IMG/VR virus record: IMGVR_UViG_2595698902_000001
Span: 216,539-280,538 of that record
Source of the DNA: a virus
Lineage: Duplodnaviria; Caudoviricetes
Length of the DNA: 64,000 nt
Reading direction: 5' to 3' (one strand)
Shown here: piece by piece, positions 1 to 64,000 of the stretch
Numbering within the stretch: position 1 is the first letter of the stretch
Layout of the letters: every line of letters starts with the position of its first letter
Notes under the pieces: model-generated
The model's database searches: none
Told to the model about the DNA's origin: nothing
The model's input: the letters and a program-made list of their open reading frames with translations, nothing else
Position numbers and translations under genes: made by a program

Positions 1-682
1 TGCAGGCACCGATATGCCAAACCTTGGCAATCTTTGCAGTTTTTTCCAGCATACGCAGGTAATTAGCCGCATGTTGGAAATCAGTCATCAGGATTTCATC
101 TTGACGACTGCCCACGCCGGATTTGTAACGGATGCTGTACGCTTGCTTACTCGGCACAACGGTAATGGTGATAACGCCACCAGTACCGCTAGCTTTGTAG
201 GTTTGAATCTTGCGCAGCTCCCGCTCGGTCAGCTCCACGCCTTTCGGTGCGCGAGTTTTAATCGAGTCAGAGAATCCAACTGGCGAACCAATATACTCAG
301 CTGCCATTTGCATGAATTCTTTGAGGCCGAAGTAGCACTCACGATCCCGCTTAGAAGCAGCGAGAATTTTCTCCTTCATTTCCTCGACTTTCGACAGTTG
401 CATGTTTTCTTTTTCTGGATGGGAGAACATCAGTTCACCGTCCGAGTACAGATGCACGCTGAACTTGAATTGAGCATCGTTGTAGGCGTCGTACATATCG
501 TACATTACACCAACAAATTTGCGACCTTCGTGTTCACCATCGAACGGCAGGATTTTGCCGTCTACGCTGTAAGCCGTGTTACGGGCAGGCAGCGCGAAAT
601 CAAGAATGCTGTCCAGTTCGGTTCGCAGGGCGATAGTTTCTGCGGCCAGCACAGGAGTTTCAGCAGTCATAGTCGAAGTCAT
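1..682 (-). CDS. hypothetical protein (3' end runs off the window)
   Basis: ATG at 682 (MTSTMTAETPVL...) with a purine-rich RBS upstream; the frame stays open to position 1. Not in the ORF track. Confidence 0.7.
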   Translation of the reverse strand, partial: MTSTMTAETPVLAAETIALRTELDSILDFALPARNTAYSVDGKILPFDGEHEGRKFVGVMYDMYDAYNDAQFKFSVHLYSDGELMFSHPEKENMQLSKVEEMKEKILAASKRDRECYFGLKEFMQMAAEYIGSPVGFSDSIKTRAPKGVELTERELRKIQTYKASGTGGVITITVVPSKQAYSIRYKSGVGSRQDEILMTDFQHAANYLRMLEKTAKIAKVWHIGAC

Positions 683-727
683 GATTTTTCCCTTTGGTAT
701 TTTGGGTTAACTGGGATTGGATTATCC

Positions 728-1471
728 CTAGTTTGCTTCTACAAAAATTTCCGTCATAGGCATGTAGCGCTCACGGAAATATTGCTCATGGCGACCGCTA
801 TCGGGTGCGTTGTGCGTGTACTGCACTTTCACTTCGATAACTTTCGTCAAGCCTTTGGTTTGCAGATAGGCGGCGGTTTTCCCGGTAGGAGGCATGATGC
901 GCCGTCCCTCTTCTACAAAACATTTAATCGGGTCTTTCAGTGGACGATCCGTAGCGGATTTAAACCAGCGATCAACCGAACCCAACAAGAAAGGTTCCGT
1001 CGAGCCTTGCGGGTGAATCAGCAGGCCTTGGCCCTCGGCAGTTACGCCAATGCGCAGCGCTTCGATGCTGGTGCCGTGCAGCTGAATAATCGTCATTGGG
1101 CGGTGACGATAAATCGTAGGAATCTCTTCCACAAAACGTCGAATATGCGAGCGCGCCTGCTTCACAATAGCGGCCAGACAATCTTGGTAATGCGGATGAT
1201 CGAATTGCGCGCGGCTGTAGCATTGCTGGATTTGATCCAGAACATCCTCGGCGCGCAAATCTTTTGGCAAGAAAAGGGAGCCGGAGTTGTAAATTACATG
1301 GATCAAACCGCGCCCATTGTTGACGAGAAACCGACCGTCGTTTTCTTTTGTGGAATCCTCGATGCTAACAGTCATCAGGTCGCTTTGGCATTCGTGATTT
1401 TTATTCGCGTAGTGCCAACCAGCTCCGCCGTTAATCTTTGAGATATGCCGCATCAGATCATTCAGGTCCAT
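728..1471 (-). CDS. hypothetical protein
   Basis: 247 aa ORF with an AAGG RBS, in the packed minus-strand gene array. Confidence 0.7.
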   Translation of the reverse strand: MDLNDLMRHISKINGGAGWHYANKNHECQSDLMTVSIEDSTKENDGRFLVNNGRGLIHVIYNSGSLFLPKDLRAEDVLDQIQQCYSRAQFDHPHYQDCLAAIVKQARSHIRRFVEEIPTIYRHRPMTIIQLHGTSIEALRIGVTAEGQGLLIHPQGSTEPFLLGSVDRWFKSATDRPLKDPIKCFVEEGRRIMPPTGKTAAYLQTKGLTKVIEVKVQYTHNAPDSGRHEQYFRERYMPMTEIFVEAN

Positions 1472-1489
1472 CGTCGTCTACCTTTTCGT

Positions 1490-1996
1490 TTATGCTGCGT
1501 TTAAATTTTTCGGCTTGGGTATCTTGAAAGCTGGCGTTGAATCTTTACGCGGCAGCTCTTTGATTGCGTCAAGGAACTTGTGGTGTTCGCGGCTCAGCTT
1601 ATCGCGAGCTTCTGGCAGAGTGAACCACTTGCGTTTGCGCATGTGTTTTTCTTGCCACGAATCGAACTGCGATAGGTATTCCATTGCGTACATGACGACG
1701 ACTTGTTTCATGCCGTCTTTTTCGTATTCAAAGGTTCCGATCTTTTTGGTACATGTGCCGGTGACGCCTGCCTCTTCAAAGCATTCTTTCGCTGCGTTTT
1801 CCCGCGCGTCAAGGTGCTTTTCTTGACCGCCTTTAGTGAATCCCCACCACGCACTTTTCTTCAACTTTTTAACCAGCAGAACCTGCCGGATACCGTCCTT
1901 GTCACGGTAAGGAATACAACCCGATTGCTTGCGTACTTTGAGTTTTGTTTTCGGCAGCTCAGCGGGGGAAGCTTGAAGCGAAACCATCATCTGCAA
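1490..1996 (-). CDS. Nudix hydrolase (DIPP/ApnA-hydrolase-like)
   Basis: Nudix box GGQEKHLDARENAAKECFEEAGV; N-terminal QSGCIPYR and C-terminal WQE..MRKRKW typical of the DIPP/Aps1-like subfamily. Confidence 0.9.
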   Translation of the reverse strand: MQMMVSLQASPAELPKTKLKVRKQSGCIPYRDKDGIRQVLLVKKLKKSAWWGFTKGGQEKHLDARENAAKECFEEAGVTGTCTKKIGTFEYEKDGMKQVVVMYAMEYLSQFDSWQEKHMRKRKWFTLPEARDKLSREHHKFLDAIKELPRKDSTPAFKIPKPKNLNAA

Positions 1997-2056
1997 ATCC
2001 TCTAGGTATTAGTCGGGTACGCCGCTGTGCAACGTACCTTCTTAAATTACACCTTA

Positions 2057-2067
2057 TATTTACAGTT
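2057..2067 (-). promoter_or_regulatory. AACTGTAAATA motif, putative phage late-type promoter
   Basis: Perfect copy upstream of the Nudix gene; resembles the T4 late promoter TATAAATA. Confidence 0.6.
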
Positions 2068-2236
2068 AACGGCGCATGTCGTGAATGGCTTGCTCAGCCG
2101 CATCCACAAACGTCAAACCGCTATGGCCCCACGACCACGGCGCGGTCCAATCGGGATGGGAAATCAACTTTTTGCGGAAGCAAACGGTCAGCTTGAGGTC
2201 TTCCAAATCTTCAAGGAGTATCCGGTAATCAATCAT
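2066..2236 (-). CDS. small hypothetical protein (56 aa)
   Basis: MIDYRILLEDLED...DMRR fills the intergenic gap. Confidence 0.55.
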   Translation of the reverse strand: MIDYRILLEDLEDLKLTVCFRKKLISHPDWTAPWSWGHSGLTFVDAAEQAIHDMRR

Positions 2237-2273
2237 TTTATTCTCAGTGCGAGAGCGTTGTGGTTATACTGTA

Positions 2274-2284
2274 TATTTACAGTT
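2274..2284 (-). promoter_or_regulatory. AACTGTAAATA motif
   Basis: Perfect intergenic copy. Confidence 0.6.
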
Positions 2285-3139
2285 TTACGAACGGAAGGTA
2301 ATGATGAATTTTGGCTCTTTGTAAACGCTTTCAGGCGAATCAAGCAAGGCCGCGACGTGCGGGTCAGCGGAACCCAAAACAACCTCGACCATTTCGTGCT
2401 TAACGGATTCCAGACCACGCGCCAGCATATCGAACAGGAAATAACTCGGCTGGTGCATTGTCACGAAACTATTACCGACTTCCACTTGGCGGCGGTGTGG
2501 TTTGGACAAAGCTGCATCGGCAGTCAGGCCAGCGATAACATCGTCAAAGTTTTTGACCAGAGCGCTAGTCGAATCTTCGATGTATCTATAGAAATCGCTG
2601 TAGCGGTCGTTTGCGAACGACGCATCCATTTGTGCATCAGGGTGGCGGTGCGCGTAAAACGCAATCGACAAGATGAAGTGTTTGTCGTTATCTCTTGCGT
2701 CCGGTTTACCGAGGTACAGATCGATACTCTGACCGACTTGCGTTTGGTACGTTTCGATACCGGCTAGACCGAACACATCTTGCACCTGCGCTACGATAGC
2801 TTTTACTTTCGTTTCCAGAACGCCGGAACGCTCAGCCAAATCGACAACGTGCGCAACCAATTGTTGGCGCGTTTTTTCGTCGGTGATGTTGTGGCCCGAC
2901 CATTCCTGTTTACCGCCACCAACCACAGCGAATCTGCGCGCTCCGTCTTCGACTTTGTAGAACCAAATACCGTAACCGTTTTTGACCAGACGGCGATGGG
3001 AATCCGGGCCGCTGTTAACCCACGCATTGCTGTCTGTGTGTTGGTTAGGGCGTTTGTGGGAAACGCTCACAAAACCCAGCTCTTCCAACTCCGTCATCAG
3101 CTGGTTGGCGACTTCGACGGAAATGATATTTTTACTCAT
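2285..3139 (-). CDS. hypothetical protein, paralog family A
   Basis: Start set at MSKNIIS, overlapping the upstream stop; shares N- and C-terminal motifs with 3132-4043, 8004-8840 and 8837-9643. Confidence 0.7.
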   Translation of the reverse strand: MSKNIISVEVANQLMTELEELGFVSVSHKRPNQHTDSNAWVNSGPDSHRRLVKNGYGIWFYKVEDGARRFAVVGGGKQEWSGHNITDEKTRQQLVAHVVDLAERSGVLETKVKAIVAQVQDVFGLAGIETYQTQVGQSIDLYLGKPDARDNDKHFILSIAFYAHRHPDAQMDASFANDRYSDFYRYIEDSTSALVKNFDDVIAGLTADAALSKPHRRQVEVGNSFVTMHQPSYFLFDMLARGLESVKHEMVEVVLGSADPHVAALLDSPESVYKEPKFIITFRS

Positions 3140-4043
3140 TGGGTTCGCCCACAAAAGGTTGTTTGAACAGAATGCGTGTATCGGTGACTTTGTAGCTTGC
3201 CGCGTCAAGGTCTTGCTTAACCAACAAACCGTCGATTGTAGCATTGCCGGTTGTCGATCTTACGGTGTGTTCTTTGCTGCCAACGCCCAGCACGCCAAGG
3301 TCGAGCATGTATTGCAGATATTCGCCGGGGCAACCGAGCGTAACGATCAGGCCGTTACCTTCGTTCGCACAAATCAGGAATTTTTTGAAGCGGTCGTGCT
3401 GGTCGCGAATCACGCGCAGGCAGTCTTCCAGCGTTTCGACTTTATTCCGGGGAGTATCGTCGTCTTCGCATTCGCCGTCGTCCGGTTCGGCGCAGCCTGT
3501 ATCCTCGAAAATGCGCCAGTCATTACCGACGAAAATTGCAGACTGCAAAACCATTGCGCCGGGGCGGTTGAATTTCAAGGTAAACAGATCGGGTTTTGCG
3601 TCCGAGTCCGCGTCTTCCAACGGCAGCGCCGGGCTGATATCCAGCTTGAAATGAATTCGTTCTTTTTTCTCGACGCGCAGGAAAGGAATACCTGCCGCTT
3701 CCAGCACAGGCGCCAATTGATCAGCCAGTGCATTGAGTGCGGCGTGTTTCCGATCCAGACTGTTGGCTGCGCTGATAATGCGTTCGGCCAACTTGTTCAC
3801 GTCTTTGGCCTGCTTCGGACCGCATATTCTGAACTTAGGAACAAACGCAGTAAAACTAGCTTCTTTTTTCGGCGTCGTGTAGTAGGAAGTGCGTACCCAC
3901 GCGAGGCCGCGACGGTACATGTTTTCGGTGCGAGCGGTACGCGATTCAGCGTTGCCCGTTTCTACGCCGTGCTCAGTGCAAATAAAACCGGCATCGTGCA
4001 GCAGGGCTTCCAGTTGCTGGATAAATTCTACTTCATAGCGCAT
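3132..4043 (-). CDS. hypothetical protein, paralog family A
   Basis: 303 aa ORF with a GGAGG RBS. Confidence 0.75.
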   Translation of the reverse strand: MRYEVEFIQQLEALLHDAGFICTEHGVETGNAESRTARTENMYRRGLAWVRTSYYTTPKKEASFTAFVPKFRICGPKQAKDVNKLAERIISAANSLDRKHAALNALADQLAPVLEAAGIPFLRVEKKERIHFKLDISPALPLEDADSDAKPDLFTLKFNRPGAMVLQSAIFVGNDWRIFEDTGCAEPDDGECEDDDTPRNKVETLEDCLRVIRDQHDRFKKFLICANEGNGLIVTLGCPGEYLQYMLDLGVLGVGSKEHTVRSTTGNATIDGLLVKQDLDAASYKVTDTRILFKQPFVGEPNE

Positions 4044-4352
4044 TTAATTTGCCTCCACGGCTGTTCTGTTCCACTGGCTTGCGTTGCGAATCAATACGTC
4101 GTCAATCTCGCCGCGAGAATCCAAATCCAAAGTTTCCGAACGCCCGTGGCAATTAGGATCGCCGCTGACTTCGCAGAAACCTGCGCTAACCACATTCAGC
4201 GTTGGCTTGATATCGCCGCCTGTACGATCCATTGCGCGAATCGTCATTTGCGACATTACATCGTGGTTGATGCACTTTGGAAAAATGATCGGCAGTTCGT
4301 GAATCACGCCGGTCTGATAATCGCGTCCTTGCATAACAATGTACTTCATCAT
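4044..4352 (-). CDS. small phage protein, paralog family B (MKY..PIIFP..H..SAGF..SR..D)
   Basis: Motif shared with 11270-11584 and the N-terminus of 39043-39900. Confidence 0.75.
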   Translation of the reverse strand: MMKYIVMQGRDYQTGVIHELPIIFPKCINHDVMSQMTIRAMDRTGGDIKPTLNVVSAGFCEVSGDPNCHGRSETLDLDSRGEIDDVLIRNASQWNRTAVEAN

Positions 4353-4367
4353 TTCTCGTTTTCCTTG

Positions 4368-4502
4368 TTAACGACGAATAGCGAAACCGGAATGCCCAGT
4401 TTGTGCAGCGAATCCCTTGGAGACTTTTGGTTCGTTGCAACCGATCAACGCGACAAGCGCGAAGACCGGCAACAGCGGCATAATATTGCGGAGATTTTTC
4501 AT
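4368..4502 (-). CDS. putative small lipoprotein (44 aa)
   Basis: MKNLRNIMPLLPVFALVALIGC carries a lipobox; start overlaps the upstream stop. Confidence 0.55.
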   Translation of the reverse strand: MKNLRNIMPLLPVFALVALIGCNEPKVSKGFAAQTGHSGFAIRR

Positions 4503-4930
4503 AGCAATACTTTCCTAAACCCTTGGTCAAAGAAAATCGTTACGCCTTGTGTTTTGGAGCCGTGGCCTGTGATGCACACTGCACCGGGACTGCGTGAAAT
4601 CTTGTGCTCGAAATCTACCCGTTTGAACAAAGCGCCATTCTCTTTGCAGCGCGCTTTCATTTTATTTACAGTTTCGTAGGAGAAGCGTGGCGGCTCACGG
4701 AGCTGGAATTCTGTGTACCAATACTGCGCCCACTCTTCGCGCTTCTGCACATCCCTTGCACGTTCTGCGTGGCGTTCGGAATAGCCGTTAAACGAATTAC
4801 TCTTTGGGCCGTTTATGTACCACACAATCCCGAGGAAAAACAGCAAGGCAAACACAGCAAGGAACAGAGCGGTCAGGGCATCGCTCTTAGCATGACGGTC
4901 GCATTTGCAACAGCAACATTTAGTCGTCAT
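4499..4930 (-). CDS. membrane-anchored hypothetical protein
   Basis: Cys-rich N-terminus followed by one hydrophobic TM segment. Confidence 0.7.
   Translation of the reverse strand: MTTKCCCCKCDRHAKSDALTALFLAVFALLFFLGIVWYINGPKSNSFNGYSERHAERARDVQKREEWAQYWYTEFQLREPPRFSYETVNKMKARCKENGALFKRVDFEHKISRSPGAVCITGHGSKTQGVTIFFDQGFRKVLL
4663..4673 (-). promoter_or_regulatory. AACTGTAAATA motif (intragenic)
   Basis: Perfect copy inside the CDS, about 160 nt upstream of the next gene start. Confidence 0.45.
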
Positions 4931-5234
4931 TTTTGCACACCTTTTTGAAGCCTTGGCCTAGCGGCGGAATACCCGGCATCGCAGGCCAGTGTGCGTTAAT
5001 GCGTTTGATCGAACCGTCTGGCGCTTCGCACACAGCAAACACAGGCGTAGGGGCGTTGGCTCGCAAATCGGTTTCTTTGCCTTGGTATTTCAGGCCTTCC
5101 AATTCACAAGTTTTCTTTGCAGAATCGCCCCACGGGTCTTTCGACAAATCACGCTGCGCAGGAGGCACGCACTCTTCTTTGGAACAGCCAACCAGCGCCA
5201 GCGCTACAGCCAAAACAATAGAAATCTTTTTCAC
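4920..5234 (-). CDS. putative lipoprotein
   Basis: GTG start KKISIVLAVALALVGC (lipobox) with a GAGG RBS. Confidence 0.7.
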   Translation of the reverse strand: MKKISIVLAVALALVGCSKEECVPPAQRDLSKDPWGDSAKKTCELEGLKYQGKETDLRANAPTPVFAVCEAPDGSIKRINAHWPAMPGIPPLGQGFKKVCKNDD

Positions 5235-5287
5235 GTCATCTGCCTCTTTCGTGGTTGGTGCCCGCCGAAGCAGGCACCGTTTACTTT

Positions 5288-5503
5288 TTACTTGTTGAAT
5301 TTCTGCCGGATTTTCTGAGCGAGAATACCCAGCCCGGAATGGGCAACATACGCAAACTCGGCGGCACTGAGCACAAAGCCCAGCAGCACCATGACTGCGA
5401 AATCGCCAGCGCCCGACCGACTGTGCTGCCATGCGTATTTAAACGCGGAGTAAATCCACATGGACAGGACAACCAGCAGGAAAAGAGCAAGAATACGCAT
5501 CAC
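5288..5503 (-). CDS. small two-TM membrane protein
   Basis: Two hydrophobic stretches; start overlaps the stop of the ATP-grasp gene. Confidence 0.65.
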   Translation of the reverse strand: MMRILALFLLVVLSMWIYSAFKYAWQHSRSGAGDFAVMVLLGFVLSAAEFAYVAHSGLGILAQKIRQKFNK

Positions 5504-6888
5504 AGATATTCCTCTTCATCGTCATCTTCGTCTTCGATATCGTCGATCAGAATGTGTGGAATGAACCGCTCATTTTTCCACGACAAAGTAGGCGATTCAA
5601 ATTCACGAATGCACAGCGTAGCGGCAGTGGATTCGCGCATGGTGACGTAGTTGGTCGAAACATCCGGCACCATAAACATGCCGATGATGAAATTGTTGCG
5701 GCCCGGAACTTGGAACGGCGGCGCGTACATTTGATAAACTACGTCGTCACCATCGTATGCGCCATCGGTCGAATAATTATGCGAACCGTCAGCATTGAAA
5801 ATGGTGATGTTGTTCGACATGCGTCCGATTTTTGGCTTGCTTACGAATTTCTCGCCAACTTGCAGGAAGCGCTGGTTGTTGAGGTAGGTCGGCAGCACCG
5901 GAACGTTTTCATAACGAAGCCGGAAATCTTCGTCGGTTTCGATCAGGTGGGTGATGAATGCCCAAATGCCTTTGTTCGACGCAAACCAGCGCCATGCAGG
6001 CTCAAGGAAGGTAACGTGTTGGCCCCAGTTCGTCCATTCCTTGAATGCGTGCGGCGCAACTTTCACCATCGATTCAATCATTTCTTCCCACGGCAGCAGG
6101 GCGAAAATAACCGACGCCGGGGTATCGCCAATCACAAACGGATTGGAGCGGTTGGTGAAGTCGTAATCCATTTCGGTAATGTCGGCGAACATACATTCGT
6201 TTTCTTCACCGAGAATTTGCTGGATAACTTCACTGGTCGCCACGTCTTCAAACGTGTTGTGGTCACAGATTACGGCGGCGGTGCCGGGGATAGCGCCCAT
6301 GTTGCGGATCAGTTCTTGTAGCGTCGGATAGAAACTATTCAACTGCAAGAAATTGTCGCCGGTCAGCGTTTCGCAAATCATGTTTTGCTGCGAAACAGCT
6401 TCAAACAGCATGGTCGGCGTATCGCCGTTGAATTCGTAGATGCCTTCGACTTGATTGGTGTCAGGATTCAGCGTGGCGTCGAAGCGGCCATAAATTGCTT
6501 GGCGGGCACTTCCAACATCGCGGTAAGTGAAGCGGGCATAGTCGAGGAAATACGGGTGGCGGCGCAGGAAAGCGCAACCCATATATTTCATGACTTCTGC
6601 ATCAGGAAGCGCGAACAATTTGCCGACAGCTTCGACCAGCATTGCGTAAGCATTCTCGAATGTGGTTTCGATTTCTGCACACGCGGAAAGCGGCAGTTCG
6701 TAGACCGGCATATTGCGCGAATTTTTGAGGGTAAAATCGAAATAATCATGCACGTCTTTGTAGAACGCTGCGTCGCACGCGGCTTGGCTTTGGCCGGGAG
6801 CTTGGCGGTAGAAGGCCTGCGTATACGGCAGTTCTTCGTTCATCATTTTGTTCAGATCGAAATTGATATCGTAGTGCGTGCAGTGCAT
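5500..6888 (-). CDS. glutathionylspermidine-synthase-like ATP-grasp ligase (YgiC/YjfC family)
   Basis: Motifs YGRFD, YEFNGDTPT, LLPWEEM, EPAWR..ASNKG, SKPKIGRMSNNITI, IRE. Confidence 0.9.
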   Translation of the reverse strand: MHCTHYDINFDLNKMMNEELPYTQAFYRQAPGQSQAACDAAFYKDVHDYFDFTLKNSRNMPVYELPLSACAEIETTFENAYAMLVEAVGKLFALPDAEVMKYMGCAFLRRHPYFLDYARFTYRDVGSARQAIYGRFDATLNPDTNQVEGIYEFNGDTPTMLFEAVSQQNMICETLTGDNFLQLNSFYPTLQELIRNMGAIPGTAAVICDHNTFEDVATSEVIQQILGEENECMFADITEMDYDFTNRSNPFVIGDTPASVIFALLPWEEMIESMVKVAPHAFKEWTNWGQHVTFLEPAWRWFASNKGIWAFITHLIETDEDFRLRYENVPVLPTYLNNQRFLQVGEKFVSKPKIGRMSNNITIFNADGSHNYSTDGAYDGDDVVYQMYAPPFQVPGRNNFIIGMFMVPDVSTNYVTMRESTAATLCIREFESPTLSWKNERFIPHILIDDIEDEDDDEEEYL

Positions 6889-6917
6889 AAATCACTAATC
6901 CTTAGAGAAAGAGAATG

Positions 6918-6940
6918 AGCGGCCCGTTCTCTGAGCCGCT
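6918..6940 (-). terminator. intergenic stem-loop (terminator or processing site)
   Basis: AGCGGCUC-loop-GGGCCGCU followed by a pyrimidine tract. Confidence 0.5.
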
Positions 6941-6959
6941 TTTGTAGCTTTGATTTTAA

Positions 6960-7631
6960 TCAGCTCGACGAACCGCCATGCGCCGAACTACGGCCACCGC
7001 CACCGGATGCAAATATCGCTTTTGCACGCGATTGCGTAGCACTTTGTACCGAGGCCGGGGCACTGGAAGGCGAAGCGCGCCATTGCGAAACACGGGAATT
7101 CAGGTTTTGTCGGTAGTTCGGCGCAGCGCGGACAGCTGCGCGATTTTGGTTCATCATCGCAGCCGCATAACCTGCGGTGTTGCTGTTACGGCAACGGCGG
7201 CGTTCGTCGCGATTATCACACTGCGTTGTTTGCAGCGGTTGGTGCTGTTGCTGGTATTGCTGTACGCCCCCGGAACTGGTCATTGCTTTTGCCAGCAGAT
7301 AACCGCCCAGCGCACCAGCACCAGCAGAGGCAACCATCGGCCACACGGAATCACTGCTTTGTCCGTTCGCTTCTTCGCGGACAACGTGCATTTGCTTTTT
7401 GCCGTTTTCATCCAAGGTAAAGTAAACGTCTTTTACCGTTGGGTCTTGCGCTTGCAATTCCTTCAACGCGGCTTGACGATCTTTTTCATCATCGGCCAAT
7501 TGCTGGCGGGTCTGCGCGCCCGCTTGTTCATCGACGTAAGCCTGCTCTTCGTCTGGATATGCAGCATCACCGCTGTCACAACCTGCGAGCAAGGCCAAAG
7601 CCGACGCCAAAACGACTACCTTTTTACTCAC
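6960..7631 (-). CDS. YgiB/DUF1190-like lipoprotein
   Basis: Lipobox LAGC, central Gly/Ala hydrophobic segment AGAGALGGYLLAKAM, Gly/Ser-rich C-tail, directly upstream of the YgiC-like gene. Confidence 0.7.
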   Translation of the reverse strand: MSKKVVVLASALALLAGCDSGDAAYPDEEQAYVDEQAGAQTRQQLADDEKDRQAALKELQAQDPTVKDVYFTLDENGKKQMHVVREEANGQSSDSVWPMVASAGAGALGGYLLAKAMTSSGGVQQYQQQHQPLQTTQCDNRDERRRCRNSNTAGYAAAMMNQNRAAVRAAPNYRQNLNSRVSQWRASPSSAPASVQSATQSRAKAIFASGGGGRSSAHGGSSS

Positions 7632-7984
7632 ACTTTTTTCCTCTTTAGCTTAGTGAATGCTAACGCGGCGAAGTGTTCCGCGCTAACGTGGTTTTTGATG
7701 AATTCGTAACCCTTTTCGTCCACGTACATTATCGTGTCCACGCAAGGGTAAAGCGAAGTTTCCAAACGCTTGCGCTTGTACTCCATAGACGAAACGTGCA
7801 TCGACGTAGGCATACCGTTGGCGTCTTCAAGCAAGATAAAACGCGCTTTCTCGCAAGGGTCAGGTTTGATCAGGCAGCAAACGTAGTCGAAGCCGCTCAG
7901 GGCAATATGCTTGCCCAGCGCTGCGCGGCGAACCACCTCAGACTGCGGAACGAAATGCACATGACCGTTATCCGTTTTCTTCAC
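7628..7984 (-). CDS. hypothetical protein
   Basis: 118 aa ORF coupled to the downstream gene. Confidence 0.65.
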   Translation of the reverse strand: MKKTDNGHVHFVPQSEVVRRAALGKHIALSGFDYVCCLIKPDPCEKARFILLEDANGMPTSMHVSSMEYKRKRLETSLYPCVDTIMYVDEKGYEFIKNHVSAEHFAALAFTKLKRKKV

Positions 7985-7994
7985 GTCTATATCC

Positions 7995-8005
7995 TATTTA
8001 CAGTT
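7995..8005 (-). promoter_or_regulatory. AACTGTAAATA motif
   Basis: Perfect copy at the gene junction upstream of the YgiB/YgiC-like operon. Confidence 0.6.
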
Positions 8006-8840
8006 ACACCGTGTTGAGTTCTTTGCAGTCTTCGTCAGACACCAGTTCTTTGAAGCGGATAGCGTAATAGATATCCTCTTTGCGGTCATTGCCTACAATC
8101 CGGTTCATTCGCTTATCCGGCGCGCAGTAACGAATCTCCGAACGAACGCGTCTGATGCTGGTCAGGCCGTAGCGGAAAAGGAACGAGAAATAATCACAAG
8201 GTTCCAATCGCGTGTACAGCACGTTGTCTTCGATAAACGAACCGCTGTGTGCGTTGTTGAACAGTTCGTGATCCTGCATGTGCGCCATGATTTCTTCGGC
8301 GTTTTTTACGTTGAACGATTGGTAGCACTCTTCCAACCACACGCGCATATCGGCGAAGCCTTTGTGCAGGCTAATTTCCAGCAATTTTTCATTGCGGAAA
8401 CGGAACGTGTAACGGAAATATTCGCGGTCGTAGGCCCAGCGTAGTTTGATACCTTTTTCTGCCGCCAGCACTTTGAACAATGCCGCCGTTTCGCTAAGCA
8501 GTGCCAGCCGCCGCTCAATGGCCTCGATCAATTCGTCCACGTACTTTTGCAAGCCTTCACCTTCTGGCAAGAATTTACCAGTTGGATCGACTTCAATTTC
8601 ATGGCTGGTAAAGCGCACATTTGCCCAGCCGGGTGGCGTGCCTTCGTAAGTGTCGCGGTCGTGCTTCGGCGCGTATTCGATTTTGGTTACGCGAACATCC
8701 AGCGGTGTAAACGGGCGCGAGAAAGTAAACTCGACGTTGCTAATGGATCGGCTTTTGTCGATCTTGAAACCGTGTTTGACTAGCAGGTCGGAAAGAATCT
8801 GAATTCCTTCCGGGCTAAGCCGCACAAATTTCTGACTCAT
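8004..8840 (-). CDS. hypothetical protein, paralog family A
   Basis: 278 aa ORF with the shared family motifs. Confidence 0.75.
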   Translation of the reverse strand: MSQKFVRLSPEGIQILSDLLVKHGFKIDKSRSISNVEFTFSRPFTPLDVRVTKIEYAPKHDRDTYEGTPPGWANVRFTSHEIEVDPTGKFLPEGEGLQKYVDELIEAIERRLALLSETAALFKVLAAEKGIKLRWAYDREYFRYTFRFRNEKLLEISLHKGFADMRVWLEECYQSFNVKNAEEIMAHMQDHELFNNAHSGSFIEDNVLYTRLEPCDYFSFLFRYGLTSIRRVRSEIRYCAPDKRMNRIVGNDRKEDIYYAIRFKELVSDEDCKELNTV

Positions 8841-9643
8841 TTCAATTCTCCTTCAAGAATCCTGCGATCTGCGTCCGAAACTTTGGAACGCAAGTTGATC
8901 ATTGTATAGGTAAAACTACGCTGTTCATCTTGCAGCAATTTATTCAGATACGAATCATCGGAGGTCATGTTGGCCTTGCCTTCGATTTCCCGCATAGAGC
9001 GCACGCCATACTTGAACATAAACGGGATAAAATTCTGCCAGCCGCCGGTGGAAAGAATACGGGATTCGTAAACGCGAACCGTCCGAACATCGTTATCGAA
9101 ATTCAGGGCGCGCAGAGTGTCCAGCGCCTGCTCATGTGTCATGCAAAGATCGGAAACTTCGCCGCCCGGTGTAAATACCGTGAACTTAACGCCCGACGTA
9201 AAGTCACGCTTTAGTTTTACGTTCATCAGCAATTTGCCTTGCAGCTGGAAAGTCCAGCAGGCCGACAAATGGTTGTAAAACAATTTGGTGCGGATGCCAA
9301 GATTGGCGCTAGCTGCTCTGAGGTTCTCGCAAAACTCTTCGGCGCGACTTACGATGTTTTCTGCGTGGTAAACCCGTTCGTCAATGTACGAAATGATTTC
9401 AGCAAGCGTCGGCTGTTGCACGGTCATGCCGCGATAGGCGATGTACTTACTGCCAATGGCAAACCCGTTAATGGCGGTGTTGCTTTTAGGCCCAACGAAT
9501 TGCAGGCGAACGGACAGCGGCAAGCGCTTGTGCCCGTAGTCAGAGAATGAGGCCCAGTTAGAAATAGAAAAGTTTTTCGATTTCAGGTAGGCCTTGAGGC
9601 GTTTGGTTTCGTCAGTGGTCAAAGGCGCGAAGATCATTTGCAC
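8837..9643 (-). CDS. hypothetical protein, paralog family A
   Basis: 268 aa ORF with the shared family motifs. Confidence 0.75.
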   Translation of the reverse strand: MQMIFAPLTTDETKRLKAYLKSKNFSISNWASFSDYGHKRLPLSVRLQFVGPKSNTAINGFAIGSKYIAYRGMTVQQPTLAEIISYIDERVYHAENIVSRAEEFCENLRAASANLGIRTKLFYNHLSACWTFQLQGKLLMNVKLKRDFTSGVKFTVFTPGGEVSDLCMTHEQALDTLRALNFDNDVRTVRVYESRILSTGGWQNFIPFMFKYGVRSMREIEGKANMTSDDSYLNKLLQDEQRSFTYTMINLRSKVSDADRRILEGELK

Positions 9644-10296
9644 ATATCCGCGTAGGTGACGACGGCAGCGTTCTTACCGTTGTCGGTGAAAATTGAGTAA
9701 GATTTTGCGGGCGCCAGCGGGTAGCGGCCCGGCTCACCGTCGCTGATATTCAGCTTCTGGTGCGTACCGTCCGCGTTATGCGCAAGAATCGAAGAGGCAC
9801 TGCTAGGCATTTCGATAAAGGTTTTTTCTTCGACAGTTCGCATGTCGTAGAATTTCCAATTGAACACGATGTAGTAGCGATACGAATAATCGCGAGTGCC
9901 TTTCATCGTGCGGTCGCCTACCTTGAAAACACAGGTAGCCGTGTGCGAGCCGTATTTGTCCCACGCTTGCACGTATTGATCGCGATTATTCCACGCGATA
10001 GCCGCAAGGATGGTCAGCACGCCAGCAATGGCCGACAGCCAACCCACAACCTTCAAGGTTTTAACCAACCAACGAGGCGCCTGCATTTCCTTATCGGATT
10101 CAACCTGCTTTTTCTTCGTCCGGCGAATTTTCCCCAGCATCGATTCCTTGGCCGCTTTGGATTCGGCATCACGTTGGAGAATTTCCGCTTCTTTTTCAGC
10201 GGCGGCGCGAGCATCCGCGTCCAACTGTTGGGCGATTTGTTCGCCAAGGCTTACTTCGCAGATTTCCGGGGCTTGGGATTCGTTAGCGTGTTGCAT
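9634..10296 (-). CDS. single-pass membrane protein
   Basis: Charged N-terminus and a TM segment VVGWLSAIAGVLTILAAIAW. Confidence 0.75.
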   Translation of the reverse strand: MQHANESQAPEICEVSLGEQIAQQLDADARAAAEKEAEILQRDAESKAAKESMLGKIRRTKKKQVESDKEMQAPRWLVKTLKVVGWLSAIAGVLTILAAIAWNNRDQYVQAWDKYGSHTATCVFKVGDRTMKGTRDYSYRYYIVFNWKFYDMRTVEEKTFIEMPSSASSILAHNADGTHQKLNISDGEPGRYPLAPAKSYSIFTDNGKNAAVVTYADMCK

Positions 10297-10327
10297 TGTG
10301 ATTCCTTATCTAGCTTTCGTGGTTGGA

Positions 10328-10852
10328 TCAGAGGTATTTGTTAGCAAAGAACTCGATTCGATCTTTGTGCATCAGGAGCAAAAACGTGTTGTGTGTCCAA
10401 ACCAAATCCGTGCCCATGAATACTTGGGTATCATCGCACACGAATTGACAACGGCTTTGTGCGCGCACGTCCTCGGCCTTTTCCCATTCCATGACCATTT
10501 TTACGCGGGTTAAATTTACCATGACGTTTGCATACGCCACCTGATAAACGTTGGCCTCGCCTCGGGGAATGTAGTTGTAGAGGATCGCCCTACTGGTGCC
10601 CTCTACCCAAAACAAATTCGCGGGCCTTTCCAGAAAATGCTTTTGTGGAAGCCAGCCCTGTTTTTCAATCACGATTCGCTTGCGTAGCTTAGCCACATAT
10701 TCCCGCAAACCGGTGTCACGACCGTAGGCAGCGCCTTCGGCTAATTGCTTGAGCACCATGTAAGCATTTCGCATGGCATTCCGTTTTTCCGCAAGGGCAT
10801 CACGCGTCTGCTTCGACAGCTTGACCTTGGGCGACTCGGAAGTATTTTGCAT
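10328..10852 (-). CDS. hypothetical protein
   Basis: 174 aa ORF with an AGGA RBS. Confidence 0.7.
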   Translation of the reverse strand: MQNTSESPKVKLSKQTRDALAEKRNAMRNAYMVLKQLAEGAAYGRDTGLREYVAKLRKRIVIEKQGWLPQKHFLERPANLFWVEGTSRAILYNYIPRGEANVYQVAYANVMVNLTRVKMVMEWEKAEDVRAQSRCQFVCDDTQVFMGTDLVWTHNTFLLLMHKDRIEFFANKYL

Positions 10853-10869
10853 CGGACTTTTCCTTGTAC

Positions 10870-11259
10870 CTAAACCTTACGACCTAGCGTCGTTGGGTCA
10901 GTTTCATCAGTCACGTATTGATAGCCGCCTTTGTTATACAAAGGCGCTACCCGTTTTTTCTTTTTCTCGATTTCTACTTGTGCTGCGGCTTCGCGTTCTT
11001 GCCAGCCATCATACTGCAAAATTTCGTCACGGGAAATCTTGTTGTCGGAGGCCCGTGCTGGCGCCTCAGTAATCAACTTAACATCCAGATGCTTTGCGTT
11101 TTTGCTCACGTCTAAAGTGCTAGACGCTTTCGCCTTTCTTTTCTCTTTGGGCAGAGAACCATCCGGGTTCCGGCCAAGCTGTTTTGCAAGCTTAGCCTTC
11201 TCCGCTGCTTCTTTCTGCTCACGCTGCTTTCGTTGTTGTAACTGCTTGCGTGTAAGCAC
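10870..11259 (-). CDS. basic phage protein with C-terminal APxYNKGxYQY motif
   Basis: C-terminal RVAPLYNKGGYQYVTD, a motif I recall from large myovirus hypothetical proteins. Confidence 0.7.
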   Translation of the reverse strand: MLTRKQLQQRKQREQKEAAEKAKLAKQLGRNPDGSLPKEKRKAKASSTLDVSKNAKHLDVKLITEAPARASDNKISRDEILQYDGWQEREAAAQVEIEKKKKRVAPLYNKGGYQYVTDETDPTTLGRKV

Positions 11260-11269
11260 GGCAAAATCC

Positions 11270-11584
11270 TTATTCGGATTGTTGGATCAGTTGGCGTTCC
11301 TCGGTGGAAAGCTTTTCAGCGATTTCTTCCAGCGGATGCGCGCCAGTTTCTTCGGCTTCGATGTGGTCGGCCATACGTAGCAGGATTTCGTCTTTCAGGC
11401 CCCGGCTGCCGTACTCGACGCCGCCGATGGTTTGTGTGTGCTGGCAGGAAATAAACATGCTCTGCACAACGCCCACGCCAGCGGCTTTGATCGGCCACGG
11501 GAATTGCACTTGATCAAGATCGACCGCGTGCCCGAAAATCATTGGTACTTCTTTGCCATCGATTTCAACAACTACGTATTTCAT
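11270..11584 (-). CDS. small phage protein, paralog family B
   Basis: MKYVVV..EVPMIF..AAG..SRGLKDEILL. Confidence 0.7.
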   Translation of the reverse strand: MKYVVVEIDGKEVPMIFGHAVDLDQVQFPWPIKAAGVGVVQSMFISCQHTQTIGGVEYGSRGLKDEILLRMADHIEAEETGAHPLEEIAEKLSTEERQLIQQSE

Positions 11585-11823
11585 CAGTGCTTGCTCCCCG
11601 AGACTACATGCTCGAACATGTCCACGATTTCATCGTAGGAAATTTGAACTTCGTTGCGCTCAATGGTGAACGCGGTTTCTGTTGCGGTTGCCACGATTTC
11701 AAACGAACCGGACAGCTCACGCGGCACAGCAACTACGTAGTAATCGCCGTGCTTCTGAATGTCGGTTGCCCTTACGCCCGCAAAGTCGGACATGGAATGT
11801 GAAGCGTATATACGAGTGACCAT
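11584..11823 (-). CDS. hypothetical protein
   Basis: GGAG RBS before the ATG at 11823. Confidence 0.65.
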   Translation of the reverse strand: MVTRIYASHSMSDFAGVRATDIQKHGDYYVVAVPRELSGSFEIVATATETAFTIERNEVQISYDEIVDMFEHVVSGSKH

Positions 11824-11938
11824 TTCAATTTCTCCAAAGACATAATTTTCCCTCGACTCCCTTAAAGGCGGTCCCAAAGACTGAACAGCCTATCCATTTC
11901 GCCAGCTGGCGTTGCCATTTTTCTTGTCGGTGTTGCTG

Positions 11939-12142
11939 TTACAGCTCCCGCTCCCACGTTGCTTTTAGGCGAGTGGACTGGGGGAATGCGATTAGCAGTC
12001 TCCGGCTTTGTTCCGATGTGAATTGCCGGGCGCGTAACCTGCTTTTGCATAAATAAGCTCGTTTTAAATCAAAGTTGTAGATATAGTCGCCCGTAGACAA
12101 CCTCACTACATATTTACAGTTTTCATCGACTGGCGTAGCCAT
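11939..12142 (-). CDS. hypothetical protein
   Basis: 67 aa ORF directly following the HD gene. Confidence 0.55.
   Translation of the reverse strand: MATPVDENCKYVVRLSTGDYIYNFDLKRAYLCKSRLRARQFTSEQSRRLLIAFPQSTRLKATWEREL
12111..12121 (-). promoter_or_regulatory. AACTGTAAATA motif
   Basis: Perfect copy near the 5' end of a small ORF. Confidence 0.45.
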
Positions 12143-12147
12143 GACCT

Positions 12148-12813
12148 TTACTCCCGTGCAAGCGTCTCCATGACGGCAATACGGGCGTCCAGCGTGGCGT
12201 TCCAGATAAAGCGTCCGGCATCAGTGAACAACTCGCTGCTTTCCATGAATGCAATTTGCGATTTGAGCAGGGACCGAGGGTCAAGGCCCAGCTCAGCGCA
12301 AAGATTATTCATGACATATTCTGTGCCGCGTGGTTCCAGCGATTCCATAATGTCGGCATCGCGCAGCGCCATTTGCACAATGTCTACTGGTGGCACAGGG
12401 AAGCGGCCTTCGTGGAATTCCGTGCAGCGAATGCACGACTCAATGTAGGCAATTGCGTCCGGTTTGAAATACGCTTTCACGCAGTCAGCGGCACGCAAAC
12501 CTGCAATGGCAATTTCAATGTTATGCGAATCGGGCGGCATACCGGTGTGGCCGAAATCATGGAACATCGCAGCCACCAACAAATGCGCATAATCGGTACG
12601 CAAACGCCAGCCAGTTGCCGACAGCAATTCATAGCCGCGCAACGCCACGCGCAGGCAGTGATCGGTGTTGTGGTACGGCTGGTTTGTGTCGAAGTGCGGT
12701 TGCCGAACGTAGTCATAAATTTCGTTCAAGCGGTAGCGGTCGATGATCGCGCCCAGCATTGCCGTGCGGTAATCGGTGGCGAGATTCAGCTGCACATTTG
12801 GATCGATATTCAT
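12148..12813 (-). CDS. HD-superfamily phosphohydrolase (PDEase-like)
   Basis: PYHNTDH...AAMFHDFGH...LRDADI metal-binding motifs; start at MNIDP with a GAGG RBS. Confidence 0.85.
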   Translation of the reverse strand: MNIDPNVQLNLATDYRTAMLGAIIDRYRLNEIYDYVRQPHFDTNQPYHNTDHCLRVALRGYELLSATGWRLRTDYAHLLVAAMFHDFGHTGMPPDSHNIEIAIAGLRAADCVKAYFKPDAIAYIESCIRCTEFHEGRFPVPPVDIVQMALRDADIMESLEPRGTEYVMNNLCAELGLDPRSLLKSQIAFMESSELFTDAGRFIWNATLDARIAVMETLARE

Positions 12814-12814
12814 T

Positions 12815-13009
12815 TCACTTCCTCTGTTTTCTGATGACGGTGACGTTAAAGCGAAAACGAATTTCTTCGATGTACGAATTAAACAGCCCAATAGCTGCGC
12901 CACCTGCAATCAGAATGGCGCCAGCCGCATAGCCGCCGTTGAACGCACAGAACAGACCTGCAACCAACAGCATGAGGGTTATCAGGTTCCAGAAAGTTTC
13001 CCGTGTCAT
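12815..13009 (-). CDS. small membrane protein
   Basis: Two hydrophobic segments; start overlaps the upstream stop. Confidence 0.6.
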   Translation of the reverse strand: MTRETFWNLITLMLLVAGLFCAFNGGYAAGAILIAGGAAIGLFNSYIEEIRFRFNVTVIRKQRK

Positions 13010-13533
13010 TTGTCGTGCTTTTCCTTGTAGGCCGCAATGTCGGCGTTGAATTTCTTTTTCCAATCGCGCACAACCTGCGAGCGGCACGGAACCTCACGCA
13101 CGATTTTCAGTTGCGGGCCAACCATACGGCGCAGACGACGAATAACCGAGTTAATGTCGCACGACCATTCGTAGTATTTGCCTTTCACGCGGCCTTGCAA
13201 CGCTTCGTCTTCGACCTCAAGGCAGTATTTATATTCGACTACAAACGCTTTGCCTTTTTGCCGTTCGTTCCACACGTAGTCTTCGGCAGTTTCGTTGTGA
13301 TGAACAGCAGTACCGACACAAGGCGAACTGTAGCAGGTGCGCCCACGGTAATACTCGCGCATATCCGTTTCCAGAATACGCAGCGTTGATTTAGCACCAC
13401 GGAACAGCTTGCGGTACTTCGGCATAATCTGAATGTGGTTGCGTTTCCACTTGCGCATGATCCAGCCGCCACCGTAGACCGGGCAGTTTGGATATTCGTC
13501 AGAAAACTCACAAATCTTTTCAATCGCAGCCAC
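13006..13533 (-). CDS. hypothetical protein
   Basis: 175 aa ORF with an AGGA RBS. Confidence 0.7.
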   Translation of the reverse strand: MAAIEKICEFSDEYPNCPVYGGGWIMRKWKRNHIQIMPKYRKLFRGAKSTLRILETDMREYYRGRTCYSSPCVGTAVHHNETAEDYVWNERQKGKAFVVEYKYCLEVEDEALQGRVKGKYYEWSCDINSVIRRLRRMVGPQLKIVREVPCRSQVVRDWKKKFNADIAAYKEKHDK

Positions 13534-13589
13534 AATCGTTTCCTTTTTCTTCTACGTCTTCGTCTCTACGGTTTGCCATGGGGCCTAGT

Positions 13590-14564
13590 TTAGCGGGCTT
13601 CTTTTTTGGATTGTTCATACTCAGCCCCAACCGTTTCCAGATAAAGCGCCAGACGTTTTGCATCGCACGGGCCTTGGCGTTTCGCCTGCTTCACCACACG
13701 CCGCACAGCCGCTTCGTGTTTGTGCTTTTTGCGTTCCTTTTCGTACAGCGCCGGAACGTCTTTGTAGAACAGCCGGTCGATGCGTGTAGGGAAGTGCGAG
13801 TAGGAATCCCACAAAACCGTTTTGCCAATGCCCGGTTCGATTTCCATTTCCACTACAGGCGGTGGATTACCGAGATATTTATGAAAACGTTCCAGCGCAT
13901 CTGCGGTAATGTCCGCTTCCAGCCCAGCCAACGGGTCCGGGTCTTCCAAGCAAATATGCGCAATATCTTTGCCTTCGCGCTTCAAACGTTCCAGCACTTG
14001 CTTGTAGAAATAACCAGAGAAACGCGCAGGTGTGCCGAACACCGGAATGACGCCAACCGGAAACCCACCAGTCAGCATACGATTATTCTCGATGATTTCG
14101 CTTACCAGTTTATCGGCACCACAGGTTAAAATGGGCATACGCGGTTTATTCGCTGCATTTTCTGCCAGCTTTGCCATTACATTCGACGCGCCGTGGCTGG
14201 TGTCCGCCATTTTCACAACCAACCCACCAGCACGGACAGCCTGTTCGGCACGGGCACCGTAACGCATACCGAAAAGCGCACTGCGCATTTCACGACGTTC
14301 TGCTTCGGCACCTTCAAAAAACTTTGCAGCATTTTCTTCGTGCATCAGGAACTCCGACAGGAACGTTTGGATTGGGGAATTTTTGGTTTGCTTCGGGATT
14401 TGATCGACGGAAAACGGCGACATTTTCCAGCGACCATGTGCGCGGTTCTGGTAGTCTACAGCGGTGTTGTGGAACGCGCTGTGATCCTCGGGGCCACACA
14501 CGAACAGGTCACGCACGCGGCGCCAGCCAAGACTATCAACGAGTTTTTGGATCGATGGAGACAC
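13590..14564 (-). CDS. hypothetical protein with a degenerate RecA/DnaB-like segment
   Basis: NRMLTGGFPVGVIPVFG...GKDIAHICLED resembles the start of a RecA-fold ATPase domain but lacks GKT at the Walker A position. Confidence 0.6.
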   Translation of the reverse strand: MSPSIQKLVDSLGWRRVRDLFVCGPEDHSAFHNTAVDYQNRAHGRWKMSPFSVDQIPKQTKNSPIQTFLSEFLMHEENAAKFFEGAEAERREMRSALFGMRYGARAEQAVRAGGLVVKMADTSHGASNVMAKLAENAANKPRMPILTCGADKLVSEIIENNRMLTGGFPVGVIPVFGTPARFSGYFYKQVLERLKREGKDIAHICLEDPDPLAGLEADITADALERFHKYLGNPPPVVEMEIEPGIGKTVLWDSYSHFPTRIDRLFYKDVPALYEKERKKHKHEAAVRRVVKQAKRQGPCDAKRLALYLETVGAEYEQSKKEAR

Positions 14565-14805
14565 AGTTAATTCCTTTCTCTTCCTTCATTACTTTTGCAA
14601 GGTGATCGGCCACAACTTGCTTACCGGTTTTCTGCTTTTGCTGCATCACTTGGCGCACAGCAGATTGCAGAATATTGCTGCGCTTTTTCATTGGCACCGT
14701 TTTGTAACGCTCGGCCAGTTCAGCCAGTACGGTTTGTGCGTTAGCGCCCGCTGCAATACGCTCAGCCATGAATTGCATGGCGTCCTGCTCCATCGACTTA
14801 ATCAC
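14536..14805 (-). CDS. hypothetical protein
   Basis: 89 aa ORF. Confidence 0.6.
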   Translation of the reverse strand: MIKSMEQDAMQFMAERIAAGANAQTVLAELAERYKTVPMKKRSNILQSAVRQVMQQKQKTGKQVVADHLAKVMKEEKGINCVSIDPKTR

Positions 14806-15262
14806 GGTTGCGATTCTCTGCGATGGTTTGTTGGCCTTCGACGTAGGCGAATGCGTATTGGATGTTTTTGCGCATCTTGGAAACCGCCATGCGGAATGTG
14901 TCTTTGCTCAATTTCAGCAGCACGGAATCGCGTGGCGTTTCCGCTGCGTTTTCCGGCAGAACAAAATAGGTTTTGATCAGCGGCATTGCAGTGTCATTGC
15001 TTTTGATCAGGGACACCGCTCCCGTTGCTGGCGCAGTTTCAATCGCTTTCTTGATGTGGCGCTCTACCAACATCACAGAAACTTCCAGCATTTCGTCCAG
15101 CGATTCCGCAACCACGCGCTCGCCTTCCACTTCCATCAGAAACAGCGAATTATCGGTGTTGAAATCGTGGTGATACGAACGGCCCATGCCGTTGAAAATT
15201 GCACAGGCAGAATCGCCAATGCTGTTGAGCAGTTCGATTTTGTAAGCGGTGGAATTGTTCAC
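14798..15262 (-). CDS. hypothetical protein
   Basis: Probable GTG start at 15262 with a GAGGG RBS. Confidence 0.65.
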   Translation of the reverse strand: MNNSTAYKIELLNSIGDSACAIFNGMGRSYHHDFNTDNSLFLMEVEGERVVAESLDEMLEVSVMLVERHIKKAIETAPATGAVSLIKSNDTAMPLIKTYFVLPENAAETPRDSVLLKLSKDTFRMAVSKMRKNIQYAFAYVEGQQTIAENRNRD

Positions 15263-15429
15263 GCAAAAGCCCTCAGTACGAAAGTGATAACATCGCCGCA
15301 ATTCATGATGCCGATAACGTGGAACGCGAAACGCCACGGCCCGTCAGGTCCGTTCGGATGTTCCTCGCTTGGGCGCAGCTGCCACAGGCACAAACCGACC
15401 ATCAGTAAACTCAAAAACAGATTCGTCAT
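15259..15429 (-). CDS. small membrane protein
   Basis: Hydrophobic; coupled to the NADAR stop. Confidence 0.5.
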   Translation of the reverse strand: MTNLFLSLLMVGLCLWQLRPSEEHPNGPDGPWRFAFHVIGIMNCGDVITFVLRAFA

Positions 15430-15953
15430 TCCACCAGTTCCGCCAGCCGCATCATCGTGTGTTCTTTGCAGACTTTCCACACGTCTACGCCTTTCATAGA
15501 ATCGCGGAATTCCATAAGCAGAACGCCCATCATATCCGCGCCCTTGCCTGCATCGTTCACGCCCCAGCCGCCTTTATCCCACTGCGCTAAATGGGACAGC
15601 TTTGTTTTGCCGGTTGCCAGCAGCGCCAGCAGACGCAGCGGGTTTTGCATATACGATTCTTTGATCATTCGACGCATCGTGTCGATACGTTTTACGTCGT
15701 GATCTTTGCGCTGTTTTCCCTTCGCTTTGTCTGAGCCATAATACTTGGCTTTGTACGGGTCGAAGGCGTTGAGGATTTTGCGGCGCAGTTCCTCTTCTGA
15801 CTTCGCCAGTTTGAAATACTGGTAGCCGTGCTCAATCGATTTGAACGTGAGCTTTTTGTAGATGAACGGCGCAGGCCACAGCGCGCTAAAGACTTCGTTC
15901 TGGTACGAATTGAACTGAATTACTTCAACGCTTTTTCTTGGACTTTTTGCCAC
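15426..15953 (-). CDS. NADAR (YbiA-like) family protein
   Basis: FSALW..PF..F.SIEH.YQ..K, LLATG..L, D..WG...G.G.D.MG.LLM..R signature. Confidence 0.88.
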   Translation of the reverse strand: MAKSPRKSVEVIQFNSYQNEVFSALWPAPFIYKKLTFKSIEHGYQYFKLAKSEEELRRKILNAFDPYKAKYYGSDKAKGKQRKDHDVKRIDTMRRMIKESYMQNPLRLLALLATGKTKLSHLAQWDKGGWGVNDAGKGADMMGVLLMEFRDSMKGVDVWKVCKEHTMMRLAELVE

Positions 15954-16092
15954 TAGGTTCTCCCTTAATCACGCTTTCAATTGCAGCGGATACGCTTGGG
16001 CTAAGTTTTACCAGCACAGGGCGCTTGCGCTTGCCCTGCTCGTCCAGTTCCCACACGGTTGTCCAGAGGCCTTGCGAATTAGGCACGATCAT
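15925..16092 (-). CDS. small basic hypothetical protein (55 aa)
   Basis: MIVPNSQGLWTTVWE... fills the gap. Confidence 0.45.
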   Translation of the reverse strand: MIVPNSQGLWTTVWELDEQGKRKRPVLVKLSPSVSAAIESVIKGEPSGKKSKKKR

Positions 16093-16297
16093 AAATTTCC
16101 AGCAGCACGAAATCGGCGTTGGAGTAATTCTTTTTCAGCGCTTCATCCAACGCTTCAAGTGCGTCGGCTTTTTCGCTGTAGTCGTTGGTCAAATCCAAAT
16201 CGCGATTCGGCGTCATCATCACCGTTTCTTGTTTGGTGTAGTTTTCGTCCCAACGCCAATCCAGTTGGCGCCATTCGTAACGAACTTTAATTGCCAT
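16079..16297 (-). CDS. hypothetical protein
   Basis: Start MAIKVR with a GAGGG RBS. Confidence 0.6.
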   Translation of the reverse strand: MAIKVRYEWRQLDWRWDENYTKQETVMMTPNRDLDLTNDYSEKADALEALDEALKKNYSNADFVLLEIYDRA

Positions 16298-16357
16298 TTT
16301 ACTTGTACCCTCGGTTGAATTGAGCGAGTGCCGAAACACCCGCCCAATTTTTACGGT

Positions 16358-16921
16358 TTAATCGCAGCCACCGCCACCGCCAGAATCACCGGAGCTGCCG
16401 GAATCACCACCACCGCCCCAGCCGCCAGAATCACGCGAAGGCGTATCGTAGGAATCCGACCGCGACGGACTGCACGAAGGCGCAGGCGTAGAGCGAACAG
16501 CAATTGGATCATCTGCAATAAGAGCAGGGTTAATGTGATAATCCCCGCTGTCATCACGACGGTCAGTGCGGCGACGAACTTCACCGGATTCAACACGCGC
16601 ACCCATGCTTACAGGCAATTGCTTTTCTGGATATTGCGCACGGAGCGGTTCCCGCCGCCCCATATTTTCCCGGTCCAGTTTTTCTTGCTTGTCGCGTTCT
16701 TTCCGCGCCATTTCCGCGTCGTAGAAATCCAGCGTAGGTTTCAACGCGGATTCAACACGCTGCAATTGGAGGCTCAGCTTCTGGCACAAAGACTCTTGCG
16801 CCTTTGCTTTAGCGGCCATAACAGCCGTATTGTCGTTAACGCGAACCAGCTCGTTAAACAGCAACTTGTATTTGCGGCGACCGAACAAAAAGTCGTACCA
16901 GCGCAATGGCAATTGACGCAT
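16358..16921 (-). CDS. coiled-coil protein with Gly/Ser/Asp-rich C-terminal tail
   Basis: Tail DSGGWGGGGDSGSSGDSGGGGGCD. Confidence 0.7.
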   Translation of the reverse strand: MRQLPLRWYDFLFGRRKYKLLFNELVRVNDNTAVMAAKAKAQESLCQKLSLQLQRVESALKPTLDFYDAEMARKERDKQEKLDRENMGRREPLRAQYPEKQLPVSMGARVESGEVRRRTDRRDDSGDYHINPALIADDPIAVRSTPAPSCSPSRSDSYDTPSRDSGGWGGGGDSGSSGDSGGGGGCD

Positions 16922-16933
16922 GAAAAATCCCTT

Positions 16934-17785
16934 TTAGTAGTAGAGGGCTTGCAGCAGGTCGTCGTGCGAAACACCTTCGGAAGTGCTCAGGTGCTCAGCG
17001 AAGATTTTCGACCAGTTTTCAAACGTGACGTGCGGGTAAGCATCATGCAGCGCGGTAACGCGAACCGGATCAATGAAATCCAGATGTTTTTCGCGGTTGC
17101 CGATAGTGACGCCCGGTTTCAGTTTCATGCGCCACGCGAACGCCAGATGCAGACGGCCAACGTTGTCGCTGTTGTCGAAAATCAAACCTTCAAAATGCAC
17201 GGAGGCCATGCGGGCCAGATCATGCGCGGTGCCGATCAGAATTTCTTTATCGGTGCCTTCGTTGAGATAGGCCTCGAATTTCAGACCGTCAATGTAGAAG
17301 GACATTTCCTCGAAAGCTTCGCGATAAATGTTATTGATCGCGGTAGCAATTGGGTCGATGATCGAAGTCGGACGGCCTTGAGCGTCGATAACTTTTTCGA
17401 TATCAACCAAATCGCAGTGACCGCCCGGAGCAATGGAGCCACGGCCTTTCAGATCGGATTCACCGGAGCCTTCACGCGAACGCATGTACGGGTAGATTTC
17501 ACCGTCTGCATTTTCGACTACGAAATAGTTGAGCCACTGCGCATAATCGCGGTTGCCTTTGAACGATTCGCCCCAGTTGAAAGCTTCGTCCAAATCTTGG
17601 CGCTGGCCGATAACCAGCGCGTGCTGCACGTAGCGCACCAGACGCATGAAATCTACGTACAGGAAACCGGACGGATTAGGCGAACCCATTGCGGTGAAAG
17701 CATCACGCAGCGCGGTACGGCGGATAGCCAGAATCGACTCAGGATATTTGACTTCGGCAGGTTCAAACTTGAATGGCTTGTACAC
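16934..17785 (-). CDS. Nudix-family phosphoesterase (YmaB/COG4112-like)
   Basis: Q..NY.VV, Y.R...SGE..L.G..SI..GGH, REAFEEM, D.SD.VG..HL motifs. Confidence 0.8.
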   Translation of the reverse strand: MYKPFKFEPAEVKYPESILAIRRTALRDAFTAMGSPNPSGFLYVDFMRLVRYVQHALVIGQRQDLDEAFNWGESFKGNRDYAQWLNYFVVENADGEIYPYMRSREGSGESDLKGRGSIAPGGHCDLVDIEKVIDAQGRPTSIIDPIATAINNIYREAFEEMSFYIDGLKFEAYLNEGTDKEILIGTAHDLARMASVHFEGLIFDNSDNVGRLHLAFAWRMKLKPGVTIGNREKHLDFIDPVRVTALHDAYPHVTFENWSKIFAEHLSTSEGVSHDDLLQALYY

Positions 17786-17832
17786 GTTTACTTCCTTTCA
17801 ATGTAGAGGCACACCATTGCACCTCTACTTCC

Positions 17833-17843
17833 TATTTACAGTT
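17833..17843 (-). promoter_or_regulatory. AACTGTAAATA motif
   Basis: Perfect intergenic copy upstream of the Nudix gene. Confidence 0.6.
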
Positions 17844-17844
17844 T

Positions 17845-18378
17845 TTACGACAGGCAGCTAAAGCCGTGCGAATGCAGGCGCGGATCATGCGCCAGAATCA
17901 TGCTGGCCGACACATGGCGCAGCACAATCGAGCGCGACGAATTGATAACGTCAGCCAGATTGCGGTCACAGCAAACCAGCGATTGCGGATTGCCGTTAAC
18001 CGGCAGCGACGGAATGATTTTGAACACGTTGAGCAGATCGGCGTAAACGCGGATTTGTTTGTTCGGGTTTTCTTCTGCGCATTGGCGAATCAGCTTAGCC
18101 ATTGCAACAGCGTTACCGAGTTCGACAGTCAGGAACTGCACGTTGGTGTCGTATTCCTGAAAACGTGCGACGTAGGCTTCCGGCGAACCACAGAACAGCG
18201 CCATGCGGCGATGCAAATCTTGCTCGGTCATTTCGTCGTTGAAGAACAGGAAAATCGTGTCTTCGTTACGACCAGCAAAACGGATAACGTCAGCCAGCAA
18301 ACTCAGCATGACTGTATCGGTAGCGCCTACACCAACGCCGCATTTGCCGACAACCACATCAGGAAAAACCGGTTTCAT
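17845..18378 (-). CDS. truncated, degenerate DnaB/gp41-like ATPase domain protein
   Basis: CGVGVGAT..LSLLAD..FLFFNDEMTE...RR..IRVYAD matches helicase motifs H1/H1a/H2, with the Walker A Lys replaced by Ala. Confidence 0.6.
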   Translation of the reverse strand: MKPVFPDVVVGKCGVGVGATDTVMLSLLADVIRFAGRNEDTIFLFFNDEMTEQDLHRRMALFCGSPEAYVARFQEYDTNVQFLTVELGNAVAMAKLIRQCAEENPNKQIRVYADLLNVFKIIPSLPVNGNPQSLVCCDRNLADVINSSRSIVLRHVSASMILAHDPRLHSHGFSCLS

Positions 18379-18813
18379 TTATTCTTGCTCCATTTCGTCA
18401 ACGAAAATAGACACGACGTTAACGCGCTCGTCGCGCATGATACGCCGGACAAAATCGCTTTTGACTTTGATCGGCAGGCCGAAATTGGAATCGCTGAATT
18501 CGCCTACGGCTTCCTCGTATTCAAACAGTTCAGGCGTAACGAACGCGATATGCACGCGGCGCTGTTCGAGAATCGCTTTTTCCAGCCATTCATCGATAGC
18601 GGTAACGCCTTTGCAGATATGGCAACCGTCTGCAACGCGCACAAGGGATTCGCCTTTGTCGGAGTGGCATTTGAAAGCGAGGATTTCGTCTGCACCCTGC
18701 ACGATCAAAACCGTTTCGTTTAAATCGTCACGGCTACCGATGATGCGACCGATATACAGGTCGCGGATAGTGGCACGCCTTGCGTTGGAAATAACGTTGT
18801 AAGTTTTGAACAT
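18379..18813 (-). CDS. hypothetical protein
   Basis: 144 aa ORF, coupled. Confidence 0.7.
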   Translation of the reverse strand: MFKTYNVISNARRATIRDLYIGRIIGSRDDLNETVLIVQGADEILAFKCHSDKGESLVRVADGCHICKGVTAIDEWLEKAILEQRRVHIAFVTPELFEYEEAVGEFSDSNFGLPIKVKSDFVRRIMRDERVNVVSIFVDEMEQE

Positions 18814-19499
18814 TACAATTCTCCCATCTGCTCACGCAGCTTCGTGATAAATGCCATCGCGTCATTGTCGGTCAGGAATACCATACGGCGGTGCTGCTTA
18901 CCGATGAACAACATTTGCGAAGGCTGGCGCTGGTTCGGGTCAATTTCGTTTACCGCAATTACCCATGCGTGGTGCGAGCCGTCGCGCTTTTTCGCGTTGT
19001 ACGGTTTGAGGATTGGGAATGCCGCGTTGCTCAATTCCCGGCCACGTCTTGCGGCCTCAACCAGCGCGTCCGCTTGGATTGTGGTATGCGGGGTTTTCCC
19101 TGCGATTACATCCTCACGCTGCACGCGCAATTTGTACTGGCGCGCTTGGGCTTCTTTAGCATCTTTGTCGCGCTTCGCTTCGATTGCCGTTTTATCGTTG
19201 GAAATTTCCGCTTCCAATTCGTCGGCCATTTTGGTCCCAGCGAACATACCGGAAGTGACCAGCGCTTGGCGGGCCTTCATCGCCACGATTGGATTAGCTT
19301 TCAGCTTGGCAGCAGGCACCAGATCAAAGATGCCAGACAGCGCGACTTCGGCGTTTACGCGCAGCTCGGAATGTTCGTCTGCTTTGTTCTGCAAACCACG
19401 GGTAGCCCGGTCTACAATTCGCGCCAGCAGGCTAGGGTTATCTTGCACTGCCTTTTCAACCATCAGCAGCAGCGCTTCGATTTGATCAAAATCTCTCAT
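18813..19499 (-). CDS. hypothetical protein
   Basis: Start MRDFDQ overlaps the upstream stop. Confidence 0.7.
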   Translation of the reverse strand: MRDFDQIEALLLMVEKAVQDNPSLLARIVDRATRGLQNKADEHSELRVNAEVALSGIFDLVPAAKLKANPIVAMKARQALVTSGMFAGTKMADELEAEISNDKTAIEAKRDKDAKEAQARQYKLRVQREDVIAGKTPHTTIQADALVEAARRGRELSNAAFPILKPYNAKKRDGSHHAWVIAVNEIDPNQRQPSQMLFIGKQHRRMVFLTDNDAMAFITKLREQMGEL

Positions 19500-19858
19500 G
19501 CTTTTTCTTGTTCCTTGCACCATTCGTTGAATTGCTGCCACGCGATTTTACGGCCCTTGAAATCTGCAAAGCGTTCGATTGCTTTGTCGAAGTGCTGGCG
19601 CGCTGCTTTCTCGATTTGCGCATCCAGATTTTTCACGTAGGCGCCAGAGTCCCAAAGCTCGTTAAGCTTTTGCTCCACAGCTTCGCGAATCAGCAAATGG
19701 CCTGCACCCTCGACACCGCCCCATTGCTTGCCAAAGGCGCAGCCAGCGTTGAAAAACACATTGAGCGAATTGCGCACCACAGAACTTTGTACGTCAGCGG
19801 CTGCATCGAAAATGCGCTTCTCGATTTCGGTAGTGCTGATTTTAACTTTGATTTCCAC
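19496..19858 (-). CDS. hypothetical protein
   Basis: 120 aa ORF. Confidence 0.65.
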   Translation of the reverse strand: MEIKVKISTTEIEKRIFDAAADVQSSVVRNSLNVFFNAGCAFGKQWGGVEGAGHLLIREAVEQKLNELWDSGAYVKNLDAQIEKAARQHFDKAIERFADFKGRKIAWQQFNEWCKEQEKA

Positions 19859-20206
19859 TTAGCTTTCCTTGTTCTTGGTTTTGTGTTCGTCCAGCAGATT
19901 CCACAGGTCTTGGAAATCGGAATCTTGCTGCGCCACGCGACATTTCATAATGGCATTCAGGACCACGCCAGAATCCACATCACTCAGGTATTTGAACAGC
20001 GCCACTTGCAAACGATGCAGGCCGTTCGCTTTTACGCCGAAACGCTTTACCCATTCGTCACGTTCGTTTTCACGGGCAGACGCATAGTGATTGTCACCCG
20101 TGGCGTTTGCGCGTGGCCCGTTGCTGCGCTTTGGCTTGGTGGGCGTTTTCGTTACCTCGCCTTTTTCAGCAAGGAAAGTATCAAGGGTTTTTGGCGTTTT
20201 GGTCAT
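19859..20206 (-). CDS. hypothetical protein
   Basis: 115 aa ORF with a GAGG RBS. Confidence 0.65.
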   Translation of the reverse strand: MTKTPKTLDTFLAEKGEVTKTPTKPKRSNGPRANATGDNHYASARENERDEWVKRFGVKANGLHRLQVALFKYLSDVDSGVVLNAIMKCRVAQQDSDFQDLWNLLDEHKTKNKES

Positions 20207-20708
20207 TTTTGATTTCCTCGTCTTTCTTCTCTTCTTTTTTCGGCAGGCCCGGATTCGCGATGGTCATAGACTTCGGCGTAAACTGGGAGCCGAACCGGCA
20301 TTTCGTGTAGATGCGCTCCAGCGCCATATCGGCAGGCGTCTGGCCGTTGTAACCCTTGCGGCCAAATTTCCGTTCCATCCGATCCAGATCGACCTTGTAA
20401 GAAATGCTGGATTCCCGCAGGAACAACGCGCCAACCATTGCGTCTTTCCATTGCTGCTTTGCCGTGTTGTGTTTCGCCGCGTTGGCTTCGTTGTAGAAAC
20501 CCCACGCCATGCGCTGCGCCACGTCGTCAAGGTCGATCAATTTACGGTCGGCAGGTTTCAGGTCCAGATACTGGTTGCCCACTTCCATACCGATTTGATA
20601 CATACGCCCGCAAATGTTGTCGTCCAGCGTATAGGTCACGTCGGTTGTAACCACGTCGGCATTTGCCAGCACAGGAACAAACAGCAGAGACAGCAGAATC
20701 TTTTTCAT
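20181..20708 (-). CDS. secreted protein (signal peptide)
   Basis: MKKILLSLLFVPVLANA|D signal peptide. Confidence 0.7.
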   Translation of the reverse strand: MKKILLSLLFVPVLANADVVTTDVTYTLDDNICGRMYQIGMEVGNQYLDLKPADRKLIDLDDVAQRMAWGFYNEANAAKHNTAKQQWKDAMVGALFLRESSISYKVDLDRMERKFGRKGYNGQTPADMALERIYTKCRFGSQFTPKSMTIANPGLPKKEEKKDEEIKNDQNAKNP

Positions 20709-21481
20709 TTCAGTTTTACATCCTTGGATGGCATCAGCACATAAACGGAAGTCGAGCCAGCGCACGGAGGCACGGCGAATTCGCTTTCGTACTGGTAGGT
20801 TTCTCGCGCAGGCACCAGCGTATAAGGCCCGGTCATGAAGTTGTAGCCGTCGAGCTGCACCCGATGATCAACGTTGAAAGCGGGCGCTTCTTTTTCGATA
20901 GAAATGCCGCCTTCAATCGCGTTACGAATCGCCGGGAAATTGTTGTCCATAACGCGGGTCGTGCTGCCGCCGTATTTGCCGTTAATGACGCGGAAATTAT
21001 CGCGTGCCAAAAACACATAGCGGCGGACGACTTCGTGTTTCTTGTGGCCTTCGTCGTCATCCTCGGGCATGATTTCGTCCAGCGCACACCACAGCGCCAC
21101 GTCCATCGAGCCAATGCCCTTGTACCGCGACAGCTTGTAATCGCAGACGATATGAATGTAATCAGGCAGGTTGAAATGCCCGCGTGTTTCGTGTGCGAAG
21201 TGGATAGCGCACAACGCCGATTTGAGCAATTCCAAATCCGGCTCATTTACGTCGAGGTCCACGGTCTGCCAATAAATATCAGCGTGGTTTACCTCTTTGA
21301 AACTGACCGTGAATTTGTAATCGCTGTAGGCGAAGCAAACGCACTCGGTTTCGAGGATGTTGCCGCCGAACGCTTCGCCTTGGCCGTGGGTGAAAGGCAC
21401 GACGTAGCTATGCAGATAATGCACAATCATATCGACACAGCTTTGCACTTTTTCGTTATTCATTTTCAGCATTGGGAACAA
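20705..21481 (-). CDS. hypothetical protein
   Basis: 258 aa ORF. Confidence 0.7.
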   Translation of the reverse strand: MFPMLKMNNEKVQSCVDMIVHYLHSYVVPFTHGQGEAFGGNILETECVCFAYSDYKFTVSFKEVNHADIYWQTVDLDVNEPDLELLKSALCAIHFAHETRGHFNLPDYIHIVCDYKLSRYKGIGSMDVALWCALDEIMPEDDDEGHKKHEVVRRYVFLARDNFRVINGKYGGSTTRVMDNNFPAIRNAIEGGISIEKEAPAFNVDHRVQLDGYNFMTGPYTLVPARETYQYESEFAVPPCAGSTSVYVLMPSKDVKLK

Positions 21482-22268
21482 TCCTCGGTACTTGCACCAG
21501 ATAGAAAATTTCTTTTGGTTTTGCCAGCGTTGCTTTCAAGTCAACGCCCAGCTTTCGCAGATTGCCTTCGTCGCCCGGTGCCAGAATGGAACTGACTTCG
21601 GTGCGGTAAAGCTTTGCGGTGAATTCCGGCATCGGCACACGGAAGCCGCTGTAGCCGTCCCACAGGTGCGGAACAAACGGCAATTCTCGCGTAGCCAATC
21701 GGCGGTTGATCTTGTAGCGCTCTTCCAGATAGCGCGGGCGTTTATAGCCGTCCACGTCATACGGCGGCGCGTAGCGCTTTGCCAGCCCGTGGTCGTCATG
21801 CAGCTGGATATAATCGGAGCGCTTATGGTTGATCGAATCGAGCCGATAAAACAGCGTCATACCGACCGATTCTTTTCCGGTGTCGCCGAACGTGTGGTTA
21901 AGCGCGTCCGGTTTCATTGCGCACACCAGCTCTTCGCGATTGTGGTAGCAGTCACACCAGAGCAGCAATTCTTTAGCCACGCAAATAAACACATTCAACA
22001 AACGGAAATGTTCTACACGCCCGGTTGCGGTCTTTGCGTACTGGCGCGCTGCGCATTTCTTGTTGAGCGTTACCTTGTCGTCCATCCACGTTTCGTCAAC
22101 GTTGGCGTAGAGGGTAAAACCATGTTTGCGCATTGCAATACGCATGGCGGTTGCGCCCAGTGTGAAAACGCCGTCGCTTTCACTGAATGGAATATCCACA
22201 GTGCGCAGGCGTTTGCGCAGATATTCCATGTACGGCTCGCCCCATGCAGATTCGCGTGGCCCATTCAT
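21456..22268 (-). CDS. hypothetical protein
   Basis: 270 aa ORF. Confidence 0.7.
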   Translation of the reverse strand: MNGPRESAWGEPYMEYLRKRLRTVDIPFSESDGVFTLGATAMRIAMRKHGFTLYANVDETWMDDKVTLNKKCAARQYAKTATGRVEHFRLLNVFICVAKELLLWCDCYHNREELVCAMKPDALNHTFGDTGKESVGMTLFYRLDSINHKRSDYIQLHDDHGLAKRYAPPYDVDGYKRPRYLEERYKINRRLATRELPFVPHLWDGYSGFRVPMPEFTAKLYRTEVSSILAPGDEGNLRKLGVDLKATLAKPKEIFYLVQVPRIVPNAENE

Positions 22269-23404
22269 TACTTCGCTTCCTTGTGTTCGATGCCCAGCAG
22301 CGAAAGAATGCCGCTGTAAAAATCAGGGAATTCGCCCGGCATGTTACAGGCCAAAACGGTATTGAAATTGTCAACGTGGTGGAAACGCGCAGACAACGCG
22401 AAACCTTCGCCTTCAACGTCACCGACTTTGAAAACAGTCATTGTTACGTGGACGCCTTTGTTACTTTTCCGGCGCAGCATGAAAGTGGTGCCGCTACGGT
22501 CGCGCAGAATCTCCAGCTCTTCGTTGTCGAGCATTTGATTCATGACTTTGTGGACGGCGCCAACGTTGCCGAAAAACATTGCCGGGTCTTGCAGATCAAT
22601 CCACGCATTTACATATGCGTAGAACGCAGGCATTTCGTTATAGCTGCGCGTGAAGCGGGCAATCTCGCCGCCGTCGTATTTGCAGGTCATGCCTGCCGCG
22701 TCTACGACGATGCAAAGATTATTCTTTCTGCCGGTAATGTAGACTTCGGTTTTCCACGTAGTAGGTTCAAACTTCACCTCAAAGCGCATACCCGCCTCGG
22801 AGGCAGAACGCCACAAACCGAACTCGATTTCCCAAATGTGGGTATCGTGCTCGCTCCAATCAAAATGCGCTTCGTGTCGTCGGAAATACCGGGCAGCAGC
22901 CATATCGTTGAAGTGCGTAGCGCAGGCACGGCGCAGCTCATGCGTATCACTCAGCAACGCGCTGTCTGCCAGCGTGATATATTCGCCCAATTGCGTCGGA
23001 TTTTCGTCCGGGTTTTTGTGAACGCGCAGGCCGTGGCCGACAGAAAGGCTTTCGATTTTTCCGGTGAGCAAATCCACGACTTTATCGCGGTTCAAACCAA
23101 AGAACGGAATGCAGCTTACTTGCCCGTTGTAGCCAGCCGGGAAATCTTCACGCGCCGCAACGTGATTCCACAATGCCTTGTTAAGAACTTTCGGATCATA
23201 ACGCAGGCTTTTCGATTCCGCCGGATCGCGCAGAGACAGGCGACCAAAGATCGAACGGATATACAAACCGGCGCCGTCGAATACCGCGACTTCAAAAGCT
23301 GGGCGGTCGTGCTCGCCGCAGTAATCAACGTTGAAAGCTTTGTCGAAATGGGTCACGAAATTATTCCTCTTCTTCCTGTTTTCTTTTGCGGTGATCGTCC
23401 ACAA
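22268..23404 (-). CDS. hypothetical protein
   Basis: 378 aa ORF; the true start may be slightly downstream. Confidence 0.7.
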   Translation of the reverse strand: MWTITAKENRKKRNNFVTHFDKAFNVDYCGEHDRPAFEVAVFDGAGLYIRSIFGRLSLRDPAESKSLRYDPKVLNKALWNHVAAREDFPAGYNGQVSCIPFFGLNRDKVVDLLTGKIESLSVGHGLRVHKNPDENPTQLGEYITLADSALLSDTHELRRACATHFNDMAAARYFRRHEAHFDWSEHDTHIWEIEFGLWRSASEAGMRFEVKFEPTTWKTEVYITGRKNNLCIVVDAAGMTCKYDGGEIARFTRSYNEMPAFYAYVNAWIDLQDPAMFFGNVGAVHKVMNQMLDNEELEILRDRSGTTFMLRRKSNKGVHVTMTVFKVGDVEGEGFALSARFHHVDNFNTVLACNMPGEFPDFYSGILSLLGIEHKEAK

Positions 23405-23705
23405 AACGCTCGCGCATTTCCATAGCTTCGATCAGTTTAGTTTCGTAGTTGCGCTCGTATGTGTTCTGGTTGCCGATGTAAATAATCACTGGTCGGCGTG
23501 CGCCCGGATCGCATACCGCAAAACGGTGTTTCGTTTGATTGCCGTCCTGCACGGTGTAATGGGTGATCCCCACAACATCGCATGACAATTTGTTTGACCG
23601 CGCTTGCGTTTCGGTTTCGCGCAGTTTGTGCCGCGCTCGCGTTTTCCGCTGGGGCACGGCGGCGGGAATGTCCTTACCGCCTTTGGGTTTCTTTTGCGTG
23701 TTCAT
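23361..23705 (-). CDS. basic hypothetical protein
   Basis: 114 aa ORF. Confidence 0.65.
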   Translation of the reverse strand: MNTQKKPKGGKDIPAAVPQRKTRARHKLRETETQARSNKLSCDVVGITHYTVQDGNQTKHRFAVCDPGARRPVIIYIGNQNTYERNYETKLIEAMEMRERFVDDHRKRKQEEEE

Positions 23706-24361
23706 TAGGCCACGTACAACGCAACAGGCGGCACATTGGAACCAATCACCGCTGTAAGCGTCCCTGTGAGGTCTAGGCGATGCAAACGCCCTTCATCGAT
23801 CAGCTGCACGCCACACGCCAACAAACGATTCCTAAGCGCGTCTAGGGCCTCCTGTGAGGTCGCCAGATACACGCACGCGCCCGGTGCGAATTCGTGGAAG
23901 CGGTAAACGTCGCCGTCAATCTCCAGCGCGGTGCGGCGCATGTCCAGCGTCAGGACTGGCCCCGGCTTTGCGACGTAAACGAATCGACGACTGACCGGCA
24001 CTTCGTCCATGTCAACGCCAAAAGTTTCTTTGATCGCTTTCAGCTTTTGCGTGGAAATTCCAGCGCGACCGAGAACCCAAGCGCGGAAAGTTTCCGGCTT
24101 TGCGATTTCGTAGATTTTCGCGCCGTGCAAACGCTCCAACTCCAGAACGTGGTAGGAATACAGCGCGTTGCGCCATTCCTTCAAAAACGAATCGGAACGG
24201 CTGATTGCTCGCATTTGTTCGTAGGTGGGGAAATACAGGCCAGACGCGAAGGCACGCATTGCAGATTGCGCGTGGACATAATCCACATTGAGCGCACGGG
24301 CGTAACCTTCCACGACATTTCGGTTTTCCGCCAGCGCGCTAACCGATACGTTAAACATCAT
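23705..24361 (-). CDS. XRE-like HTH-containing protein
   Basis: TFRAWVLGRAGISTQKLKAIKETFGV plus a second HTH-like N-terminal segment. Confidence 0.6.
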   Translation of the reverse strand: MMFNVSVSALAENRNVVEGYARALNVDYVHAQSAMRAFASGLYFPTYEQMRAISRSDSFLKEWRNALYSYHVLELERLHGAKIYEIAKPETFRAWVLGRAGISTQKLKAIKETFGVDMDEVPVSRRFVYVAKPGPVLTLDMRRTALEIDGDVYRFHEFAPGACVYLATSQEALDALRNRLLACGVQLIDEGRLHRLDLTGTLTAVIGSNVPPVALYVA

Positions 24362-24408
24362 TCTTATTCCCTTAGAGTAGCGACTACGTTCTGCTACTGG
24401 TGTGCGGA

Positions 24409-24430
24409 AAGCGGGGCGCGAACCCCGCTT
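24409..24430 (-). terminator. stem-loop after the 578 aa gene
   Basis: AAGCGGGG-UUCGCG-CCCCGCUU. Confidence 0.6.
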
Positions 24431-24439
24431 ATTTTGTAT

Positions 24440-26176
24440 TTACAGGAAAACGATTTTGCTGACTGCCAGTTGCGGATTCAGATCGTCCAGCACGGATTCA
24501 TCGTAAGGAATATGCAGCGTGTTGGTTTCCGTGTCGAACCACAGACCGAACGAAAGCAGCTCGCGACGGCCCTGCGCGGTTTTCAGGAATTCCGGCATTG
24601 CCGATAGTGGCGCAGCAGCCGGGTAGACGCCGTGACTGCGATTCTGCGTGTAACCGATCAGTGATGCTTCGATTTCAAAATCTTGATCGGGCGAAACGCC
24701 GCTGATAATGATGGCGCCGTTGTCCTCGTAGGAGGCCTGCACGTTGCGCGAAACGTGGCCGACCATGCTCAGGATTTTACGCAGTGGCAATTGATCGCCG
24801 TCCACGTCAATCGTTGGCTCGCGGTTGTCGAGCGAATAAAACGCAGCGATGTTTTCGGTGGAATCCGCTTCGATTTCAACCGCCGATTGGAAACCGAGGG
24901 TGATTTGACGTTTTTCGATCAGGAAGCCTGCCGAATCCAGCAGCTCGCCAATGGTGCCGCCAGTGGCGTACTCTTCGTCGTCGCCCAGCGTATCGAAATA
25001 ATCGAAAACGTGATTCATGCAATTGCGCAGCGAGCTGGTTGGCGTCGGTTTGCTGTAGGTGGCAAAACCGTCACCAATCGGAACCTGCACAGTGATGCGG
25101 GATTCATAAACCGAAATTTTCAGTTTGTAGAATTCCAGCACCAGACAATCGATAAACGCGCCATTCATTACCAGATTGTGCCCAAAGTCCGGCCACATGG
25201 TCATGATCGAAATCATGTTGGGCGCACGCAGCGCGCTTTGGTAGGATTCCAGCGCGTATTCATGGTCGGATTTCCCGGCGTCGTTATCGTCGGGAATAGT
25301 GTTGATCCTTTCCAAGCAGGAAACGAAATCGTTAAACAGGTGCGGGCAGTGCTCATGCTTGCGCACGTCGAGCGTTTCAAGGAACAGATTCGATTCTGGC
25401 GAGATTGGCAGCTCTTTAACCACGTCTGCCGTTTTCACTGCCAGCAGTGCGTCGTCATGCGCTGCGCGCTTTGGAGACGGACGGCCTTTAGCTTTCGGCT
25501 TCGCGGCTACTGCCTTTTTCAGCACGGGTTTTGCGACCGCCTGCTTTTTCGCCGCTGGTTTTTTCACAGCAACGGTTTTGATCGGGGCGATTGCTTGCGG
25601 CTGGGTGTTTTTCATTGCGTCGTCTTCCTTCGATTTTTTGGTTTGCTTTTTCTGTTTAGGGTTAGCAGCTTTTTGGTGGAACAGGTTGGCGTGGTCGTAG
25701 TGACCGGCCAGCAGATCAATGCCCAATTCGACAAAGGCGCGCTCAATAGTTTTCGAGCTAGGCACCGCTTTGCCTTTCAGCCACGCGCCGATAGATTGCG
25801 CGGAAATCATGCCGCGCAGTGCGTCCCATTGCGAGCGGTTCAGCTTCCAGACGTTGTAGGCGACCAACGCTTTGTAATAAGCGTGCTGCCAATCCGGGTG
25901 CGCACGAAAAAGAATACGCAAATCTTGCTCGCGCAGATCGGGCGCGTGGCGGTGGCCCGACCATTGGTTGTAAAGATCGCTCAGCAGCTCTTCGCAATCG
26001 TGCTCGGTCAGTTCGCCGCTGATTTCCTCGCCCAGCAGCCACGTCATGAAATCAATCGGGTTTTGATCTTCTGGCGTTTTTGGCGCACCGGGCAGCGATT
26101 GCCAGAATTCGGTAAAGGCTTTCAGGCCGGGGGCTTGTGAGGCAGGTACAGGGGAGCCGAGTTTTGCAGAGGTCAT
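24440..26176 (-). CDS. multidomain protein with XRE-like HTH and Lys/Ala/Pro-rich linker
   Basis: SAQSIGAWLKGKAVPSSKTIERAFVELGI; linker VKKPAAKKQAVAKPVLKKAVAAKPKAK. Confidence 0.7.
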   Translation of the reverse strand: MTSAKLGSPVPASQAPGLKAFTEFWQSLPGAPKTPEDQNPIDFMTWLLGEEISGELTEHDCEELLSDLYNQWSGHRHAPDLREQDLRILFRAHPDWQHAYYKALVAYNVWKLNRSQWDALRGMISAQSIGAWLKGKAVPSSKTIERAFVELGIDLLAGHYDHANLFHQKAANPKQKKQTKKSKEDDAMKNTQPQAIAPIKTVAVKKPAAKKQAVAKPVLKKAVAAKPKAKGRPSPKRAAHDDALLAVKTADVVKELPISPESNLFLETLDVRKHEHCPHLFNDFVSCLERINTIPDDNDAGKSDHEYALESYQSALRAPNMISIMTMWPDFGHNLVMNGAFIDCLVLEFYKLKISVYESRITVQVPIGDGFATYSKPTPTSSLRNCMNHVFDYFDTLGDDEEYATGGTIGELLDSAGFLIEKRQITLGFQSAVEIEADSTENIAAFYSLDNREPTIDVDGDQLPLRKILSMVGHVSRNVQASYEDNGAIIISGVSPDQDFEIEASLIGYTQNRSHGVYPAAAPLSAMPEFLKTAQGRRELLSFGLWFDTETNTLHIPYDESVLDDLNPQLAVSKIVFL

Positions 26177-26211
26177 CGTCTTCTTCCTTCTTTCTTCGCA
26201 GTAATTGCGGG

Positions 26212-27012
26212 TTAGGCTTCTTTTGCAACCAATTCAGCAAAGCGCGAATCGATTGCACAAAGGCGTTTCAGGTTGCGTTTCGGGAAATCCAGCAGCGAGA
26301 TAGCGCCGCTGTAAAAATCGCACGACGAATAGGTGCCGTTGTTCATATCGTGGAAGAACAGCAGCTCGCCAGCAGTCATGCCGTAGTAACGGGTAACGCC
26401 AAAATTCGGCATGGATTCGCGCAGCTTATCCCACGCGACCATTGAACCACAGCCATTGGCGCAGGCGTCGAATTCATCTTGCGAAATCACGCGCAGCACG
26501 TAGGCGCGACCGTATTTTTCAACGGTGTTTTCAAACCACTTCGCACGGAATTCCTGTTGAACCAATGCGTCAATGTGTTCGGCGCGCACGCCCAATTCAT
26601 CGGCCAGAATGTGAATGTGTTCGGGCGTAGGAATTGTGGTGCCACGGTGGCGCAACAATTGATCGCGCAGCTTTGGCATTGGCAGCGCTGCAATACCGGA
26701 TTTGTAAAGCTTCACAAAATCAGTGAACGGCGTAGGCGAAGCATCACCTTCCAGATAAGGCCCGACGTGCGAAACGTGCGAGCGATTCATTTTCACTTTA
26801 CGACCGCCAATGATCCACGCTTTGCCGATTCCCAGCTCGCGAACGTCGATCATAAACCACACGTTCGGGCACTTTTGGCGGAAAAGCATATCAGCCTCTT
26901 CGCGGCTCAGTGCGAAAACGTGGGCTTCCATACGCTGCACGGTGATTTCTTTTACGGTGTACAGGTAGTGGAATTGCAGCAGTGGGGCAGCAGTGCGAGA
27001 AAGAATAGCCAT
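26212..27012 (-). CDS. hypothetical protein with XRE-like HTH remnant
   Basis: GTTIPTPEHIHILADELGV. Confidence 0.65.
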   Translation of the reverse strand: MAILSRTAAPLLQFHYLYTVKEITVQRMEAHVFALSREEADMLFRQKCPNVWFMIDVRELGIGKAWIIGGRKVKMNRSHVSHVGPYLEGDASPTPFTDFVKLYKSGIAALPMPKLRDQLLRHRGTTIPTPEHIHILADELGVRAEHIDALVQQEFRAKWFENTVEKYGRAYVLRVISQDEFDACANGCGSMVAWDKLRESMPNFGVTRYYGMTAGELLFFHDMNNGTYSSCDFYSGAISLLDFPKRNLKRLCAIDSRFAELVAKEA

Positions 27013-27025
27013 GACAAGAACCTTA

Positions 27026-27322
27026 TTAGACGGAGACGACGTTAAAAGCGAGCAGAGCGAACAGGAGGCTAAAGGCGCACATATTAAAGCGCTCCAGCTT
27101 TCGCGTTGCCGCGTCCGTTTCCTTGCCGACGAAAATTTGCATGGCCCAGCTTAATGCAAAGCCAACGGTTGCGACTTCCGTTTGATAGCCGATCAATACA
27201 GGCGACCACATAAAGGCACTAAGGCCGACGACCGCTATTGAATGCGGGCGCCTAACCAGTGACCAAACTTTACTTGTACCTAAGCGATTGGGGCGCATCG
27301 GGGCGCCCGTATTGATGTTCAT
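27026..27322 (-). CDS. membrane protein (3 TM)
   Basis: Three hydrophobic segments. Confidence 0.6.
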   Translation of the reverse strand: MNINTGAPMRPNRLGTSKVWSLVRRPHSIAVVGLSAFMWSPVLIGYQTEVATVGFALSWAMQIFVGKETDAATRKLERFNMCAFSLLFALLAFNVVSV

Positions 27323-27394
27323 CGGAAACTTCCCTAAAACCGTGAGTTAGAACCTAGCGGGCACATTTCGGCCCTGACCTAAGCCAGGGCCGCC

Positions 27395-27423
27395 ATAGTG
27401 CCAGCATAGGGCGCCCCTGTCAA
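27395..27423 (-). promoter_or_regulatory. sigma70-type early promoter followed by a stem-loop
   Basis: TTGACA-N17-(TGn)CACTAT-GGCGGC, then hairpin CGGCCCUGGC-UUAG-GUCAGGGCCG. Confidence 0.65.
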
Positions 27424-27472
27424 GTAGTGCTTACCAGACAAGGGCTTACACGCGGTTAGAGGCCCGTGCGCG

Positions 27473-27961
27473 TTAGGCTTCGGCGTGGTCTTCGTCTTCG
27501 GCCAGTGCTTCGGCTTCGTCCGCTACAACGCCCGCGATTTGCGCACGCAATACAGCCTGATACTGGTGCGGCGCCATTTGCTTTGCCAGTTCATCGTTGA
27601 TTTCAAACCATTCACGGCGGCGCAATTGGAACTCTTCCCAAGGCACGTTAGAAAGGAACGACGCACGGAAATAAACTTCGCGCTGAATTTTTGCCGGTTG
27701 GGTATCGGTTGCCTCGTATTGCAGAACCTCGTCATATACGGATTCGTGCAAGGTAACAGCCATACCCGCTTCCTCGCGCATTTCTTTCTGCGCGTTTTCC
27801 TCATGGGTCAGATTTGGTTCCAAACCGCCTTTCGGCAAAACCCACAGGCCGGGGAATTTAAGCGAAGTAACCAGCAGCACTTTCTTTTTGTCGTCGCTCA
27901 GCAGCGCAACGCCGGTAGCGATACGGATGTAGTTTTTGATTTTAGCGATAGAAACGTTCAT
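27473..27961 (-). CDS. Nudix hydrolase (DIPP/ApnA-hydrolase-like)
   Basis: WVLPKGGLEPNLTHEENAQKEMREEAGM; C-terminal WEE...RRREW. Confidence 0.9.
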   Translation of the reverse strand: MNVSIAKIKNYIRIATGVALLSDDKKKVLLVTSLKFPGLWVLPKGGLEPNLTHEENAQKEMREEAGMAVTLHESVYDEVLQYEATDTQPAKIQREVYFRASFLSNVPWEEFQLRRREWFEINDELAKQMAPHQYQAVLRAQIAGVVADEAEALAEDEDHAEA

Positions 27962-27985
27962 AGGTCAATGCCTCTTCTGTAGTGA

Positions 27986-28756
27986 TTAGTTTGCGGAGAA
28001 ATCAAGCGGAGACAAGCCACCGATATGATCGGTCAAGTCGTCTTTAAAGCTTTGGCACAGCGCCCTGTAGACACCGAACGGCAACATAAACGAGATTTCA
28101 AAATCGATGCAACGCACAAAGAATTTAAAGCTCCCCCACGGGCTGGGGAAACTCACTTCATACTGAATATCCAGAATGTCAGAATCTTGCACGACGCGGT
28201 AACTGATTGGCGCACGCGCTAACCGCTGGGCGCCGGACGTGTGGCGCACGTTCATCAGCAGGTTTTCCATTGCGTGAGAATACAGCATAGCCATAGGCAT
28301 TCCGTTGAGAATGTCAGAGCGCTGCATTCCCTGCAAACCGATTGCGCATTGCGGCTTAACCCAAACGTCGTGGTAATAACGCAACGTATTGAGCAGAGTG
28401 GCAAGGCCCAACAGATCGTGCATGGACAATTCATCAGTGGCTTTTGCGTATTGCGTGATGCAGGTCATGCCCGGACCGTGACGCAACCAACCAAAGCCAT
28501 TTTTAAACAACGTTTCGCGCTGCACGTCGCTGATTCGTTTCCAGTCAAACGCAGCAGCGTTCAACGGCATACCGGACAGCGAACGGCCACCATCGCGGAT
28601 ATGCTTTTCGAGCAGAGTTGCAATAACGAATTCCCCGTGCGGGAATTTTTCCATCGCAGCGTACATGTAGAAACCTGAAACCTGTGTGTTCAGGCAGGCG
28701 TCCAGATCGAAAGAAACATTAATAGATGGAATCGCATATTGCAGAGTAATGTTCAC
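27986..28756 (-). CDS. hypothetical protein
   Basis: 256 aa ORF. Confidence 0.7.
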   Translation of the reverse strand: MNITLQYAIPSINVSFDLDACLNTQVSGFYMYAAMEKFPHGEFVIATLLEKHIRDGGRSLSGMPLNAAAFDWKRISDVQRETLFKNGFGWLRHGPGMTCITQYAKATDELSMHDLLGLATLLNTLRYYHDVWVKPQCAIGLQGMQRSDILNGMPMAMLYSHAMENLLMNVRHTSGAQRLARAPISYRVVQDSDILDIQYEVSFPSPWGSFKFFVRCIDFEISFMLPFGVYRALCQSFKDDLTDHIGGLSPLDFSAN

Positions 28757-29127
28757 AGCAGTCCCCGTTCTTCCAGAATTGATAGTGCGGCTTCGCGTGC
28801 AACGTGATCGATTTGTTGCGCACGTTTTGTCTTCTTTGCAGCTTTTAATTTTTCACGCCGGGAACGCATCATACGGTCATGCACCAACATGCCCGCAACC
28901 CAACCTGCACCGGCCCCGAAACAGCCGAACAACGCAAGGTAAGGATTTTCAGTTTTCAACGCAGCGGATGCCAGCGTAAGAGTCACCAGCAACTCACACG
29001 CAGACATTGCAGCACCGCCAATAAACGACAAGGTTTTATGACCACCTGCTACGCTTTTGTTTTGGATGCCGCGTAGAAAAGTCGTCACAAACAAAACAGA
29101 CGCTGTTGTGAGGACCGTTTGAATCAT
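28753..29127 (-). CDS. 3-TM membrane protein, paralog of 52143-52412
   Basis: F..FL.G.Q.K.V motif and three TM segments. Confidence 0.7.
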   Translation of the reverse strand: MIQTVLTTASVLFVTTFLRGIQNKSVAGGHKTLSFIGGAAMSACELLVTLTLASAALKTENPYLALFGCFGAGAGWVAGMLVHDRMMRSRREKLKAAKKTKRAQQIDHVAREAALSILEERGLL

Positions 29128-29477
29128 TTCGGTGGCCTCTCGTCTTCATATGTCGTATTCAATTCGCCGTTTGCTTTTCGAGCGTTGTACAGCTTATTGA
29201 GGTAATCCCGTTGAACCGGTGCGCAGGTTGTACCATCGTCGCCAATGCTGTAACAGGCTAAATTGGTGTCGGCGTCAAAGCAGCGCGTAACACTGATTTG
29301 ATTTGCGATGTAAGTATCACACATGATTGGCATGATTACTTTTGCGGCCTCAGCTTCTTGCGCTTCGCGCTCAGCTTCGGAAATGCCGCGTGCGTCTGCT
29401 TTTGGTGGCGCGCTAATCAGCAAGGCAGCACCAATAACCAGCAGAGGGAGCCAGTGTTTTTCAATGAACTTGTGCAT
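29124..29477 (-). CDS. secreted or membrane-anchored protein
   Basis: N-terminal hydrophobic segment; FDADTNLACY. Confidence 0.7.
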   Translation of the reverse strand: MHKFIEKHWLPLLVIGAALLISAPPKADARGISEAEREAQEAEAAKVIMPIMCDTYIANQISVTRCFDADTNLACYSIGDDGTTCAPVQRDYLNKLYNARKANGELNTTYEDERPPK

Positions 29478-29793
29478 TCGCTTTTTCCTCGGGCAGCATG
29501 TAGCGGGCGCGGCTAATCGTTTTCACTTCGTCACAATCCATAATGCGCTGGCTGGCGCCGTTGGGATTGGTGCGCACCGAGTACAGATAGCAAATTTTGT
29601 TGAAGTCGGGATCGTAGTAGCGCATCACGGTTCCACTCGGGGAATCCACGATAATTTCCATCGGCAACATTTCTTTGTTGCGGATAATCTCGGACGAACG
29701 CTTTTCCAGTTCGCCAGTAATGGTCGCTTCTTTGTTGCAGCCCGCTACGGACAGCAGGGCAACGGTAATCAGTAGTGCTCTTCGGATTATCAT
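29461..29793 (-). CDS. putative lipoprotein
   Basis: Lipobox VAGC; YDPDFNKICY. Confidence 0.7.
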   Translation of the reverse strand: MIIRRALLITVALLSVAGCNKEATITGELEKRSSEIIRNKEMLPMEIIVDSPSGTVMRYYDPDFNKICYLYSVRTNPNGASQRIMDCDEVKTISRARYMLPEEKANAQVH

Positions 29794-30263
29794 TCTTTCT
29801 CTTCCTCTTCCTTGCGCAAAATTGCGGATTCCAACAGGTCAAAAAATTGGTCTACACTGTCGGCAAATTTGTGGGCTTCATACGGCGAATTGTAGCGCGT
29901 CGCTAGCGACAATCCCCACGGGCGCCCAGCCTCTTCCAAATCCAGCATGTTCGGGATCAAGCGGACGAAATAAAATCCACGGTCCCAATATACCCGCGTC
30001 CATTTACTTTCTGGACGGCTATGCAGCAAGCGCGGCATTTCAGGCAGCTTGGAAACATCGCCGGTCACACCCATCATTTCAGCGGTGTATTTTCCGATGG
30101 TTGTTACGTGCAATTCCGGCACGGTTTCCATGTACGCTTTTGCCACACGGTTGCAGCAAGGCGTAGTAAACGTTGGTTCTGCGTATTCCTTTAACGGCGT
30201 GTTGCAGTAGGGGCACCAAATCGGATCGGGGCCGAGTACCGCAAAAAGTTGTTGATTTTCCAT
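29790..30263 (-). CDS. Zn-ribbon-containing hypothetical protein
   Basis: CPYC...CC. Confidence 0.65.
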   Translation of the reverse strand: MENQQLFAVLGPDPIWCPYCNTPLKEYAEPTFTTPCCNRVAKAYMETVPELHVTTIGKYTAEMMGVTGDVSKLPEMPRLLHSRPESKWTRVYWDRGFYFVRLIPNMLDLEEAGRPWGLSLATRYNSPYEAHKFADSVDQFFDLLESAILRKEEEEKE

Positions 30264-30278
30264 GTCAAGTCTCGGTGA

Positions 30279-31079
30279 TTATTCGTCTTCTTCCAGTATG
30301 GATAGAGCGTGTTTCAGTGCTGGCTCAACCAGCGGTTGGATTCGTTCGGCACAGCGCTTCAAAAACTCTGGCGATAGTGCGGTTTCTTTTACGGTGCGCT
30401 GGCCTCGCATAATGTCGATGATTGCATCCGCGCCTTCGTTGGCGCCGCGTGTGGAATGCGCACGCAAACCAAAGTCTTCCAGCGTTGGCGTAACGGTGCC
30501 ATTTTCAACAACGAAAGAGATAACGCATTTTACTGCGTCGTCACAGTGCTCGCCGCCGTACATGGACGATTTGAAACGCAGATAAGGGAACGCCTCAGCC
30601 AGCGCAAGCAAATCTTCATAATACGATTGCGTACTCGGGTAGCTGCCACGCGAATTGTCGCAGTAGAAAATTTTACCTTCGGGGCTACAGAAACCGTAAG
30701 CGCCATGCAGGTAAGACGAAGCGGCCCAAGTGTTGTGGATGCACTCGAACGAACAAAAGCCAAGCGCATCACGAATGTATTTTTGCGCGTGGTATTTCAA
30801 AAAGAAAACTACGCCTTCGTGGTCGTGCTTGTTAGCAGCCTTGACGATTGCGTCCATACCGCTTTGCTTGTGGATCAAAGCGCGTAGCTGGGTAAAGCGA
30901 CGGCTCATCGGTTCGGAAATTCCGGTGATGAATTTGTCGGTACGCAGGATGATATCCAGCGCCTGCTCTTCGGTTACGCTGTCACCGACAATCATGATTT
31001 GCGGCCACTTCGGCAAACCTAGATCAGCCATTTCTTTCGGCAGCTGCGGGAACAGCTTTTCTTCTTCCTTATCTTCCAT
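30279..31079 (-). CDS. hypothetical phage protein
   Basis: 266 aa ORF, LPKWPQ..G..VT.EQA..II.RTD. Confidence 0.75.
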   Translation of the reverse strand: MEDKEEEKLFPQLPKEMADLGLPKWPQIMIVGDSVTEEQALDIILRTDKFITGISEPMSRRFTQLRALIHKQSGMDAIVKAANKHDHEGVVFFLKYHAQKYIRDALGFCSFECIHNTWAASSYLHGAYGFCSPEGKIFYCDNSRGSYPSTQSYYEDLLALAEAFPYLRFKSSMYGGEHCDDAVKCVISFVVENGTVTPTLEDFGLRAHSTRGANEGADAIIDIMRGQRTVKETALSPEFLKRCAERIQPLVEPALKHALSILEEDE

Positions 31080-31090
31080 TTACAGATTCC

Positions 31091-31333
31091 TCAGCAGGAC
31101 ACGTTTAGGGAGCGGACGTATTGAACGTTACCGCAATTAGGGCAGACGTGACGGTAACGCATACCACGCGGAACAACCATACCCGTTGGCGGGTTGTGGC
31201 TGTAGCTGGTGCATGGATTGTATTGCGCGTATTCAGGATCAGGCTCAAAACCAGAAACAGATTTGTGATCGAAATCTTCTGGCAATTCCATACCGTTAAG
31301 CGCAGCAAACAAAATCGGATCGGAGGTGTACAT
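31091..31333 (-). CDS. small Zn-ribbon protein
   Basis: C...SHNPP..MV....Y.HVCPNCG. Confidence 0.7.
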   Translation of the reverse strand: MYTSDPILFAALNGMELPEDFDHKSVSGFEPDPEYAQYNPCTSYSHNPPTGMVVPRGMRYRHVCPNCGNVQYVRSLNVSC

Positions 31334-31887
31334 TAAAAGCCCTCGGATTTTTCGACCAAAACTCTTACGTCTTCCTCGCCCGGTTCGGCGCCCATGCAGG
31401 TAATCCAACCGAGGGGAGAAACGCTACTTTTCAGGCCCATACCGATTGCCACTTTTTCACCCAGCTGCATAGCCTCGCCTAAAGTCAACCAGCGGTGCAA
31501 AACTTCGCGGCGAGTTTCCACATTGTCCACGTCGTAAACAATGCTGACTTTCCATTTTTCTCTGGAGGCTTGCAGATCAACCAGAACGCCGTGGCGTTGT
31601 GCAATTTCTGCCGCCAGTTGTGCGTAGATTGGATGGTTTTCCGGGTAGCGGTCCATGTAGTCGTATTGGTGCATACGCATACGCTGCTCCAGCGCAAACA
31701 ATTCATCCTCTTTGTCACGAATGTAATTGATTGCTTGCTCAACGTTTTTGAACTGGCCACCACAGCCGGGCAGGAAACGCCCGCCGTGCCGCTCGCGCTC
31801 CATTTGCTCAAGTTCTTGCTTACGGTCATTAACACGTTTGTGCAGCGCGTTGTAAATGGCGATCAGGTCGCTTTTCAGCATTAGCAT
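31333..31887 (-). CDS. hypothetical protein
   Basis: Coiled-coil-like N-terminus. Confidence 0.65.
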   Translation of the reverse strand: MLMLKSDLIAIYNALHKRVNDRKQELEQMERERHGGRFLPGCGGQFKNVEQAINYIRDKEDELFALEQRMRMHQYDYMDRYPENHPIYAQLAAEIAQRHGVLVDLQASREKWKVSIVYDVDNVETRREVLHRWLTLGEAMQLGEKVAIGMGLKSSVSPLGWITCMGAEPGEEDVRVLVEKSEGF

Positions 31888-31990
31888 TTTTTGGCCTTCG
31901 GTTTGTACACGTATTTCTTTTTGACCAGCGCCCACACCAGAACGGCAGCAGGCAGCAGGGACACGACAAATACCAGCGCAGCAATCGCAG

Positions 31991-32317
31991 TCATTTTGCT
32001 TTCTTCTTTTTCTTTACAGGTTTCGTGTTGATCGGCTCTTCTTCGACTTCCAGTTCATCGTCATCTGCGAAGTCTTCTGGCGGAGTAACCATGAATTTCA
32101 TTTCACAACCGAGCGCACCTGCGAAAATAATCAGGCGAGAAAGCGCAACTTGGCGCCCGGTAATGATGTTGTGTACGTCGGCCTTGTTGACCGCGAACTG
32201 GCGTTGCAGCTCTTCGATTGGCAAATTGCGTTTTGCCAGCTCCGATTTTACTGCTTGGCGCAAAGACGAATCGATTTCTTCAATGGCAACACGGCCACGC
32301 TCTTCGCACGGGTGCAT
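31991..32317 (-). CDS. XRE-family HTH DNA-binding protein
   Basis: LPIEELQRQFAVNKADVHNIITGRQVALSRLIIFAGALG. Confidence 0.75.
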   Translation of the reverse strand: MHPCEERGRVAIEEIDSSLRQAVKSELAKRNLPIEELQRQFAVNKADVHNIITGRQVALSRLIIFAGALGCEMKFMVTPPEDFADDDELEVEEEPINTKPVKKKKKAK

Positions 32318-32682
32318 TAGACGGCCTCAGTGCGAACGTAAACGGAGTGACCTTGGTTGGTTTTACGGGTCAGTTTGTACGGAACTTTTTCAGTGCGAGC
32401 CTTGCGCGCCAAGCGACGGCCCAGCATCTTTTTCATCATAGGTTCCAGTTGTTCGCCATCGGTCAGGGCGCTAACCGTGAACTCTTCACCGACCGGCAAA
32501 CCGTCAATCTGTTTTACCAGTTCATTAAAACGCGAAGTAACCGGGCAAGTTTCTTTCAGCTCTTCGGTATTCAGGCCCAACCACATGTATTGCACGATAG
32601 CCTGTTCCAGCTTTTCACCGCCAGTTGCTACGACCAGTTTGTGCAGCAGGTCGTCGGGTACATCGATCAGAATTTTAGGCAT
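32317..32682 (-). CDS. putative ribbon-helix-helix DNA-binding protein
   Basis: N-terminal KILIDVPDDLLHKL. Confidence 0.55.
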   Translation of the reverse strand: MPKILIDVPDDLLHKLVVATGGEKLEQAIVQYMWLGLNTEELKETCPVTSRFNELVKQIDGLPVGEEFTVSALTDGEQLEPMMKKMLGRRLARKARTEKVPYKLTRKTNQGHSVYVRTEAV

Positions 32683-33109
32683 TGCTTTTTCCTTGGAGGT
32701 CTTTGATTAGTTCGCTGCGCACTTGTTGCTCGATGTTTTCGCCGGTCAGCCAGCGGAAAGCTTCCAGCACTTTCGTAAATTCATCCAGCAATTCGTTGAT
32801 CGAAACGACGACGTTTTGGAAGGGTTCTTTGTCGAACAACAGCTGCGGCGGTCGGGGCTGTACGTAGATGGTATTCGGCTCTACAAACGCATCGCGCTCG
32901 GTGTAGACTAGCGAATAATTACCGAGGCCTTCCAACAGGCCGCGCTGCATCTGCACAATTTCTTTTTGCAGAAACTCGACGTAGTGCCTGCGCTCGGAGA
33001 AAGTCAGCGATGAAAGCTTACGTTTTCCTTCGCGGCATTCTCGCACCGCTTCGTCAAGCATTGCACGATCTAAAAGGCTAGGCACGTTTACGGGACTCCA
33101 CAGGAACAT
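32675..33109 (-). CDS. hypothetical protein
   Basis: 144 aa ORF. Confidence 0.65.
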   Translation of the reverse strand: MFLWSPVNVPSLLDRAMLDEAVRECREGKRKLSSLTFSERRHYVEFLQKEIVQMQRGLLEGLGNYSLVYTERDAFVEPNTIYVQPRPPQLLFDKEPFQNVVVSINELLDEFTKVLEAFRWLTGENIEQQVRSELIKDLQGKSNA

Positions 33110-33605
33110 GCGCGTTTTTCTGTACCGTCATTGGTACGCCTTTGGTCTTCATACTCGGGCCTTTCTTGGCTTTCGGTTTCGGACCTTTTTTCGCTTCGGC
33201 ATTCGCTTTTGCTGGCGCTTTGAGAACCTTTTTCTTCGGTGGCGACAACTCGGTTTCGCGCAGAATCAATTCGATCAGTGCCAGTGGGCGCGGGTGAATC
33301 ACTACGGCTTCCATAACAACGGCGGTTTCTACATAAACTTTCTGCTCGCCGTTTTGATCGGGCAGCGCTTCGGAATCGTAGACCGGAGTACGCGTGCAAT
33401 TTTGCAGCATTCCCCAAGCGGCGCGACGCACAGCTTTGTCGGTGCCGTGAATACGCGCAGCCATCATGCAAACAACCAGCGCATGGAAGTAATCACGCGG
33501 CTGTTTTTTCTCGGTCTTCGGGAACAGAATAAAGTGAACCCAAATGCGCAACGGGGAGCGGGGAAACGGCGCGTTCGGCACCATAGAATTACCCATGTAC
33601 TTCAT
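33078..33605 (-). CDS. hypothetical protein with Lys-rich tail
   Basis: 175 aa ORF. Confidence 0.65.
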   Translation of the reverse strand: MKYMGNSMVPNAPFPRSPLRIWVHFILFPKTEKKQPRDYFHALVVCMMAARIHGTDKAVRRAAWGMLQNCTRTPVYDSEALPDQNGEQKVYVETAVVMEAVVIHPRPLALIELILRETELSPPKKKVLKAPAKANAEAKKGPKPKAKKGPSMKTKGVPMTVQKNAHVPVESRKRA

Positions 33606-33618
33606 TACTACTCTTCCT

Positions 33619-34017
33619 TCAATTTACCGGCATTTTGTGGGACCAGAGCGGCCCGGTGTACTGCGGCAGGTACGGGATCAGGCGCCACAGACGTTGTTCA
33701 ACATCGAACCCGGCATTTTTGACTTCTTCCAGACGATCTACGTGCTCCACGAAAATGCAGCGCGCCCACGCTTTCATGTCGGTGGGGATACGGAAATACG
33801 GGCTTTCGCCTTCGCGCACTTTTACTTGAGCACGCAGAATCTGATACGGCACAGGGTTTACTGCGATTTCTTCCAGATAAAACGTGGACACGAAACGAGG
33901 CAGGAACTGGCGGTCTTCGTCGTAAACCAAACCACACGAACGTGCGAGCTTTTCCATGCAAACTTGTTGGCTGAAAACGAAAACAAGATTTACGCTTTTG
34001 AGGTCTGCCGGACTCAT
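33619..34017 (-). CDS. hypothetical protein
   Basis: 132 aa ORF. Confidence 0.65.
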   Translation of the reverse strand: MSPADLKSVNLVFVFSQQVCMEKLARSCGLVYDEDRQFLPRFVSTFYLEEIAVNPVPYQILRAQVKVREGESPYFRIPTDMKAWARCIFVEHVDRLEEVKNAGFDVEQRLWRLIPYLPQYTGPLWSHKMPVN

Positions 34018-34589
34018 GCTTGTTGCTCCGTCAAAGTGTGCAGCAAACCAGCAGCTTTCAGCTTGCGGATTTCGCCAAGGGATTTTCCGTATTTCGCTGC
34101 CAGTTCTTTTACCGTGCCTTCCGGCGCTGGCGCGTGCTGGCTGTTGAATTGCTCGCGCTGTTGCTGGGCCGCACGTTCTTTGCGTTGCACGTCAGCCCGC
34201 ACGGTATCGCGCCAATCCTGCATTTTCATGATGGTAGGCTTTTCCGGCTGGCGCATCAGCGCAGTCACCATCTGTATCATTTCTTCATTGATAAAAGGCA
34301 TGAGCGCTTTTGCCTGTTTGATACGATGTTCCTGCGCCCAGTCTTTCGCTTCCTGAATCAGGCTGTTGTAAATGTCGCTGAAAATTTCGCCAGCGTCTTC
34401 CATCGAATTCAGATCGACCAAACGACCATTCAGCGACCAGAAAATCGCCATGCGAATTTCCATGTCGAATTGGCCGCTCAGCAGCTCGCGGGTGAACTGG
34501 AATTGCTTTTCGTAGCTGTCCAGATAAAGCTTGTAGCCAATGCGGGTACGTTGTTCTACGGTGAATTCTTCTGCCAGTGGAGATTTCAT
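34014..34589 (-). CDS. hypothetical protein with C-terminal HTH-like motif
   Basis: TVKELAAKYGKSLGEIRKLK; start MKSPL. Confidence 0.65.
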   Translation of the reverse strand: MKSPLAEEFTVEQRTRIGYKLYLDSYEKQFQFTRELLSGQFDMEIRMAIFWSLNGRLVDLNSMEDAGEIFSDIYNSLIQEAKDWAQEHRIKQAKALMPFINEEMIQMVTALMRQPEKPTIMKMQDWRDTVRADVQRKERAAQQQREQFNSQHAPAPEGTVKELAAKYGKSLGEIRKLKAAGLLHTLTEQQA

Positions 34590-34924
34590 TTGATTTCCTG
34601 AATGTTGTGCAGCGAGCCTTGCGCCGAACCGTTGAACATGTCTTTCACTTCGACAAACAGCAGGGTGTAGGCGCGGTCGCCACACAGCACAGGCGGCGCA
34701 TAGATAACGTGCGAAACTTTGTCGCCGTTTTCGTTGTTCAAAGTGACAACGTGTGTGGCTTCATCGAACATGTGGTGCTTGGCGATTTCGCGTTGCTCTT
34801 CGATCCACTTGCTTTTGCTGCGATGTTCGTCCGCGTTGCTATGGCGAACACTCAGGATTTTCTTACGCAGGTTTTCGTGGCGCTCCCACGCGGCAGTAGG
34901 GATCACAGAAATACGTTTAATCAC
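34586..34924 (-). CDS. hypothetical protein
   Basis: 112 aa ORF. Confidence 0.65.
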   Translation of the reverse strand: MIKRISVIPTAAWERHENLRKKILSVRHSNADEHRSKSKWIEEQREIAKHHMFDEATHVVTLNNENGDKVSHVIYAPPVLCGDRAYTLLFVEVKDMFNGSAQGSLHNIQEIK

Positions 34925-35337
34925 TTTGACAGCTCTCCGATGCTTTTAATGTCATAGATGAAATAGTCCGGTTCGTGCTGCAACCGGGGGTCACACATTT
35001 TGTAGATATGCGGCAGCATTTCAGGGCGACGCAGAATAGGCGGCACCTGAATAGCCATTGCGTACAGGAATTGCTGTTCGCGCACGTTGTCATCGTCGTC
35101 CAAAAGATTCCGATAAATTTCGACAACGTGTGTCGCGTTAGCGAAGGCGGCGAACTTGTTTTTCAGCACGGCGCTAGCTTCGTCCACCTTGCTTTGCAAA
35201 TCCTTTTTATTTCCGCCAGTCAGCCGCACATGAACCAGCGCACCGCTGTAAGAGGAAAACGCAAAGAGCGTGGCTTTGTAGTCGTCATAAAACTTAGGCG
35301 TCAGGTCGCCCAAGAAAATAATACCAGCGAATGCCAT
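34921..35337 (-). CDS. hypothetical protein
   Basis: 138 aa ORF. Confidence 0.65.
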   Translation of the reverse strand: MAFAGIIFLGDLTPKFYDDYKATLFAFSSYSGALVHVRLTGGNKKDLQSKVDEASAVLKNKFAAFANATHVVEIYRNLLDDDDNVREQQFLYAMAIQVPPILRRPEMLPHIYKMCDPRLQHEPDYFIYDIKSIGELSK

Positions 35338-35341
35338 AGCG

Positions 35342-35566
35342 TCACCTGTAGTTGTAAATCAGCAGGCCGGTCATGCAGATCGAGATAAGAACAATCACGA
35401 CGTTAAGCGCAACGCGCAGCACACGATTGTCGCTCTTTTCCACGTAACCGAGGATGGTCGAAGCCACTAGGAAGATCAGCAGCATTCCCAATACAAGCGA
35501 AGAGGTAGAGAGGGCAGTTACGCCCTCCCTTGCAGCTTCGCCGTTTTTCAAAATGATAACGGACAT
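35342..35566 (-). CDS. small two-TM membrane protein
   Basis: Two hydrophobic segments. Confidence 0.6.
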   Translation of the reverse strand: MSVIILKNGEAAREGVTALSTSSLVLGMLLIFLVASTILGYVEKSDNRVLRVALNVVIVLISICMTGLLIYNYR

Positions 35567-35764
35567 TTTATTTAACGTTTACCCATTCTTTCAAATCAGC
35601 AATCCACATTTTCGTATTCTTTGGCGTCATGCGGATTGCTACACCTTGTTTGTAGACACACCAACCGCCCTTGGAGAAATTCACCAGCCAAGGGGAAGTG
35701 CTGGACGCCCGCACATACAGCAAACGAGTTTTATCACGCGCCATTGTGTGAGCCTCCGTCGTTT

Positions 35765-36283
35765 TTACGTTCCTGTTTGTTCATGTTGTCTCCGAGTTTT
35801 CAGCACCGGGCCAACACGATGGGTATGCCCTTGCCACGCGAAGCGGTTGCCAATGTACAGGCGTTTACGCATACGCGGCGACGTGGGGATTTCGTGCTGG
35901 CCGTTGTTTACCAGTGTGCAATTGATGAAGTCTACGGCCTTCTGCATGTCAGAGAAAAACTTGCGCGTAGACACGACTTGATATTGTGTAATCTCGACAC
36001 AAAAATCACGGTGTTCGTATTTGCCGATCCGTTCCGTTACGCTGATTTCTTTGTCGAAGTCGGAACAGTCGATTTTGATTCGGTGACTGATGTGCGGGAC
36101 ACGCCCGCGCTCTTTGAACGTCGTGACTGCTACCGGACGGGGCGTGGTGCCAGCGTCCATTTTCATACAGAGCAACTGCGCTGTTTTAACGAATTCCGAT
36201 TTGTAACGTGAGTCGAACACGGCACGCAACCATGCGAAGCGTACAGGTTCCTTTTTCATTTCCGTAGCCAGAACAATCGCCAT
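35765..36283 (-). CDS. hypothetical protein
   Basis: 172 aa ORF. Confidence 0.65.
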   Translation of the reverse strand: MAIVLATEMKKEPVRFAWLRAVFDSRYKSEFVKTAQLLCMKMDAGTTPRPVAVTTFKERGRVPHISHRIKIDCSDFDKEISVTERIGKYEHRDFCVEITQYQVVSTRKFFSDMQKAVDFINCTLVNNGQHEIPTSPRMRKRLYIGNRFAWQGHTHRVGPVLKTRRQHEQTGT

Positions 36284-36289
36284 GTCTTA

Positions 36290-36874
36290 TTACTCATTTA
36301 CAGATTTGAGATTTTTCGTGTAGTGGTATTCAACCAGACTCATATCGTCATCCGGCTTCATACCCTTCAAATTACGCGCATAGCCGTAACGCTCCAACGC
36401 TGCGCGCAATACTTCATTGCCGACCAGCTCAACGTGCAACCCAACAAAACCCATTTCTTTTGCTACCGTTTCGAGGTGGCGCAGGAAGGCGCGGAAATGG
36501 CCTTTGCCTCGTTGCTTGTAAGCGGTGGAAACGTTGGCGATGGTTACGCCCGGTTCCCATTCGTGCAGCGCATGGTTGAACGTGGGACCGGCGCGCAGGT
36601 AAACGCGCAATTCGCCACAGAGGAATTCAACCGAACGCGGGAATTTGGAATCAACTTGACGCACCAGAAATGCGGCAATGTTTGAAAAATCGGTGAGAAA
36701 ATCCTGCTTTCGTTTCAGGTCCATGTTTTTGTAGTCTGTCGAGAAGCCGTGCTCATGTTCGCGGGTGTCCATCCTCTGCCTCAACTTCTTGTTTTTACTT
36801 GTACCTTGTGGAGAGGCGGGAGGTTTTAATTCCCGCCTCGGTTTTATTACTTGGCGAACAGTTGCACGCCGCAA
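36290..36874 (-). CDS. GNAT-fold acetyltransferase
   Basis: IANVST..KQRGKGHFRAFL motif A; V.N..L...LERYGY motif B. Confidence 0.7.
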   Translation of the reverse strand: MRRATVRQVIKPRRELKPPASPQGTSKNKKLRQRMDTREHEHGFSTDYKNMDLKRKQDFLTDFSNIAAFLVRQVDSKFPRSVEFLCGELRVYLRAGPTFNHALHEWEPGVTIANVSTAYKQRGKGHFRAFLRHLETVAKEMGFVGLHVELVGNEVLRAALERYGYARNLKGMKPDDDMSLVEYHYTKNLKSVNE

Positions 36875-37677
36875 TCAACCATGCGACGGAGAACGTATTC
36901 AGCGTTGCGCTGGGTCAGTGGCATTTCACGCATACGGCCAATCACGATTTGGAAAATTGGCAGCGGCAGCGCGGTGGTTTCGGTTGCCGGTTCTTTCTTG
37001 CGCACGCTGGTATGGTGGAAGAAATTCACCGACACGTTCAAACGCGTTTCGATCAGCTCGCGCAGTTGGTTAAGATCGGTATCAACGTGCGGAATGTTCG
37101 CCTCGTCTTGCGTGATGTAATCGGTAGTGCAGAAGCCGCCTTTGTATGCAGGACCGACGATGATTTGCGGTGGCGCCGGTTTGCAGGCAAACGTGTTTTC
37201 TTCTTCACGTTCTACCGGGATTTCTTCATCGGTTTCTTCGTCGTCTTCTTCGTCGTCGATGCCGCAAATGTCTTCGGCCAGTTCAGGGAATTGCCCACGA
37301 ATGGATTCAGCGAACTGTTGGGCAAACCAATCAGGCGATTTCTCGACCACTTTCAGGACGGTGCCACCTTTGGACATTTTCGAGTCTTTGGTATCGAAAA
37401 CCCAATCGGCCAGCGTCTGCACTTGACCGAGCAACTCTTCAATTTTTTCTTCGGTGAAATCGCGCAGTGCGTATGCCGCTTCACGTTGGGATTTGTCGTC
37501 GCAATTTGCGTCGTTGTCGAGGAACTGTTCGCAAAGGTGTTCGTATAACGTGCTATCAACGAAACGTTCGCAAAGGATTTTACGCAGCGCTTTAATACCT
37601 TCCGCTGCGCGACCGTCGCATTCACCGCCCAGCAAAACGTTGGCGATATCCCGAGTGATTGCTTTATGCTTTTTCAT
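36847..37677 (-). CDS. hypothetical protein with acidic linker
   Basis: 276 aa ORF, first gene after a promoter. Confidence 0.7.
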   Translation of the reverse strand: MKKHKAITRDIANVLLGGECDGRAAEGIKALRKILCERFVDSTLYEHLCEQFLDNDANCDDKSQREAAYALRDFTEEKIEELLGQVQTLADWVFDTKDSKMSKGGTVLKVVEKSPDWFAQQFAESIRGQFPELAEDICGIDDEEDDEETDEEIPVEREEENTFACKPAPPQIIVGPAYKGGFCTTDYITQDEANIPHVDTDLNQLRELIETRLNVSVNFFHHTSVRKKEPATETTALPLPIFQIVIGRMREMPLTQRNAEYVLRRMVDCGVQLFAK

Positions 37678-37765
37678 GTCTCTAAACCCTTTCGTAAACT
37701 TACGCTAATTCGTGAGTGTTGTTCGCTGGGCGAAGGCTAGCCGTGCCAAGTGCAGGCCAGCCGCC

Positions 37766-37795
37766 ATTATACCCGTGCTAGGGCCTCCCGGTCAA
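37766..37795 (-). promoter_or_regulatory. sigma70-type early promoter followed by a stem-loop
   Basis: TTGACC-N18-TATAAT-GGCGGC, then hairpin GGCUGGCC...GGCUAGCC. Confidence 0.7.
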
Positions 37796-38685
37796 GCTTG
37801 GGGTGCCTGCTCGCGGTGGTCTACTGCGCCCGGTCCGCGCCCCTCAATGGGCCACGTCTCTAACGGGGTGCCATCGCCGTATACCGCATGACGCAAGCGC
37901 TCATACAAACCCAAATGAACGGCGTGTACCCGTTCCATTAGGTAGCGTTTGTTTTTGAACGTTGGTTGCACACGCGAACCCAAGAACGTGTTAAGCGTGT
38001 AATTGGTTGGCGCTTTATCACCAAAGAACGCCCAGCGGTAAGTTTCGTGAATATGCCGAACGTGTTCATCTTCAATCTGGCCGTGTTGCTCAACCGCGTT
38101 GAAGAAATCCATAACGTTCATGAACGGGAAATACTTGGCGTTCCGGCACGGATAGAATTCCGCACCTTCGGCAATGTGCAGCAGCTGGCGACCGATGAAA
38201 ACGTAGCGGAACATCTGCTTGCGGTATTTCGCCAGCAATTCGGGATCGTCTTTCGCGTGCTCCATTTTCTGCAAACGCTGTATCGTGTTGCCGATACACG
38301 ACCGCAGGATTTCCCGCGAATCGTAGCAGGTATCGAACAGCTCGACCAGATCGTTACGGATTTCTTCGGAACCCCACGCCAGCGGCGAATGCAGGTTTTC
38401 GTAAGCTGCAAAAGACGACTTGGAAATCAGCTGCAAGAACCGCTCAATCGTGCAGAACTGGAATTCAAAATCTTGCCCAGTGACCAAACATTTGATCTTG
38501 CGGCGTTTCGAGCCACGCGGGAAGTGCATGAAACTCAGCTCGCGATCAAAGCCGACCATTGCGATATCGAAGTCGGAATCAGGGCGGTTAGTGCCCCATG
38601 CGCGGCTACCAACGTTCGACACAAGAATCGGTTTTACTTTCAGGGCGTGCTCTGCCCAAGAATACGGCAAATCAGGCAGGATCAT
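37792..38685 (-). CDS. Pol-beta-superfamily nucleotidyltransferase (RlaP/YcgL/T4 NrdC.11-like)
   Basis: VGSRAWGTNRPDSDFD (GS-x-DxD), later E.L.SP. Confidence 0.8.
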   Translation of the reverse strand: MILPDLPYSWAEHALKVKPILVSNVGSRAWGTNRPDSDFDIAMVGFDRELSFMHFPRGSKRRKIKCLVTGQDFEFQFCTIERFLQLISKSSFAAYENLHSPLAWGSEEIRNDLVELFDTCYDSREILRSCIGNTIQRLQKMEHAKDDPELLAKYRKQMFRYVFIGRQLLHIAEGAEFYPCRNAKYFPFMNVMDFFNAVEQHGQIEDEHVRHIHETYRWAFFGDKAPTNYTLNTFLGSRVQPTFKNKRYLMERVHAVHLGLYERLRHAVYGDGTPLETWPIEGRGPGAVDHREQAPQA

Positions 38686-39040
38686 TTTCGTTCTCAGGCT
38701 TTGCCATAGTCAGCGTGATTGTTGGTGGGTTATTTTTGATTGCTTCGTAAACCGCGCCTTGCTCCAGAATGCTAACGCGTTTGCCTTTGTAGGATTTCGC
38801 GTTGCCCTTGTCGTCAACCACGAACACAGCCGACGCCACATGCGTGTAGGAATTCGGCGGCACTTCGCATTCGATTTGCAGACCGATGAAACCACGCACA
38901 CGAAACGCATTACCGATCAGATGGTCAATGTATTTGTGAATTTGCGCAGGCTGGATTACCTTGCGCGATTCTTCCGCCGCCTTTTCGGCAACGATGCGCA
39001 ATGCGGCTGGCGCCGGGTAAAGCAGGATGAACTTTTGCAT
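38672..39040 (-). CDS. hypothetical protein
   Basis: 122 aa ORF. Confidence 0.65.
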   Translation of the reverse strand: MQKFILLYPAPAALRIVAEKAAEESRKVIQPAQIHKYIDHLIGNAFRVRGFIGLQIECEVPPNSYTHVASAVFVVDDKGNAKSYKGKRVSILEQGAVYEAIKNNPPTITLTMAKPENENDPA

Positions 39041-39042
39041 TT

Positions 39043-39900
39043 TTAATCGTCCCCTTCGTCGCTGTCGTCGTCTACGTCAAACTCGAAACGTTTAGCCAGA
39101 TCGGCAACCGAACCCTTCATTACCTGCACCACGGAATCGGATGCAGAGCCACGGAAAGAAAGTTGCATTTCTTCGTGGTCATCAGTGAGCGGCCACGGGT
39201 CATCTAGGCGCACAATGCGTCCGCGTTGGTCATTGTCCAGAAACACGGTTTCATTTTTGGCAATTGCTTCGGCGAAACGATCAATGCGGGTCGAACGCTC
39301 AAACACGACTTTCATTGCGCTAGGCAGGAACTGATAAACCTCGTCGTAGTCGCCAGCCTCGTAGTCGGTGTGCGCCGGTTGGTTTTCACTCAAATGGAAC
39401 AGATGCACAGCACGCGCCGCGTAACCAAACGACGGGCCGCGATAGACCAGCCGCGTACCGGCGTCGAGATAGCGCATTTCGTTGCGGCCATTCAACACTT
39501 CGATATCGCTGGTGATGATGAATTCTTTTTCCTGCATTTGCTTCACTTGCTGATAGCAGGAATGCTCGAAGTTATGCAGGACCGAGGAAATCAAATCGAA
39601 ACCAGAATACGGCGGCGATTTGATATTGAGGTTGGTGGATTCCAGCACGGCTTCGTCAGCTGCGCCGCGTGTGCTGATGCCCAGCGTATCCGACGTACCA
39701 AAGCAGGAAAAACCGAGCAGGCCAGTGGTGCAGAAACCGGCGCCGACTACCGTAACTTTTTCTACTGGAATGTCGTACATTTCAGCCATGCGTTTCTTGG
39801 CGTCTTCCGCAACGTCTGCGTGAACAAACATTTCATGGAAGGTCATACCCAGTTCAAAAAGCATTTCGTTTTTCTGAGCTTGCAGCGTGATGTATTTCAT
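39043..39900 (-). CDS. family B domain fused to an unknown C-terminal region
   Basis: MKYIT..F...FVH..VVGAGFC...CFGTSDTLGISTRG..D. Confidence 0.7.
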   Translation of the reverse strand: MKYITLQAQKNEMLFELGMTFHEMFVHADVAEDAKKRMAEMYDIPVEKVTVVGAGFCTTGLLGFSCFGTSDTLGISTRGAADEAVLESTNLNIKSPPYSGFDLISSVLHNFEHSCYQQVKQMQEKEFIITSDIEVLNGRNEMRYLDAGTRLVYRGPSFGYAARAVHLFHLSENQPAHTDYEAGDYDEVYQFLPSAMKVVFERSTRIDRFAEAIAKNETVFLDNDQRGRIVRLDDPWPLTDDHEEMQLSFRGSASDSVVQVMKGSVADLAKRFEFDVDDDSDEGDD

Positions 39901-40217
39901 TTCTCTTCCTCGATTGCTTCAACTTTTACGATGCGGAAACAAGTTTCTTTGACTTCCGCAATCAATGCTTTTGCCTTACAGCCTAATGTCCGCCAGTCTG
40001 TGAAACCGGGCAGCCTATAGGTTGCGCATTCCACACCGTAAGTATTTTCAATTTTGTAATAGGTTCCGGCTGGTTTGTAAGGCAACTCGAATTCGCGATA
40101 ATGCGTGGCACCATCGGGCGGACGAAACATAACCCGTAAAACCCGCCCGTCTACGTCATACAAGTTCCAACCCTCTTTGGGGCGGAGTTGAACAGATTCT
40201 GTAGGGGCTATTTTCAC
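39897..40217 (-). CDS. hypothetical protein
   Basis: 106 aa ORF. Confidence 0.6.
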   Translation of the reverse strand: MKIAPTESVQLRPKEGWNLYDVDGRVLRVMFRPPDGATHYREFELPYKPAGTYYKIENTYGVECATYRLPGFTDWRTLGCKAKALIAEVKETCFRIVKVEAIEEEK

Positions 40218-40432
40218 TTCTTCTCTTTCTCGAAAATGTAGGCGCCTAGCGGTCTGATAAAGAACGGCAGCGGGATCACGATGATCAGCACAAGCTGCAC
40301 GAACTCTACCGCCAGTTTGTATTCACTAAAACCAAAGTGAGCGATCAGGGCGATTACCGTGTAGATAACAGAACACCAGATTAGCCATCTTGCTTTGCGG
40401 CTAATTGGTGACGCTTTAGCGTCGTGTGTCAT
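40214..40432 (-). CDS. small two-TM membrane protein
   Basis: Two hydrophobic segments. Confidence 0.6.
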   Translation of the reverse strand: MTHDAKASPISRKARWLIWCSVIYTVIALIAHFGFSEYKLAVEFVQLVLIIVIPLPFFIRPLGAYIFEKEKK

Positions 40433-40992
40433 ATTTTGCCCTCACGTTTAGCGCGTCTGTATGACTCAAGGAACTGGCGTTTTCTGTAGCGCCGAACATC
40501 CTTGAACAAACGGCCAAAAGTCACCGACGTGTAATCGCCTTCGACATACGAAACGCCTGTGCGTTCGGCAGCAGCTTTCATGTCGGCGGGGCCGAAACCA
40601 GTGTCGGGAACATACACAAAGTTTTTGGCAAAGAATTGTTGCGAACCTTCCCAGCCAACTTCGCCGGTAATTACCCGGTCGCCTTGCCCACCAGCAGTAC
40701 GCAAAGCGCGCAGCATTTTTGTAGCAATGCCTTGGCGACGATGCTCGGGCTTCACGTAAAATTCTGCGTGCCCTTTGTTGACGTAGAAAACCAGAACGCC
40801 AATCGCGTCGGTGTCACGCTGGTTTTCGTAGGCGACGATCAGCATCACTTTCTGTTTGCGGTACGTGCCTACGCTTGCCAGCTCGGGCCACACGTAACGC
40901 AAGTTGCCAATCTTTTCGTACAGGTTTTGGTGGCACAGAAAAGAAGCGGCGTGGCGGACTGATTCTGGCGATGTGTGCAGGAGAAAAATCAT
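40429..40992 (-). CDS. GNAT acetyltransferase
   Basis: FYVKPEHRRQGIATKML (acetyl-CoA-binding motif A). Confidence 0.85.
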   Translation of the reverse strand: MIFLLHTSPESVRHAASFLCHQNLYEKIGNLRYVWPELASVGTYRKQKVMLIVAYENQRDTDAIGVLVFYVNKGHAEFYVKPEHRRQGIATKMLRALRTAGGQGDRVITGEVGWEGSQQFFAKNFVYVPDTGFGPADMKAAAERTGVSYVEGDYTSVTFGRLFKDVRRYRKRQFLESYRRAKREGKI

Positions 40993-41486
40993 TGCGGGAA
41001 CCGCTTTTTAGCCATGAAACGGTTATCGACCAGCGGGCGAGTGAATTCCGCAAACTCGATTTCATCCAGCACGAAATGCGCGCCCATGCACATACGTTCG
41101 ATGTGGGAGAAAACCGAATCCATACGCGCATGATCAGCAGGCCACGTACACAGCAATTGCGTGATGTAGCAGGCAAACACGGTCGCCAACTCTTCGACAA
41201 CAATGCTGCGTTTTTCTGGATCGGCAGGCAGGTGAATTTCTGCGCCCATGAATTCCAGCGGCTTACGGGAACGCATACAGTTGTACCAGCCTTCCCAATC
41301 GGCCTGCACATATTTGTTCACGTATTTGCCGTAAGCATCGCGCTCTTTAACATACGACGGATTGCATTTCTCGAAATCGGCACGCCATACAGCTTCGCGT
41401 TCGGCATTCGCCTTGGCTGCGTCTTCTGGCAGAGTTTTCAGGCGGCGCACGATTTCAGCGGCGGCTTCTTTGTTGATTTTGGTCAT
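40989..41486 (-). CDS. hypothetical protein
   Basis: 165 aa ORF. Confidence 0.65.
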   Translation of the reverse strand: MTKINKEAAAEIVRRLKTLPEDAAKANAEREAVWRADFEKCNPSYVKERDAYGKYVNKYVQADWEGWYNCMRSRKPLEFMGAEIHLPADPEKRSIVVEELATVFACYITQLLCTWPADHARMDSVFSHIERMCMGAHFVLDEIEFAEFTRPLVDNRFMAKKRFPQ

Positions 41487-41731
41487 TTCTTCTTCCTCGA
41501 TTGCTTCCGCATTTTCTTCTTCGCTTTACGTGCTGCGCGATGCTTTTGCGCACCCGGTTGACCAGCACCAGAGGTACGCGAAGCGGTGCGCCCCGTGTAA
41601 CGCGGGCTGTCCCATTCCGGCGCTGCCTTTTGCGGCGACAGGGAATTCATTGCACCGAGGCTAGCAGCCAACGCCAGCGCAGAAAATTTCAACATACCGG
41701 AACTCATTGCGGGTAATCCTCGTTCGGACAA
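41483..41731 (-). CDS. small basic protein
   Basis: Lys/Arg-rich C-terminus; start uncertain. Confidence 0.5.
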   Translation of the reverse strand: MSERGLPAMSSGMLKFSALALAASLGAMNSLSPQKAAPEWDSPRYTGRTASRTSGAGQPGAQKHRAARKAKKKMRKQSRKKK

Positions 41732-42360
41732 TCTTTCGCGATCAGGCTGTAATTCTTAATCATCTTGAGCCATTCTTTCCACGGCAGACGCGGCAGGAAA
41801 TCAGTCGCACCACGTTTGACTATGTAACCGGTCAGATACCGACGCATTCGTTTGCACACAAAACGGATACCGGCGTCGCTAACATCGGCCACATAAAAAT
41901 CGCCGTATATTTTCAGCACGTCGCCATCTTTGATTTCGGCGGGCAGATTGTCGGTATGCGGCAAGTCCACTTCAATTGCACGTTCTGAATACTGAATGCA
42001 GTCCGCTTCATAGTCCGCGACCATGCCTATGCGCATGTTGTACATGCTGCCGGGGTCGCGAATGCTTTCTAGCTCAGCTTTAAGCAGGCGCTCGTAGTTT
42101 TCTTTGATAATTTTTTCTACGATAACAATGCCTGCGTCTGTGAGCGCGGTAGTGCCTTCGTCACCGCCTTTTACGTAGGCCGTCGCAAGGTGAACGTTTT
42201 CAACGCCGTTAACGTCCACGCCTGTGTAAACGATCACGCCGAAATCAGATTCTTCGTTGTCGATTACCACGAAATCTTTGTAGTTCGGCGACAGAGTGTC
42301 AAGCCAGTTATCTACCAGTTCGCTGATTGCGTATTTCAGGTTAGAAAAATCGAGATTCAT
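41704..42360 (-). CDS. hypothetical protein
   Basis: 218 aa ORF. Confidence 0.7.
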   Translation of the reverse strand: MNLDFSNLKYAISELVDNWLDTLSPNYKDFVVIDNEESDFGVIVYTGVDVNGVENVHLATAYVKGGDEGTTALTDAGIVIVEKIIKENYERLLKAELESIRDPGSMYNMRIGMVADYEADCIQYSERAIEVDLPHTDNLPAEIKDGDVLKIYGDFYVADVSDAGIRFVCKRMRRYLTGYIVKRGATDFLPRLPWKEWLKMIKNYSLIAKDCPNEDYPQ

Positions 42361-42369
42361 AAGTCTTCC

Positions 42370-42726
42370 TCAAAGTTCCGTCAATGGTCGGCGCTCAATC
42401 AAATGCGCACGGGTTTTCTTGAAAGCAACCTGTCCGTCAAAGAAGCACAGCGCGCTAGACCTTGTGACTTCATACACACCAACAGCGAAGCCGTGGGCGT
42501 GGAATTTTTCCCGGTGGCGCTTCGGTACAAATTGACGCATTAATTTCAGGTTGCGCCAGCCGTACACGTATTCAGACAATTGCTTGAACTGCTTAGGCGT
42601 GTGGCCGATTGATTCCAGCATTCCGGGCGAGTCTGGATCGTGGTGCTGTTTTAGCCACATGCAGCATTCTTGCTCGCCGTAGAAAGGCCCGTGCCCGTCT
42701 ATGGTTTCCAGCCGGTAAATCACCAC
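42370..42726 (-). CDS. hypothetical phage protein
   Basis: IYRLE..DGHGPF...QVAF. Confidence 0.65.
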   Translation of the reverse strand: MVIYRLETIDGHGPFYGEQECCMWLKQHHDPDSPGMLESIGHTPKQFKQLSEYVYGWRNLKLMRQFVPKRHREKFHAHGFAVGVYEVTRSSALCFFDGQVAFKKTRAHLIERRPLTEL

Positions 42727-43070
42727 GGCGACACGCGCCAGTATTCCAAACTACTGCGCAGCTTTTTCATGTCGTTTTCACTAACGCCACGCGATTCTGC
42801 CAGTTGGAAAATTTCTTCACGCACTTGATCGACCAGATTGCAGCGCGCTTTGTACTCAGGATTCCATTTGCATTCACTGACCAAACCGACCTTCATAAAG
42901 TTCGGAGTGAATTCGTATTTCGCACCACAGGAAAACTCAACGGATTCGTTCCAGTGACCGTTGCAGTGTTTGCCCCAGCGGCGAGTTTCCTTTACGTCGG
43001 ATTTGCCGCACTTCGGGCAGCAAGTTACTTCGGAAATGCGGTTGATACCAATCTGATAGTTAGGCTGCAC
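42720..43070 (-). CDS. Zn-binding hypothetical protein
   Basis: CPKCG...HCNG...F.CG...C. Confidence 0.65.
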   Translation of the reverse strand: MQPNYQIGINRISEVTCCPKCGKSDVKETRRWGKHCNGHWNESVEFSCGAKYEFTPNFMKVGLVSECKWNPEYKARCNLVDQVREEIFQLAESRGVSENDMKKLRSSLEYWRVSPW

Positions 43071-43329
43071 GTTTCTTCTTTCCTTGTACCTTGGTTATGA
43101 AGTGGGCGCGTTCATCATCGCTCCACCTTTCGGTAATCATCCCACAGCATTTGGCGATTTGCCCATTGCCTAAACCGGGGAATAATTTCAGAAGTTCATC
43201 CTTGATAAACTCTGCTTTGGATTTCGGGTAACGGCGAACCAGATTGACGATGCAGCGCACCACGTCGAAGTCGTCATGATCAATGTCAAACGGTTCGTCT
43301 TCTTCCGCTTTTTTCTTCGCCATACCCAC
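43060..43329 (-). CDS. hypothetical protein
   Basis: About 89 aa ORF. Confidence 0.6.
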   Translation of the reverse strand: MGMAKKKAEEDEPFDIDHDDFDVVRCIVNLVRRYPKSKAEFIKDELLKLFPGLGNGQIAKCCGMITERWSDDERAHFITKVQGKKKRAA

Positions 43330-43336
43330 CTCGGTA

Positions 43337-43358
43337 GGAGGGGACCGAAATCCCCTCC
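43337..43358 (-). terminator. UUCG-tetraloop stem-loop downstream of the LemA-like gene
   Basis: GGAGGGGAU-UUCG-GUCCCCUCC. Confidence 0.6.
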
Positions 43359-43366
43359 AACTCTAA

Positions 43367-43963
43367 TCAGTTTTTCTTGGCGCCGGGCAGATCGTACAGG
43401 CCTTGGTCTTGGCCGGTTTCAAACGACAGTTTTGCTTTGTCGTTCATCAGCGGCGCGTACTTGTCGAGGCCATCATTACAGCCGATTGCCAGCTTGGCCG
43501 AACCCATGATACCGATCACAATGTTATTCGGGAAAGTACCGCGATAGGTACAGGCAGCAGTTTTGCGGTCGGTCATCATGTTTTCTTGAACCAAAAACTT
43601 CTCACGGCCTTGGTCAATCAGGTTGATGATTTTCTCAGCCAGCGCCTGCGAAGGTGCAATGTTGTTTTCTTGCAGGAACAGCATGGTCGCTTTCAGACCG
43701 CCATCACCGGCACGGGTAGCGATTTGTTCGTTAACCGTTTTGCGGATGTTTTCAACGTTCATGTCTTGAACGCCAATTGCTTCTTTGATTTTCTGGCTGA
43801 TGTTGGACAGGGTAGCTTGACGCGCTTTGTTCGCGCCTACGATACCCGCTTCCTGCCGAACCACGTTGTTGTTGATCGACGCGCCCCACACAACCAGCAG
43901 GACTACGATGCCTAGTGCAACCAGACCAATGACGCCAGCGCTACCACGTTGCTTCGATTTCAT
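43367..43963 (-). CDS. LemA-like membrane-anchored helical protein
   Basis: N-terminal TM then N..V..E, a helical core and C-terminal TFPNNIV. Confidence 0.65.
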   Translation of the reverse strand: MKSKQRGSAGVIGLVALGIVVLLVVWGASINNNVVRQEAGIVGANKARQATLSNISQKIKEAIGVQDMNVENIRKTVNEQIATRAGDGGLKATMLFLQENNIAPSQALAEKIINLIDQGREKFLVQENMMTDRKTAACTYRGTFPNNIVIGIMGSAKLAIGCNDGLDKYAPLMNDKAKLSFETGQDQGLYDLPGAKKN

Positions 43964-44203
43964 TTACTGCTTTTCCTTTTGAGGATCAAAGTTCCAGTTT
44001 GTGTTGACGCCGCACCAGTGCAGCGCCGATATTACTTCGCGTTGTTTCTTGCAGGTGTCGAAATACATTTTGAAGCAGCTAGGCATTTCTTTCACACGTA
44101 CAAAATCCACCGCGAATCCTTCTGCCAAGTGATAGATAATGTCGTTCATGTTCGGAACGACATACCCGCGATACACGTCCTTTCGGATGCGTACCTTAAT
44201 CAC
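43964..44203 (-). CDS. hypothetical protein
   Basis: 79 aa ORF. Confidence 0.6.
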   Translation of the reverse strand: MIKVRIRKDVYRGYVVPNMNDIIYHLAEGFAVDFVRVKEMPSCFKMYFDTCKKQREVISALHWCGVNTNWNFDPQKEKQ

Positions 44204-45255
44204 CAGTATGCCCGCCGTCTGCTAAACAAACGGTAGCGGTCGCTCATATTATTTACAGTTAACGTCATGCCGATAACGATCAGCGCAACGATCAGAATAT
44301 CCAGCCACAAAGGCGGCGCGTATTCAGCTTCAAGGAAGTCGTATTTGCGCAGGTCTTCCCGGTAGAACAGAGGCAACGCACCATTGAGAACGTTTACGAC
44401 TTTTTCCGGGCTGTATTCGCCCAGCGCTTTCGACTCTTCCAGCAGACGCTGGGTAAACGACCGGCCCTTTTCGTCGGTAGCGTTATCGGACGAACGCCCG
44501 AACACACGCACGTCGTCAACTTTGTTTTCGTTGTCGAGTTTCAGAATCAAAACAGCATCGTTTTTCTTGCCGCCCTGCCATTTGGTGTAAAGCGCTTCTT
44601 TGAACGACGCAATGTCAGTGCCGCTGTTCAGAATTACCACAATTGCGTTTACGCCATACGACGGTCCCCAACTGCGGTGGGCAATGCTCAGCGCTTTCGA
44701 CAATTCGCGCTGGTCTACGGAGTCCACCAGCGAGAACGCCCGCGCCACTTTGAAACCGCCGTAGATTGCCGGGTAAGGAGGCAACCAACCTTTGTATTCC
44801 AGTTCGCGATTGAACTTCACCGTCTGACTAGAAACACGCTGGTAATTCTTGAAGGTTCGCGTATCGGAATACGGATCACCAATGTGCGTAGCGGCATAGA
44901 TTTCCGGCTCACGGTTTTTGTTATAGGTGTAATCGCTATAACTATCCCCGATGTTGGAAATAACATCCCAACGCCAGCGCGGAATTTCCCGCGTGCAATA
45001 CTTTGCGTTGCCATGCGAGTCGTGGCCGCAAATGTAGGTTTCGATTTCCGCATCATACACACGCTGTTTCTTGACGACGGCACCGCTAATCAGTTCGGTA
45101 TCGTTTGCAGAAACTGCGAGCGGAACGTAGTAACCAGCCAAGGCAATTACTGCGCCCAAAACAGCAGCGTAAAGCGTTGGTTCCGGGTCGCGAAACTTGG
45201 CGTACAAAATCCCAAGCAACAACACGACCACAAACAGGTAAATGAAAAGTGACAT
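44200..45255 (-). CDS. membrane protein with periplasmic TPM-like domain
   Basis: Two N-terminal TMs and one C-terminal TM; VNAIVVI...LYTKWQGGKKNDAVLIL resembles TPM/DUF477. Confidence 0.6.
   Translation of the reverse strand: MSLFIYLFVVVLLLGILYAKFRDPEPTLYAAVLGAVIALAGYYVPLAVSANDTELISGAVVKKQRVYDAEIETYICGHDSHGNAKYCTREIPRWRWDVISNIGDSYSDYTYNKNREPEIYAATHIGDPYSDTRTFKNYQRVSSQTVKFNRELEYKGWLPPYPAIYGGFKVARAFSLVDSVDQRELSKALSIAHRSWGPSYGVNAIVVILNSGTDIASFKEALYTKWQGGKKNDAVLILKLDNENKVDDVRVFGRSSDNATDEKGRSFTQRLLEESKALGEYSPEKVVNVLNGALPLFYREDLRKYDFLEAEYAPPLWLDILIVALIVIGMTLTVNNMSDRYRLFSRRRAYW
44250..44260 (-). promoter_or_regulatory. AACTGTAAATA motif
   Basis: Perfect copy about 50 nt upstream of the next start. 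Confidence 0.55.
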
Positions 45256-45263
45256 GGCGGTCC

Positions 45264-45503
45264 TTAGCAGCTACGGCTAGTCAGTTTGTTTTTCGCTTCG
45301 TCCCACGGCACAACACCGGCGCTGATGTTTTGCGGATCGCGCACGACCAGCTCATAGCGGAAACCGTGTTTGCTATCACCGTAACCAGCAACCAGCCTGC
45401 CGCACTGGCAATTCATCCAGCGGAACGGAAAGCCTGCGCTATGGAGCGCGTAAGCGATATGGATTTTATCGTTCGTCGTCAGCAGACCGTTATCCTCAGT
45501 CAT
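45264..45503 (-). CDS. hypothetical protein
   Basis: 79 aa ORF. Confidence 0.6.
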   Translation of the reverse strand: MTEDNGLLTTNDKIHIAYALHSAGFPFRWMNCQCGRLVAGYGDSKHGFRYELVVRDPQNISAGVVPWDEAKNKLTSRSC

Positions 45504-45918
45504 AGTGACGATCCTTGACGAATTTGTACATGTCGGCGAACGATTTGAAATGATCTACCGAGTAATCGGGAATTTCCATTTCAAACTCTTCTTCGAGGGC
45601 CAGAACCATTTCGATTCGGTCCAGATCGTCTACGCCTGTATCCTCAAACGATTCGGCCATATTCTCATGCGTGATTTCTTCACCGAGAATATTTTGCACG
45701 GCGCTGAAAAAGCGACCGGCAAAAGAATGCTTATCGCCGTAGTCGATGTGGGCGCAAGCTTGCGTGCGCGGCAGCTCAGGCGCCGGGGCAGGTTCGGCAT
45801 CAGGCAGCACGCCGGTAATTTGCTCGACAGCAGCAAACAGGGTTTTCAGCTTGTGTACTACGAGCGGACTGCTAGCCATCGCAGTCAGCACGGCACGTTG
45901 TTCATTTTGAGTCAGCAT
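45496..45918 (-). CDS. protein with C-terminal acyl-carrier-protein-like domain lacking the Ppant Ser
   Basis: SFEDTGVDDLDRIEMVLALEEEFEMEIPD..HFKSFAD compared with AcpP [30 protein letters not shown]. Confidence 0.85.
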   Translation of the reverse strand: MLTQNEQRAVLTAMASSPLVVHKLKTLFAAVEQITGVLPDAEPAPAPELPRTQACAHIDYGDKHSFAGRFFSAVQNILGEEITHENMAESFEDTGVDDLDRIEMVLALEEEFEMEIPDYSVDHFKSFADMYKFVKDRHYD

Positions 45919-46168
45919 TGTTTTCCACTCCGTACAGCAGGGTTTGTCGTGCGAGTTGGTACGCACTATCAATCGGCGCAGGCGGAACATTTGGGAAATA
46001 TTGCACCGCTTGCAGGTACTCGACGATCATAGCCTCGGCTTTTTGGTCGTCCGCTTCGTAAAACAGCTCGGTCCAAACGCCTTTGATATAATCGCTCACA
46101 AAAGCTTGACCTAAGCGCTCGCTTGGGCGGTTTGCTTTCGTCCGCTTTTTCCACTCTTCAAAAGTCAT
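45902..46168 (-). CDS. hypothetical phage protein
   Basis: RLGQAF...ELFY motif. Confidence 0.65.
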   Translation of the reverse strand: MTFEEWKKRTKANRPSERLGQAFVSDYIKGVWTELFYEADDQKAEAMIVEYLQAVQYFPNVPPAPIDSAYQLARQTLLYGVENNADSK

Positions 46169-46425
46169 CGCATCAGCTTCCGAACAAGGTAGGAATTGCG
46201 GGCGTAACCAATCACGCGACAGCCCGCATGAATGTGCCCAACTTTTCCGTAGCCGCGATGGGTTTTGAAATCCGGTCGCCCGCTACGCCCATACCAAAAA
46301 CCAGAGAACAAATACATGCCCGGTTTCAACACGTCCACACGGCGCATATCCCGCTTCGTTACCGGCAGCGCAATGTAGTGTTTGCGCCATTTGCTGGTAG
46401 TGCGAACAATGGCAAACTTTTTCAT
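46165..46425 (-). CDS. small basic hypothetical protein
   Basis: 86 aa coupled ORF. Confidence 0.6.
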   Translation of the reverse strand: MKKFAIVRTTSKWRKHYIALPVTKRDMRRVDVLKPGMYLFSGFWYGRSGRPDFKTHRGYGKVGHIHAGCRVIGYARNSYLVRKLMR

Positions 46426-46790
46426 AGCGGCTCCGCTGGAATTGGATTGCGGCGAACGAAACCAAAACTCAAAACGTAGCGCGTACCGGCAACCACAGGC
46501 GACACGCTATGCAAGTGCAGGTCCGGGCGGAACAGCGTGAAAAAGCGATTGGTGAAAATCGCATCGTGGTGCTCCGGTACGCCACCAGATTTCGCGTTCC
46601 ACAAATACACGTTTAACCGGTAGTGCCGGTGGTCTGGCACAGGATCACAATGCAGGGGAATGCCAGCGCCAACCGGGTAGCGCAGAAGGTACAAATCCCA
46701 CTTGAAACGGCTGAAAAACTTCCAGCGATTAAACAGCTTTAGTTTTTCGTAGCCGGTGCCTTGTCGGCCCGCTTCCCATTTGAGTCCCAC
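46422..46790 (-). CDS. 2OG-Fe(II) oxygenase (prolyl-hydroxylase-like)
   Basis: RY..G..I..HCD, LNVYL...GG, H.V..V..G.RYVL facial-triad motifs. Confidence 0.85.
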   Translation of the reverse strand: MGLKWEAGRQGTGYEKLKLFNRWKFFSRFKWDLYLLRYPVGAGIPLHCDPVPDHRHYRLNVYLWNAKSGGVPEHHDAIFTNRFFTLFRPDLHLHSVSPVVAGTRYVLSFGFVRRNPIPAEPL

Positions 46791-46793
46791 GAT

Positions 46794-47030
46794 TCACTTC
46801 CAGAAAAACTTGGCCGGGTAACGACGGTCGGTTTTGCGCTGGGCTTCCATTGCGTAAAACAGACGGGTCAGGTCGGAGGCAGCGTGTGGCGCGTAGCGCA
46901 TCATACGGTCGCGCACAGCGCTTTCGACAGGGCCATTCGTGTGGCCGTGGCCGTCAAACAGAACGTCAAGATTTGCACCTTCGCGAAGCATACCGCGCTG
47001 GTCAAAGAATGCGTCAAGATTGAAATCCAT
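46794..47030 (-). CDS. hypothetical protein
   Basis: 78 aa ORF. Confidence 0.6.
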   Translation of the reverse strand: MDFNLDAFFDQRGMLREGANLDVLFDGHGHTNGPVESAVRDRMMRYAPHAASDLTRLFYAMEAQRKTDRRYPAKFFWK

Positions 47031-47100
47031 TTTTTTATCCTCAGTCTACCGTCATAAAAGACGCACGTTTTTGAACAGAACGTGCAAACTGTTTTACTCG

Positions 47101-47511
47101 TTACAGCGCGTCGCGCATTTTCTTGAGTTCAGCAGGCGACAGCTTTTTCAGCTCTTCGTCTTCTGCCTGCTCGATCAAACGATCCAGATGCTCACGCTTG
47201 GCTTGCTTGCTGTTTTCAGCAGCCGCCGCGTCAGCCTCGGCTTGGCGAACATCGATGATGTGTTTGACGATATCGAATTTCAGTTGCAGGATTTCGTCTT
47301 TCTTTTTGGTTTTCACGAAGCTGGTAACGCCCTGCGCTTCGATTTGCTGGTACAGGTCCAGCGCGATTGCGTCGAGATTCGGCTTGTCCGCAACCTTGCT
47401 GGTCAGCGGCAGCTCCCACAGGTTTTCCACGGTCATCAGGCCACGGGAAGTTTCGTAACGCAGTTTAGCGCGGGAAGCTTGCTCGAAAATGTTTGCGGTT
47501 TGTGCAGTCAT
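47101..47511 (-). CDS. helical phage protein, partner of the 703 aa protein
   Basis: IFEQASRAKLRY...G..TVE.LW.LPL...LKFDIVKHII; AGGA RBS. Confidence 0.75.
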   Translation of the reverse strand: MTAQTANIFEQASRAKLRYETSRGLMTVENLWELPLTSKVADKPNLDAIALDLYQQIEAQGVTSFVKTKKKDEILQLKFDIVKHIIDVRQAEADAAAAENSKQAKREHLDRLIEQAEDEELKKLSPAELKKMRDAL

Positions 47512-47543
47512 GGTGTTTTCCTTTTTACGATTTGATTTGGTGA

Positions 47544-49655
47544 TTAGAACTTGATGTTGAGGATGCGGCTCATGGAACCTTTCACCCGCACTTGCATTTC
47601 GTGACGCTGGCCGACCGAGAAGCCAAGGCCGCTCAATTGGTTTTCGCTGTACGGCGCACGCATTTGCGAAGCAACTACTTCAAACACTTTGCGATGTTGG
47701 TGCAGATCATCACGCAGGAATTCGTTGTAGAAACCACGCGACGACTCTTCGTTTGCGCAGCCTTTCAGCATGAAGAAAACGTGCTCATGGCCGATCTTCT
47801 GATCATTCCAGAAATTCGGCGAGCGGGTAATCAGATCAACCGGCACCCACGATTCGGTCGAAATACCCCACTGCTCTTTGCTCACCGAGTTGCAAGGCAG
47901 GTGGTGCTCGATGCTGAATACGCCCTTTTTCAGGGTAACGGTTGCAACGTGTACCCATTCTTTGTTTTCCAGCGGACGGTCTACTTCGTACTCGAAAATC
48001 TGACCAGCAAATTCGATTTCCGCTTTGAAGCCACCGAGGGTCGGAGCGCGCAAATCCCAGTTGTGGATTTTGCATTCGTATTTGCCGTCTTTCAGCCTCG
48101 ACAAATCAGGGAACGTGATGTTTTCAACAGGCACGTAACCTTCTGGTGCGCGATCAACATAATCCACGTCTTGTACACCACCAGAAATGCGGTCGGTGCG
48201 GTTGTTCCAGCCTACACGCTGGCCGTGGCCGTATTGGTCATGCTTGCCGTTCTTGTGTTCGCAACCCGGCATGAATACGTGCAGGTCCATCAGCGAAGCA
48301 TTGCGTTTGCCGTAGTTCCAGCTATGCGAGAAACGCAGCACGCCGTCTACACGACCGCCCTTTTCTTGCACTGCGCGGCGAATATCGGAATCGGTCATGT
48401 CGCCGTAGTACGACCACGAAAAACCGTTATCCCATTTGAACAGCGGATTTGCATCAGGATGAACCGGCGCCAGCAGGCTCACCATTTGCGGCAGGTGAAC
48501 GTTTTTCACGAACGCTTCAACGGTATCGACTTTCGGCAGAACTTTCTTGATGAAATCCTGAATCGAAATGTCTTCGGCGTGGTCGAACTTCGGCACTTCT
48601 TTTTTGGTCGGCTTGATCGAATCGAACGCACCGCCCAGCAGTTGCTTTTTGACCGAACCGTCTACGAACAAAACGTCGTTTACGGAAATGTCTTCACGCA
48701 CAGCGTAACGGCGCGGCAACGCGGTTTCCAGTTCCAGTTTCTCGACAGTCTTTTGCGCTTCGTCAATCATTTTCTGAGTGACCAGAGCTTTCGGGCGCTT
48801 GTAGTTCGGGCCTGCGACAACAGCCTCGAATTTCTTCACTGCAATTTCCAGCTCTTCGCCGCCGGTAATGTCCAGCAGTAGAGTACCGATTGCTTTGGAG
48901 TGGATGCGAGTTTTCGGCGAGCAGTTCAGCCACAGGAAAATTTCGCGATCACGATCGGTTTTCAGCTTGTTGTATTTCTGTTTCAGCTTGATCAGCAGTT
49001 CGACCGAGTGGCGGAATTCAGCGCCTTTGTACAGCGAATCTTGGTCGATCAAATCGAGCACAATTTCCGCAGCAGCATCGCTGATTTCAGTAATCGAACG
49101 GCGCAGGCCGTTAACGTCGTCTTTTGCTTGGCCGACATAATCGGATTTGTTGTTGGCCCACTGGAAAATCTTCGGTACGTCACCGTGGAAGTGGTGCCAC
49201 GTTTCGCCGGTAATTTTGCTGGTGTTTTTCGCGCAGCCGTAGCTTGGCATTTCAACCACGAACGGATGGGAGATTGGCAGCAGCTTAACCAGCGCCGACA
49301 TGGAATCCGCGACGTGCTGATAAGTCGGGTCTTCGACTTCTACGTCCCACACGGTTTTAATACCGTCTTTGTCCATGTAAATCACGGCGCCGAGATTGCG
49401 CACGAAGTTGCGGCAGTTATCGCAATCGTACTCGGTACGCTCGCGGAACATTTTGTTGGTGCCTTCGGGGAACGAGGCAAGATAATGCGCCCACAGTTGG
49501 TCGCCGGTGCTCGGGCCGTCGATCACATCACCGTTTTCGTCGAGTGCATCAGGGAATTTCACAACGAAAACATTCTGCTTTTCGCCGCCGTCCTTTTGCA
49601 GGATGGTGTTGTAGGCGTTGGTTACTGCTTGGCCGAACTTAATGAAGTTGCTCAT
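47544..49655 (-). CDS. large phage protein with CxxC motif and YfaP/DUF2135-like C-terminal domain
   Basis: YDCDNCRNF; DLHV..P..GG.QDVD..PVENI.F..G.Y...IHNW. Confidence 0.75.
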   Translation of the reverse strand: MSNFIKFGQAVTNAYNTILQKDGGEKQNVFVVKFPDALDENGDVIDGPSTGDQLWAHYLASFPEGTNKMFRERTEYDCDNCRNFVRNLGAVIYMDKDGIKTVWDVEVEDPTYQHVADSMSALVKLLPISHPFVVEMPSYGCAKNTSKITGETWHHFHGDVPKIFQWANNKSDYVGQAKDDVNGLRRSITEISDAAAEIVLDLIDQDSLYKGAEFRHSVELLIKLKQKYNKLKTDRDREIFLWLNCSPKTRIHSKAIGTLLLDITGGEELEIAVKKFEAVVAGPNYKRPKALVTQKMIDEAQKTVEKLELETALPRRYAVREDISVNDVLFVDGSVKKQLLGGAFDSIKPTKKEVPKFDHAEDISIQDFIKKVLPKVDTVEAFVKNVHLPQMVSLLAPVHPDANPLFKWDNGFSWSYYGDMTDSDIRRAVQEKGGRVDGVLRFSHSWNYGKRNASLMDLHVFMPGCEHKNGKHDQYGHGQRVGWNNRTDRISGGVQDVDYVDRAPEGYVPVENITFPDLSRLKDGKYECKIHNWDLRAPTLGGFKAEIEFAGQIFEYEVDRPLENKEWVHVATVTLKKGVFSIEHHLPCNSVSKEQWGISTESWVPVDLITRSPNFWNDQKIGHEHVFFMLKGCANEESSRGFYNEFLRDDLHQHRKVFEVVASQMRAPYSENQLSGLGFSVGQRHEMQVRVKGSMSRILNIKF

Positions 49656-49695
49656 TTACTACACTTCCTCTTTCGTCTTGGGGTGTTGCTTTTCG

Positions 49696-50013
49696 TTATT
49701 TGGCAGCGTCTATGAACGCGTCCAGAAGTTTTTGCGAGTCGGCAGGTTCCATGTCGAATATTTCGATTTCGTCAGTGGCTCGCCATTCTTGTTGCAGGTT
49801 GCCCCACGGGTCGATATACATGACCGCGTAGTCTTTACCGCTGCCCGGTGTTGCGGACGTTGAAAAATCTTGAACGATCAAACCGACAGCGTAGTACGAC
49901 ACGCCGTAGATAAGATTTGCTTCGTGCGTTTTATCACGAAAGCCTTGCAGCCTTTCGCACATCACCGACGTGATTCCAAAAACGCCACTTCTTTCTGGAA
50001 CGCGTCCTGCCAC
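49696..50013 (-). CDS. hypothetical protein
   Basis: ORF; start uncertain. Confidence 0.55.
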   Translation of the reverse strand: MAGRVPERSGVFGITSVMCERLQGFRDKTHEANLIYGVSYYAVGLIVQDFSTSATPGSGKDYAVMYIDPWGNLQQEWRATDEIEIFDMEPADSQKLLDAFIDAAK

Positions 50014-50321
50014 AATTCGGCGCGGTCGTCTCCAACAAACGGGTTTTCGCCTACGTCGCGTTCGCCTTCCTGCGCCATCATTTTACCGAGCTGCGCTGGG
50101 CTGTATTCATCGAATTCATGCTCGCGAACATACAGCACGGAAATGGAAGCGTTACCGCGATGTTTGATTTCGTCCAGCACTGGCTGCGACAGCAGGCGCA
50201 GCGAAGGGCCGTATGCCCATACACAAACGCTGCCCTCAAAAATAACGCGGTCGCCGCTCACGTCTTCTGCGACTTTTACGGTCACGTCAAAACGGCGTTT
50301 GCATTTGGTGAAGTTCATCAT
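49962..50321 (-). CDS. hypothetical protein
   Basis: 119 aa ORF. Confidence 0.6.
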   Translation of the reverse strand: MMNFTKCKRRFDVTVKVAEDVSGDRVIFEGSVCVWAYGPSLRLLSQPVLDEIKHRGNASISVLYVREHEFDEYSPAQLGKMMAQEGERDVGENPFVGDDRAELWQDAFQKEVAFLESRR

Positions 50322-50335
50322 ACAACGTGTTTCCT

Positions 50336-51193
50336 TTAAAGGTGGGTAATACCCAATTGAATTTTGTAGTAGCCGGGCGAACCGTAGACACTATCTACGA
50401 TATCTGCATTTTGGAATTGCAGCAGACCGGCATTGTTGGTCAGTACCACGTCGCCGCTATTCAGCGCGAAGTAGGTAAGGGTTACGCCGTTTTCGTCTAC
50501 GACGGAATCAGGAAAATAAATGATTGCCCGATCCAGCGTCGATACAGCGCCCTTGCTGTCTTTAACATTTACAGTTAATGCGTAGGTGAAGCCACGGCGC
50601 CAAGTGGTACGCCTCGGGCTAAGCAAATGGCCCAACATGGAACGGCCATTCATGACCTTTGCCAGTGGCGTCGGGTTCTCTACCGCATCTTCCTGTTTCG
50701 GCTCTTCGACAGCCGGGCGCATGTCGATATATTGCATACGGAAAGTGAGATTGAAATGGTGCTTGCGCATTGCTTCGCTGCACTGCTCATTGAACTTCGC
50801 ATTATCGGCAGGCCAGATGGTTGCGATATCGCGAAACTTCGCAGGCGACAGCCGCAGAAACGGCGCGTCGGTTTCTTCAAAAATGGACACAAGGCGGTTG
50901 CAAATGTTGTCGATCAACGCAGGCCATTGAGACTCGTCCACGTTGGTGACAGGAAGGCGAGAAATAAAGACTGCCGATCCGATTTGAATTTTGTACCCGC
51001 GTTCGCGCATCGCATTGCGCAAATTGGTGCGGGTAGTTGTGTGCTTTAGCAGGCCCACATTATCCATATGAGAATCGACGGTAGAGGCGAGGGCGAGGCG
51101 GGACATACGCAGCCGCGATTTGCCAGCGGCTTCGTAGGTTTTGATCAGGTTGCTGGTGATGTTCAGAAGTTGTTGCGAATATTGCTGAGTCAT
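50336..51193 (-). CDS. hypothetical protein
   Basis: 285 aa ORF. Confidence 0.7.
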   Translation of the reverse strand: MTQQYSQQLLNITSNLIKTYEAAGKSRLRMSRLALASTVDSHMDNVGLLKHTTTRTNLRNAMRERGYKIQIGSAVFISRLPVTNVDESQWPALIDNICNRLVSIFEETDAPFLRLSPAKFRDIATIWPADNAKFNEQCSEAMRKHHFNLTFRMQYIDMRPAVEEPKQEDAVENPTPLAKVMNGRSMLGHLLSPRRTTWRRGFTYALTVNVKDSKGAVSTLDRAIIYFPDSVVDENGVTLTYFALNSGDVVLTNNAGLLQFQNADIVDSVYGSPGYYKIQLGITHL

Positions 51194-51225
51194 TTTCTTT
51201 TAATCTCGTCTTCCGTCGATTTTCG

Positions 51226-51666
51226 TCAGTTGCTTTCTTGCAGGTCGAGCGTTTCGTGCAGGCCGTCGATAAACGGGTTTTTGATTGCCCGCACTTGGCC
51301 CCAAGGTTTCAAACCAATGTCAGGCATTTCGCGTGCCTGCATATCCCAAAACCATTCATCCGCATGGCGTATCACAGCACCGAGGTTGCTGGCGACCATT
51401 GCGATATAGACCGGATACGTATCCCAGCCTTTGTAGAAATAGCATTTGAAAAACGCAATTACAGCAGCACCGCTATAGGCGCACATTTGCCAGCCGGTCG
51501 GCTCACCTTTCAGGCCTACCACATGAACCGGCGCATCCGGGCACATGGCTTGAATCAGCTCTTTACGCTCTTCGATGAATGGCGCGAAAGGCTGCGACCA
51601 ATCGGCGTAAAACTTCGCAGAATGAAACGAATGCTTTTCAGCAAACGATTCGTATGTAAGTGGCAT
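51226..51666 (-). CDS. hypothetical protein
   Basis: 146 aa ORF with an AGGAGG RBS. Confidence 0.7.
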   Translation of the reverse strand: MPLTYESFAEKHSFHSAKFYADWSQPFAPFIEERKELIQAMCPDAPVHVVGLKGEPTGWQMCAYSGAAVIAFFKCYFYKGWDTYPVYIAMVASNLGAVIRHADEWFWDMQAREMPDIGLKPWGQVRAIKNPFIDGLHETLDLQESN

Positions 51667-51691
51667 AACTCTTCCTCCTGTTCCTACATAC

Positions 51692-51702
51692 TATTTACAG
51701 TT
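51692..51702 (-). promoter_or_regulatory. AACTGTAAATA motif
   Basis: Perfect intergenic copy. Confidence 0.6.
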
Positions 51703-51710
51703 TCGCTAGA

Positions 51711-51740
51711 CTACGCACTCCCGTGCAGGCGAATGCGTAG
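51711..51740 (-). repeat. conserved intergenic hairpin (GCAUUC/GAGUGC family), copy 1
   Basis: CUACGCAUUC-10nt-GAGUGCGUAG. Confidence 0.7.
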
Positions 51741-51752
51741 ACGAACCAGCTG

Positions 51753-52082
51753 TTAGTAATACAACCAACCGTCACGCAGCGGACGGCGAATGCTCATATC
51801 GTCCCATTCATCGAACCGCAAATTGAGTTTGATTACCCGTTTGCAATAACGACGGAAAGGGCGGTCTTGCAAATGGGAACGGAACCAGCGAGGCAATGCG
51901 CCTTTGGTGCCCGTGCCCAAGTAGGAACGACCGTCGCTATGGAACCGCGCTTCGGTTTTTTCTTTGTACTGTTCGTAGGTCAATCCGGCGCTGAAACGCG
52001 ACCGCCACCATTCGTTGCTTTCTTCGCAAATGTAACGGTGACGGACACAGGCCAGATCGGTACGGCGGAAAGTACGGGACAT
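51753..52082 (-). CDS. Arg-rich hypothetical phage protein
   Basis: Start MSRTFRR with a GGAG RBS. Confidence 0.65.
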   Translation of the reverse strand: MSRTFRRTDLACVRHRYICEESNEWWRSRFSAGLTYEQYKEKTEARFHSDGRSYLGTGTKGALPRWFRSHLQDRPFRRYCKRVIKLNLRFDEWDDMSIRRPLRDGWLYY

Positions 52083-52142
52083 GCAGGAAACTCCAGTTTG
52101 AATTGGCTTAATGCCACTGGGTTTCCACATACTGGAAAAACA

Positions 52143-52412
52143 TTAGTTCTCCTTTGGACCGAACCACTTATTATGTACCCACGTTGCTAGCACGATTGAG
52201 CAAGCTGCCGATGTGCCAGAAACAAGTGAATACCACCAATCGCCTTGCATGAATATTTTTGCGTAGCTGCCAACGGCCAGCACTTCAAAAACGCCCATGA
52301 CGTAAGACGTAACGAACATCCCAATCCATTTGTTATGCACCACGTTTTTGTACTGAAAACCTTTGAGGAAAACAGCAACGAACGTGATGCAGAACGCAGT
52401 CACATACAGCAT
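52143..52412 (-). CDS. 3-TM membrane protein, paralog of 28753-29127
   Basis: FVAVFLKGFQYKNV. Confidence 0.7.
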   Translation of the reverse strand: MLYVTAFCITFVAVFLKGFQYKNVVHNKWIGMFVTSYVMGVFEVLAVGSYAKIFMQGDWWYSLVSGTSAACSIVLATWVHNKWFGPKEN

Positions 52413-52609
52413 TCGATCTTGGGCCTTTGCTTGCGGAACGATTTAGCGGCTTTTGTCATGCGCTTAACGTTGTTATGCAGCACGACCGCTAAGTCGTTCG
52501 GTTCCCACGAAAAGCCAGTTATTGCGTCGAAGCTTTCGGTCACGGCATCGCGCTGCGCTTGCACAGCCATACCGCTAAAGCTAGACAGGTGATTTCTCAG
52601 TTTGTTCAT
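52400..52609 (-). CDS. hypothetical protein
   Basis: 69 aa ORF. Confidence 0.5.
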   Translation of the reverse strand: MNKLRNHLSSFSGMAVQAQRDAVTESFDAITGFSWEPNDLAVVLHNNVKRMTKAAKSFRKQRPKIECCM

Positions 52610-53261
52610 CGCCGTTTGCCTCTTCTACCTTGAACACGAACCAGCCCGGCAGCTCGCGCAGCGGGTGCGGCTCTTCGATAAGCGACAGGCCGGTTTGTTT
52701 ACCGAATTCGCTCAGGATGTATTCAAACCAATTGCGCAGCTTTGCGGCGCGCTCGTTATCGACCGGCATAGACTGGCCGGTTTGGAAACCGGTGCCGTTG
52801 CCGGTTTCCATTGTGTAAATTGCGCGGCGAATTTCTTGCAGCTCAGAGCACAGGCACGCCATCGATGCAGGCATTGGAGCGTGGCCGCGATTCTCTTTCG
52901 TATCGGCACGCAACCATTCCAACAATGCGGCGCCTTTTTCGCACTTTTCGTTGATATCGAAACGCTGGTCTTGCGTGCATGTCAGCTGCCCATAATGCGC
53001 GATTGGGTACTGGTTATGCCAGACGGTGCCGTCAGCCTCTTTCAAAATGTAGCCGTCATTTTCCGGCTCTTTGTCGTCGGCGTCCCACTCGCCTTTTACT
53101 TTGTGATGTTCGGTGACTTCCAGCAGGCGGAATTGCACGGCTGGATAATTGCCCGGCTCATGCTTGTCGAAGTTTTCCAGACGCGAATAAAACGGGTACA
53201 TGAAAGCGCCGATATTATCAGCCCACATTGTCCAGATTTTTTGACCGACTTGATAGCGCAT
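52581..53261 (-). CDS. hypothetical protein
   Basis: 226 aa ORF. Confidence 0.7.
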   Translation of the reverse strand: MRYQVGQKIWTMWADNIGAFMYPFYSRLENFDKHEPGNYPAVQFRLLEVTEHHKVKGEWDADDKEPENDGYILKEADGTVWHNQYPIAHYGQLTCTQDQRFDINEKCEKGAALLEWLRADTKENRGHAPMPASMACLCSELQEIRRAIYTMETGNGTGFQTGQSMPVDNERAAKLRNWFEYILSEFGKQTGLSLIEEPHPLRELPGWFVFKVEEANGDEQTEKSPV

Positions 53262-53272
53262 TGTGTGATTCC

Positions 53273-53674
53273 TTAGCGAGTGGTGACGGTGAACGATTGG
53301 CGTTCCATCAGTTTGGCGAAGCGGCGTTTTTCAAACGGGGTGAAGTCGTATGCAAGCATTCGCTCCCCGTAGGCCTTGGCTTCGTCTTTGCAGAAGAAAG
53401 CAGCGTTAAACGTGTGCTTGTTCGGCACGATGCCAGCAGCGCGTAAATCAAGCGTGCCGGTGTTCGACGGGCCTTGCTGGTACTTGATCGAAGGGTAGCC
53501 AGACGCCGAAAAGAATACTGCACCTTTCAGCGAGCGTTTCGCTACTTCCAAATGCCCGCCGCAGGGAATCACACGCACACAAAAGATTGTGATTCCATCG
53601 GCAATGTCTTCGGGGCGAACGCGCTGTGTTTCGATTTTGCCGATTACATTATTCGTCGTCATGGTGTCCCTCAT
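53273..53674 (-). CDS. hypothetical protein, tandem paralog of 53649-54206
   Basis: G.TIF.V...N.H.FN..F.....A..Y. Confidence 0.65.
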   Translation of the reverse strand: MRDTMTTNNVIGKIETQRVRPEDIADGITIFCVRVIPCGGHLEVAKRSLKGAVFFSASGYPSIKYQQGPSNTGTLDLRAAGIVPNKHTFNAAFFCKDEAKAYGERMLAYDFTPFEKRRFAKLMERQSFTVTTR

Positions 53675-54206
53675 AATTCACTGGCTCTTCCTCGGGAATC
53701 GGGTCCGGTTCATGACACTCCGGGTAGTCTTCTTCGTACAGCGGGTAGCTCCACGAATTGAACATTTTGTCGAATTCGTCATTGTCTAACGCAGCTTCGT
53801 AGCGCTTTCTTTCGTCGGCGGTAAAGCAGCCGCGATTGATTCGATCCAGATAACGCTGCGCGGCTCGACGTGTGCGGAACGTCGAATGGAAACTGTTTGT
53901 GCGCGGCTCGCTGATTGGCGTGCGGATGCACTGGTCGCCGGTAAAGAAACCTTCGTGAATACTCGGCACATGTTTGCCGGTTTTCGGAATGTAGATCAGA
54001 TCGGGTTTATTGCGGTGAATGTGAGGGCCTTTCTTCGGTGCAGTAAACACACGATACGACTTGATGCTTTTGCTGTAGATCGGCAGATGCGCCACACGTT
54101 CTTTTTCCACCCAACCCGTACCGCGATTAGGACCGAAAGCGTGAACGGTGTAAACGGTGACGCCTTGGCGCAATTCCTTGAACTTAATGCGGTTCGGTTT
54201 AGCCAT
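53649..54206 (-). CDS. hypothetical protein
   Basis: 185 aa ORF. Confidence 0.7.
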   Translation of the reverse strand: MAKPNRIKFKELRQGVTVYTVHAFGPNRGTGWVEKERVAHLPIYSKSIKSYRVFTAPKKGPHIHRNKPDLIYIPKTGKHVPSIHEGFFTGDQCIRTPISEPRTNSFHSTFRTRRAAQRYLDRINRGCFTADERKRYEAALDNDEFDKMFNSWSYPLYEEDYPECHEPDPIPEEEPVNYEGHHDDE

Positions 54207-55191
54207 CTGCTCGGGTGTCCTTTAAGCGCGGGTCTTGTGAAATTTGAACGCGGAAATCTCGCAGGATTTCTTCGTATTTGTCTTCGTATGTAGACAGCGC
54301 CGATTGCACTGCCCGTTCCGTGCCGTGTTCCTTACGCAGCGCCAAGTCAGCGTCGTGTAAGAAATCCATATAGGGAACGCTCCTCTCGAAACCGTTAACG
54401 TAGATCAGGTGCAGGCCAACTTCGTCAAAATAAACCTTGGCAACTTCCCACGCGGCGTAGCGGATGAATTGGTCGCGCTCGCTGCCCGTATGCCCAAAGC
54501 TGAAACGCTCGCGATGGTTAATTACTTGGTGCGCCTTTGCATAGGCTTCGCCTCGCGGCACAGGCTCTGCATAATCCTCGGGGAACATCAGGCGATACGT
54601 GCGAATAATGCCTTTCGTGTGGCAGTGAATTGCCGTCATGAGTTTGGAGCACACGTCGGCGGTTTCTACGTCGGGATAATTCCTCAGAAATTCTTTGAGA
54701 AACGCCACAAGTTCCCGGCTGGTGCCACGCAGCAAAAGCGAACCGTGCGTTTTGTCAGGATAACCGATGCAACCGGGCGCCTTTGCTTTCAGGTTCGGGA
54801 AAATGTCGTACATGTGCTCGACATTGGAACCGAACATTGTAGGCCTGCCGGTACTCAGGTCCACGCAAATCTCGCGCATGATATTGCGCAATTTGATACC
54901 GGGCGACAGTATCGCATTGGCGTGTTTGATCGAAGCGAACTCAGCCAGAACGTGTTCACATTCTCGCTTCACTTTATCGCCATAATGCTCTGCGAACATT
55001 TGCACAAAAGCTTCGCATTCATCGTAGCCGCCAGAAATGCAGAACGTGTGCTCACCGCCGTTGTGCGGGTAGCCAGAACAACCGGGCGCTAAGTCACGCA
55101 TTGCACGATTGGAATAATACATGTGCCCAACGCACTTACCGAATTCCGTGTGTTGCCCGTAACTCAAATCAATGAAATATCTGCGGTCCAT
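54199..55191 (-). CDS. hypothetical protein with internal duplicated domain
   Basis: APGCSGYP and APGCIGYP repeats. Confidence 0.7.
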   Translation of the reverse strand: MDRRYFIDLSYGQHTEFGKCVGHMYYSNRAMRDLAPGCSGYPHNGGEHTFCISGGYDECEAFVQMFAEHYGDKVKRECEHVLAEFASIKHANAILSPGIKLRNIMREICVDLSTGRPTMFGSNVEHMYDIFPNLKAKAPGCIGYPDKTHGSLLLRGTSRELVAFLKEFLRNYPDVETADVCSKLMTAIHCHTKGIIRTYRLMFPEDYAEPVPRGEAYAKAHQVINHRERFSFGHTGSERDQFIRYAAWEVAKVYFDEVGLHLIYVNGFERSVPYMDFLHDADLALRKEHGTERAVQSALSTYEDKYEEILRDFRVQISQDPRLKDTRADG

Positions 55192-55200
55192 CGTGCGTCC

Positions 55201-55701
55201 TCAAATCAAAACGATTTTGTCTTCATCTGCCAGCACAACGCCGTGGTGTAACTCGGCCCACATTTCGGCATAGTGCATTACACATTTACAGAAATTCATC
55301 GGTGCGCGGTTACGCAACAAACCGGGCGGGTTTTCCGTAGGACCGGATTCACCAAAGGCGCCTTGAATTTCGATACTGCCGTCTGCGCCCCAGCCTTGAT
55401 GAAAGTCCACGCGAAGGCCCATATAAGCCGCTACAGCGACGGCAGCGTTTGCATCGGTGTACGGATCGAATTCAGCACGCAAACGCTCAGGGCGTTGCGG
55501 TAGGGGCTGATACAGGCCGCTAACGCATTTGCCTTTGCCCATTGCGCTAAGGCCTACGTCTTCATAACCCAGCAGGCGGGCAAACAGCGCGCTTACCGGG
55601 TGTACCTTTTCCGTGCGAACAATCGTAAAGACGCTGGCGTGATCGGTGCGCGAACTGGTTTTAATCGGCGCAGGAGGTTTGTGCATGTATTTGCTCGTCA
55701 T
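55201..55701 (-). CDS. hypothetical protein
   Basis: 166 aa ORF. Confidence 0.65.
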   Translation of the reverse strand: MTSKYMHKPPAPIKTSSRTDHASVFTIVRTEKVHPVSALFARLLGYEDVGLSAMGKGKCVSGLYQPLPQRPERLRAEFDPYTDANAAVAVAAYMGLRVDFHQGWGADGSIEIQGAFGESGPTENPPGLLRNRAPMNFCKCVMHYAEMWAELHHGVVLADEDKIVLI

Positions 55702-56077
55702 CTTTCGTCTCTACCAAAATTGTTTTTTCACGAACCATACGCAACATGCGCGGCTCGCCTTTACTACCGACCACAACGTACCCTAGCGATTCGTAAAGCT
55801 GGCGCGCTTCGGTGTTGTATTCGTAAACGTGCAAAGAGCTGCGCCCTTTACCGGATGCGGTGCCCAACAGCAGCCGTGCAATTCCTTGACGGCGGTAAGG
55901 CTCCAAAATAAATAAATCGTGAATGACTACGCACTGCTTTGTTTTGTATGCGGTCACGCCGCCAGCGTATAGAAAACAACCGCTGCCATCGTCCGCAAAA
56001 ACTTCGTAGCGGTGGCGCTTGAAAAGAGCATGATGCGTGAGGCGCAAAGTCAGCGCGCCCAAAGTAACAATTGCCAT
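55661..56077 (-). CDS. GNAT acetyltransferase (RimI-like)
   Basis: LFILEPYRRQGIARLLL; LHV...N..A..LYE.LGY. Confidence 0.9.
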   Translation of the reverse strand: MAIVTLGALTLRLTHHALFKRHRYEVFADDGSGCFLYAGGVTAYKTKQCVVIHDLFILEPYRRQGIARLLLGTASGKGRSSLHVYEYNTEARQLYESLGYVVVGSKGEPRMLRMVREKTILVETKDDEQIHAQTSCAD

Positions 56078-56102
56078 TTGTTAACGTCCTAGTTTCACTC
56101 AG

Positions 56103-56126
56103 ATGCGCACTCAAAAGAATGCGCAT
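56103..56126 (-). repeat. conserved intergenic hairpin, copy 2
   Basis: AUGCGCAUUC-UUUU-GAGUGCGCAU. Confidence 0.75.
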
Positions 56127-56131
56127 GAAAG

Positions 56132-56524
56132 TTAACGAGCCAGACAGGTAATGTCGTAAGGCAGCAGGTACAGGCGCACAGGCTCAGGCAAGCCCGGTGC
56201 GAATACTTCCGCGAATTCAGGCAAGGCCATTGCATCGCGCAAATCGCGTGCGGTGCTCAGCAGCGTTACCATGCCTTCCAGCGCTTCAAGGTCGTTACCC
56301 CGCACGCTGGTTTCGACGGTGCGCACCAGATCATCGCAGGCAGCTTCGATCAGGTTGCGGAAATCGTAGGCCGCAACGGAAATAATTTCCCTGAAATCGC
56401 GCTGCCAGAATTTGTCCTTGCAGTGCTTGCCGATGCCGGTGGCCGCTGCGCTGGAAAAACTGATATTCAGGTAACGGTTTTTGAGGCAGACGAAAACGTC
56501 ATTGCCGGTGTGTCCAGTAGTCAT
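56132..56524 (-). CDS. hypothetical protein
   Basis: 130 aa ORF. Confidence 0.65.
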   Translation of the reverse strand: MTTGHTGNDVFVCLKNRYLNISFSSAAATGIGKHCKDKFWQRDFREIISVAAYDFRNLIEAACDDLVRTVETSVRGNDLEALEGMVTLLSTARDLRDAMALPEFAEVFAPGLPEPVRLYLLPYDITCLAR

Positions 56525-56790
56525 TATTTCTCTACCAATTTATTGATTTTGATTTTGGTGCGAACGTAAAGCGGATTCAGCACCGCCCAATAGACAATCG
56601 CGCTACCCGCTGCGCCGTATATGTACCACTCCACCAGCCCATAGTCCGGGTCAACGTCCACAAACGGACGTATTATGAAAATGGCTGCAATCCCGGCGAC
56701 CAGTGAAAGGGCATTAATCACAACCACGGTGCAGATAACGAACAGAACCCACTTACATGTAATTAACAGTTTTCTTTTCATGGTCAGCAC
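56524..56790 (-). CDS. two-TM membrane protein
   Basis: Hydrophobic segments. Confidence 0.6.
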   Translation of the reverse strand: MLTMKRKLLITCKWVLFVICTVVVINALSLVAGIAAIFIIRPFVDVDPDYGLVEWYIYGAAGSAIVYWAVLNPLYVRTKIKINKLVEK

Positions 56791-57131
56791 GCGTCAAACT
56801 CTTCGCGGTCTTCAACCAGCAACTCGACTTGCGTGTCGTGGTGCAGGCCAACGCGCAAAAGCTTATCGCGCAGAATGTTTATCAGCATACCGGCCTGAAA
56901 AACCTGAATGCGTTCTGGTATCTGCTCGCGCTTAACCAGCTCTTCCAGCAATTCGTCCTCGGCGTTATCCAGCGCCGTTTGGAATTCATGCAGCGCCATC
57001 GGCTGTGATTTCGTGCCCACGGTCAGCATCAGCGGGCGATTGGACGAATCGACAAATTTTTGCACCAGCAGATACTGCTCAACGGTCCATTCTGCCAGCA
57101 GAGTGTCGCCTTTCAAAAGCTGCATTACCAA
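56784..57131 (-). CDS. hypothetical protein
   Basis: 115 aa ORF. Confidence 0.65.
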   Translation of the reverse strand: MVMQLLKGDTLLAEWTVEQYLLVQKFVDSSNRPLMLTVGTKSQPMALHEFQTALDNAEDELLEELVKREQIPERIQVFQAGMLINILRDKLLRVGLHHDTQVELLVEDREEFDAC

Positions 57132-58111
57132 TCCTTAAATACAGAGTAATCGTCAGGGTTAAACGTGTTTTTGGTATTGAGTACCAATTGTTTCAGGCTG
57201 TCCCGGTCGAGTGTAGTGGAAAGCAAGTCAATAATGGCATTCCGTTTCCGCATCGGCTGCATTTTATTCAAGGTTTCCAGATCGGCAGCTTTTTGCAGGA
57301 AGCGATTCCAATCGTCAGAGTGCAGCGCCAGATTAAACAGCGCCACAAGTCCGGGCATGGAAACGTAGGAAAGCGTATCAGCAATAACGTCCCAAATTTC
57401 CAACCGTGCTTTGTCTTCGTCGGGACGCAAAGGCTGCTCGTAGTCTACCGAGTGGAATTGTTCCAAACGCGCAGCGTGCGATTGCGCATCGCTAGGGCCG
57501 ATTTCGACAGGAATACATTCCTTCGCCGGTTCCACAAACGAATCATCCAAAAATTCGCGGTAGGAATCGCGGTGCTGGTTGATCAGCTCCGGGTCGGTAA
57601 TGAACGCATTGAACGTGTCGTCGGAGAACGTCACGCCCAGCTGCTCGGCAATGCGCGCTAGGGTAGGCTCCGGGTCTTTGCCGTTATGCAGCGCGCAGAG
57701 GCTCACAGCGGCCTTTGCAACGCGCCGTAAGCGCAGGTCGATACAATCCGACAGCCACACGCCTAAACCTTCGTCAGGGTCCGTGTATTGCTCAGAAAAC
57801 GGCTGGCAAAGGTTATTGCCCCATGCGGTTGCAGCCAAGCGCTCGATGGTGGTACGCGCCCCGATGTTGTGCGAGTGCAAAAGAACACGGCCCGCACCTT
57901 CTGGCGTAACTGCGCAGTAATGCACGCCGTTAAAGAATTCGCCAAGCTCGACAATGACGACCGCAACAGAGCGACCGGATTTCGCAGACTTTACGGTAAG
58001 CACGGCGCCCGACGAACCGTAAGAAACCGTTTTGTTGCCTTTGAGTGCTTTTGCTACGCGGCTAACAAGATGCACCGCATCGGCGTGCGACAGCGACAGT
58101 TTTAAGCTCAT
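57125..58111 (-). CDS. hypothetical protein
   Basis: 328 aa ORF. Confidence 0.7.
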   Translation of the reverse strand: MSLKLSLSHADAVHLVSRVAKALKGNKTVSYGSSGAVLTVKSAKSGRSVAVVIVELGEFFNGVHYCAVTPEGAGRVLLHSHNIGARTTIERLAATAWGNNLCQPFSEQYTDPDEGLGVWLSDCIDLRLRRVAKAAVSLCALHNGKDPEPTLARIAEQLGVTFSDDTFNAFITDPELINQHRDSYREFLDDSFVEPAKECIPVEIGPSDAQSHAARLEQFHSVDYEQPLRPDEDKARLEIWDVIADTLSYVSMPGLVALFNLALHSDDWNRFLQKAADLETLNKMQPMRKRNAIIDLLSTTLDRDSLKQLVLNTKNTFNPDDYSVFKDW

Positions 58112-58120
58112 GGTTTTTCC

Positions 58121-58315
58121 TCAGAGACTGCCGACCAGTTTGGCCGACAAAGCGGGAACGAAAATATCTTGATCCAGATTGCAGTAGCCGCAACGCACGC
58201 GCCACAGCGGCGGCATGGTGTGCAGTGGTTTGAAATCTTTTTCTTCGCCTTGGCAAGTGGCGCCGCATTTCGAGCAAGTGAAAATCAGCGGCGGTGCCGA
58301 CAATACTTTGACCAT
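58121..58315 (-). CDS. small Zn-ribbon protein
   Basis: CSKC...CGYC. Confidence 0.7.
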   Translation of the reverse strand: MVKVLSAPPLIFTCSKCGATCQGEEKDFKPLHTMPPLWRVRCGYCNLDQDIFVPALSAKLVGSL

Positions 58316-58344
58316 TTTATTTCCCTCCTATCAAACGTCACTGC

Positions 58345-58370
58345 AATAGGCACTCTCGCGAATGCCTATT
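58345..58370 (-). repeat. conserved intergenic hairpin, copy 3
   Basis: AAUAGGCAUUC-GCGA-GAGUGCCUAUU with a GNRA loop. Confidence 0.75.
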
Positions 58371-58379
58371 AAAGCTGGT

Positions 58380-59105
58380 TTAAGCTTCGGGTTTTTCCGC
58401 TGGTTTTTCTACCGAGTCGCACCAGTACATCATGTCGTTCCACGTATGACGCAGCAGGTAGTAAACCGGCTCCACCATATCAGCAGGCGTTACCGATTGA
58501 ACGGCCTGCAAAAGCGTCAGGCGGTAAAACTGATTTGTATCGAAAATGCCGTACAGATATGCGTGCGGCGCGTTCGCTTCTCTTGCGGCTTCGGCTTCGG
58601 CCTCTTTCTCGATGCGCATTTGCTCGCACGCTTCTTTGTCGAAAGAGTTTTCATGCGCGGCAGCAGAGGCACGCACCCACGCGGCGAGCTGCGCAGCAAT
58701 AGCCGGGGATTTCATCAGCGGTTCTGGCGAGGTTTCGGTCGGCGCTACGGTTTCTTCTCCCAGTTCGTAAGCTTTTCTGAGTTCTTCTTTTTCAGCCTCG
58801 CTGGCAGGGCGCGTAACGCGGGTGACGGTCAGTTCCATCATTTGGTGCCAGTCAGGGTCAGCAACGGCCTTTTCGCAGTAGGCGATAATGTCACCAATGG
58901 TTTCCCATTCCTGCATCACGTCTTCGGGAATTTCGATGCAGAATTCGCCTTCCAGAATAAGGGTAATTTCGGCACGATCCGTTTCGTCGGCAAGCACGGA
59001 TTCCAACGAAGAGGCGACAAAGATATGCTCGCGCATTTCGTCCGTCACGGTGCAGATGGTGTCGAAAACCTGATTGGCGAGTTTTTTGATAGTGATAGTT
59101 GGCAT
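58380..59105 (-). CDS. protein with N-terminal acyl-carrier-protein-like domain lacking the Ppant Ser
   Basis: SLESVLADETDRAEITLILEGEFCIEIPEDVMQEWETIGDIIAYC. Confidence 0.75.
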   Translation of the reverse strand: MPTITIKKLANQVFDTICTVTDEMREHIFVASSLESVLADETDRAEITLILEGEFCIEIPEDVMQEWETIGDIIAYCEKAVADPDWHQMMELTVTRVTRPASEAEKEELRKAYELGEETVAPTETSPEPLMKSPAIAAQLAAWVRASAAAHENSFDKEACEQMRIEKEAEAEAAREANAPHAYLYGIFDTNQFYRLTLLQAVQSVTPADMVEPVYYLLRHTWNDMMYWCDSVEKPAEKPEA

Positions 59106-59130
59106 TTGTTCGATTCCTTGAAATGGGTTA

Positions 59131-59148
59131 GGGGCGCCGTAGCGCCCC
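59131..59148 (-). terminator. UNCG-tetraloop stem-loop
   Basis: GGGGCGC-UACG-GCGCCCC, intergenic. Confidence 0.55.
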
Positions 59149-59155
59149 AGTGGGA

Positions 59156-59587
59156 TTAGTTGCGGAACTGGCCGTCAGGGTGGCAGAAGTCGTAAATGGT
59201 ACGCTTCACGCCATTATCTTCGACCTTGCGCGCCCGACGAATTTTGTACGGGTCCAGCGCGTAAACAAAATTGTCCACGCGGAATTCAATGCGGCACCAC
59301 GGCGCGCTGTTGTATTCTTCCCACGCGACCAGTGCATCGCGCAGGCTGGCGAAGTCGTCGCAGTAATCGCAATCCTCGCCGTCTTCGGTGAGTTTACCGG
59401 CTGCAACGCCGTAGATGAAAATTTCACCTTCCAGCTTTTCCAGCTCTTCGGCACCCATCAGGCCGGTGCGTTTTGCCAGCGAGATTTGCGCCCGATACAT
59501 TTCCGTTTCGGTAATCAAACCTTGTTGGAACTGGCCGATCAGCTCAGCCGATTCAGGGCAGGGGAAAGCGATTTTGAATTGGGTCAT
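59156..59587 (-). CDS. hypothetical protein
   Basis: 143 aa ORF. Confidence 0.7.
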   Translation of the reverse strand: MTQFKIAFPCPESAELIGQFQQGLITETEMYRAQISLAKRTGLMGAEELEKLEGEIFIYGVAAGKLTEDGEDCDYCDDFASLRDALVAWEEYNSAPWCRIEFRVDNFVYALDPYKIRRARKVEDNGVKRTIYDFCHPDGQFRN

Positions 59588-59640
59588 TTTTCTTCCTCGG
59601 TGTTATCGTCGTTTTGCGTCAAAAGGTTTTTCTACCGACA

Positions 59641-59661
59641 AACCCCGCACTAGGCGGGGTT
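59641..59661 (-). terminator. probable intrinsic terminator
   Basis: AACCCCGC-CUAGU-GCGGGGUUUGU. Confidence 0.55.
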
Positions 59662-59671
59662 CTGATTGTCG

Positions 59672-59899
59672 TTAGAGGGCGTTGATTTCTTCCTCGGTCA
59701 GCACTGGCGTTCCGGGGAAACGTTCTTTCATGTACTGCTCATACTCTTCGCGGAGGATCAAACCGCAAGCGCGGAAACCGGCGTAGTCTTGAGCGGTGAA
59801 ACCGAGGTGGCAGCGTTGTGCGTTCATCGTAAACTTCCCTAATGGCGTGAGTGTTAATCTATCAGGCACGCTTTGCCCGATTCGCCAGCAGGTTATCAA
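59672..59899 (-). CDS. hypothetical protein
   Basis: ORF; start probably at MNAQ. Confidence 0.5.
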   Translation of the reverse strand: MITCWRIGQSVPDRLTLTPLGKFTMNAQRCHLGFTAQDYAGFRACGLILREEYEQYMKERFPGTPVLTEEEINAL

Positions 59900-59914
59900 A
59901 CGCCCTACCGCCTG

Positions 59915-60595
59915 TCAACCCTCATACAGCATAGGCCGCTCAGGCTCCACCTTGAACGTCAGCACGTCGCGGTTAATCCATACGCCGTTAAGCGCTGCTA
60001 GGTATTCAATCGCGTTGTGCTTGCCGTCGATCATATGGCGCGGGTACATGACTGCAACAGAATCAATTCCCTTTCCATAATATTGCACGGTGCGCAGAAG
60101 GCGAACCAAAGTCAGACCGAGCAAAGTTTCCATTCCGGCAGATTCTGGATGCAACGCCAGAAAAGAATGCTGCTTGCCGTCCTGCATGATTGTGGAAACA
60201 AAACAATCCATCGTCTCGCGAACCTTCAAATCAGGATCGGCATAAGAAACGTCGAGGCGAATAATTGTCTGGTTACGTTCCAGCGCATAACCGAGCTGTG
60301 TCAGCCAGCGGGAATTTCCGGTGACGTGGTTTTTGGTGCCTTCCCGGTACGAATAGGAAATGTCCGGCTTGCGCAGCGTTACGGTGTAATCCAGCTGGAA
60401 AATGTAAGCGCGCCAGATATGACGCAGGCATTTCTTCCAGATTGGCCCGGTCGGCAAATCTAATACCTTTGCCGCTTTGACGTGGTGGCGGAAAGCGTAG
60501 ATCGCGCCGAGAAACCAAAGCGGATTCGGCAGCACGTAGCGGAAAACCAGAATCAGCACAGCGAGCGACAGCGCGATAATAAGCACGGTAGTCAT
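59915..60595 (-). CDS. membrane-anchored hypothetical protein
   Basis: N-terminal TM; GGAG RBS. Confidence 0.7.
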   Translation of the reverse strand: MTTVLIIALSLAVLILVFRYVLPNPLWFLGAIYAFRHHVKAAKVLDLPTGPIWKKCLRHIWRAYIFQLDYTVTLRKPDISYSYREGTKNHVTGNSRWLTQLGYALERNQTIIRLDVSYADPDLKVRETMDCFVSTIMQDGKQHSFLALHPESAGMETLLGLTLVRLLRTVQYYGKGIDSVAVMYPRHMIDGKHNAIEYLAALNGVWINRDVLTFKVEPERPMLYEG

Positions 60596-60596
60596 T

Positions 60597-60854
60597 TTAT
60601 TTCTCCCCAGCGGCGTTACGCTTGAATGGCTTGCGTTTGTCTTCGGCTTCAAACCACGCCAGCAGTTCGGAGCGTTTGTATAGAGTCGCTTTCTTTTTAC
60701 CGCCGCGTGCCATCATCGGGCGACCAAAACCGCCAGCAGGCGCGCAAGGCTGCGGCGCGTCTGCGCAATTGGCGTAACGTGATTGCAACGTGGTGCGCGC
60801 TACTTTTTTATTGTCGGCCAGATCAGCCATAGACCAGCAAGGTTCGTGTGCCAT
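60597..60854 (-). CDS. excisionase/AlpA-like winged-HTH protein
   Basis: WSMADLAD..KVARTTL...P.P...LY..SEL.AW. Confidence 0.6.
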   Translation of the reverse strand: MAHEPCWSMADLADNKKVARTTLQSRYANCADAPQPCAPAGGFGRPMMARGGKKKATLYKRSELLAWFEAEDKRKPFKRNAAGEK

Positions 60855-60901
60855 TTTGTTTCTACTCCAATTGAATTAGTTTGCGTTCTGTTTCATCCAG
60901 T

Positions 60902-60923
60902 TGCGCACTCGCTAGAATGCGCA
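60902..60923 (-). repeat. conserved intergenic hairpin, copy 4
   Basis: UGCGCAUUC-UAGC-GAGUGCGCA. Confidence 0.75.
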
Positions 60924-60930
60924 GCCGTGA

Positions 60931-61215
60931 TTATTTCAGAAGCCAGCTTTTATCGTTCGTCCAGACCGTGCCGTGCTCGACAAGCTGCTTGTGCATTTCC
61001 TCGGTAATGATGCACACCTTCGGCGGGCCGTCCACGTAACTGAATTCCTGATAGGAACCGGCAGCTTTAATTTTTTCTGCGCGGGCGTTGAATGCTTCCT
61101 CGGTCAGCGCGATTAGGTATCCGTCGAAGCGCGAACCCCAACCGGCCTCGGATTCCGTTACCGTGTTGTAAAAAGCGGTGAATTGTTTTTCAGCGGTGTT
61201 TACTTTGTTGTCCAT
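60931..61215 (-). CDS. hypothetical protein
   Basis: 94 aa ORF, ESE.GWGSR.D motif. Confidence 0.7.
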   Translation of the reverse strand: MDNKVNTAEKQFTAFYNTVTESEAGWGSRFDGYLIALTEEAFNARAEKIKAAGSYQEFSYVDGPPKVCIITEEMHKQLVEHGTVWTNDKSWLLK

Positions 61216-61218
61216 CGC

Positions 61219-61731
61219 TCAAACCTCGGAGTCTGCATCTGTTGCTTTTCGGTATGTCGGGTAGTCCATGCGCATTTTCGGATTGCTGATTGTGAACATC
61301 GCATAGTCGTTCAAGACGTTCAGGTGCGAAGCAACCGCGTCCATGTTTATTTTAGGAATGAGGCCCATGCGCGGCCAGTGGCATTCGTCTTCTGCGAAAA
61401 TCTCAACGTTACCTGCAAAGTAGAATTCGTTTTCCATGATCGCCTGCGCCATGAGGCGTTCCTTGTGGCTCAGAGCGGCAGGCGCCAGATAAAACATACG
61501 CAGCATTTTAATTGCTGGCACTTCGCCCTGTTCGGCGTAGCCTACGGCAGTTGTCAAAGGAATGAGTCCCATGCAGCCGTCCACACAACGCTCGGTAGCT
61601 GCGCGCTCCACCATACCAGAAATAATTGCCGTTTCCGTGGTATTGTCGAGGTTGGATAACGCGACTATATAGCGCTTGTGCTCGGGGGTAACGCGCAGAT
61701 GAATAATGCTGCTTTTGGCTCGGTTTGCCAT
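61219..61731 (-). CDS. putative RHH DNA-binding protein
   Basis: N-terminal IHLRVTPEHK..I..LS....T.TAII. Confidence 0.6.
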   Translation of the reverse strand: MANRAKSSIIHLRVTPEHKRYIVALSNLDNTTETAIISGMVERAATERCVDGCMGLIPLTTAVGYAEQGEVPAIKMLRMFYLAPAALSHKERLMAQAIMENEFYFAGNVEIFAEDECHWPRMGLIPKINMDAVASHLNVLNDYAMFTISNPKMRMDYPTYRKATDADSEV

Positions 61732-61735
61732 TTCC

Positions 61736-61942
61736 TCAGTCCTCGTTTAATTCCGCAAAGCGGGTTTGTAGCGCTGCGCTCAAATTGGCTTCCAGCGTTC
61801 CCGGCTGGCTCTTGGCGTCTGCATCGAAATCGCCAACCTGCGATTCCACATAGCGCCACTCAGAAATCAGCTCGCGGAGTGTGTAGCTATTCCAGCGAGC
61901 GCGTAGGGTTTTCAACAGAACCGGACTCAAAACGATAGCCAT
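61736..61942 (-). CDS. hypothetical protein
   Basis: 68 aa ORF with a GGAG RBS. Confidence 0.6.
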   Translation of the reverse strand: MAIVLSPVLLKTLRARWNSYTLRELISEWRYVESQVGDFDADAKSQPGTLEANLSAALQTRFAELNED

Positions 61943-61948
61943 TATTTT

Positions 61949-61984
61949 TGCTCCCGTTGTAATCCCAATGTGCGGCAGTGATTA
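61949..61984 (-). repeat. intergenic repeat, hairpin-less version of 62347-62398
   Basis: CTCC(C/T)GTTGTAATCCCAATG...CAGTGATTA is shared between the two. Confidence 0.75.
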
Positions 61985-62341
61985 CTTCTTTTTGTTGGCG
62001 CGGGCTTCTTTGATCGAATTGGCGCGGTTGAAATCCTTTTCAAAGCTCCAGCGGAAAATGCCGTACCATCCCGCTACGTTGTTGGTGACTCGCGTTACGC
62101 TGCCGTTCATCAAACCCCAAAACGGCAGGTCGATCAGCACGGCGCGCACAAAGCGTTTAAACACACGCCAGAAAGAAACGCCGCACTTGTAGAAAATCAC
62201 CACTTCCCAAAGGCCGTGGCTCAGGCCGCGCAGCAGCGGGCGCATAGCGATTGCGGTCATGATCGGCAGCACGACAAAACCAGTGATAAGGCACGCGGCG
62301 ATATACCAATCAGGGAACCACGACATAAAAGTGTTAATCAT
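61982..62341 (-). CDS. membrane protein
   Basis: Start MINTF; TM segment. Confidence 0.65.
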   Translation of the reverse strand: MINTFMSWFPDWYIAACLITGFVVLPIMTAIAMRPLLRGLSHGLWEVVIFYKCGVSFWRVFKRFVRAVLIDLPFWGLMNGSVTRVTNNVAGWYGIFRWSFEKDFNRANSIKEARANKKK

Positions 62342-62365
62342 TTTGAATCTCCTGTTGTAATCCCA

Positions 62366-62389
62366 ATGCGCACTCCATCGAATGCGCAT
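62366..62389 (-). repeat. conserved intergenic hairpin, copy 5
   Basis: AUGCGCAUUC-GAUG-GAGUGCGCAU. Confidence 0.75.
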
Positions 62390-62429
62390 CAGTGATTAGC
62401 TCAGTTTCTTTTTAAGCACGATCACACCG

Positions 62430-62777
62430 CTAGGCCTCAATCCACGACGCCAGAATGTTGTGGGCTTTCAGGAATTTGCACCACTCAACAATGCCGTGAC
62501 CGGCGCCCAAAACCTTGCCGTTTTTCTGCACGCTGAAATCAGGCAGCAGCGCGTCATCTGCTCGCGTAACGGTCAACGTGCCGAAAATTTCGTTGCCGTG
62601 GTACAGGTCGAAAACCACGGTGGCAATTTTCGTGGCTTCGTCATATTTACGCTCAATCAGCATTGTGCCCGGACGCACGCGGGTAACAGTGCAATTGAGC
62701 ATTGAGCGGCGAACGTCTTCGCTCAGGTTCAGCGCCATTTTAATATGGTGGCGCGGCTCACTTACTGGTTGGATCAT
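62430..62777 (-). CDS. hypothetical protein
   Basis: 115 aa ORF with a GGAG RBS. Confidence 0.65.
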   Translation of the reverse strand: MIQPVSEPRHHIKMALNLSEDVRRSMLNCTVTRVRPGTMLIERKYDEATKIATVVFDLYHGNEIFGTLTVTRADDALLPDFSVQKNGKVLGAGHGIVEWCKFLKAHNILASWIEA

Positions 62778-62791
62778 TTTGTAGCTCCCTG

Positions 62792-63082
62792 TTAGTTTTT
62801 GTGCCAGCCGCTTTTGGTTATGTAGGCGTTCAATTCGCCCATACCAGAACCACTATGCAGCTTGGTTTGCGTTCGGTCGTAAACAGCAAAATCGAAAAGG
62901 TTTAAATCTACATCCGACACAGTGAACGCGATTCCGACAAGCCACGTCTCTGCACCGCGTTCACGAATCTGCAAATGCAGCGAGTACGGATATTCGACTA
63001 CGTTGGTTTGCATACGTTTGCCGAACAGGCTTTGCGCCACGTTCATGCAAATGCGCAGCGATTCGTCTACCCTTTCCGTCAT
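62792..63082 (-). CDS. hypothetical protein
   Basis: 96 aa ORF. Confidence 0.65.
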   Translation of the reverse strand: MTERVDESLRICMNVAQSLFGKRMQTNVVEYPYSLHLQIRERGAETWLVGIAFTVSDVDLNLFDFAVYDRTQTKLHSGSGMGELNAYITKSGWHKN

Positions 63083-63108
63083 TTTCCTACCCTCCTAGTT
63101 TCACCCCC

Positions 63109-63134
63109 TAAGCGCACCGTTCTAGATGCGCTTA
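63109..63134 (-). repeat. conserved intergenic hairpin, copy 6 (variant)
   Basis: UAAGCGCAUC-UAGAAC-GGUGCGCUUA keeps the U-G wobble. Confidence 0.6.
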
Positions 63135-63147
63135 ATGGATTAACTGT

Positions 63148-63504
63148 TTATTTGTTGCTGTCGCGGAAACCGAGGCCGTCGATAAAACGCATCCATGCGC
63201 CCCAGCCTGTGCCAGTGCGAATTACCGCACCGTGACGCAGCGCTTCAAAGTTCGGCTCTGCGTCGTCGTCGCCTTGCGCGAAGTGAACCCACACGTTAGG
63301 ACCGCCATCAGTGAGCGTGTAGGTGGCGAGCGCCTGCTTGCCGTCTTCGTCGTATTCGCCATTGCGAATCATGCTGAAAACGGAATCGCGCATTTTGCTC
63401 AGGTATTCAGCATCCACCAGCGAGCGCAGTTTGAATTCCATTTGATCGGCGTGCGAAAGGACCGGGAAAACAGTTGCTTCGGTTTGCTTGATAACGTTGT
63501 TCAT
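63148..63504 (-). CDS. hypothetical protein
   Basis: Start MNNVIK with a GGAG RBS. Confidence 0.65.
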   Translation of the reverse strand: MNNVIKQTEATVFPVLSHADQMEFKLRSLVDAEYLSKMRDSVFSMIRNGEYDEDGKQALATYTLTDGGPNVWVHFAQGDDDAEPNFEALRHGAVIRTGTGWGAWMRFIDGLGFRDSNK

Positions 63505-63660
63505 GGTTTTGATTCTCCGTAGATTAGAATTTGGTGGCGCCGCGTGGTTTTGGCTGGGCTTTCTTTTTGCGGTATTCGATAGCAACCGGAATTGCGAACA
63601 GGGCAGCGAAAGCAACAATAACAGCGATATCAATAACGGGATTAAACACAGTGGTATTCC

Positions 63661-63885
63661 TTACTCGGCGGTGAAATTGGAAAGGGTGCAGGTGACTTTG
63701 TGCTGGTGCTGCTGGGGAATGACCGTGGCGATTACCATGCGGGCACGCTCGGCGGTATTCGTTTTGGCGATTGCTTCCTCCGCGCTTTCCGCGCTTACCG
63801 GAAAGCTAACGGTCTTGTTTACAGCTGCGTTCGTTTCGTTGCTGGTGAACGTGGCAGTGAATTTAACGTTGTAGATGCGTTTCAT
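63661..63885 (-). CDS. hypothetical protein
   Basis: 74 aa ORF with a GAGGG RBS. Confidence 0.6.
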   Translation of the reverse strand: MKRIYNVKFTATFTSNETNAAVNKTVSFPVSAESAEEAIAKTNTAERARMVIATVIPQQHQHKVTCTLSNFTAE

Positions 63886-64000
63886 GGTTAGAACCCTCGG
63901 TGGTTACTGGGAAATGGTTTTGCGGAAACGGCGGGCAGCGTCGGAAACTTCGCGCTGGCGATTTTCGTCAGCAACGCGCAGTTCGATTTCCCAAGCCCAG

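What the first reader, a model, noticed from the sequence alone, without database searches (positions are those of the whole stretch)
45496..45918. Phage ACP-like domain with Ser replaced by Asp at the phosphopantetheine site: candidate ACP mimic or decoy
Seen: the last ~75 aa closely follow AcpP (FEDTGVDDLDRIEMVLALEEEFEMEIPD vs [29 protein letters not shown]), but the DSL serine is Asp (codon 45625-45627), and the domain is fused to a ~65 aa N-terminal extension through a Pro/Ala linker. Established: that Ser is the obligatory Ppant attachment site, the acidic helix II is the partner-binding surface, and E. coli ACP also binds SpoT and MukB outside fatty acid synthesis. Inference: it cannot carry acyl groups, yet helix II is intact, so it may be a non-loadable, possibly phosphomimetic decoy that occupies AcpS, FAS or lipid A enzymes, SpoT, MukB or an ACP-dependent defence factor.
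Basis: partly seen in the sequence, partly recalled or inferred. Interest (0 to 1): 0.85.

Follow-up and report, generated by a model that had tools for sequence, protein, structure and literature searches.

The report
Serine-less acyl carrier protein mimic
A giant phage keeps a well-conserved copy of the bacterial fatty-acid carrier protein in which the one serine that must hold the cofactor is an acidic residue, so it cannot carry lipids and most likely works by docking onto other proteins; its target is still unknown.

Summary
Window 45496..45918 (-) encodes a 140-aa protein. Residues 62-140 are a true ACP domain: Pfam PP-binding 25.7 bits against a cut-off of 20.8, and an AlphaFold model that matches P. 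putida holo-AcpP. Asp98 (GAT, 45625-45627) sits at the phosphopantetheine serine, at the start of helix II.

This is neither an error nor decay. All 7 members of its clade carry Asp (5) or Glu (2) there, and helix II is invariant.

The 280.5-kb phage genome holds a second ACP-like domain (58380..59105, Ser->Glu). The family searches found no PPTase, ketosynthase, acyltransferase or adenylating enzyme in it.

The nearest cultured relatives keep Ser. All 6 Ackermannviridae "acyl carrier protein" genes I sampled carry Asp or Glu.

The protein is therefore a non-loadable ACP mimic that acts by binding.

This scan has noted the same kind of protein on other phage DNA. My ten literature searches found no paper that describes it in phages. 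The closest published analogue is the Ppant-less mitochondrial ACP of Plasmodium.

The parts
45496..45918 (-). Gene for the 140-aa ACP-like protein (P0001), stop included
   Evidence: ORF and translation. GGAG before the ATG, and overlaps with both neighbouring genes.
45799..45918 (-). N-terminal extension, residues 1-40; two predicted helices of low confidence
   Evidence: AlphaFold helices 4-14 and 21-31, pLDDT 53-64. No match outside the clade. Least conserved part, mean pairwise identity 0.65, with a 17-column insertion in two members.
45736..45798 (-). Pro/Ala-rich linker, residues 41-61 (AEPAPAPELPRTQACAHIDYG)
   Evidence: Disordered in the model, pLDDT 43-53. Its length varies among homologs. 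Contigs of relatives in three runs differ here by insertions totalling 6, 12 and 6 bases.
45499..45735 (-). ACP (PP-binding) domain, residues 62-140
   Evidence: Pfam PF00550 over its cut-off. Four helices 66-78, 98-111, 118-123, 127-138 at pLDDT 78-91. Foldseek best hit 7pdi, P. putida holo-AcpP, TM 0.73 by target, 34% identity.
45586..45627 (-). Helix II (residues 98-111, DLDRIEMVLALEEE), the partner-recognition helix of ACPs
   Evidence: Invariant in 7 of 7 clade members except for D/E at residue 98. Of the 15 positions 97-112 other than residue 98, 13 carry the commonest or second-commonest residue of the aligned ACP domains; R101 and M104 do not.
45625..45627 (-). Codon GAT = Asp98 at the phosphopantetheine-serine column
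   Evidence: The column is Asp in 5 and Glu in 2 of 7 clade members.
58380..59105 (-). Second ACP-like gene of the same phage (241 aa, P0008). Residues 1-82 (58860..59105) are an ACP fold with Glu41 (GAA, 58983-58985) at the serine column; a 160-aa helical C-terminal part of unknown kind follows.
   Evidence: PF00550 15.9 bits, below the cut-off. hhalign probability 96.2% to the ACP alignment. PDB sequence hits are ACPs at 6e-5. AlphaFold residues 11-80 at pLDDT 87-95. Foldseek TM 0.82-0.91 by target to ACP structures. Codon checked.

Best explanation
The gene encodes a 'dead carrier'. It has a correctly folded acyl-carrier-protein domain that cannot receive 4'-phosphopantetheine, because the attachment serine is Asp, and so it cannot carry acyl groups. 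Selection keeps an acidic residue at that site and keeps the acidic recognition helix II unchanged.

The protein most likely works purely by protein-protein binding. Its helix II would dock onto the basic ACP-binding surface of a partner, while the flexible Pro/Ala linker and the N-terminal helices tether or orient it.

My preferred partner class is host enzymes or complexes that normally bind the host's own ACP. The protein would then behave like a permanently unmodifiable apo-ACP, a competitive occupant or inhibitor of ACP clients such as glycerol-3-phosphate acyltransferase or fatty-acid-synthesis enzymes.

Shown here: the fold, the loss of Ser, conservation of the acidic residue and of helix II, and no match to any of the four ACP-linked enzyme families searched in the phage.
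Inferred: binding of any kind, the identity of the partner, and the effect on the host.
For: Fold and family:
- Pfam score over the cut-off.
- AlphaFold ACP four-helix bundle; the listed Foldseek hits are ACPs, free or as chains of complexes with their partners.

Loss of Ser is fixed, not accidental:
- 0 of 7 clade members have Ser (5 Asp, 2 Glu), at 68-93% overall identity to the query.
- Insertions between relatives total multiples of three bases and lie only in the linker.

The binding surface is kept:
- T-G-V-D-[DE]-L-D-R-I-E-M-V-L-A-L-E is identical in all 7 members.
- The ACP domain is more conserved (0.84) than the N-terminus (0.65).
- Every nearly invariant family column other than Ser is present.

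No phage-side carrier chemistry was found:
- No PPTase, AMP-binding, PlsC-type acyltransferase or ketosynthase family match in the 280.5-kb genome, while the control genomes ring.

The pocket side looks filled:
- Aromatic fraction of residues 88-137 is 0.14, against 0.071 +/- 0.020 in 145 Ser-bearing domains; none of them reaches it.
- F, F, M and Y stand where the family has I/L, V, A/V and V/I.

The same change recurs:
- A second ACP-like domain in this genome has Glu.
- 6 of 6 sampled Ackermannviridae ACP genes have Asp or Glu.
- 2 of 80 viral loci have Glu.
- All 14 D/E domains outside the clade have a Ser-bearing nearest neighbour, which suggests repeated origins.

Literature, passages read:
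- apo-ACP inhibits glycerol-3-phosphate acyltransferase more strongly than holo-ACP and stops growth (PMC3896788).
- MukB binds apo- and holo-AcpP alike (PMC8602292).

Literature, abstract read:
- A Ppant-less ACP works by binding Isd11-Nfs1 in Plasmodium (PMC8547962).
Against:
- The host is unknown.
- Several positions outside helix II depart from the ACP consensus: L->T at residue 94, E->Y at 119, and fewer acidic residues in helix III. This could mean a partner other than the canonical ACP clients.
- The N-terminal extension and flexible linker look more like a tether within an assembly than like a free decoy.
- ACP homologs of other large phages were picked up in mass spectrometry of phage preparations: Eneladusvirus (PMC7760394, passage) and one retrieval in a Vi01-like phage (PMC10892097, table passage). 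This hints at a structural or packaged role.
- The acidic residue may only cap helix II.
- Expression was not shown. The RNA run laid gave only three short, divergent pieces.
Confidence: 0.45

Rival explanations
1. It is a tethered adaptor or structural subunit of a phage-encoded assembly, possibly virion-associated or packaged. The ACP fold would be reused as an acidic docking module, as cells use ACP in MukBEF, complex I, Nfs1-ISD11, EmbAB or MmpL5. The partner would be a phage protein, not a host ACP client.
For: - The architecture is an N-terminal extension plus a flexible Pro/Ala linker.
- The second ACP-like domain of the phage is fused to a 160-aa helical region, and relatives fuse ACP to other extensions.
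- The gene lies in one co-directional, overlapping gene run, two genes from a 'virion structural protein' (phrog_1383).
- A very basic 86-aa protein (pI 11.3) is encoded two genes upstream here and directly upstream of the ACP gene in HRDY3.
- An ACP was detected by MS in Eneladusvirus particles (PMC7760394, passage), with one retrieval in a Vi01-like phage (PMC10892097, table passage).
- PDB hits include ACP as an accessory chain of large complexes.
Against: - A phage-specific partner gives no reason to hold helix II at the bacterial consensus.
- The MS evidence comes from other phages, concerns a Ser-bearing ACP in one case, and is a single retrieval in the other.
- No conserved immediate neighbour is shared with Ackermannviridae. 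Their vWA-like neighbour has no match in this genome.
- The 79-aa downstream gene is not adjacent to the ACP genes in HRDY3.
Confidence: 0.3
2. It is a specific phosphomimic. The Asp or Glu carboxylate imitates the phosphodiester of holo-ACP, so the protein passes as holo-ACP to partners that reject apo-ACP (for example SpoT-type or Ppant-sensing proteins) while never being acylated.
For: - Only acidic residues occupy the site in the clade (5 Asp, 2 Glu) and in 6 of 6 Ackermannviridae genes.
- 13 of the 18 non-Ser domains outside the clade, not counting this phage's own second ACP-like protein, are acidic.
- SpoT is reported not to bind apo-ACP (PMC3896788, passage), so a mimic would need something in place of the phosphate.
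Against: - Asp is also among the best helix N-cap residues, and the serine is the first residue of helix II. A purely structural reason therefore fits as well.
- My phmmer ranking favours D/E because the query itself has D.
- Earlier notes of this scan list Gln and Pro at the same site in other lineages (not checked by me).
- A carboxylate is a poor stand-in for a phosphodiester that carries a long arm.
Confidence: 0.15
3. It is a decaying ACP paralogue with no function of its own.
For: The nearest cultured relatives keep Ser in the ACP genes of the same genomic slot, so the loss is recent on that scale.
Against: - The reading frame is intact in 7 sequences of 68-93% identity to the query.
- Helix II is invariant and the D/E exchange is conservative.
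- Insertions in relatives total multiples of three bases.
- The same state is fixed across the sampled Ackermannviridae.
Confidence: 0.04
4. It is still a carrier, loaded at another residue or through unusual chemistry.
For: Ser89 and Thr94 lie a few residues before helix II.
Against: - By established ACP/PPTase biochemistry, attachment is to the Ser of the D-S-L motif at the helix II N-terminus.
- No PPTase or loading-enzyme family matches in the phage.
- Ser89 is Thr in two of the seven clade members (P0159 and the fragment P0009); Thr94 is invariant in the clade.
- At the family level neither position holds a conserved hydroxyl residue. The position of Thr94 is Leu in 157 of 176 domains.
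Confidence: 0.03

Closest known systems
Bacterial type II FAS acyl carrier protein AcpP (PF00550; best structural match P. putida holo-AcpP, PDB 7pdi; also E. coli 1l0i and 3ejb)
   Same: Four-helix fold. About 30-38% identity over 71-80 aligned columns among the better-ranked hits. The helix II motif D-x-L-D-x-[VI]-E-x-V-x-A-L-E-E-E-F-x-x-E-I-P-D is kept.
   Different: Asp in place of the Ppant serine. A 61-residue N-terminal extension. More aromatic residues on the pocket side. It scores 43.7 bits against TIGR00517, far below the equivalog cut-off of 70.45.
Phage ACP genes with extensions that keep Ser: Pseudomonas phage HRDY3 XDJ15383/XDJ15384, Yersinia phage fHe-Yen9-04 g153, Pseudomonas phage pf16 gp58
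   Same: ACP domain joined to an unrelated extension. Same genomic slot in HRDY3. 41-51% identity over helix II to helix IV. Yen9-04 g153 shares 'IPDY...FK' after helix II.
   Different: All of these have D-S-L and so may still be loaded by a host PPTase. Their extensions are not homologous to this one.
'Acyl carrier protein' genes of Ackermannviridae (Kuttervirus Marshall, SS9, SE14, rabagast; Klebsiella phage phi1_146041; Serratia phage phiMAM1)
   Same: ACP-like domain with Asp or Glu at the serine column in 6 of 6 sampled, with D/E alternating between close relatives, preceded by a short N-terminal extension.
   Different: Only weak sequence similarity to this protein (tblastn E 0.2-1). 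They have a different C-terminal half (D-G-W-L-G...) and different neighbours, including a vWA-like protein that has no match in this genome.
Plasmodium falciparum mitochondrial ACP lacking Ppant (Falekun et al. 2021, eLife 10:e71636, PMC8547962; abstract and outline read)
   Same: An ACP homolog that has lost the prosthetic group, is retained, and works by binding a partner (Isd11-Nfs1).
   Different: A eukaryotic organelle protein with a known partner and a known essential role.
apo-ACP as an inhibitor in E. coli, and AcpP as a MukB cofactor (review PMC3896788 and PMC8602292; passages read)
   Same: These show that an ACP without Ppant can still bind and affect ACP clients. It inhibits glycerol-3-phosphate acyltransferase and stimulates the MukB ATPase as holo-ACP does.
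   Different: Those are the host's own ACP in an unmodified state, not a dedicated, genetically unmodifiable protein. No phage protein is involved.

Membership tests
Pfam PP-binding (PF00550) / ACP-like fold | Profile score at or above the curated gathering cut-off | tested here: met
   25.7 bits against 20.8, E 1.4e-5, residues 86-134.
Pfam PP-binding (PF00550) / ACP-like fold | Four-helix bundle with helix II beginning at the attachment site | tested here: met
   AlphaFold helices 66-78, 98-111, 118-123, 127-138 at pLDDT 78-91. Foldseek hits to ACP structures at TM 0.70-0.80 by target.
Functional (holo) carrier proteins | Conserved Ser of the D-S-L motif that receives 4'-phosphopantetheine | tested here: not met
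   Asp98, codon GAT. 0 of 7 clade members have Ser.
Functional (holo) carrier proteins | Actual modification by a PPTase and acylation | not testable with these tools
   Needs Sfp/AcpS labelling or mass spectrometry. No PPTase family match in the phage genome.
Housekeeping AcpP (NCBIfam TIGR00517, equivalog) | Score at or above the equivalog cut-off | tested here: not met
   43.7 bits against 70.45.
ACP recognition surface | Acidic helix II residues and the flanking D, L, D, E, E-E-E-F, I-P-D columns | tested here: met
   All columns that are at least 90% conserved in 124 sequences are present except Ser.
PHROG phrog_5934 (phage 'acyl carrier protein') | Profile match | tested here: met
   E 5.4e-12, 46.7 bits, residues 80-136.
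Ppant-less ACPs that act as binding subunits (Plasmodium mACP type) | Loss of the attachment Ser with retention under selection | tested here: met
Ppant-less ACPs that act as binding subunits (Plasmodium mACP type) | Demonstrated binding to a defined partner | not testable with these tools
No experiment was possible.
Known anti-phage defence or counter-defence proteins (PADLOC-DB) | Profile match | tested here: not met
   0 families for this protein, for the second ACP-like protein and for three neighbours.

The most novel reading that the evidence does not exclude
Large virulent phages have repeatedly turned the host's acyl carrier protein into a genetically unloadable, acid-capped mimic. This genome has two, and all sampled Ackermannviridae have one. 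The mimic would jam or hijack the host's ACP-client network (phospholipid, fatty-acid or lipid A synthesis, or an ACP-dependent SMC-like or stress-signalling complex). That would be a previously unrecognised class of host-takeover or counter-defence protein, currently mislabelled in databases as an auxiliary metabolic 'acyl carrier protein'.
Probability: 0.3. Interest if true: 0.8.

Novelty: new variant of a known kind. Interest (0 to 1): 0.6.

Why it matters
- Phage 'acyl carrier protein' genes are routinely listed as auxiliary metabolic genes, as in the PHROG category and the record annotations. For this protein, and for every Ackermannviridae gene I sampled, that label cannot be right, because the carrier residue is missing.
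- If the protein is a decoy of host ACP clients, it would give a simple, testable way in which phages shut down or redirect envelope lipid synthesis. It would also give a natural tool for probing ACP-partner recognition without acyl chemistry.
- Ackermannviridae are cultured and genetically tractable, so the question can be put to experiment directly, even though this jumbo phage's host is unknown.

Tried and rejected
- Single-protein scans for related loci. Viral contigs gave 3 pattern matches and none confirmed. Metagenome contigs gave 50 loci, all ordinary Ser-bearing ACPs and none a close relative.
- Promoter and terminator scan of 43000-50500: counts no higher than in shuffles.
- Sequencing runs. 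No run holds half of the sampled words. Contigs of 4 runs were laid. The table of differing letters was cut before the Asp codon, so it says nothing on that site. The RNA run gave only three short, divergent pieces, so expression is neither shown nor excluded. I draw no conclusion about habitat.
- PADLOC: no match.
- Idea that the Kuttervirus neighbour Marshall_87 (vWA-like) equals the window's 703-aa protein: rejected (BLASTP E 0.04; no match in the genome).
- Idea that the overlapping 79-aa downstream gene is an obligate partner: weakened, because its HRDY3 homolog lies three genes away from the ACP genes.
- Two other viral Ser->Glu loci (L007, L019) share no neighbours with this one.
- Literature: ten full-text searches found no paper describing a serine-less ACP in a phage. 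Supplementary tables, such as the virion MS lists of PMC7760394 and PMC10892097, could not be seen and may bear on virion association.

Full report
**What is there**

Window 45496..45918 on the minus strand is an intact 140-codon gene.
- The ATG at 45918 follows a GGAG.
- The gene overlaps the end of the upstream 88-codon gene by 17 nt and the start of the downstream 79-codon gene by 8 nt. It therefore sits inside a tightly packed, co-directional run of small genes.
- The window is the last 64 kb of a 280,538-bp virus record that CheckV rates complete.
- Its nearest cultured relative is Pseudomonas phage HRDY3 (313 kb). A 703-aa neighbour is 70% identical and a 122-aa neighbour 87% identical to their HRDY3 homologs.
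- BFVD holds a letter-identical protein under UniProt accession I1TR04, so the protein is already in public databases.

**Is it an ACP?**

Yes.
- Pfam PP-binding scores 25.7 bits against a gathering cut-off of 20.8.
- phrog_5934 'acyl carrier protein' scores 5.4e-12.
- phmmer against PDB sequences returns 95 matches at E<=0.01; the 60 shown are all acyl carrier proteins, by name or as the ACP subunits of respiratory complex I.
- An AlphaFold2 model built on 124 sequences gives residues 62-140 at pLDDT 78-91, with helices 66-78, 98-111, 118-123 and 127-138.
- Foldseek places the model on ACP structures. The best is P. putida holo-AcpP 7pdi: TM 0.73 by target, rmsd 2.5, 34% identity.
- It is not a housekeeping AcpP. 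TIGR00517 gives 43.7 bits against a cut-off of 70.45.

Residues 1-40 are two low-confidence helices, and residues 41-61 are a disordered Pro/Ala-rich linker. Neither has any relative outside the protein's own small clade.

**The serine**

Asp98 (GAT, 45625-45627) aligns with the Ser of D-S-L and is the first residue of helix II. Any Ser codon differs from GAT by at least two bases, which follows from the genetic code.

Seven sequences form the clade: P0001-P0004, P0158, P0159 and the 55-aa fragment P0009. They are 68-93% identical to the query over their length. At this column five have Asp and two have Glu, and none has Ser.

Background frequency of Ser at this column:

| Set | Ser | Other |
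|---|---|---|
| Best viral ACP loci | 78 of 80 | 2 Glu |
| Metagenome ACP loci | 50 of 50 | none |
| Aligned domains among the 157 proteins in store after the representative search | 154 of 185 | 11 Asp, 8 Glu, 2 Thr, 1 each Pro/Phe/Leu, 7 gaps |

That last ranking is biased towards D/E, because the query itself has D.

**Selection**

- Within the clade, T-G-V-D-[DE]-L-D-R-I-E-M-V-L-A-L-E is identical in all seven sequences.
- Mean pairwise identity is 0.89 for the loop plus helix II, 0.84 for the whole ACP domain, 0.71 for the linker and 0.65 for the N-terminus.
- Contigs of relatives in three public runs differ from the window by insertions totalling 6, 12 and 6 bases, all in the linker.
- Every column that is at least 90% conserved among 124 ACP sequences is present, apart from Ser.
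- On the side that lines the acyl pocket in canonical ACPs (my recollection of E. coli AcpP numbering, not tested), the protein has bulkier residues: F124, F127, M130 and Y131 where the family has I/L, V, A/V and V/I.
- The aromatic fraction of residues 88-137 is 0.14, against 0.071 +/- 0.020 in 145 Ser-bearing domains. None of them reaches it. This fits a filled, unused pocket, but it is an inference.

**Genome context**

- The phage has a second ACP-like domain, at the N-terminus of a 241-aa protein (58380..59105, minus strand).
  - It scores below the Pfam cut-off (15.9 bits).
  - It aligns to the ACP profile at 96.2% probability and hits only ACPs in PDB sequences at E<=0.1.
  - It folds at pLDDT 87-95 into the ACP bundle and matches ACP structures at TM 0.82-0.91.
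  - Its serine column is Glu41.
  - It is not a recent duplicate of the first protein; its nearest neighbours are other ACPs.
- Family searches of the whole phage genome found no PPTase, AMP-binding enzyme, PlsC-type acyltransferase or ketosynthase. The same searches ring in 10-14 of 14 control genomes.
- In HRDY3 the same slot holds two ACP genes, both with D-S-L. The slot lies between the homologs of the 86-aa basic protein and the 351-aa membrane protein.
- Yersinia phage fHe-Yen9-04 g153 and pf16 gp58 also keep Ser.
- The loss is therefore specific to this lineage and affects both of its ACP-like genes.

**The same change elsewhere**

- Marshall, SE14, Klebsiella phage phi1_146041 and Serratia phage phiMAM1 have Glu at the serine column.
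- SS9 and rabagast have Asp.
- That is 6 of 6 acidic. Caulobacter phage phiCbK keeps Ser.
- All 14 D/E-bearing domains outside the query's clade have a Ser-bearing nearest neighbour. This is a crude sign of several independent losses.
- Some Ser-less ACP-like domains among the representatives follow signal-peptide-like or lipoprotein-like N-termini, or stand in tandem arrays.

**How it most likely works**

Attachment of phosphopantetheine to the D-S-L serine is the defining chemistry of carrier proteins (established knowledge). Without that serine the protein cannot be a carrier.

What is conserved is the acidic helix II, the surface through which ACPs are recognised by their partners. I therefore read the protein as a binding-only ACP mimic.

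I prefer host ACP clients as the target (confidence 0.45) for two reasons.
- Helix II is held at the bacterial consensus rather than drifting towards a private interface.
- None of the four ACP-linked enzyme families searched has a match in the phage.

Passages I read support the principle.
- apo-ACP inhibits glycerol-3-phosphate acyltransferase more strongly than holo-ACP and stops growth (PMC3896788).
- MukB is stimulated equally by apo- and holo-AcpP (PMC8602292).
- SpoT is reported not to bind apo-ACP (PMC3896788).

The main rival (0.3) is a tethered adaptor inside a phage assembly.
- The extension-plus-linker architecture suggests it.
- So do the fusions seen in relatives.
- So does the conserved, very basic 86-aa neighbour.
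- ACP was detected in mass spectrometry of other large phages (PMC7760394 passage; one retrieval in PMC10892097, table passage).

Whether the acidic residue mimics the phosphate or simply caps helix II is open. Decay and non-canonical loading are unlikely.

**Comparison with what is known**

- The protein is a member of the PP-binding fold family.
- It fails the defining feature of functional carrier proteins, the attachment serine.
- It fails the AcpP equivalog threshold.
- Functionally, the closest published case is the Ppant-less mitochondrial ACP of Plasmodium, which binds Isd11-Nfs1 (PMC8547962, abstract read).
- I found no paper describing a serine-less ACP in a phage in ten full-text searches. 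Supplements were closed.
- Earlier notes of this scan describe the same kind of protein in other phage genomes. I checked only the Ackermannviridae claim.

**Verdict**

Non-loadability and the intact, conserved helix II are shown. The decoy role and its targets are not.
- It is a new variant of a known kind.
- Interest is 0.6: a real, conserved and recurrent feature that contradicts the routine 'auxiliary metabolic gene' label and can be tested in cultured phages, but whose mechanism remains inferred.

Noticed in passing
window 58380..59105 (-): Second serine-less ACP-like domain in the same phage. It is the N-terminal 82 residues of a 241-aa acidic protein (pI 4.4), with Glu41 at the serine column, followed by a helical C-terminal part that has no relatives except one 99%-identical protein. 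BFVD lists a 241-aa entry, I1TR29, among the matches.
   Followed up: yes
window 46165..46425 (-): An 86-aa, very basic protein (pI 11.3, charge +18). Its HRDY3 homolog (41% identity) lies directly upstream of, and overlapping, the first ACP gene there. Here an 88-aa acidic gene is inserted between the two.
   Followed up: partly
window 47544..49655 (-) and phage records: The 703-aa protein (phrog_1735, function unknown, sometimes annotated as RNA polymerase or DUF2135) has homologs in 550 phage records. An ACP-like gene lies within 0.5-7 kb of it in pf16, HRDY3, this window and several Kuttervirus records, but 12.6 kb away in phiRSL1 and 33 kb away in Caulobacter phage Ccr10. This may be an old shared module; no functional link is shown.
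   Followed up: partly
L141-L146 (Ackermannviridae records): Genes annotated 'acyl carrier protein', in one record under 'moron, auxiliary metabolic gene and host takeover', have Asp or Glu at the Ppant serine in 6 of 6 records read. In Kuttervirus they follow a roughly 739-aa vWA-like protein that has no match in the window's genome.
   Followed up: partly
proteins P0010, P0013, P0091, P0139 and locus L019:3308-4162: Several ACP-like domains without Ser (Asp, Glu, Pro, Thr or Phe at the site) follow signal-peptide-like or lipoprotein-like N-termini, some as tandem ACP repeats. This suggests exported, non-carrier uses of the ACP fold.
   Followed up: no
window 5500..6888 (-): A 462-aa protein matching phrog_6215 'glutathionylspermidine synthase' (E 3.6e-120), an unusual auxiliary gene for a phage.
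   Followed up: no
window 46422..46790 (-): A 122-aa protein, 87% identical to its HRDY3 homolog, with a weak 2OG-Fe(II) oxygenase match (20.1 bits, below the cut-off of 27) and a strong match to phrog_13746. It is far more conserved than its neighbours.
   Followed up: no
window 1..64000: The window carries no tRNA, has an even GC content of 50-53%, and its likely genes lie almost all on the minus strand. Most of the 20 larger proteins scanned have no PHROG match, as expected for an accessory arm of a jumbo phage.
   Followed up: partly
window 45775..45787: Contigs of relatives in three public runs carry insertions totalling 6, 12 and 6 bases, all within the Pro/Ala linker of the ACP-like gene. 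The linker's length is free but the reading frame is kept.
   Followed up: partly

Follow-up and report, generated by a model that had tools for sequence, protein, structure and literature searches.

The reading frame at 58380-59105 of the window, i.e. the whole 64-kb stretch of jumbo phage DNA analysed here, appeared to encode an acyl carrier protein (ACP) lacking its attachment serine and fused to a further C-terminal region. In carrier proteins the 4'-phosphopantetheine cofactor must attach to a serine, and the locus hence raises the question of what an ACP-like domain with glutamate at this position does at the N-terminus of a phage protein.

The product is 241 amino acids in length, is strongly acidic (pI 4.4, net charge about -27) and is identical to BFVD/UniProt entry I1TR29; the peptide quoted in the preliminary description corresponds to its residues 37-77. 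Two further assemblies encode the full-length protein at 99% identity, and both the fusion and the glutamate at residue 41 (Glu41) were present in 3/3 assemblies. The features of the locus are collected in Table 1. A megablast search of positions 57000-61000 against phages returned a 75 nt stretch of phage HRDY3 as its sole match, a search of 56500-61000 for promoters and terminators found no more of them than in shuffled sequence, and no tRNAs were found in the window. A word-based protein search with the whole protein retrieved its own cluster only, and a single-protein scan of viral contigs, which is a weak negative given that it used few degenerate peptide patterns, retrieved no relatives.

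Table 1. Features of the locus and of the other serine-less ACP-like gene (positions are those of the window)
Feature	Position	Strand	Details	Basis
Whole ORF: ACP-like domain, linker and C-terminal helical domain	58380..59105	-	241 aa
Shine-Dalgarno-like site AAGGAA	59114..59119	-	8 nt 5' of the ATG start codon (59105-59103)	read from sequence
Predicted ACP-fold domain	58860..59105	-	residues 1-82, four helices, pI 4.05	PHROG, PDB sequence search, AF2, Foldseek
Codon 41 (GAA)	58983..58985	-	Glu at the phosphopantetheine-Ser position, first residue of helix II	alignments, AF2
Linker	58701..58859	-	residues 83-135; acidic, Pro/Thr/Glu-rich, without homologues	homologue search, AF2 for residues 83-95
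Predicted C-terminal all-alpha domain (C-domain)	58383..58700	-	residues 136-241, ~100 aa	homologues, predicted structure
Upstream 143-aa protein	59156..59587	-	conserved flank, in all five related loci compared (51-72% identity)
Downstream 64-aa protein	58121..58315	-	resembles a zinc ribbon by eye, with two CxxC pairs; shares 71% identity with a gene of the L007 locus
Downstream 328-aa protein	57125..58111	-	unknown family; homologue in L007 is 430 aa with an N-terminal ACP domain bearing Ser
Second Ser-less ACP-like protein	45496..45990	-	ACP-like part about 45499-45708	PF00550, alignment A3
Asp122 codon (GAT)	45625-45627	-	Ser position of the second copy	alignment A3

The N-terminal domain and its serine site

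Residues 1-82 are predicted to form an acyl carrier protein fold, for which Pfam gave weak evidence but PHROG, the PDB sequences and the structural comparison gave clear evidence. The Pfam PP-binding model (PF00550) scored 14.0 bits over residues 45-76, and 15.9 bits in a six-frame search of the genome, short of its gathering score of 20.8. The PHROG search matched residues 29-81 to phrog_5934, 'acyl carrier protein', with an E-value of 1e-6 and 29.8 bits, in a collection that has no curated cut-off. A phmmer search retrieved 58 distinct PDB sequences at E<=10, the best being 2ehs_A (E 6.4e-5), with 57 of these being acyl or D-alanyl carrier proteins; the other one, 9i38_A, is unrelated. The AF2 model of residues 1-95 had a pLDDT of 87, with helices at residues 6-21, 41-55, 61-66 and 70-82, and Foldseek found 38 matches in the PDB at E<=0.001, of which each one listed is an ACP or an ACP-containing complex. 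Among the matches listed, rmsd values were 1.1-1.9 A and TM scores normalized to the target were 0.80-0.90, with the exception of 7tgh_AC (0.67), whilst identity to the cellular ACPs was 16-30%. The model and these matches thus bear out the ACP-like fold proposed previously, for which a non-ACP fold had been named as the refuting outcome. Apart from the L007 domain treated below, 14 ACP-like sequences were compared with the target domain, at identities of 17 to 39%, and a word-based search with residues 1-90 for shorter proteins yielded no candidate. When MAFFT was given the full protein together with the two sets of homologues (A2), it misplaced the ACP homologues onto the C-domain; A2 was therefore not used, and the two domains were modelled separately.

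Sequence alignments placed Glu41 at the serine site. In the phmmer alignments to PDB sequences that were listed, the target motif 'ladEtd' was positioned on 'gadSld', and an ungapped match paired residues 29-76 with residues 24-71 of the E. coli ACP chain (1acp_A), residue 41 falling on residue 36. The MAFFT alignment A3 gave the same register, with serine occupying this column in 18/22 non-target sequences, glutamate in three and aspartate in one. The replacement had been read previously at exactly this codon, and the PDB alignments and A3 agree with it. Following established carrier-protein chemistry, Glu41 should make acyl carriage by residues 1-82 impossible. Deriving either glutamate (GAA) or aspartate (GAT) from any serine codon requires at least two base changes in the genetic code. 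An acidic residue occupied the serine site in 4/25 of the nearest ACP-like representatives (three Glu and one Asp), a share that is inflated for the Glu type because a Glu-Glu match to the target helps representatives to pass the E-value limit; the three Glu-type representatives were barely inside that limit (E 3.6e-4 to 6.9e-4). A search of viral contigs with the Glu-type ACP alignment (A7) gave no match, again a weak negative owing to few degenerate peptide patterns.

Around the site, residues of helix II by which ACPs are recognized are preserved. The aspartate preceding the serine site, invariant in A3, is D40 in the target, and the near-invariant A3 columns E52, F55 and D72 are likewise retained. 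In the ungapped register D40, E46 and E52 correspond to D35, E41 and E47 of E. coli ACP, whose E48 is represented by Gly53. Modification by AcpS is reported to be abolished by each of D35N, E41A and the double substitution E47A/E48A, according to an excerpt of a preprint (bioRxiv 10.1101/2025.01.28.635281). The loop before helix II also contains three serines, Ser32, Ser33 and Ser36, situated 5-9 residues upstream of Glu41.

The other serine-less protein of this genome scored 25.2 and 26.4 bits against PF00550, above the cut-off of 20.8. The two serine-site codons are 13.36 kb apart, the ACP-like parts are 26% identical, and BLASTP of one copy against the other gave no significant pairwise match. 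An earlier claim of two such copies some 13 kb apart, each with an acidic residue followed by D-R at the site and each fused to a different region, was confirmed, the second copy being independent of the first. The further proposal that the pair belongs to a shared family of phage pseudo-ACPs did not hold, since the positional counterparts of the second copy in related jumbo phages retain serine in 3/3 cases, as does the ACP domain encoded at the locus syntenic to 58380-59105 in L007. On the same two grounds, the loss of serine appears from sequence comparison to be a derived peculiarity of the 280.5-kb phage. With only 30% identity between the target and L007 domains, their descent from a single ACP domain of the locus is not demonstrated. 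A six-frame search of the phage genome returned these two serine-less domains as its only PF00550-like matches, and no phosphopantetheinyl transferase (PPTase, PF01648) was detected at E<=10, either in this genome or in 3/3 related phage genomes searched.

The C-terminal domain and the locus in related phages

Residues 136-241 are predicted, with a confident model, to form a separate all-alpha domain of an uncharacterised family found in phage and metagenome sequences. They are joined to the ACP-like part by the linker, of which residues 83-95 were included in the AF2 model and showed a short helix (85-94), with a mean pLDDT of 72 for residues 81-90 and 61 for residues 91-95. Searches for relatives of known function gave little for the C-domain. 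Pfam assigned it to no family, with scattered single-member matches across 29 family members, and the 10 fused C-domain proteins examined likewise matched no family, one of them giving a sub-threshold TUDOR match. PHROG returned phrog_26826 only (E 0.008, function unknown), a PDB profile search reached a best E-value of 0.54, Foldseek against the PDB gave nothing below E 7.9, VIA-align against 48,161 chains gave no Z>=5, the PDB matches not exceeding Z 4.6, and every TM score in the ESM Atlas was under 0.5. The candidate explanation that the C-domain is itself a cryptic ACP was rejected, hhalign against the ACP profile giving a probability of 0.1%. A scan of bacterial and archaeal genome contigs with the C-domain profile (A4) found no match, a weak negative given the few degenerate peptide patterns employed, and a word-based search with the profile for longer proteins retrieved P0001 and P0093 only.

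The 65 C-domain proteins comprised 40 stand-alone proteins, 13 with a C-terminal extension, 11 with an N-terminal extension and one with both. Matches to the ACP profile were confined to three of them, the target plus the two variants that are 99% identical to it. P0003, which at 74% identity is the target's closest relative, lacks the ACP module and consists of a free-standing C-domain of 122 aa. Met131 of the target aligns close to the start of such stand-alone proteins. In the syntenic locus, L006 and L009 encode the C-domain with another C-terminal domain, and L010 and phage HRDY3 a different N-terminal domain joined to the C-domain. At the L007 locus it is the homologue of the 328-aa protein that is fused to a serine-bearing ACP domain, with the zinc-ribbon-like 64-aa gene adjoining; the 328-aa protein itself gave a best E-value of 0.91 against PDB sequences and no lead in the ESM Atlas. 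The ACP domains of the HRDY3 type have the canonical serine. Across related jumbo phages it is thus the C-domain that the locus conserves, whereas the ACP module is seldom attached, being confined to 3/65 proteins that all belong to the target's own cluster; this reverses the preliminary description's picture of an ACP that carries effector domains. The C-domain is a recurrent family for which the searches above gave no clear counterpart in Pfam, PHROG or the PDB, situated in a locus with visible shuffling of modules.

Explanations for a serine-less module

We hold, with belief and doubt about evenly balanced, that the protein is a modular jumbo phage accessory protein bearing a swappable ACP-fold interaction module that is not a carrier. 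The N-terminal module would act without cofactor, as a surface for protein-protein docking or as a decoy, making contact through the acidic helix II, whose Asp and Glu positions are those that ACP partners read. It may tether the C-domain to a partner, or regulate it relative to one, the partner being either a protein of its own locus or a host protein that recognizes ACP; the 328-aa protein is a candidate because in L007 its homologue carries a fused ACP domain. Glutamate in place of serine would leave the start of helix II negatively charged and lock the domain in the apo state. Since the module is missing from the closest relative, it may be dispensable.

This reading competes with one of decay, in which an ancestral carrier domain served by a host PPTase became unneeded, both copies lost their serine neutrally, and the ACP part persists as a tolerated N-terminal extension of a functional C-domain. 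We consider this fairly unlikely. The serine-bearing domains of L007 and of the second copy's three positional counterparts may be real carriers that use a host PPTase, leaving the target perhaps simply broken, and the loss of serine from both domains of one genome, the module's absence from P0003 and the sub-threshold Pfam score all fit such a course. It sits less well with a confident ACP model and the retention of the family's best-conserved columns, serine excepted, with a 241-codon frame open in 3/3 assemblies, with two acidic replacements of at least two base changes each, and with the existence of functional non-carrier ACPs, as described in part of one report (PMC8547962). The two acidic replacements had been put forward as evidence for selection rather than decay, which the sequence variation did not show: the one close variant compared differs from the ORF by 4 nt, two of the changes synonymous and two non-synonymous, and affords no measure of constraint. 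In a contig of run X2 the start-codon region was joined to codon 147, with the joint at 58667 to 59103 and 435 nt skipped. This is a weak hint in agreement with P0003, as one side of the joint spans just 30 letters and the likeness threshold was 80%. If the ACP part is a relic, the locus would be a small case of domain decay and the C-domain the more interesting object.

A host-directed role, which we judge unlikely, would make the domain a permanently apo, acidic look-alike of ACP that binds host enzymes recognizing AcpP (holo-ACP synthase, glycerol-3-phosphate acyltransferase or SpoT) and either blocks them or brings the C-domain to them as an effector in takeover. ACP is among the most connected proteins of the bacterial cell. 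The retained recognition residues of helix II, the strong acidity of the entire protein and the recurrence of an acidic residue at the serine site, in the four representatives noted above and in the rIIB extension of phages ZPAH1 and Aswh_1, point in this direction, as do the excerpted reports that a non-modifiable apo-ACP inhibits growth of E. coli (PMC4736557) and that ACP binds SpoT (PMC3340395). The three Glu-type representatives lie near the E-value limit, however, where a Glu-Glu match favours them, so that their share is biased upward, and the scan of viral contigs with a few degenerate peptide patterns did not find them; the nearest relative dispenses with the module, and identity to the cellular ACPs among the Foldseek matches listed is just 16-30%. 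Decidedly unlikely is a broader version, in which phages have converted ACPs more than once, here on two occasions and in Aeromonas T4-like phages at the N-terminus of rIIB, into decoys that are always apo and carry an acidic substitution. These would be fused to different phage proteins and would exploit the host's surfaces for ACP recognition (those of holo-ACP synthase, PlsB and SpoT, for instance) as address or takeover target, the C-domain being a new effector or adaptor fold so delivered. A natural phage protein with an ACP surface that can never be loaded would be a ready probe or inhibitor of ACP-dependent nodes and a new type of host-takeover module. Continued carriage, with the cofactor placed on another residue such as Ser32, Ser33 or Ser36 or through an unusual modification of Glu41, has those three nearby serines to recommend it and is highly improbable, as in all matched solved ACPs the serine that is modified is the counterpart of Glu41 at the start of helix II, and the genome searches for PF00550 and PF01648 gave neither a PPTase nor an acyl-processing enzyme family. 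An artefactual merger of a small ACP-like gene with a C-domain gene starting near Met131, through sequencing or assembly error, is scarcely credible: both halves have stand-alone homologues and Met131 lies near the start of the stand-alone form, but the same uninterrupted frame occurs in three assemblies of different sources, contigs of runs X1 and X2 run across the junction without a reported indel, and a good Shine-Dalgarno-like site precedes the first ATG and none precedes Met131.

Comparison with known systems

The bacterial type II carrier AcpP (PF00550) resembles the module favoured here in its four-helix fold, its acidic helix II, the aspartate before the attachment site and its domain size. 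The target differs from AcpP in having glutamate for serine, a Pfam score below the cut-off and a 160-residue tail, and in belonging to a phage without a PPTase or other carrier context, with the low identity to the Foldseek-listed ACPs given above. Amongst phages, ACP records (phrog_5934; Eneladusvirus, HRDY3, phiXF1 and Bajun) share the phrog_5934 match with the target, which likewise belongs to a jumbo phage; the canonical serine is kept in 8/9 phage records examined, whereas the target combines glutamate with the C-domain fusion. Phage ACPs are mentioned without a tested function in the consulted sections of two papers (PMC7760394, PMC13573597), and no description of a serine-less phage ACP domain was found in the literature searched, which covers part of the literature. 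The nearest analogue in arrangement is the N-terminal extension of rIIB in the Aeromonas phages ZPAH1 and Aswh_1, which is ACP-like, bears glutamate at the serine site and is fused at the N-terminus of a phage protein. Likened by sequence, it shares 17% identity with the target domain, has rIIB as its partner and occurs in Straboviridae.

Engineered apo-ACPs offer an experimentally tested precedent for a dominant-negative effect on lipid metabolism, being non-modifiable with the recognition surface kept. As far as the excerpt of one study goes (PMC4736557), an obligate apo-ACP (S39A of the Synechococcus ACP) suppresses growth of E. coli; inhibition of sn-glycerol-3-phosphate acyltransferase by apo-ACP is also reported. 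These proteins are over-produced laboratory mutants of cellular ACPs, whereas the phage domain, whose toxicity is only putative, is part of a fusion and has diverged widely. A natural parallel is the mitochondrial ACP of Plasmodium falciparum, which has phenylalanine for serine and is described, in the part of the report consulted (PMC8547962), as an essential, cofactor-free partner of Isd11(-Nfs1) with the phenylalanine in the interface. That replacement is hydrophobic and belongs to an unfused protein of a eukaryotic organelle with a known partner, whereas the replacement in the phage protein is acidic and the domain is fused, and nothing suggests that the two are related more closely than as members of the ACP superfamily. 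Nonetheless, both have kept the ACP fold after losing the serine and the PPTase context.

The serine-less carrier protein-like domain

The fusion gene lies in a virus record of 280,538 bp (100% complete according to CheckV), of which the window represents bases 216539-280538; the minus strand holds nearly all long ORFs of the window, GC is 0.49-0.54 and no tRNAs were found in the window. The encoded protein, comprising an acyl carrier protein (ACP)-like domain (residues 1-82), a linker and a C-terminal helical domain (C-domain, residues 136-241), is strongly acidic (pI 4.40; 47 Asp and Glu versus 20 Lys and Arg), and an identical, unnamed 241-aa protein is present in BFVD (I1TR29). The nearest named phage, Pseudomonas phage HRDY3 (PQ015379), is a distant one.

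Searches of PDB chain sequences with phmmer (E<=10) retrieved 58 distinct sequences, 57 of them acyl or D-alanyl carrier proteins and one unrelated, with an Aquifex ACP as the top match (2ehs_A, E 6.4e-5). The protein also matched the PHROGs family phrog_5934, 'acyl carrier protein' (E 1e-6), and Pfam PP-binding at 14.0 bits, below the cut-off of 20.8. All three phmmer alignments shown set the target's Glu opposite the D-S-L serine, and the ungapped alignment of residues 29-76 with residues 24-71 of E. coli ACP chains equates residue 41 with residue 36. Glu41 was likewise placed on Ser in a MAFFT alignment that combined the target, the second Ser-less copy of the window and 21 ACP-like representatives, where this column holds Ser in 18, Glu in three and Asp in one of the 22 non-target rows; the Asp just before it is invariant, and the target retains the near-invariant E52, F55 and D72. 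An AlphaFold2 model of the ACP-like part, built from this alignment (pLDDT 87, pTM 0.73), has helices at residues 6-21, 41-55, 61-66 and 70-82, so that helix II begins with Glu41. In a Foldseek comparison with the PDB the model had 38 matches (E<=0.001), and those listed were all ACPs or ACP-containing complexes (rmsd 1.1-1.9 Å, identity 16-30%, target-normalised TM-score 0.80-0.90 except for 7tgh_AC at 0.67).

The observation made in the preliminary description, namely an ACP-like fold with Glu for Ser, and a second, divergent copy with its own acidic residue, both with D-R after the replaced Ser, was confirmed in all particulars. The N-terminal part is best classed as a presumably cofactor-free form within the ACP superfamily; replacement of the defining Ser sets it apart from the carrier-protein family in the functional sense.

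Coordinates of features in the window and in related phages (window positions unless a locus or record is named)
Feature	Position	Strand	Remarks
Target ORF	58380-59105	-	241 aa; AAGGAA site 8 nt before ATG
Codon 41 of target	58983-58985	-	GAA = Glu
Second Ser-less ACP-like protein	45496-45990	-	164 aa
Asp122 of second copy, at Ser site	45625-45627	-	GAT
64-aa ORF	58121-58315	-	two CxxC pairs; 71% identical to L007 counterpart
328-aa protein	57125-58111	-	homologous to part of L007 fusion
GNAT-type acetyltransferase	55661-56077	-	138 aa; phrog_1249, E 7e-14
Member of a family strongly conserved in phages	47544-49655	-	703 aa; phrog_1735 end to end, E 7e-242
L007 fusion protein	L007:3296-4588 (IMGVR_UViG_3300042010_000129)		430 aa; N-terminal ACP-like domain keeps Ser
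Counterparts of second copy in three related phages	L011:982-1692, L013:970-1689, L014:985-1707		C-terminal ACP domains with Ser
ACP-like N-terminal extension of annotated rIIB, Aeromonas phage ZPAH1	MW272540.1 (L019), record 74624-75868; locus 211-510		Glu at Ser site, G-L-D-E-L-D

The second copy and the Ser site in related proteins

When all six frames of the complete phage genome were searched with PF00550, exactly two places matched: the 164-aa ORF, over the cut-off at 26.4 bits, and the target, at 15.9 bits. Their ACP-like parts are 26% identical and BLASTP found no significant match between the two proteins, so that they do not stem from a recent duplication. Whichever Ser codon is taken, at least two base changes are needed to reach GAA or GAT. 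No phosphopantetheinyl transferase (PPTase, PF01648) was found in this genome, nor in the three related phage genomes searched.

Evidence from relatives speaks against a long-standing phage family of pseudo-ACPs: the positional counterparts of the 164-aa protein in HRDY3 and two further related genomes (G001 and G002), all of 236-240 aa, keep Ser in all three cases, and so does an additional 90-aa ACP of HRDY3, encoded directly downstream of the counterpart in that phage. The 164-aa protein and these counterparts share the same upstream gene and differ in their N-terminal parts.

Among the 25 nearest ACP-like representatives, Ser was present in 20, Glu in three (P0065, P0073 and P0077) and Asp in one (P0060), the remaining one being the two-domain metagenomic protein P0042 (216 aa), with Pro at the first Ser site and Thr at the second. 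The three Glu proteins were retrieved at E 3.6e-4 to 6.9e-4, such that the Glu-Glu match itself may have lifted them over the threshold. P0042, another Ser-less ACP architecture, has a signal-peptide-like, lipoprotein-like start. Nine phage records were obtained from tblastn matches, eight with Ser and one, Aeromonas phage ZPAH1, with Glu in an extension of rIIB; Aeromonas phage Aswh_1 carries the same extension (98% identity), and only three phage records matched it at E<=0.001. It is suggestive that acidic replacements recur, twice in the target phage and again in the rIIB proteins of these two Aeromonas phages.

Besides the phage record, two metagenome contigs (17.5 and 27.8 kb) keep the 241-codon frame and Glu41; the amino acid differences among these three assemblies are A31T, P100S and S102T. 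Within the ORF, the contig of sequencing run X1 differs from the window at four positions, two non-synonymous (A31T, S102T) and two synonymous (codons 149 and 151), too few for a dN/dS statement. Contigs of a second run, X2, included a near-identical strain carrying the fusion (one difference over 58337-58652) and a second form of this interval (47 differences and two gaps in 316 nt, approximately 85% identical), indicating that a related phage co-occurs. A joint in X2 from 59103 to 58667 omits codons 2-146 and, with a side of only 30 letters, appears to agree with the stand-alone form of the C-domain at the same site (P0003); the co-occurring phage is probably the one encoding P0003.

The C-domain and its locus

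An exhaustive HMMER search over 1.84 billion representatives (E<=0.001) retrieved 79 homologues, of which 54 matched residues ~120-241 only and 25 matched residues 1-~85 only, P0042 reaching residue 119 unlike the rest of this N-terminal group; none of the 79 spanned both halves. The best homologue, P0003, is a stand-alone protein of 122 aa with 74% identity over residues 128-241. When C-domain and ACP profiles were run over 93 collected proteins, the C-domain was found in 65: 40 without an extension of at least 50 residues, 13 with a C-terminal one, 11 with an N-terminal one and one with both. The ACP profile also matched only three of these 65, the target and two members of its own cluster with 99% identity.

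To judge from these databases, the C-domain represents a family not yet described. Pfam held no family for the target part, with only scattered single-member matches among 29 alignment members, nor one accounting for the partner domains of ten fused relatives; a profile search against the PDB gave a best E of 0.54, and PHROGs only phrog_26826 (E 0.008). The all-alpha AlphaFold2 model (pLDDT 93.6; helices 7-26, 30-49, 63-66, 71-78 and 81-106 in a construct of 114 residues) had no Foldseek match in the PDB under E 7.9 and no VIA-align match at Z>=5 among 48,161 representative chains (best 4.6), whilst BFVD returned only the target protein itself and an uncharacterised Myoviridae protein (A0A8S5UGH5, TM 0.85).

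HRDY3 and five IMG/VR loci, on phage contigs of 307-314 kb and in one case on a fragment of 113 kb, also carry the C-domain. BLASTP comparison of the four distinct IMG/VR loci and HRDY3 showed that the flanks are kept in all five, with proteins of 245 and 143 aa upstream and of 115 and 330 aa downstream, and that the middle is variable. The window has ACP(Glu)-linker-C-domain, the 64-aa CxxC protein and the 328-aa protein; L007 has a 430-aa ACP(Ser) fusion, a 53-aa ORF, the same 64-aa protein and the C-domain with a different C-terminal domain, the latter arrangement recurring in L006 and L009; in HRDY3 the homologue of the 328-aa protein has 337 aa and lacks ACP, and is followed by a C-domain that carries another N-terminal domain; and L010 has an N-terminal domain of the HRDY3 type with the C-domain. 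The C-domain is thus the conserved core of a module-shuffling site.

Beyond its ACP domain, the L007 fusion is homologous to the window's 328-aa protein (E 9e-9), and its ACP domain matched that of the target at E 1.3e-4 in a small locus database, with identity of only 30%. The fusion gene lies near the 64-aa CxxC gene and, in the manner of a 'Rosetta stone', connects the ACP module with the 328-aa protein. The 64-aa ORF, without a match in Pfam or PHROG, has an identity to L007 far above the 24-53% of its neighbours. BLASTP homology to the GNAT ORF was found in L009 only (35% identity, E 2e-4); on visual inspection, L006, L009 and L010 each have an ORF of similar sequence motif immediately after the C-domain gene.

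A proposed cofactor-free role and its precedents

We infer that the ACP part would act cofactor-free as an interaction surface, and its partner may be an ACP client of the host or may be encoded in the locus itself, where the 328-aa protein is the candidate suggested by the L007 fusion. The interpretation originally offered, a pseudo-ACP carrying effector domains to host ACP-binding proteins, is supported in part: the ACP fold, the missing Ser and the second Ser-less copy stand, whereas by the comparative data the ACP part is an optional addition to a conserved C-domain. That the ACP part is instead a relic we consider unlikely, though this reading stays substantial because the module is absent from the nearest relative and the positional counterparts keep Ser.

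For the cofactor-free surface, D40, E46 and E52 of the target are the counterparts of D35, E41 and E47 of E. coli ACP, that of E48 being Gly53; modification by AcpS in vivo is reported to be lost in each of the mutants D35N, E41A and E47A/E48A, the last a double mutant (bioRxiv 10.1101/2025.01.28.635281). 'Acyl carrier protein modules' have been noted in freshwater jumbophages (PMC13573597), and phage ACPs receive only descriptive mentions in the papers found. No description of a phage ACP-like domain without Ser was found in the partial library searched. The target is a real and unusual object, in which a presumably cofactor-free member of the ACP superfamily is joined to an apparently undescribed C-domain family. 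Parallels are known from work on cellular systems: the mitochondrial ACP of Plasmodium has Phe in place of Ser and binds Isd11, mutation of this Phe causing loss of binding and function (PMC8547962), whilst E. coli growth was suppressed when an obligate apo-ACP (S39A) was over-expressed, and sn-glycerol-3-phosphate acyltransferase was reported to be inhibited by apo-ACP (PMC4736557). By analogy, these precedents make a cofactor-free role of the phage domain credible.
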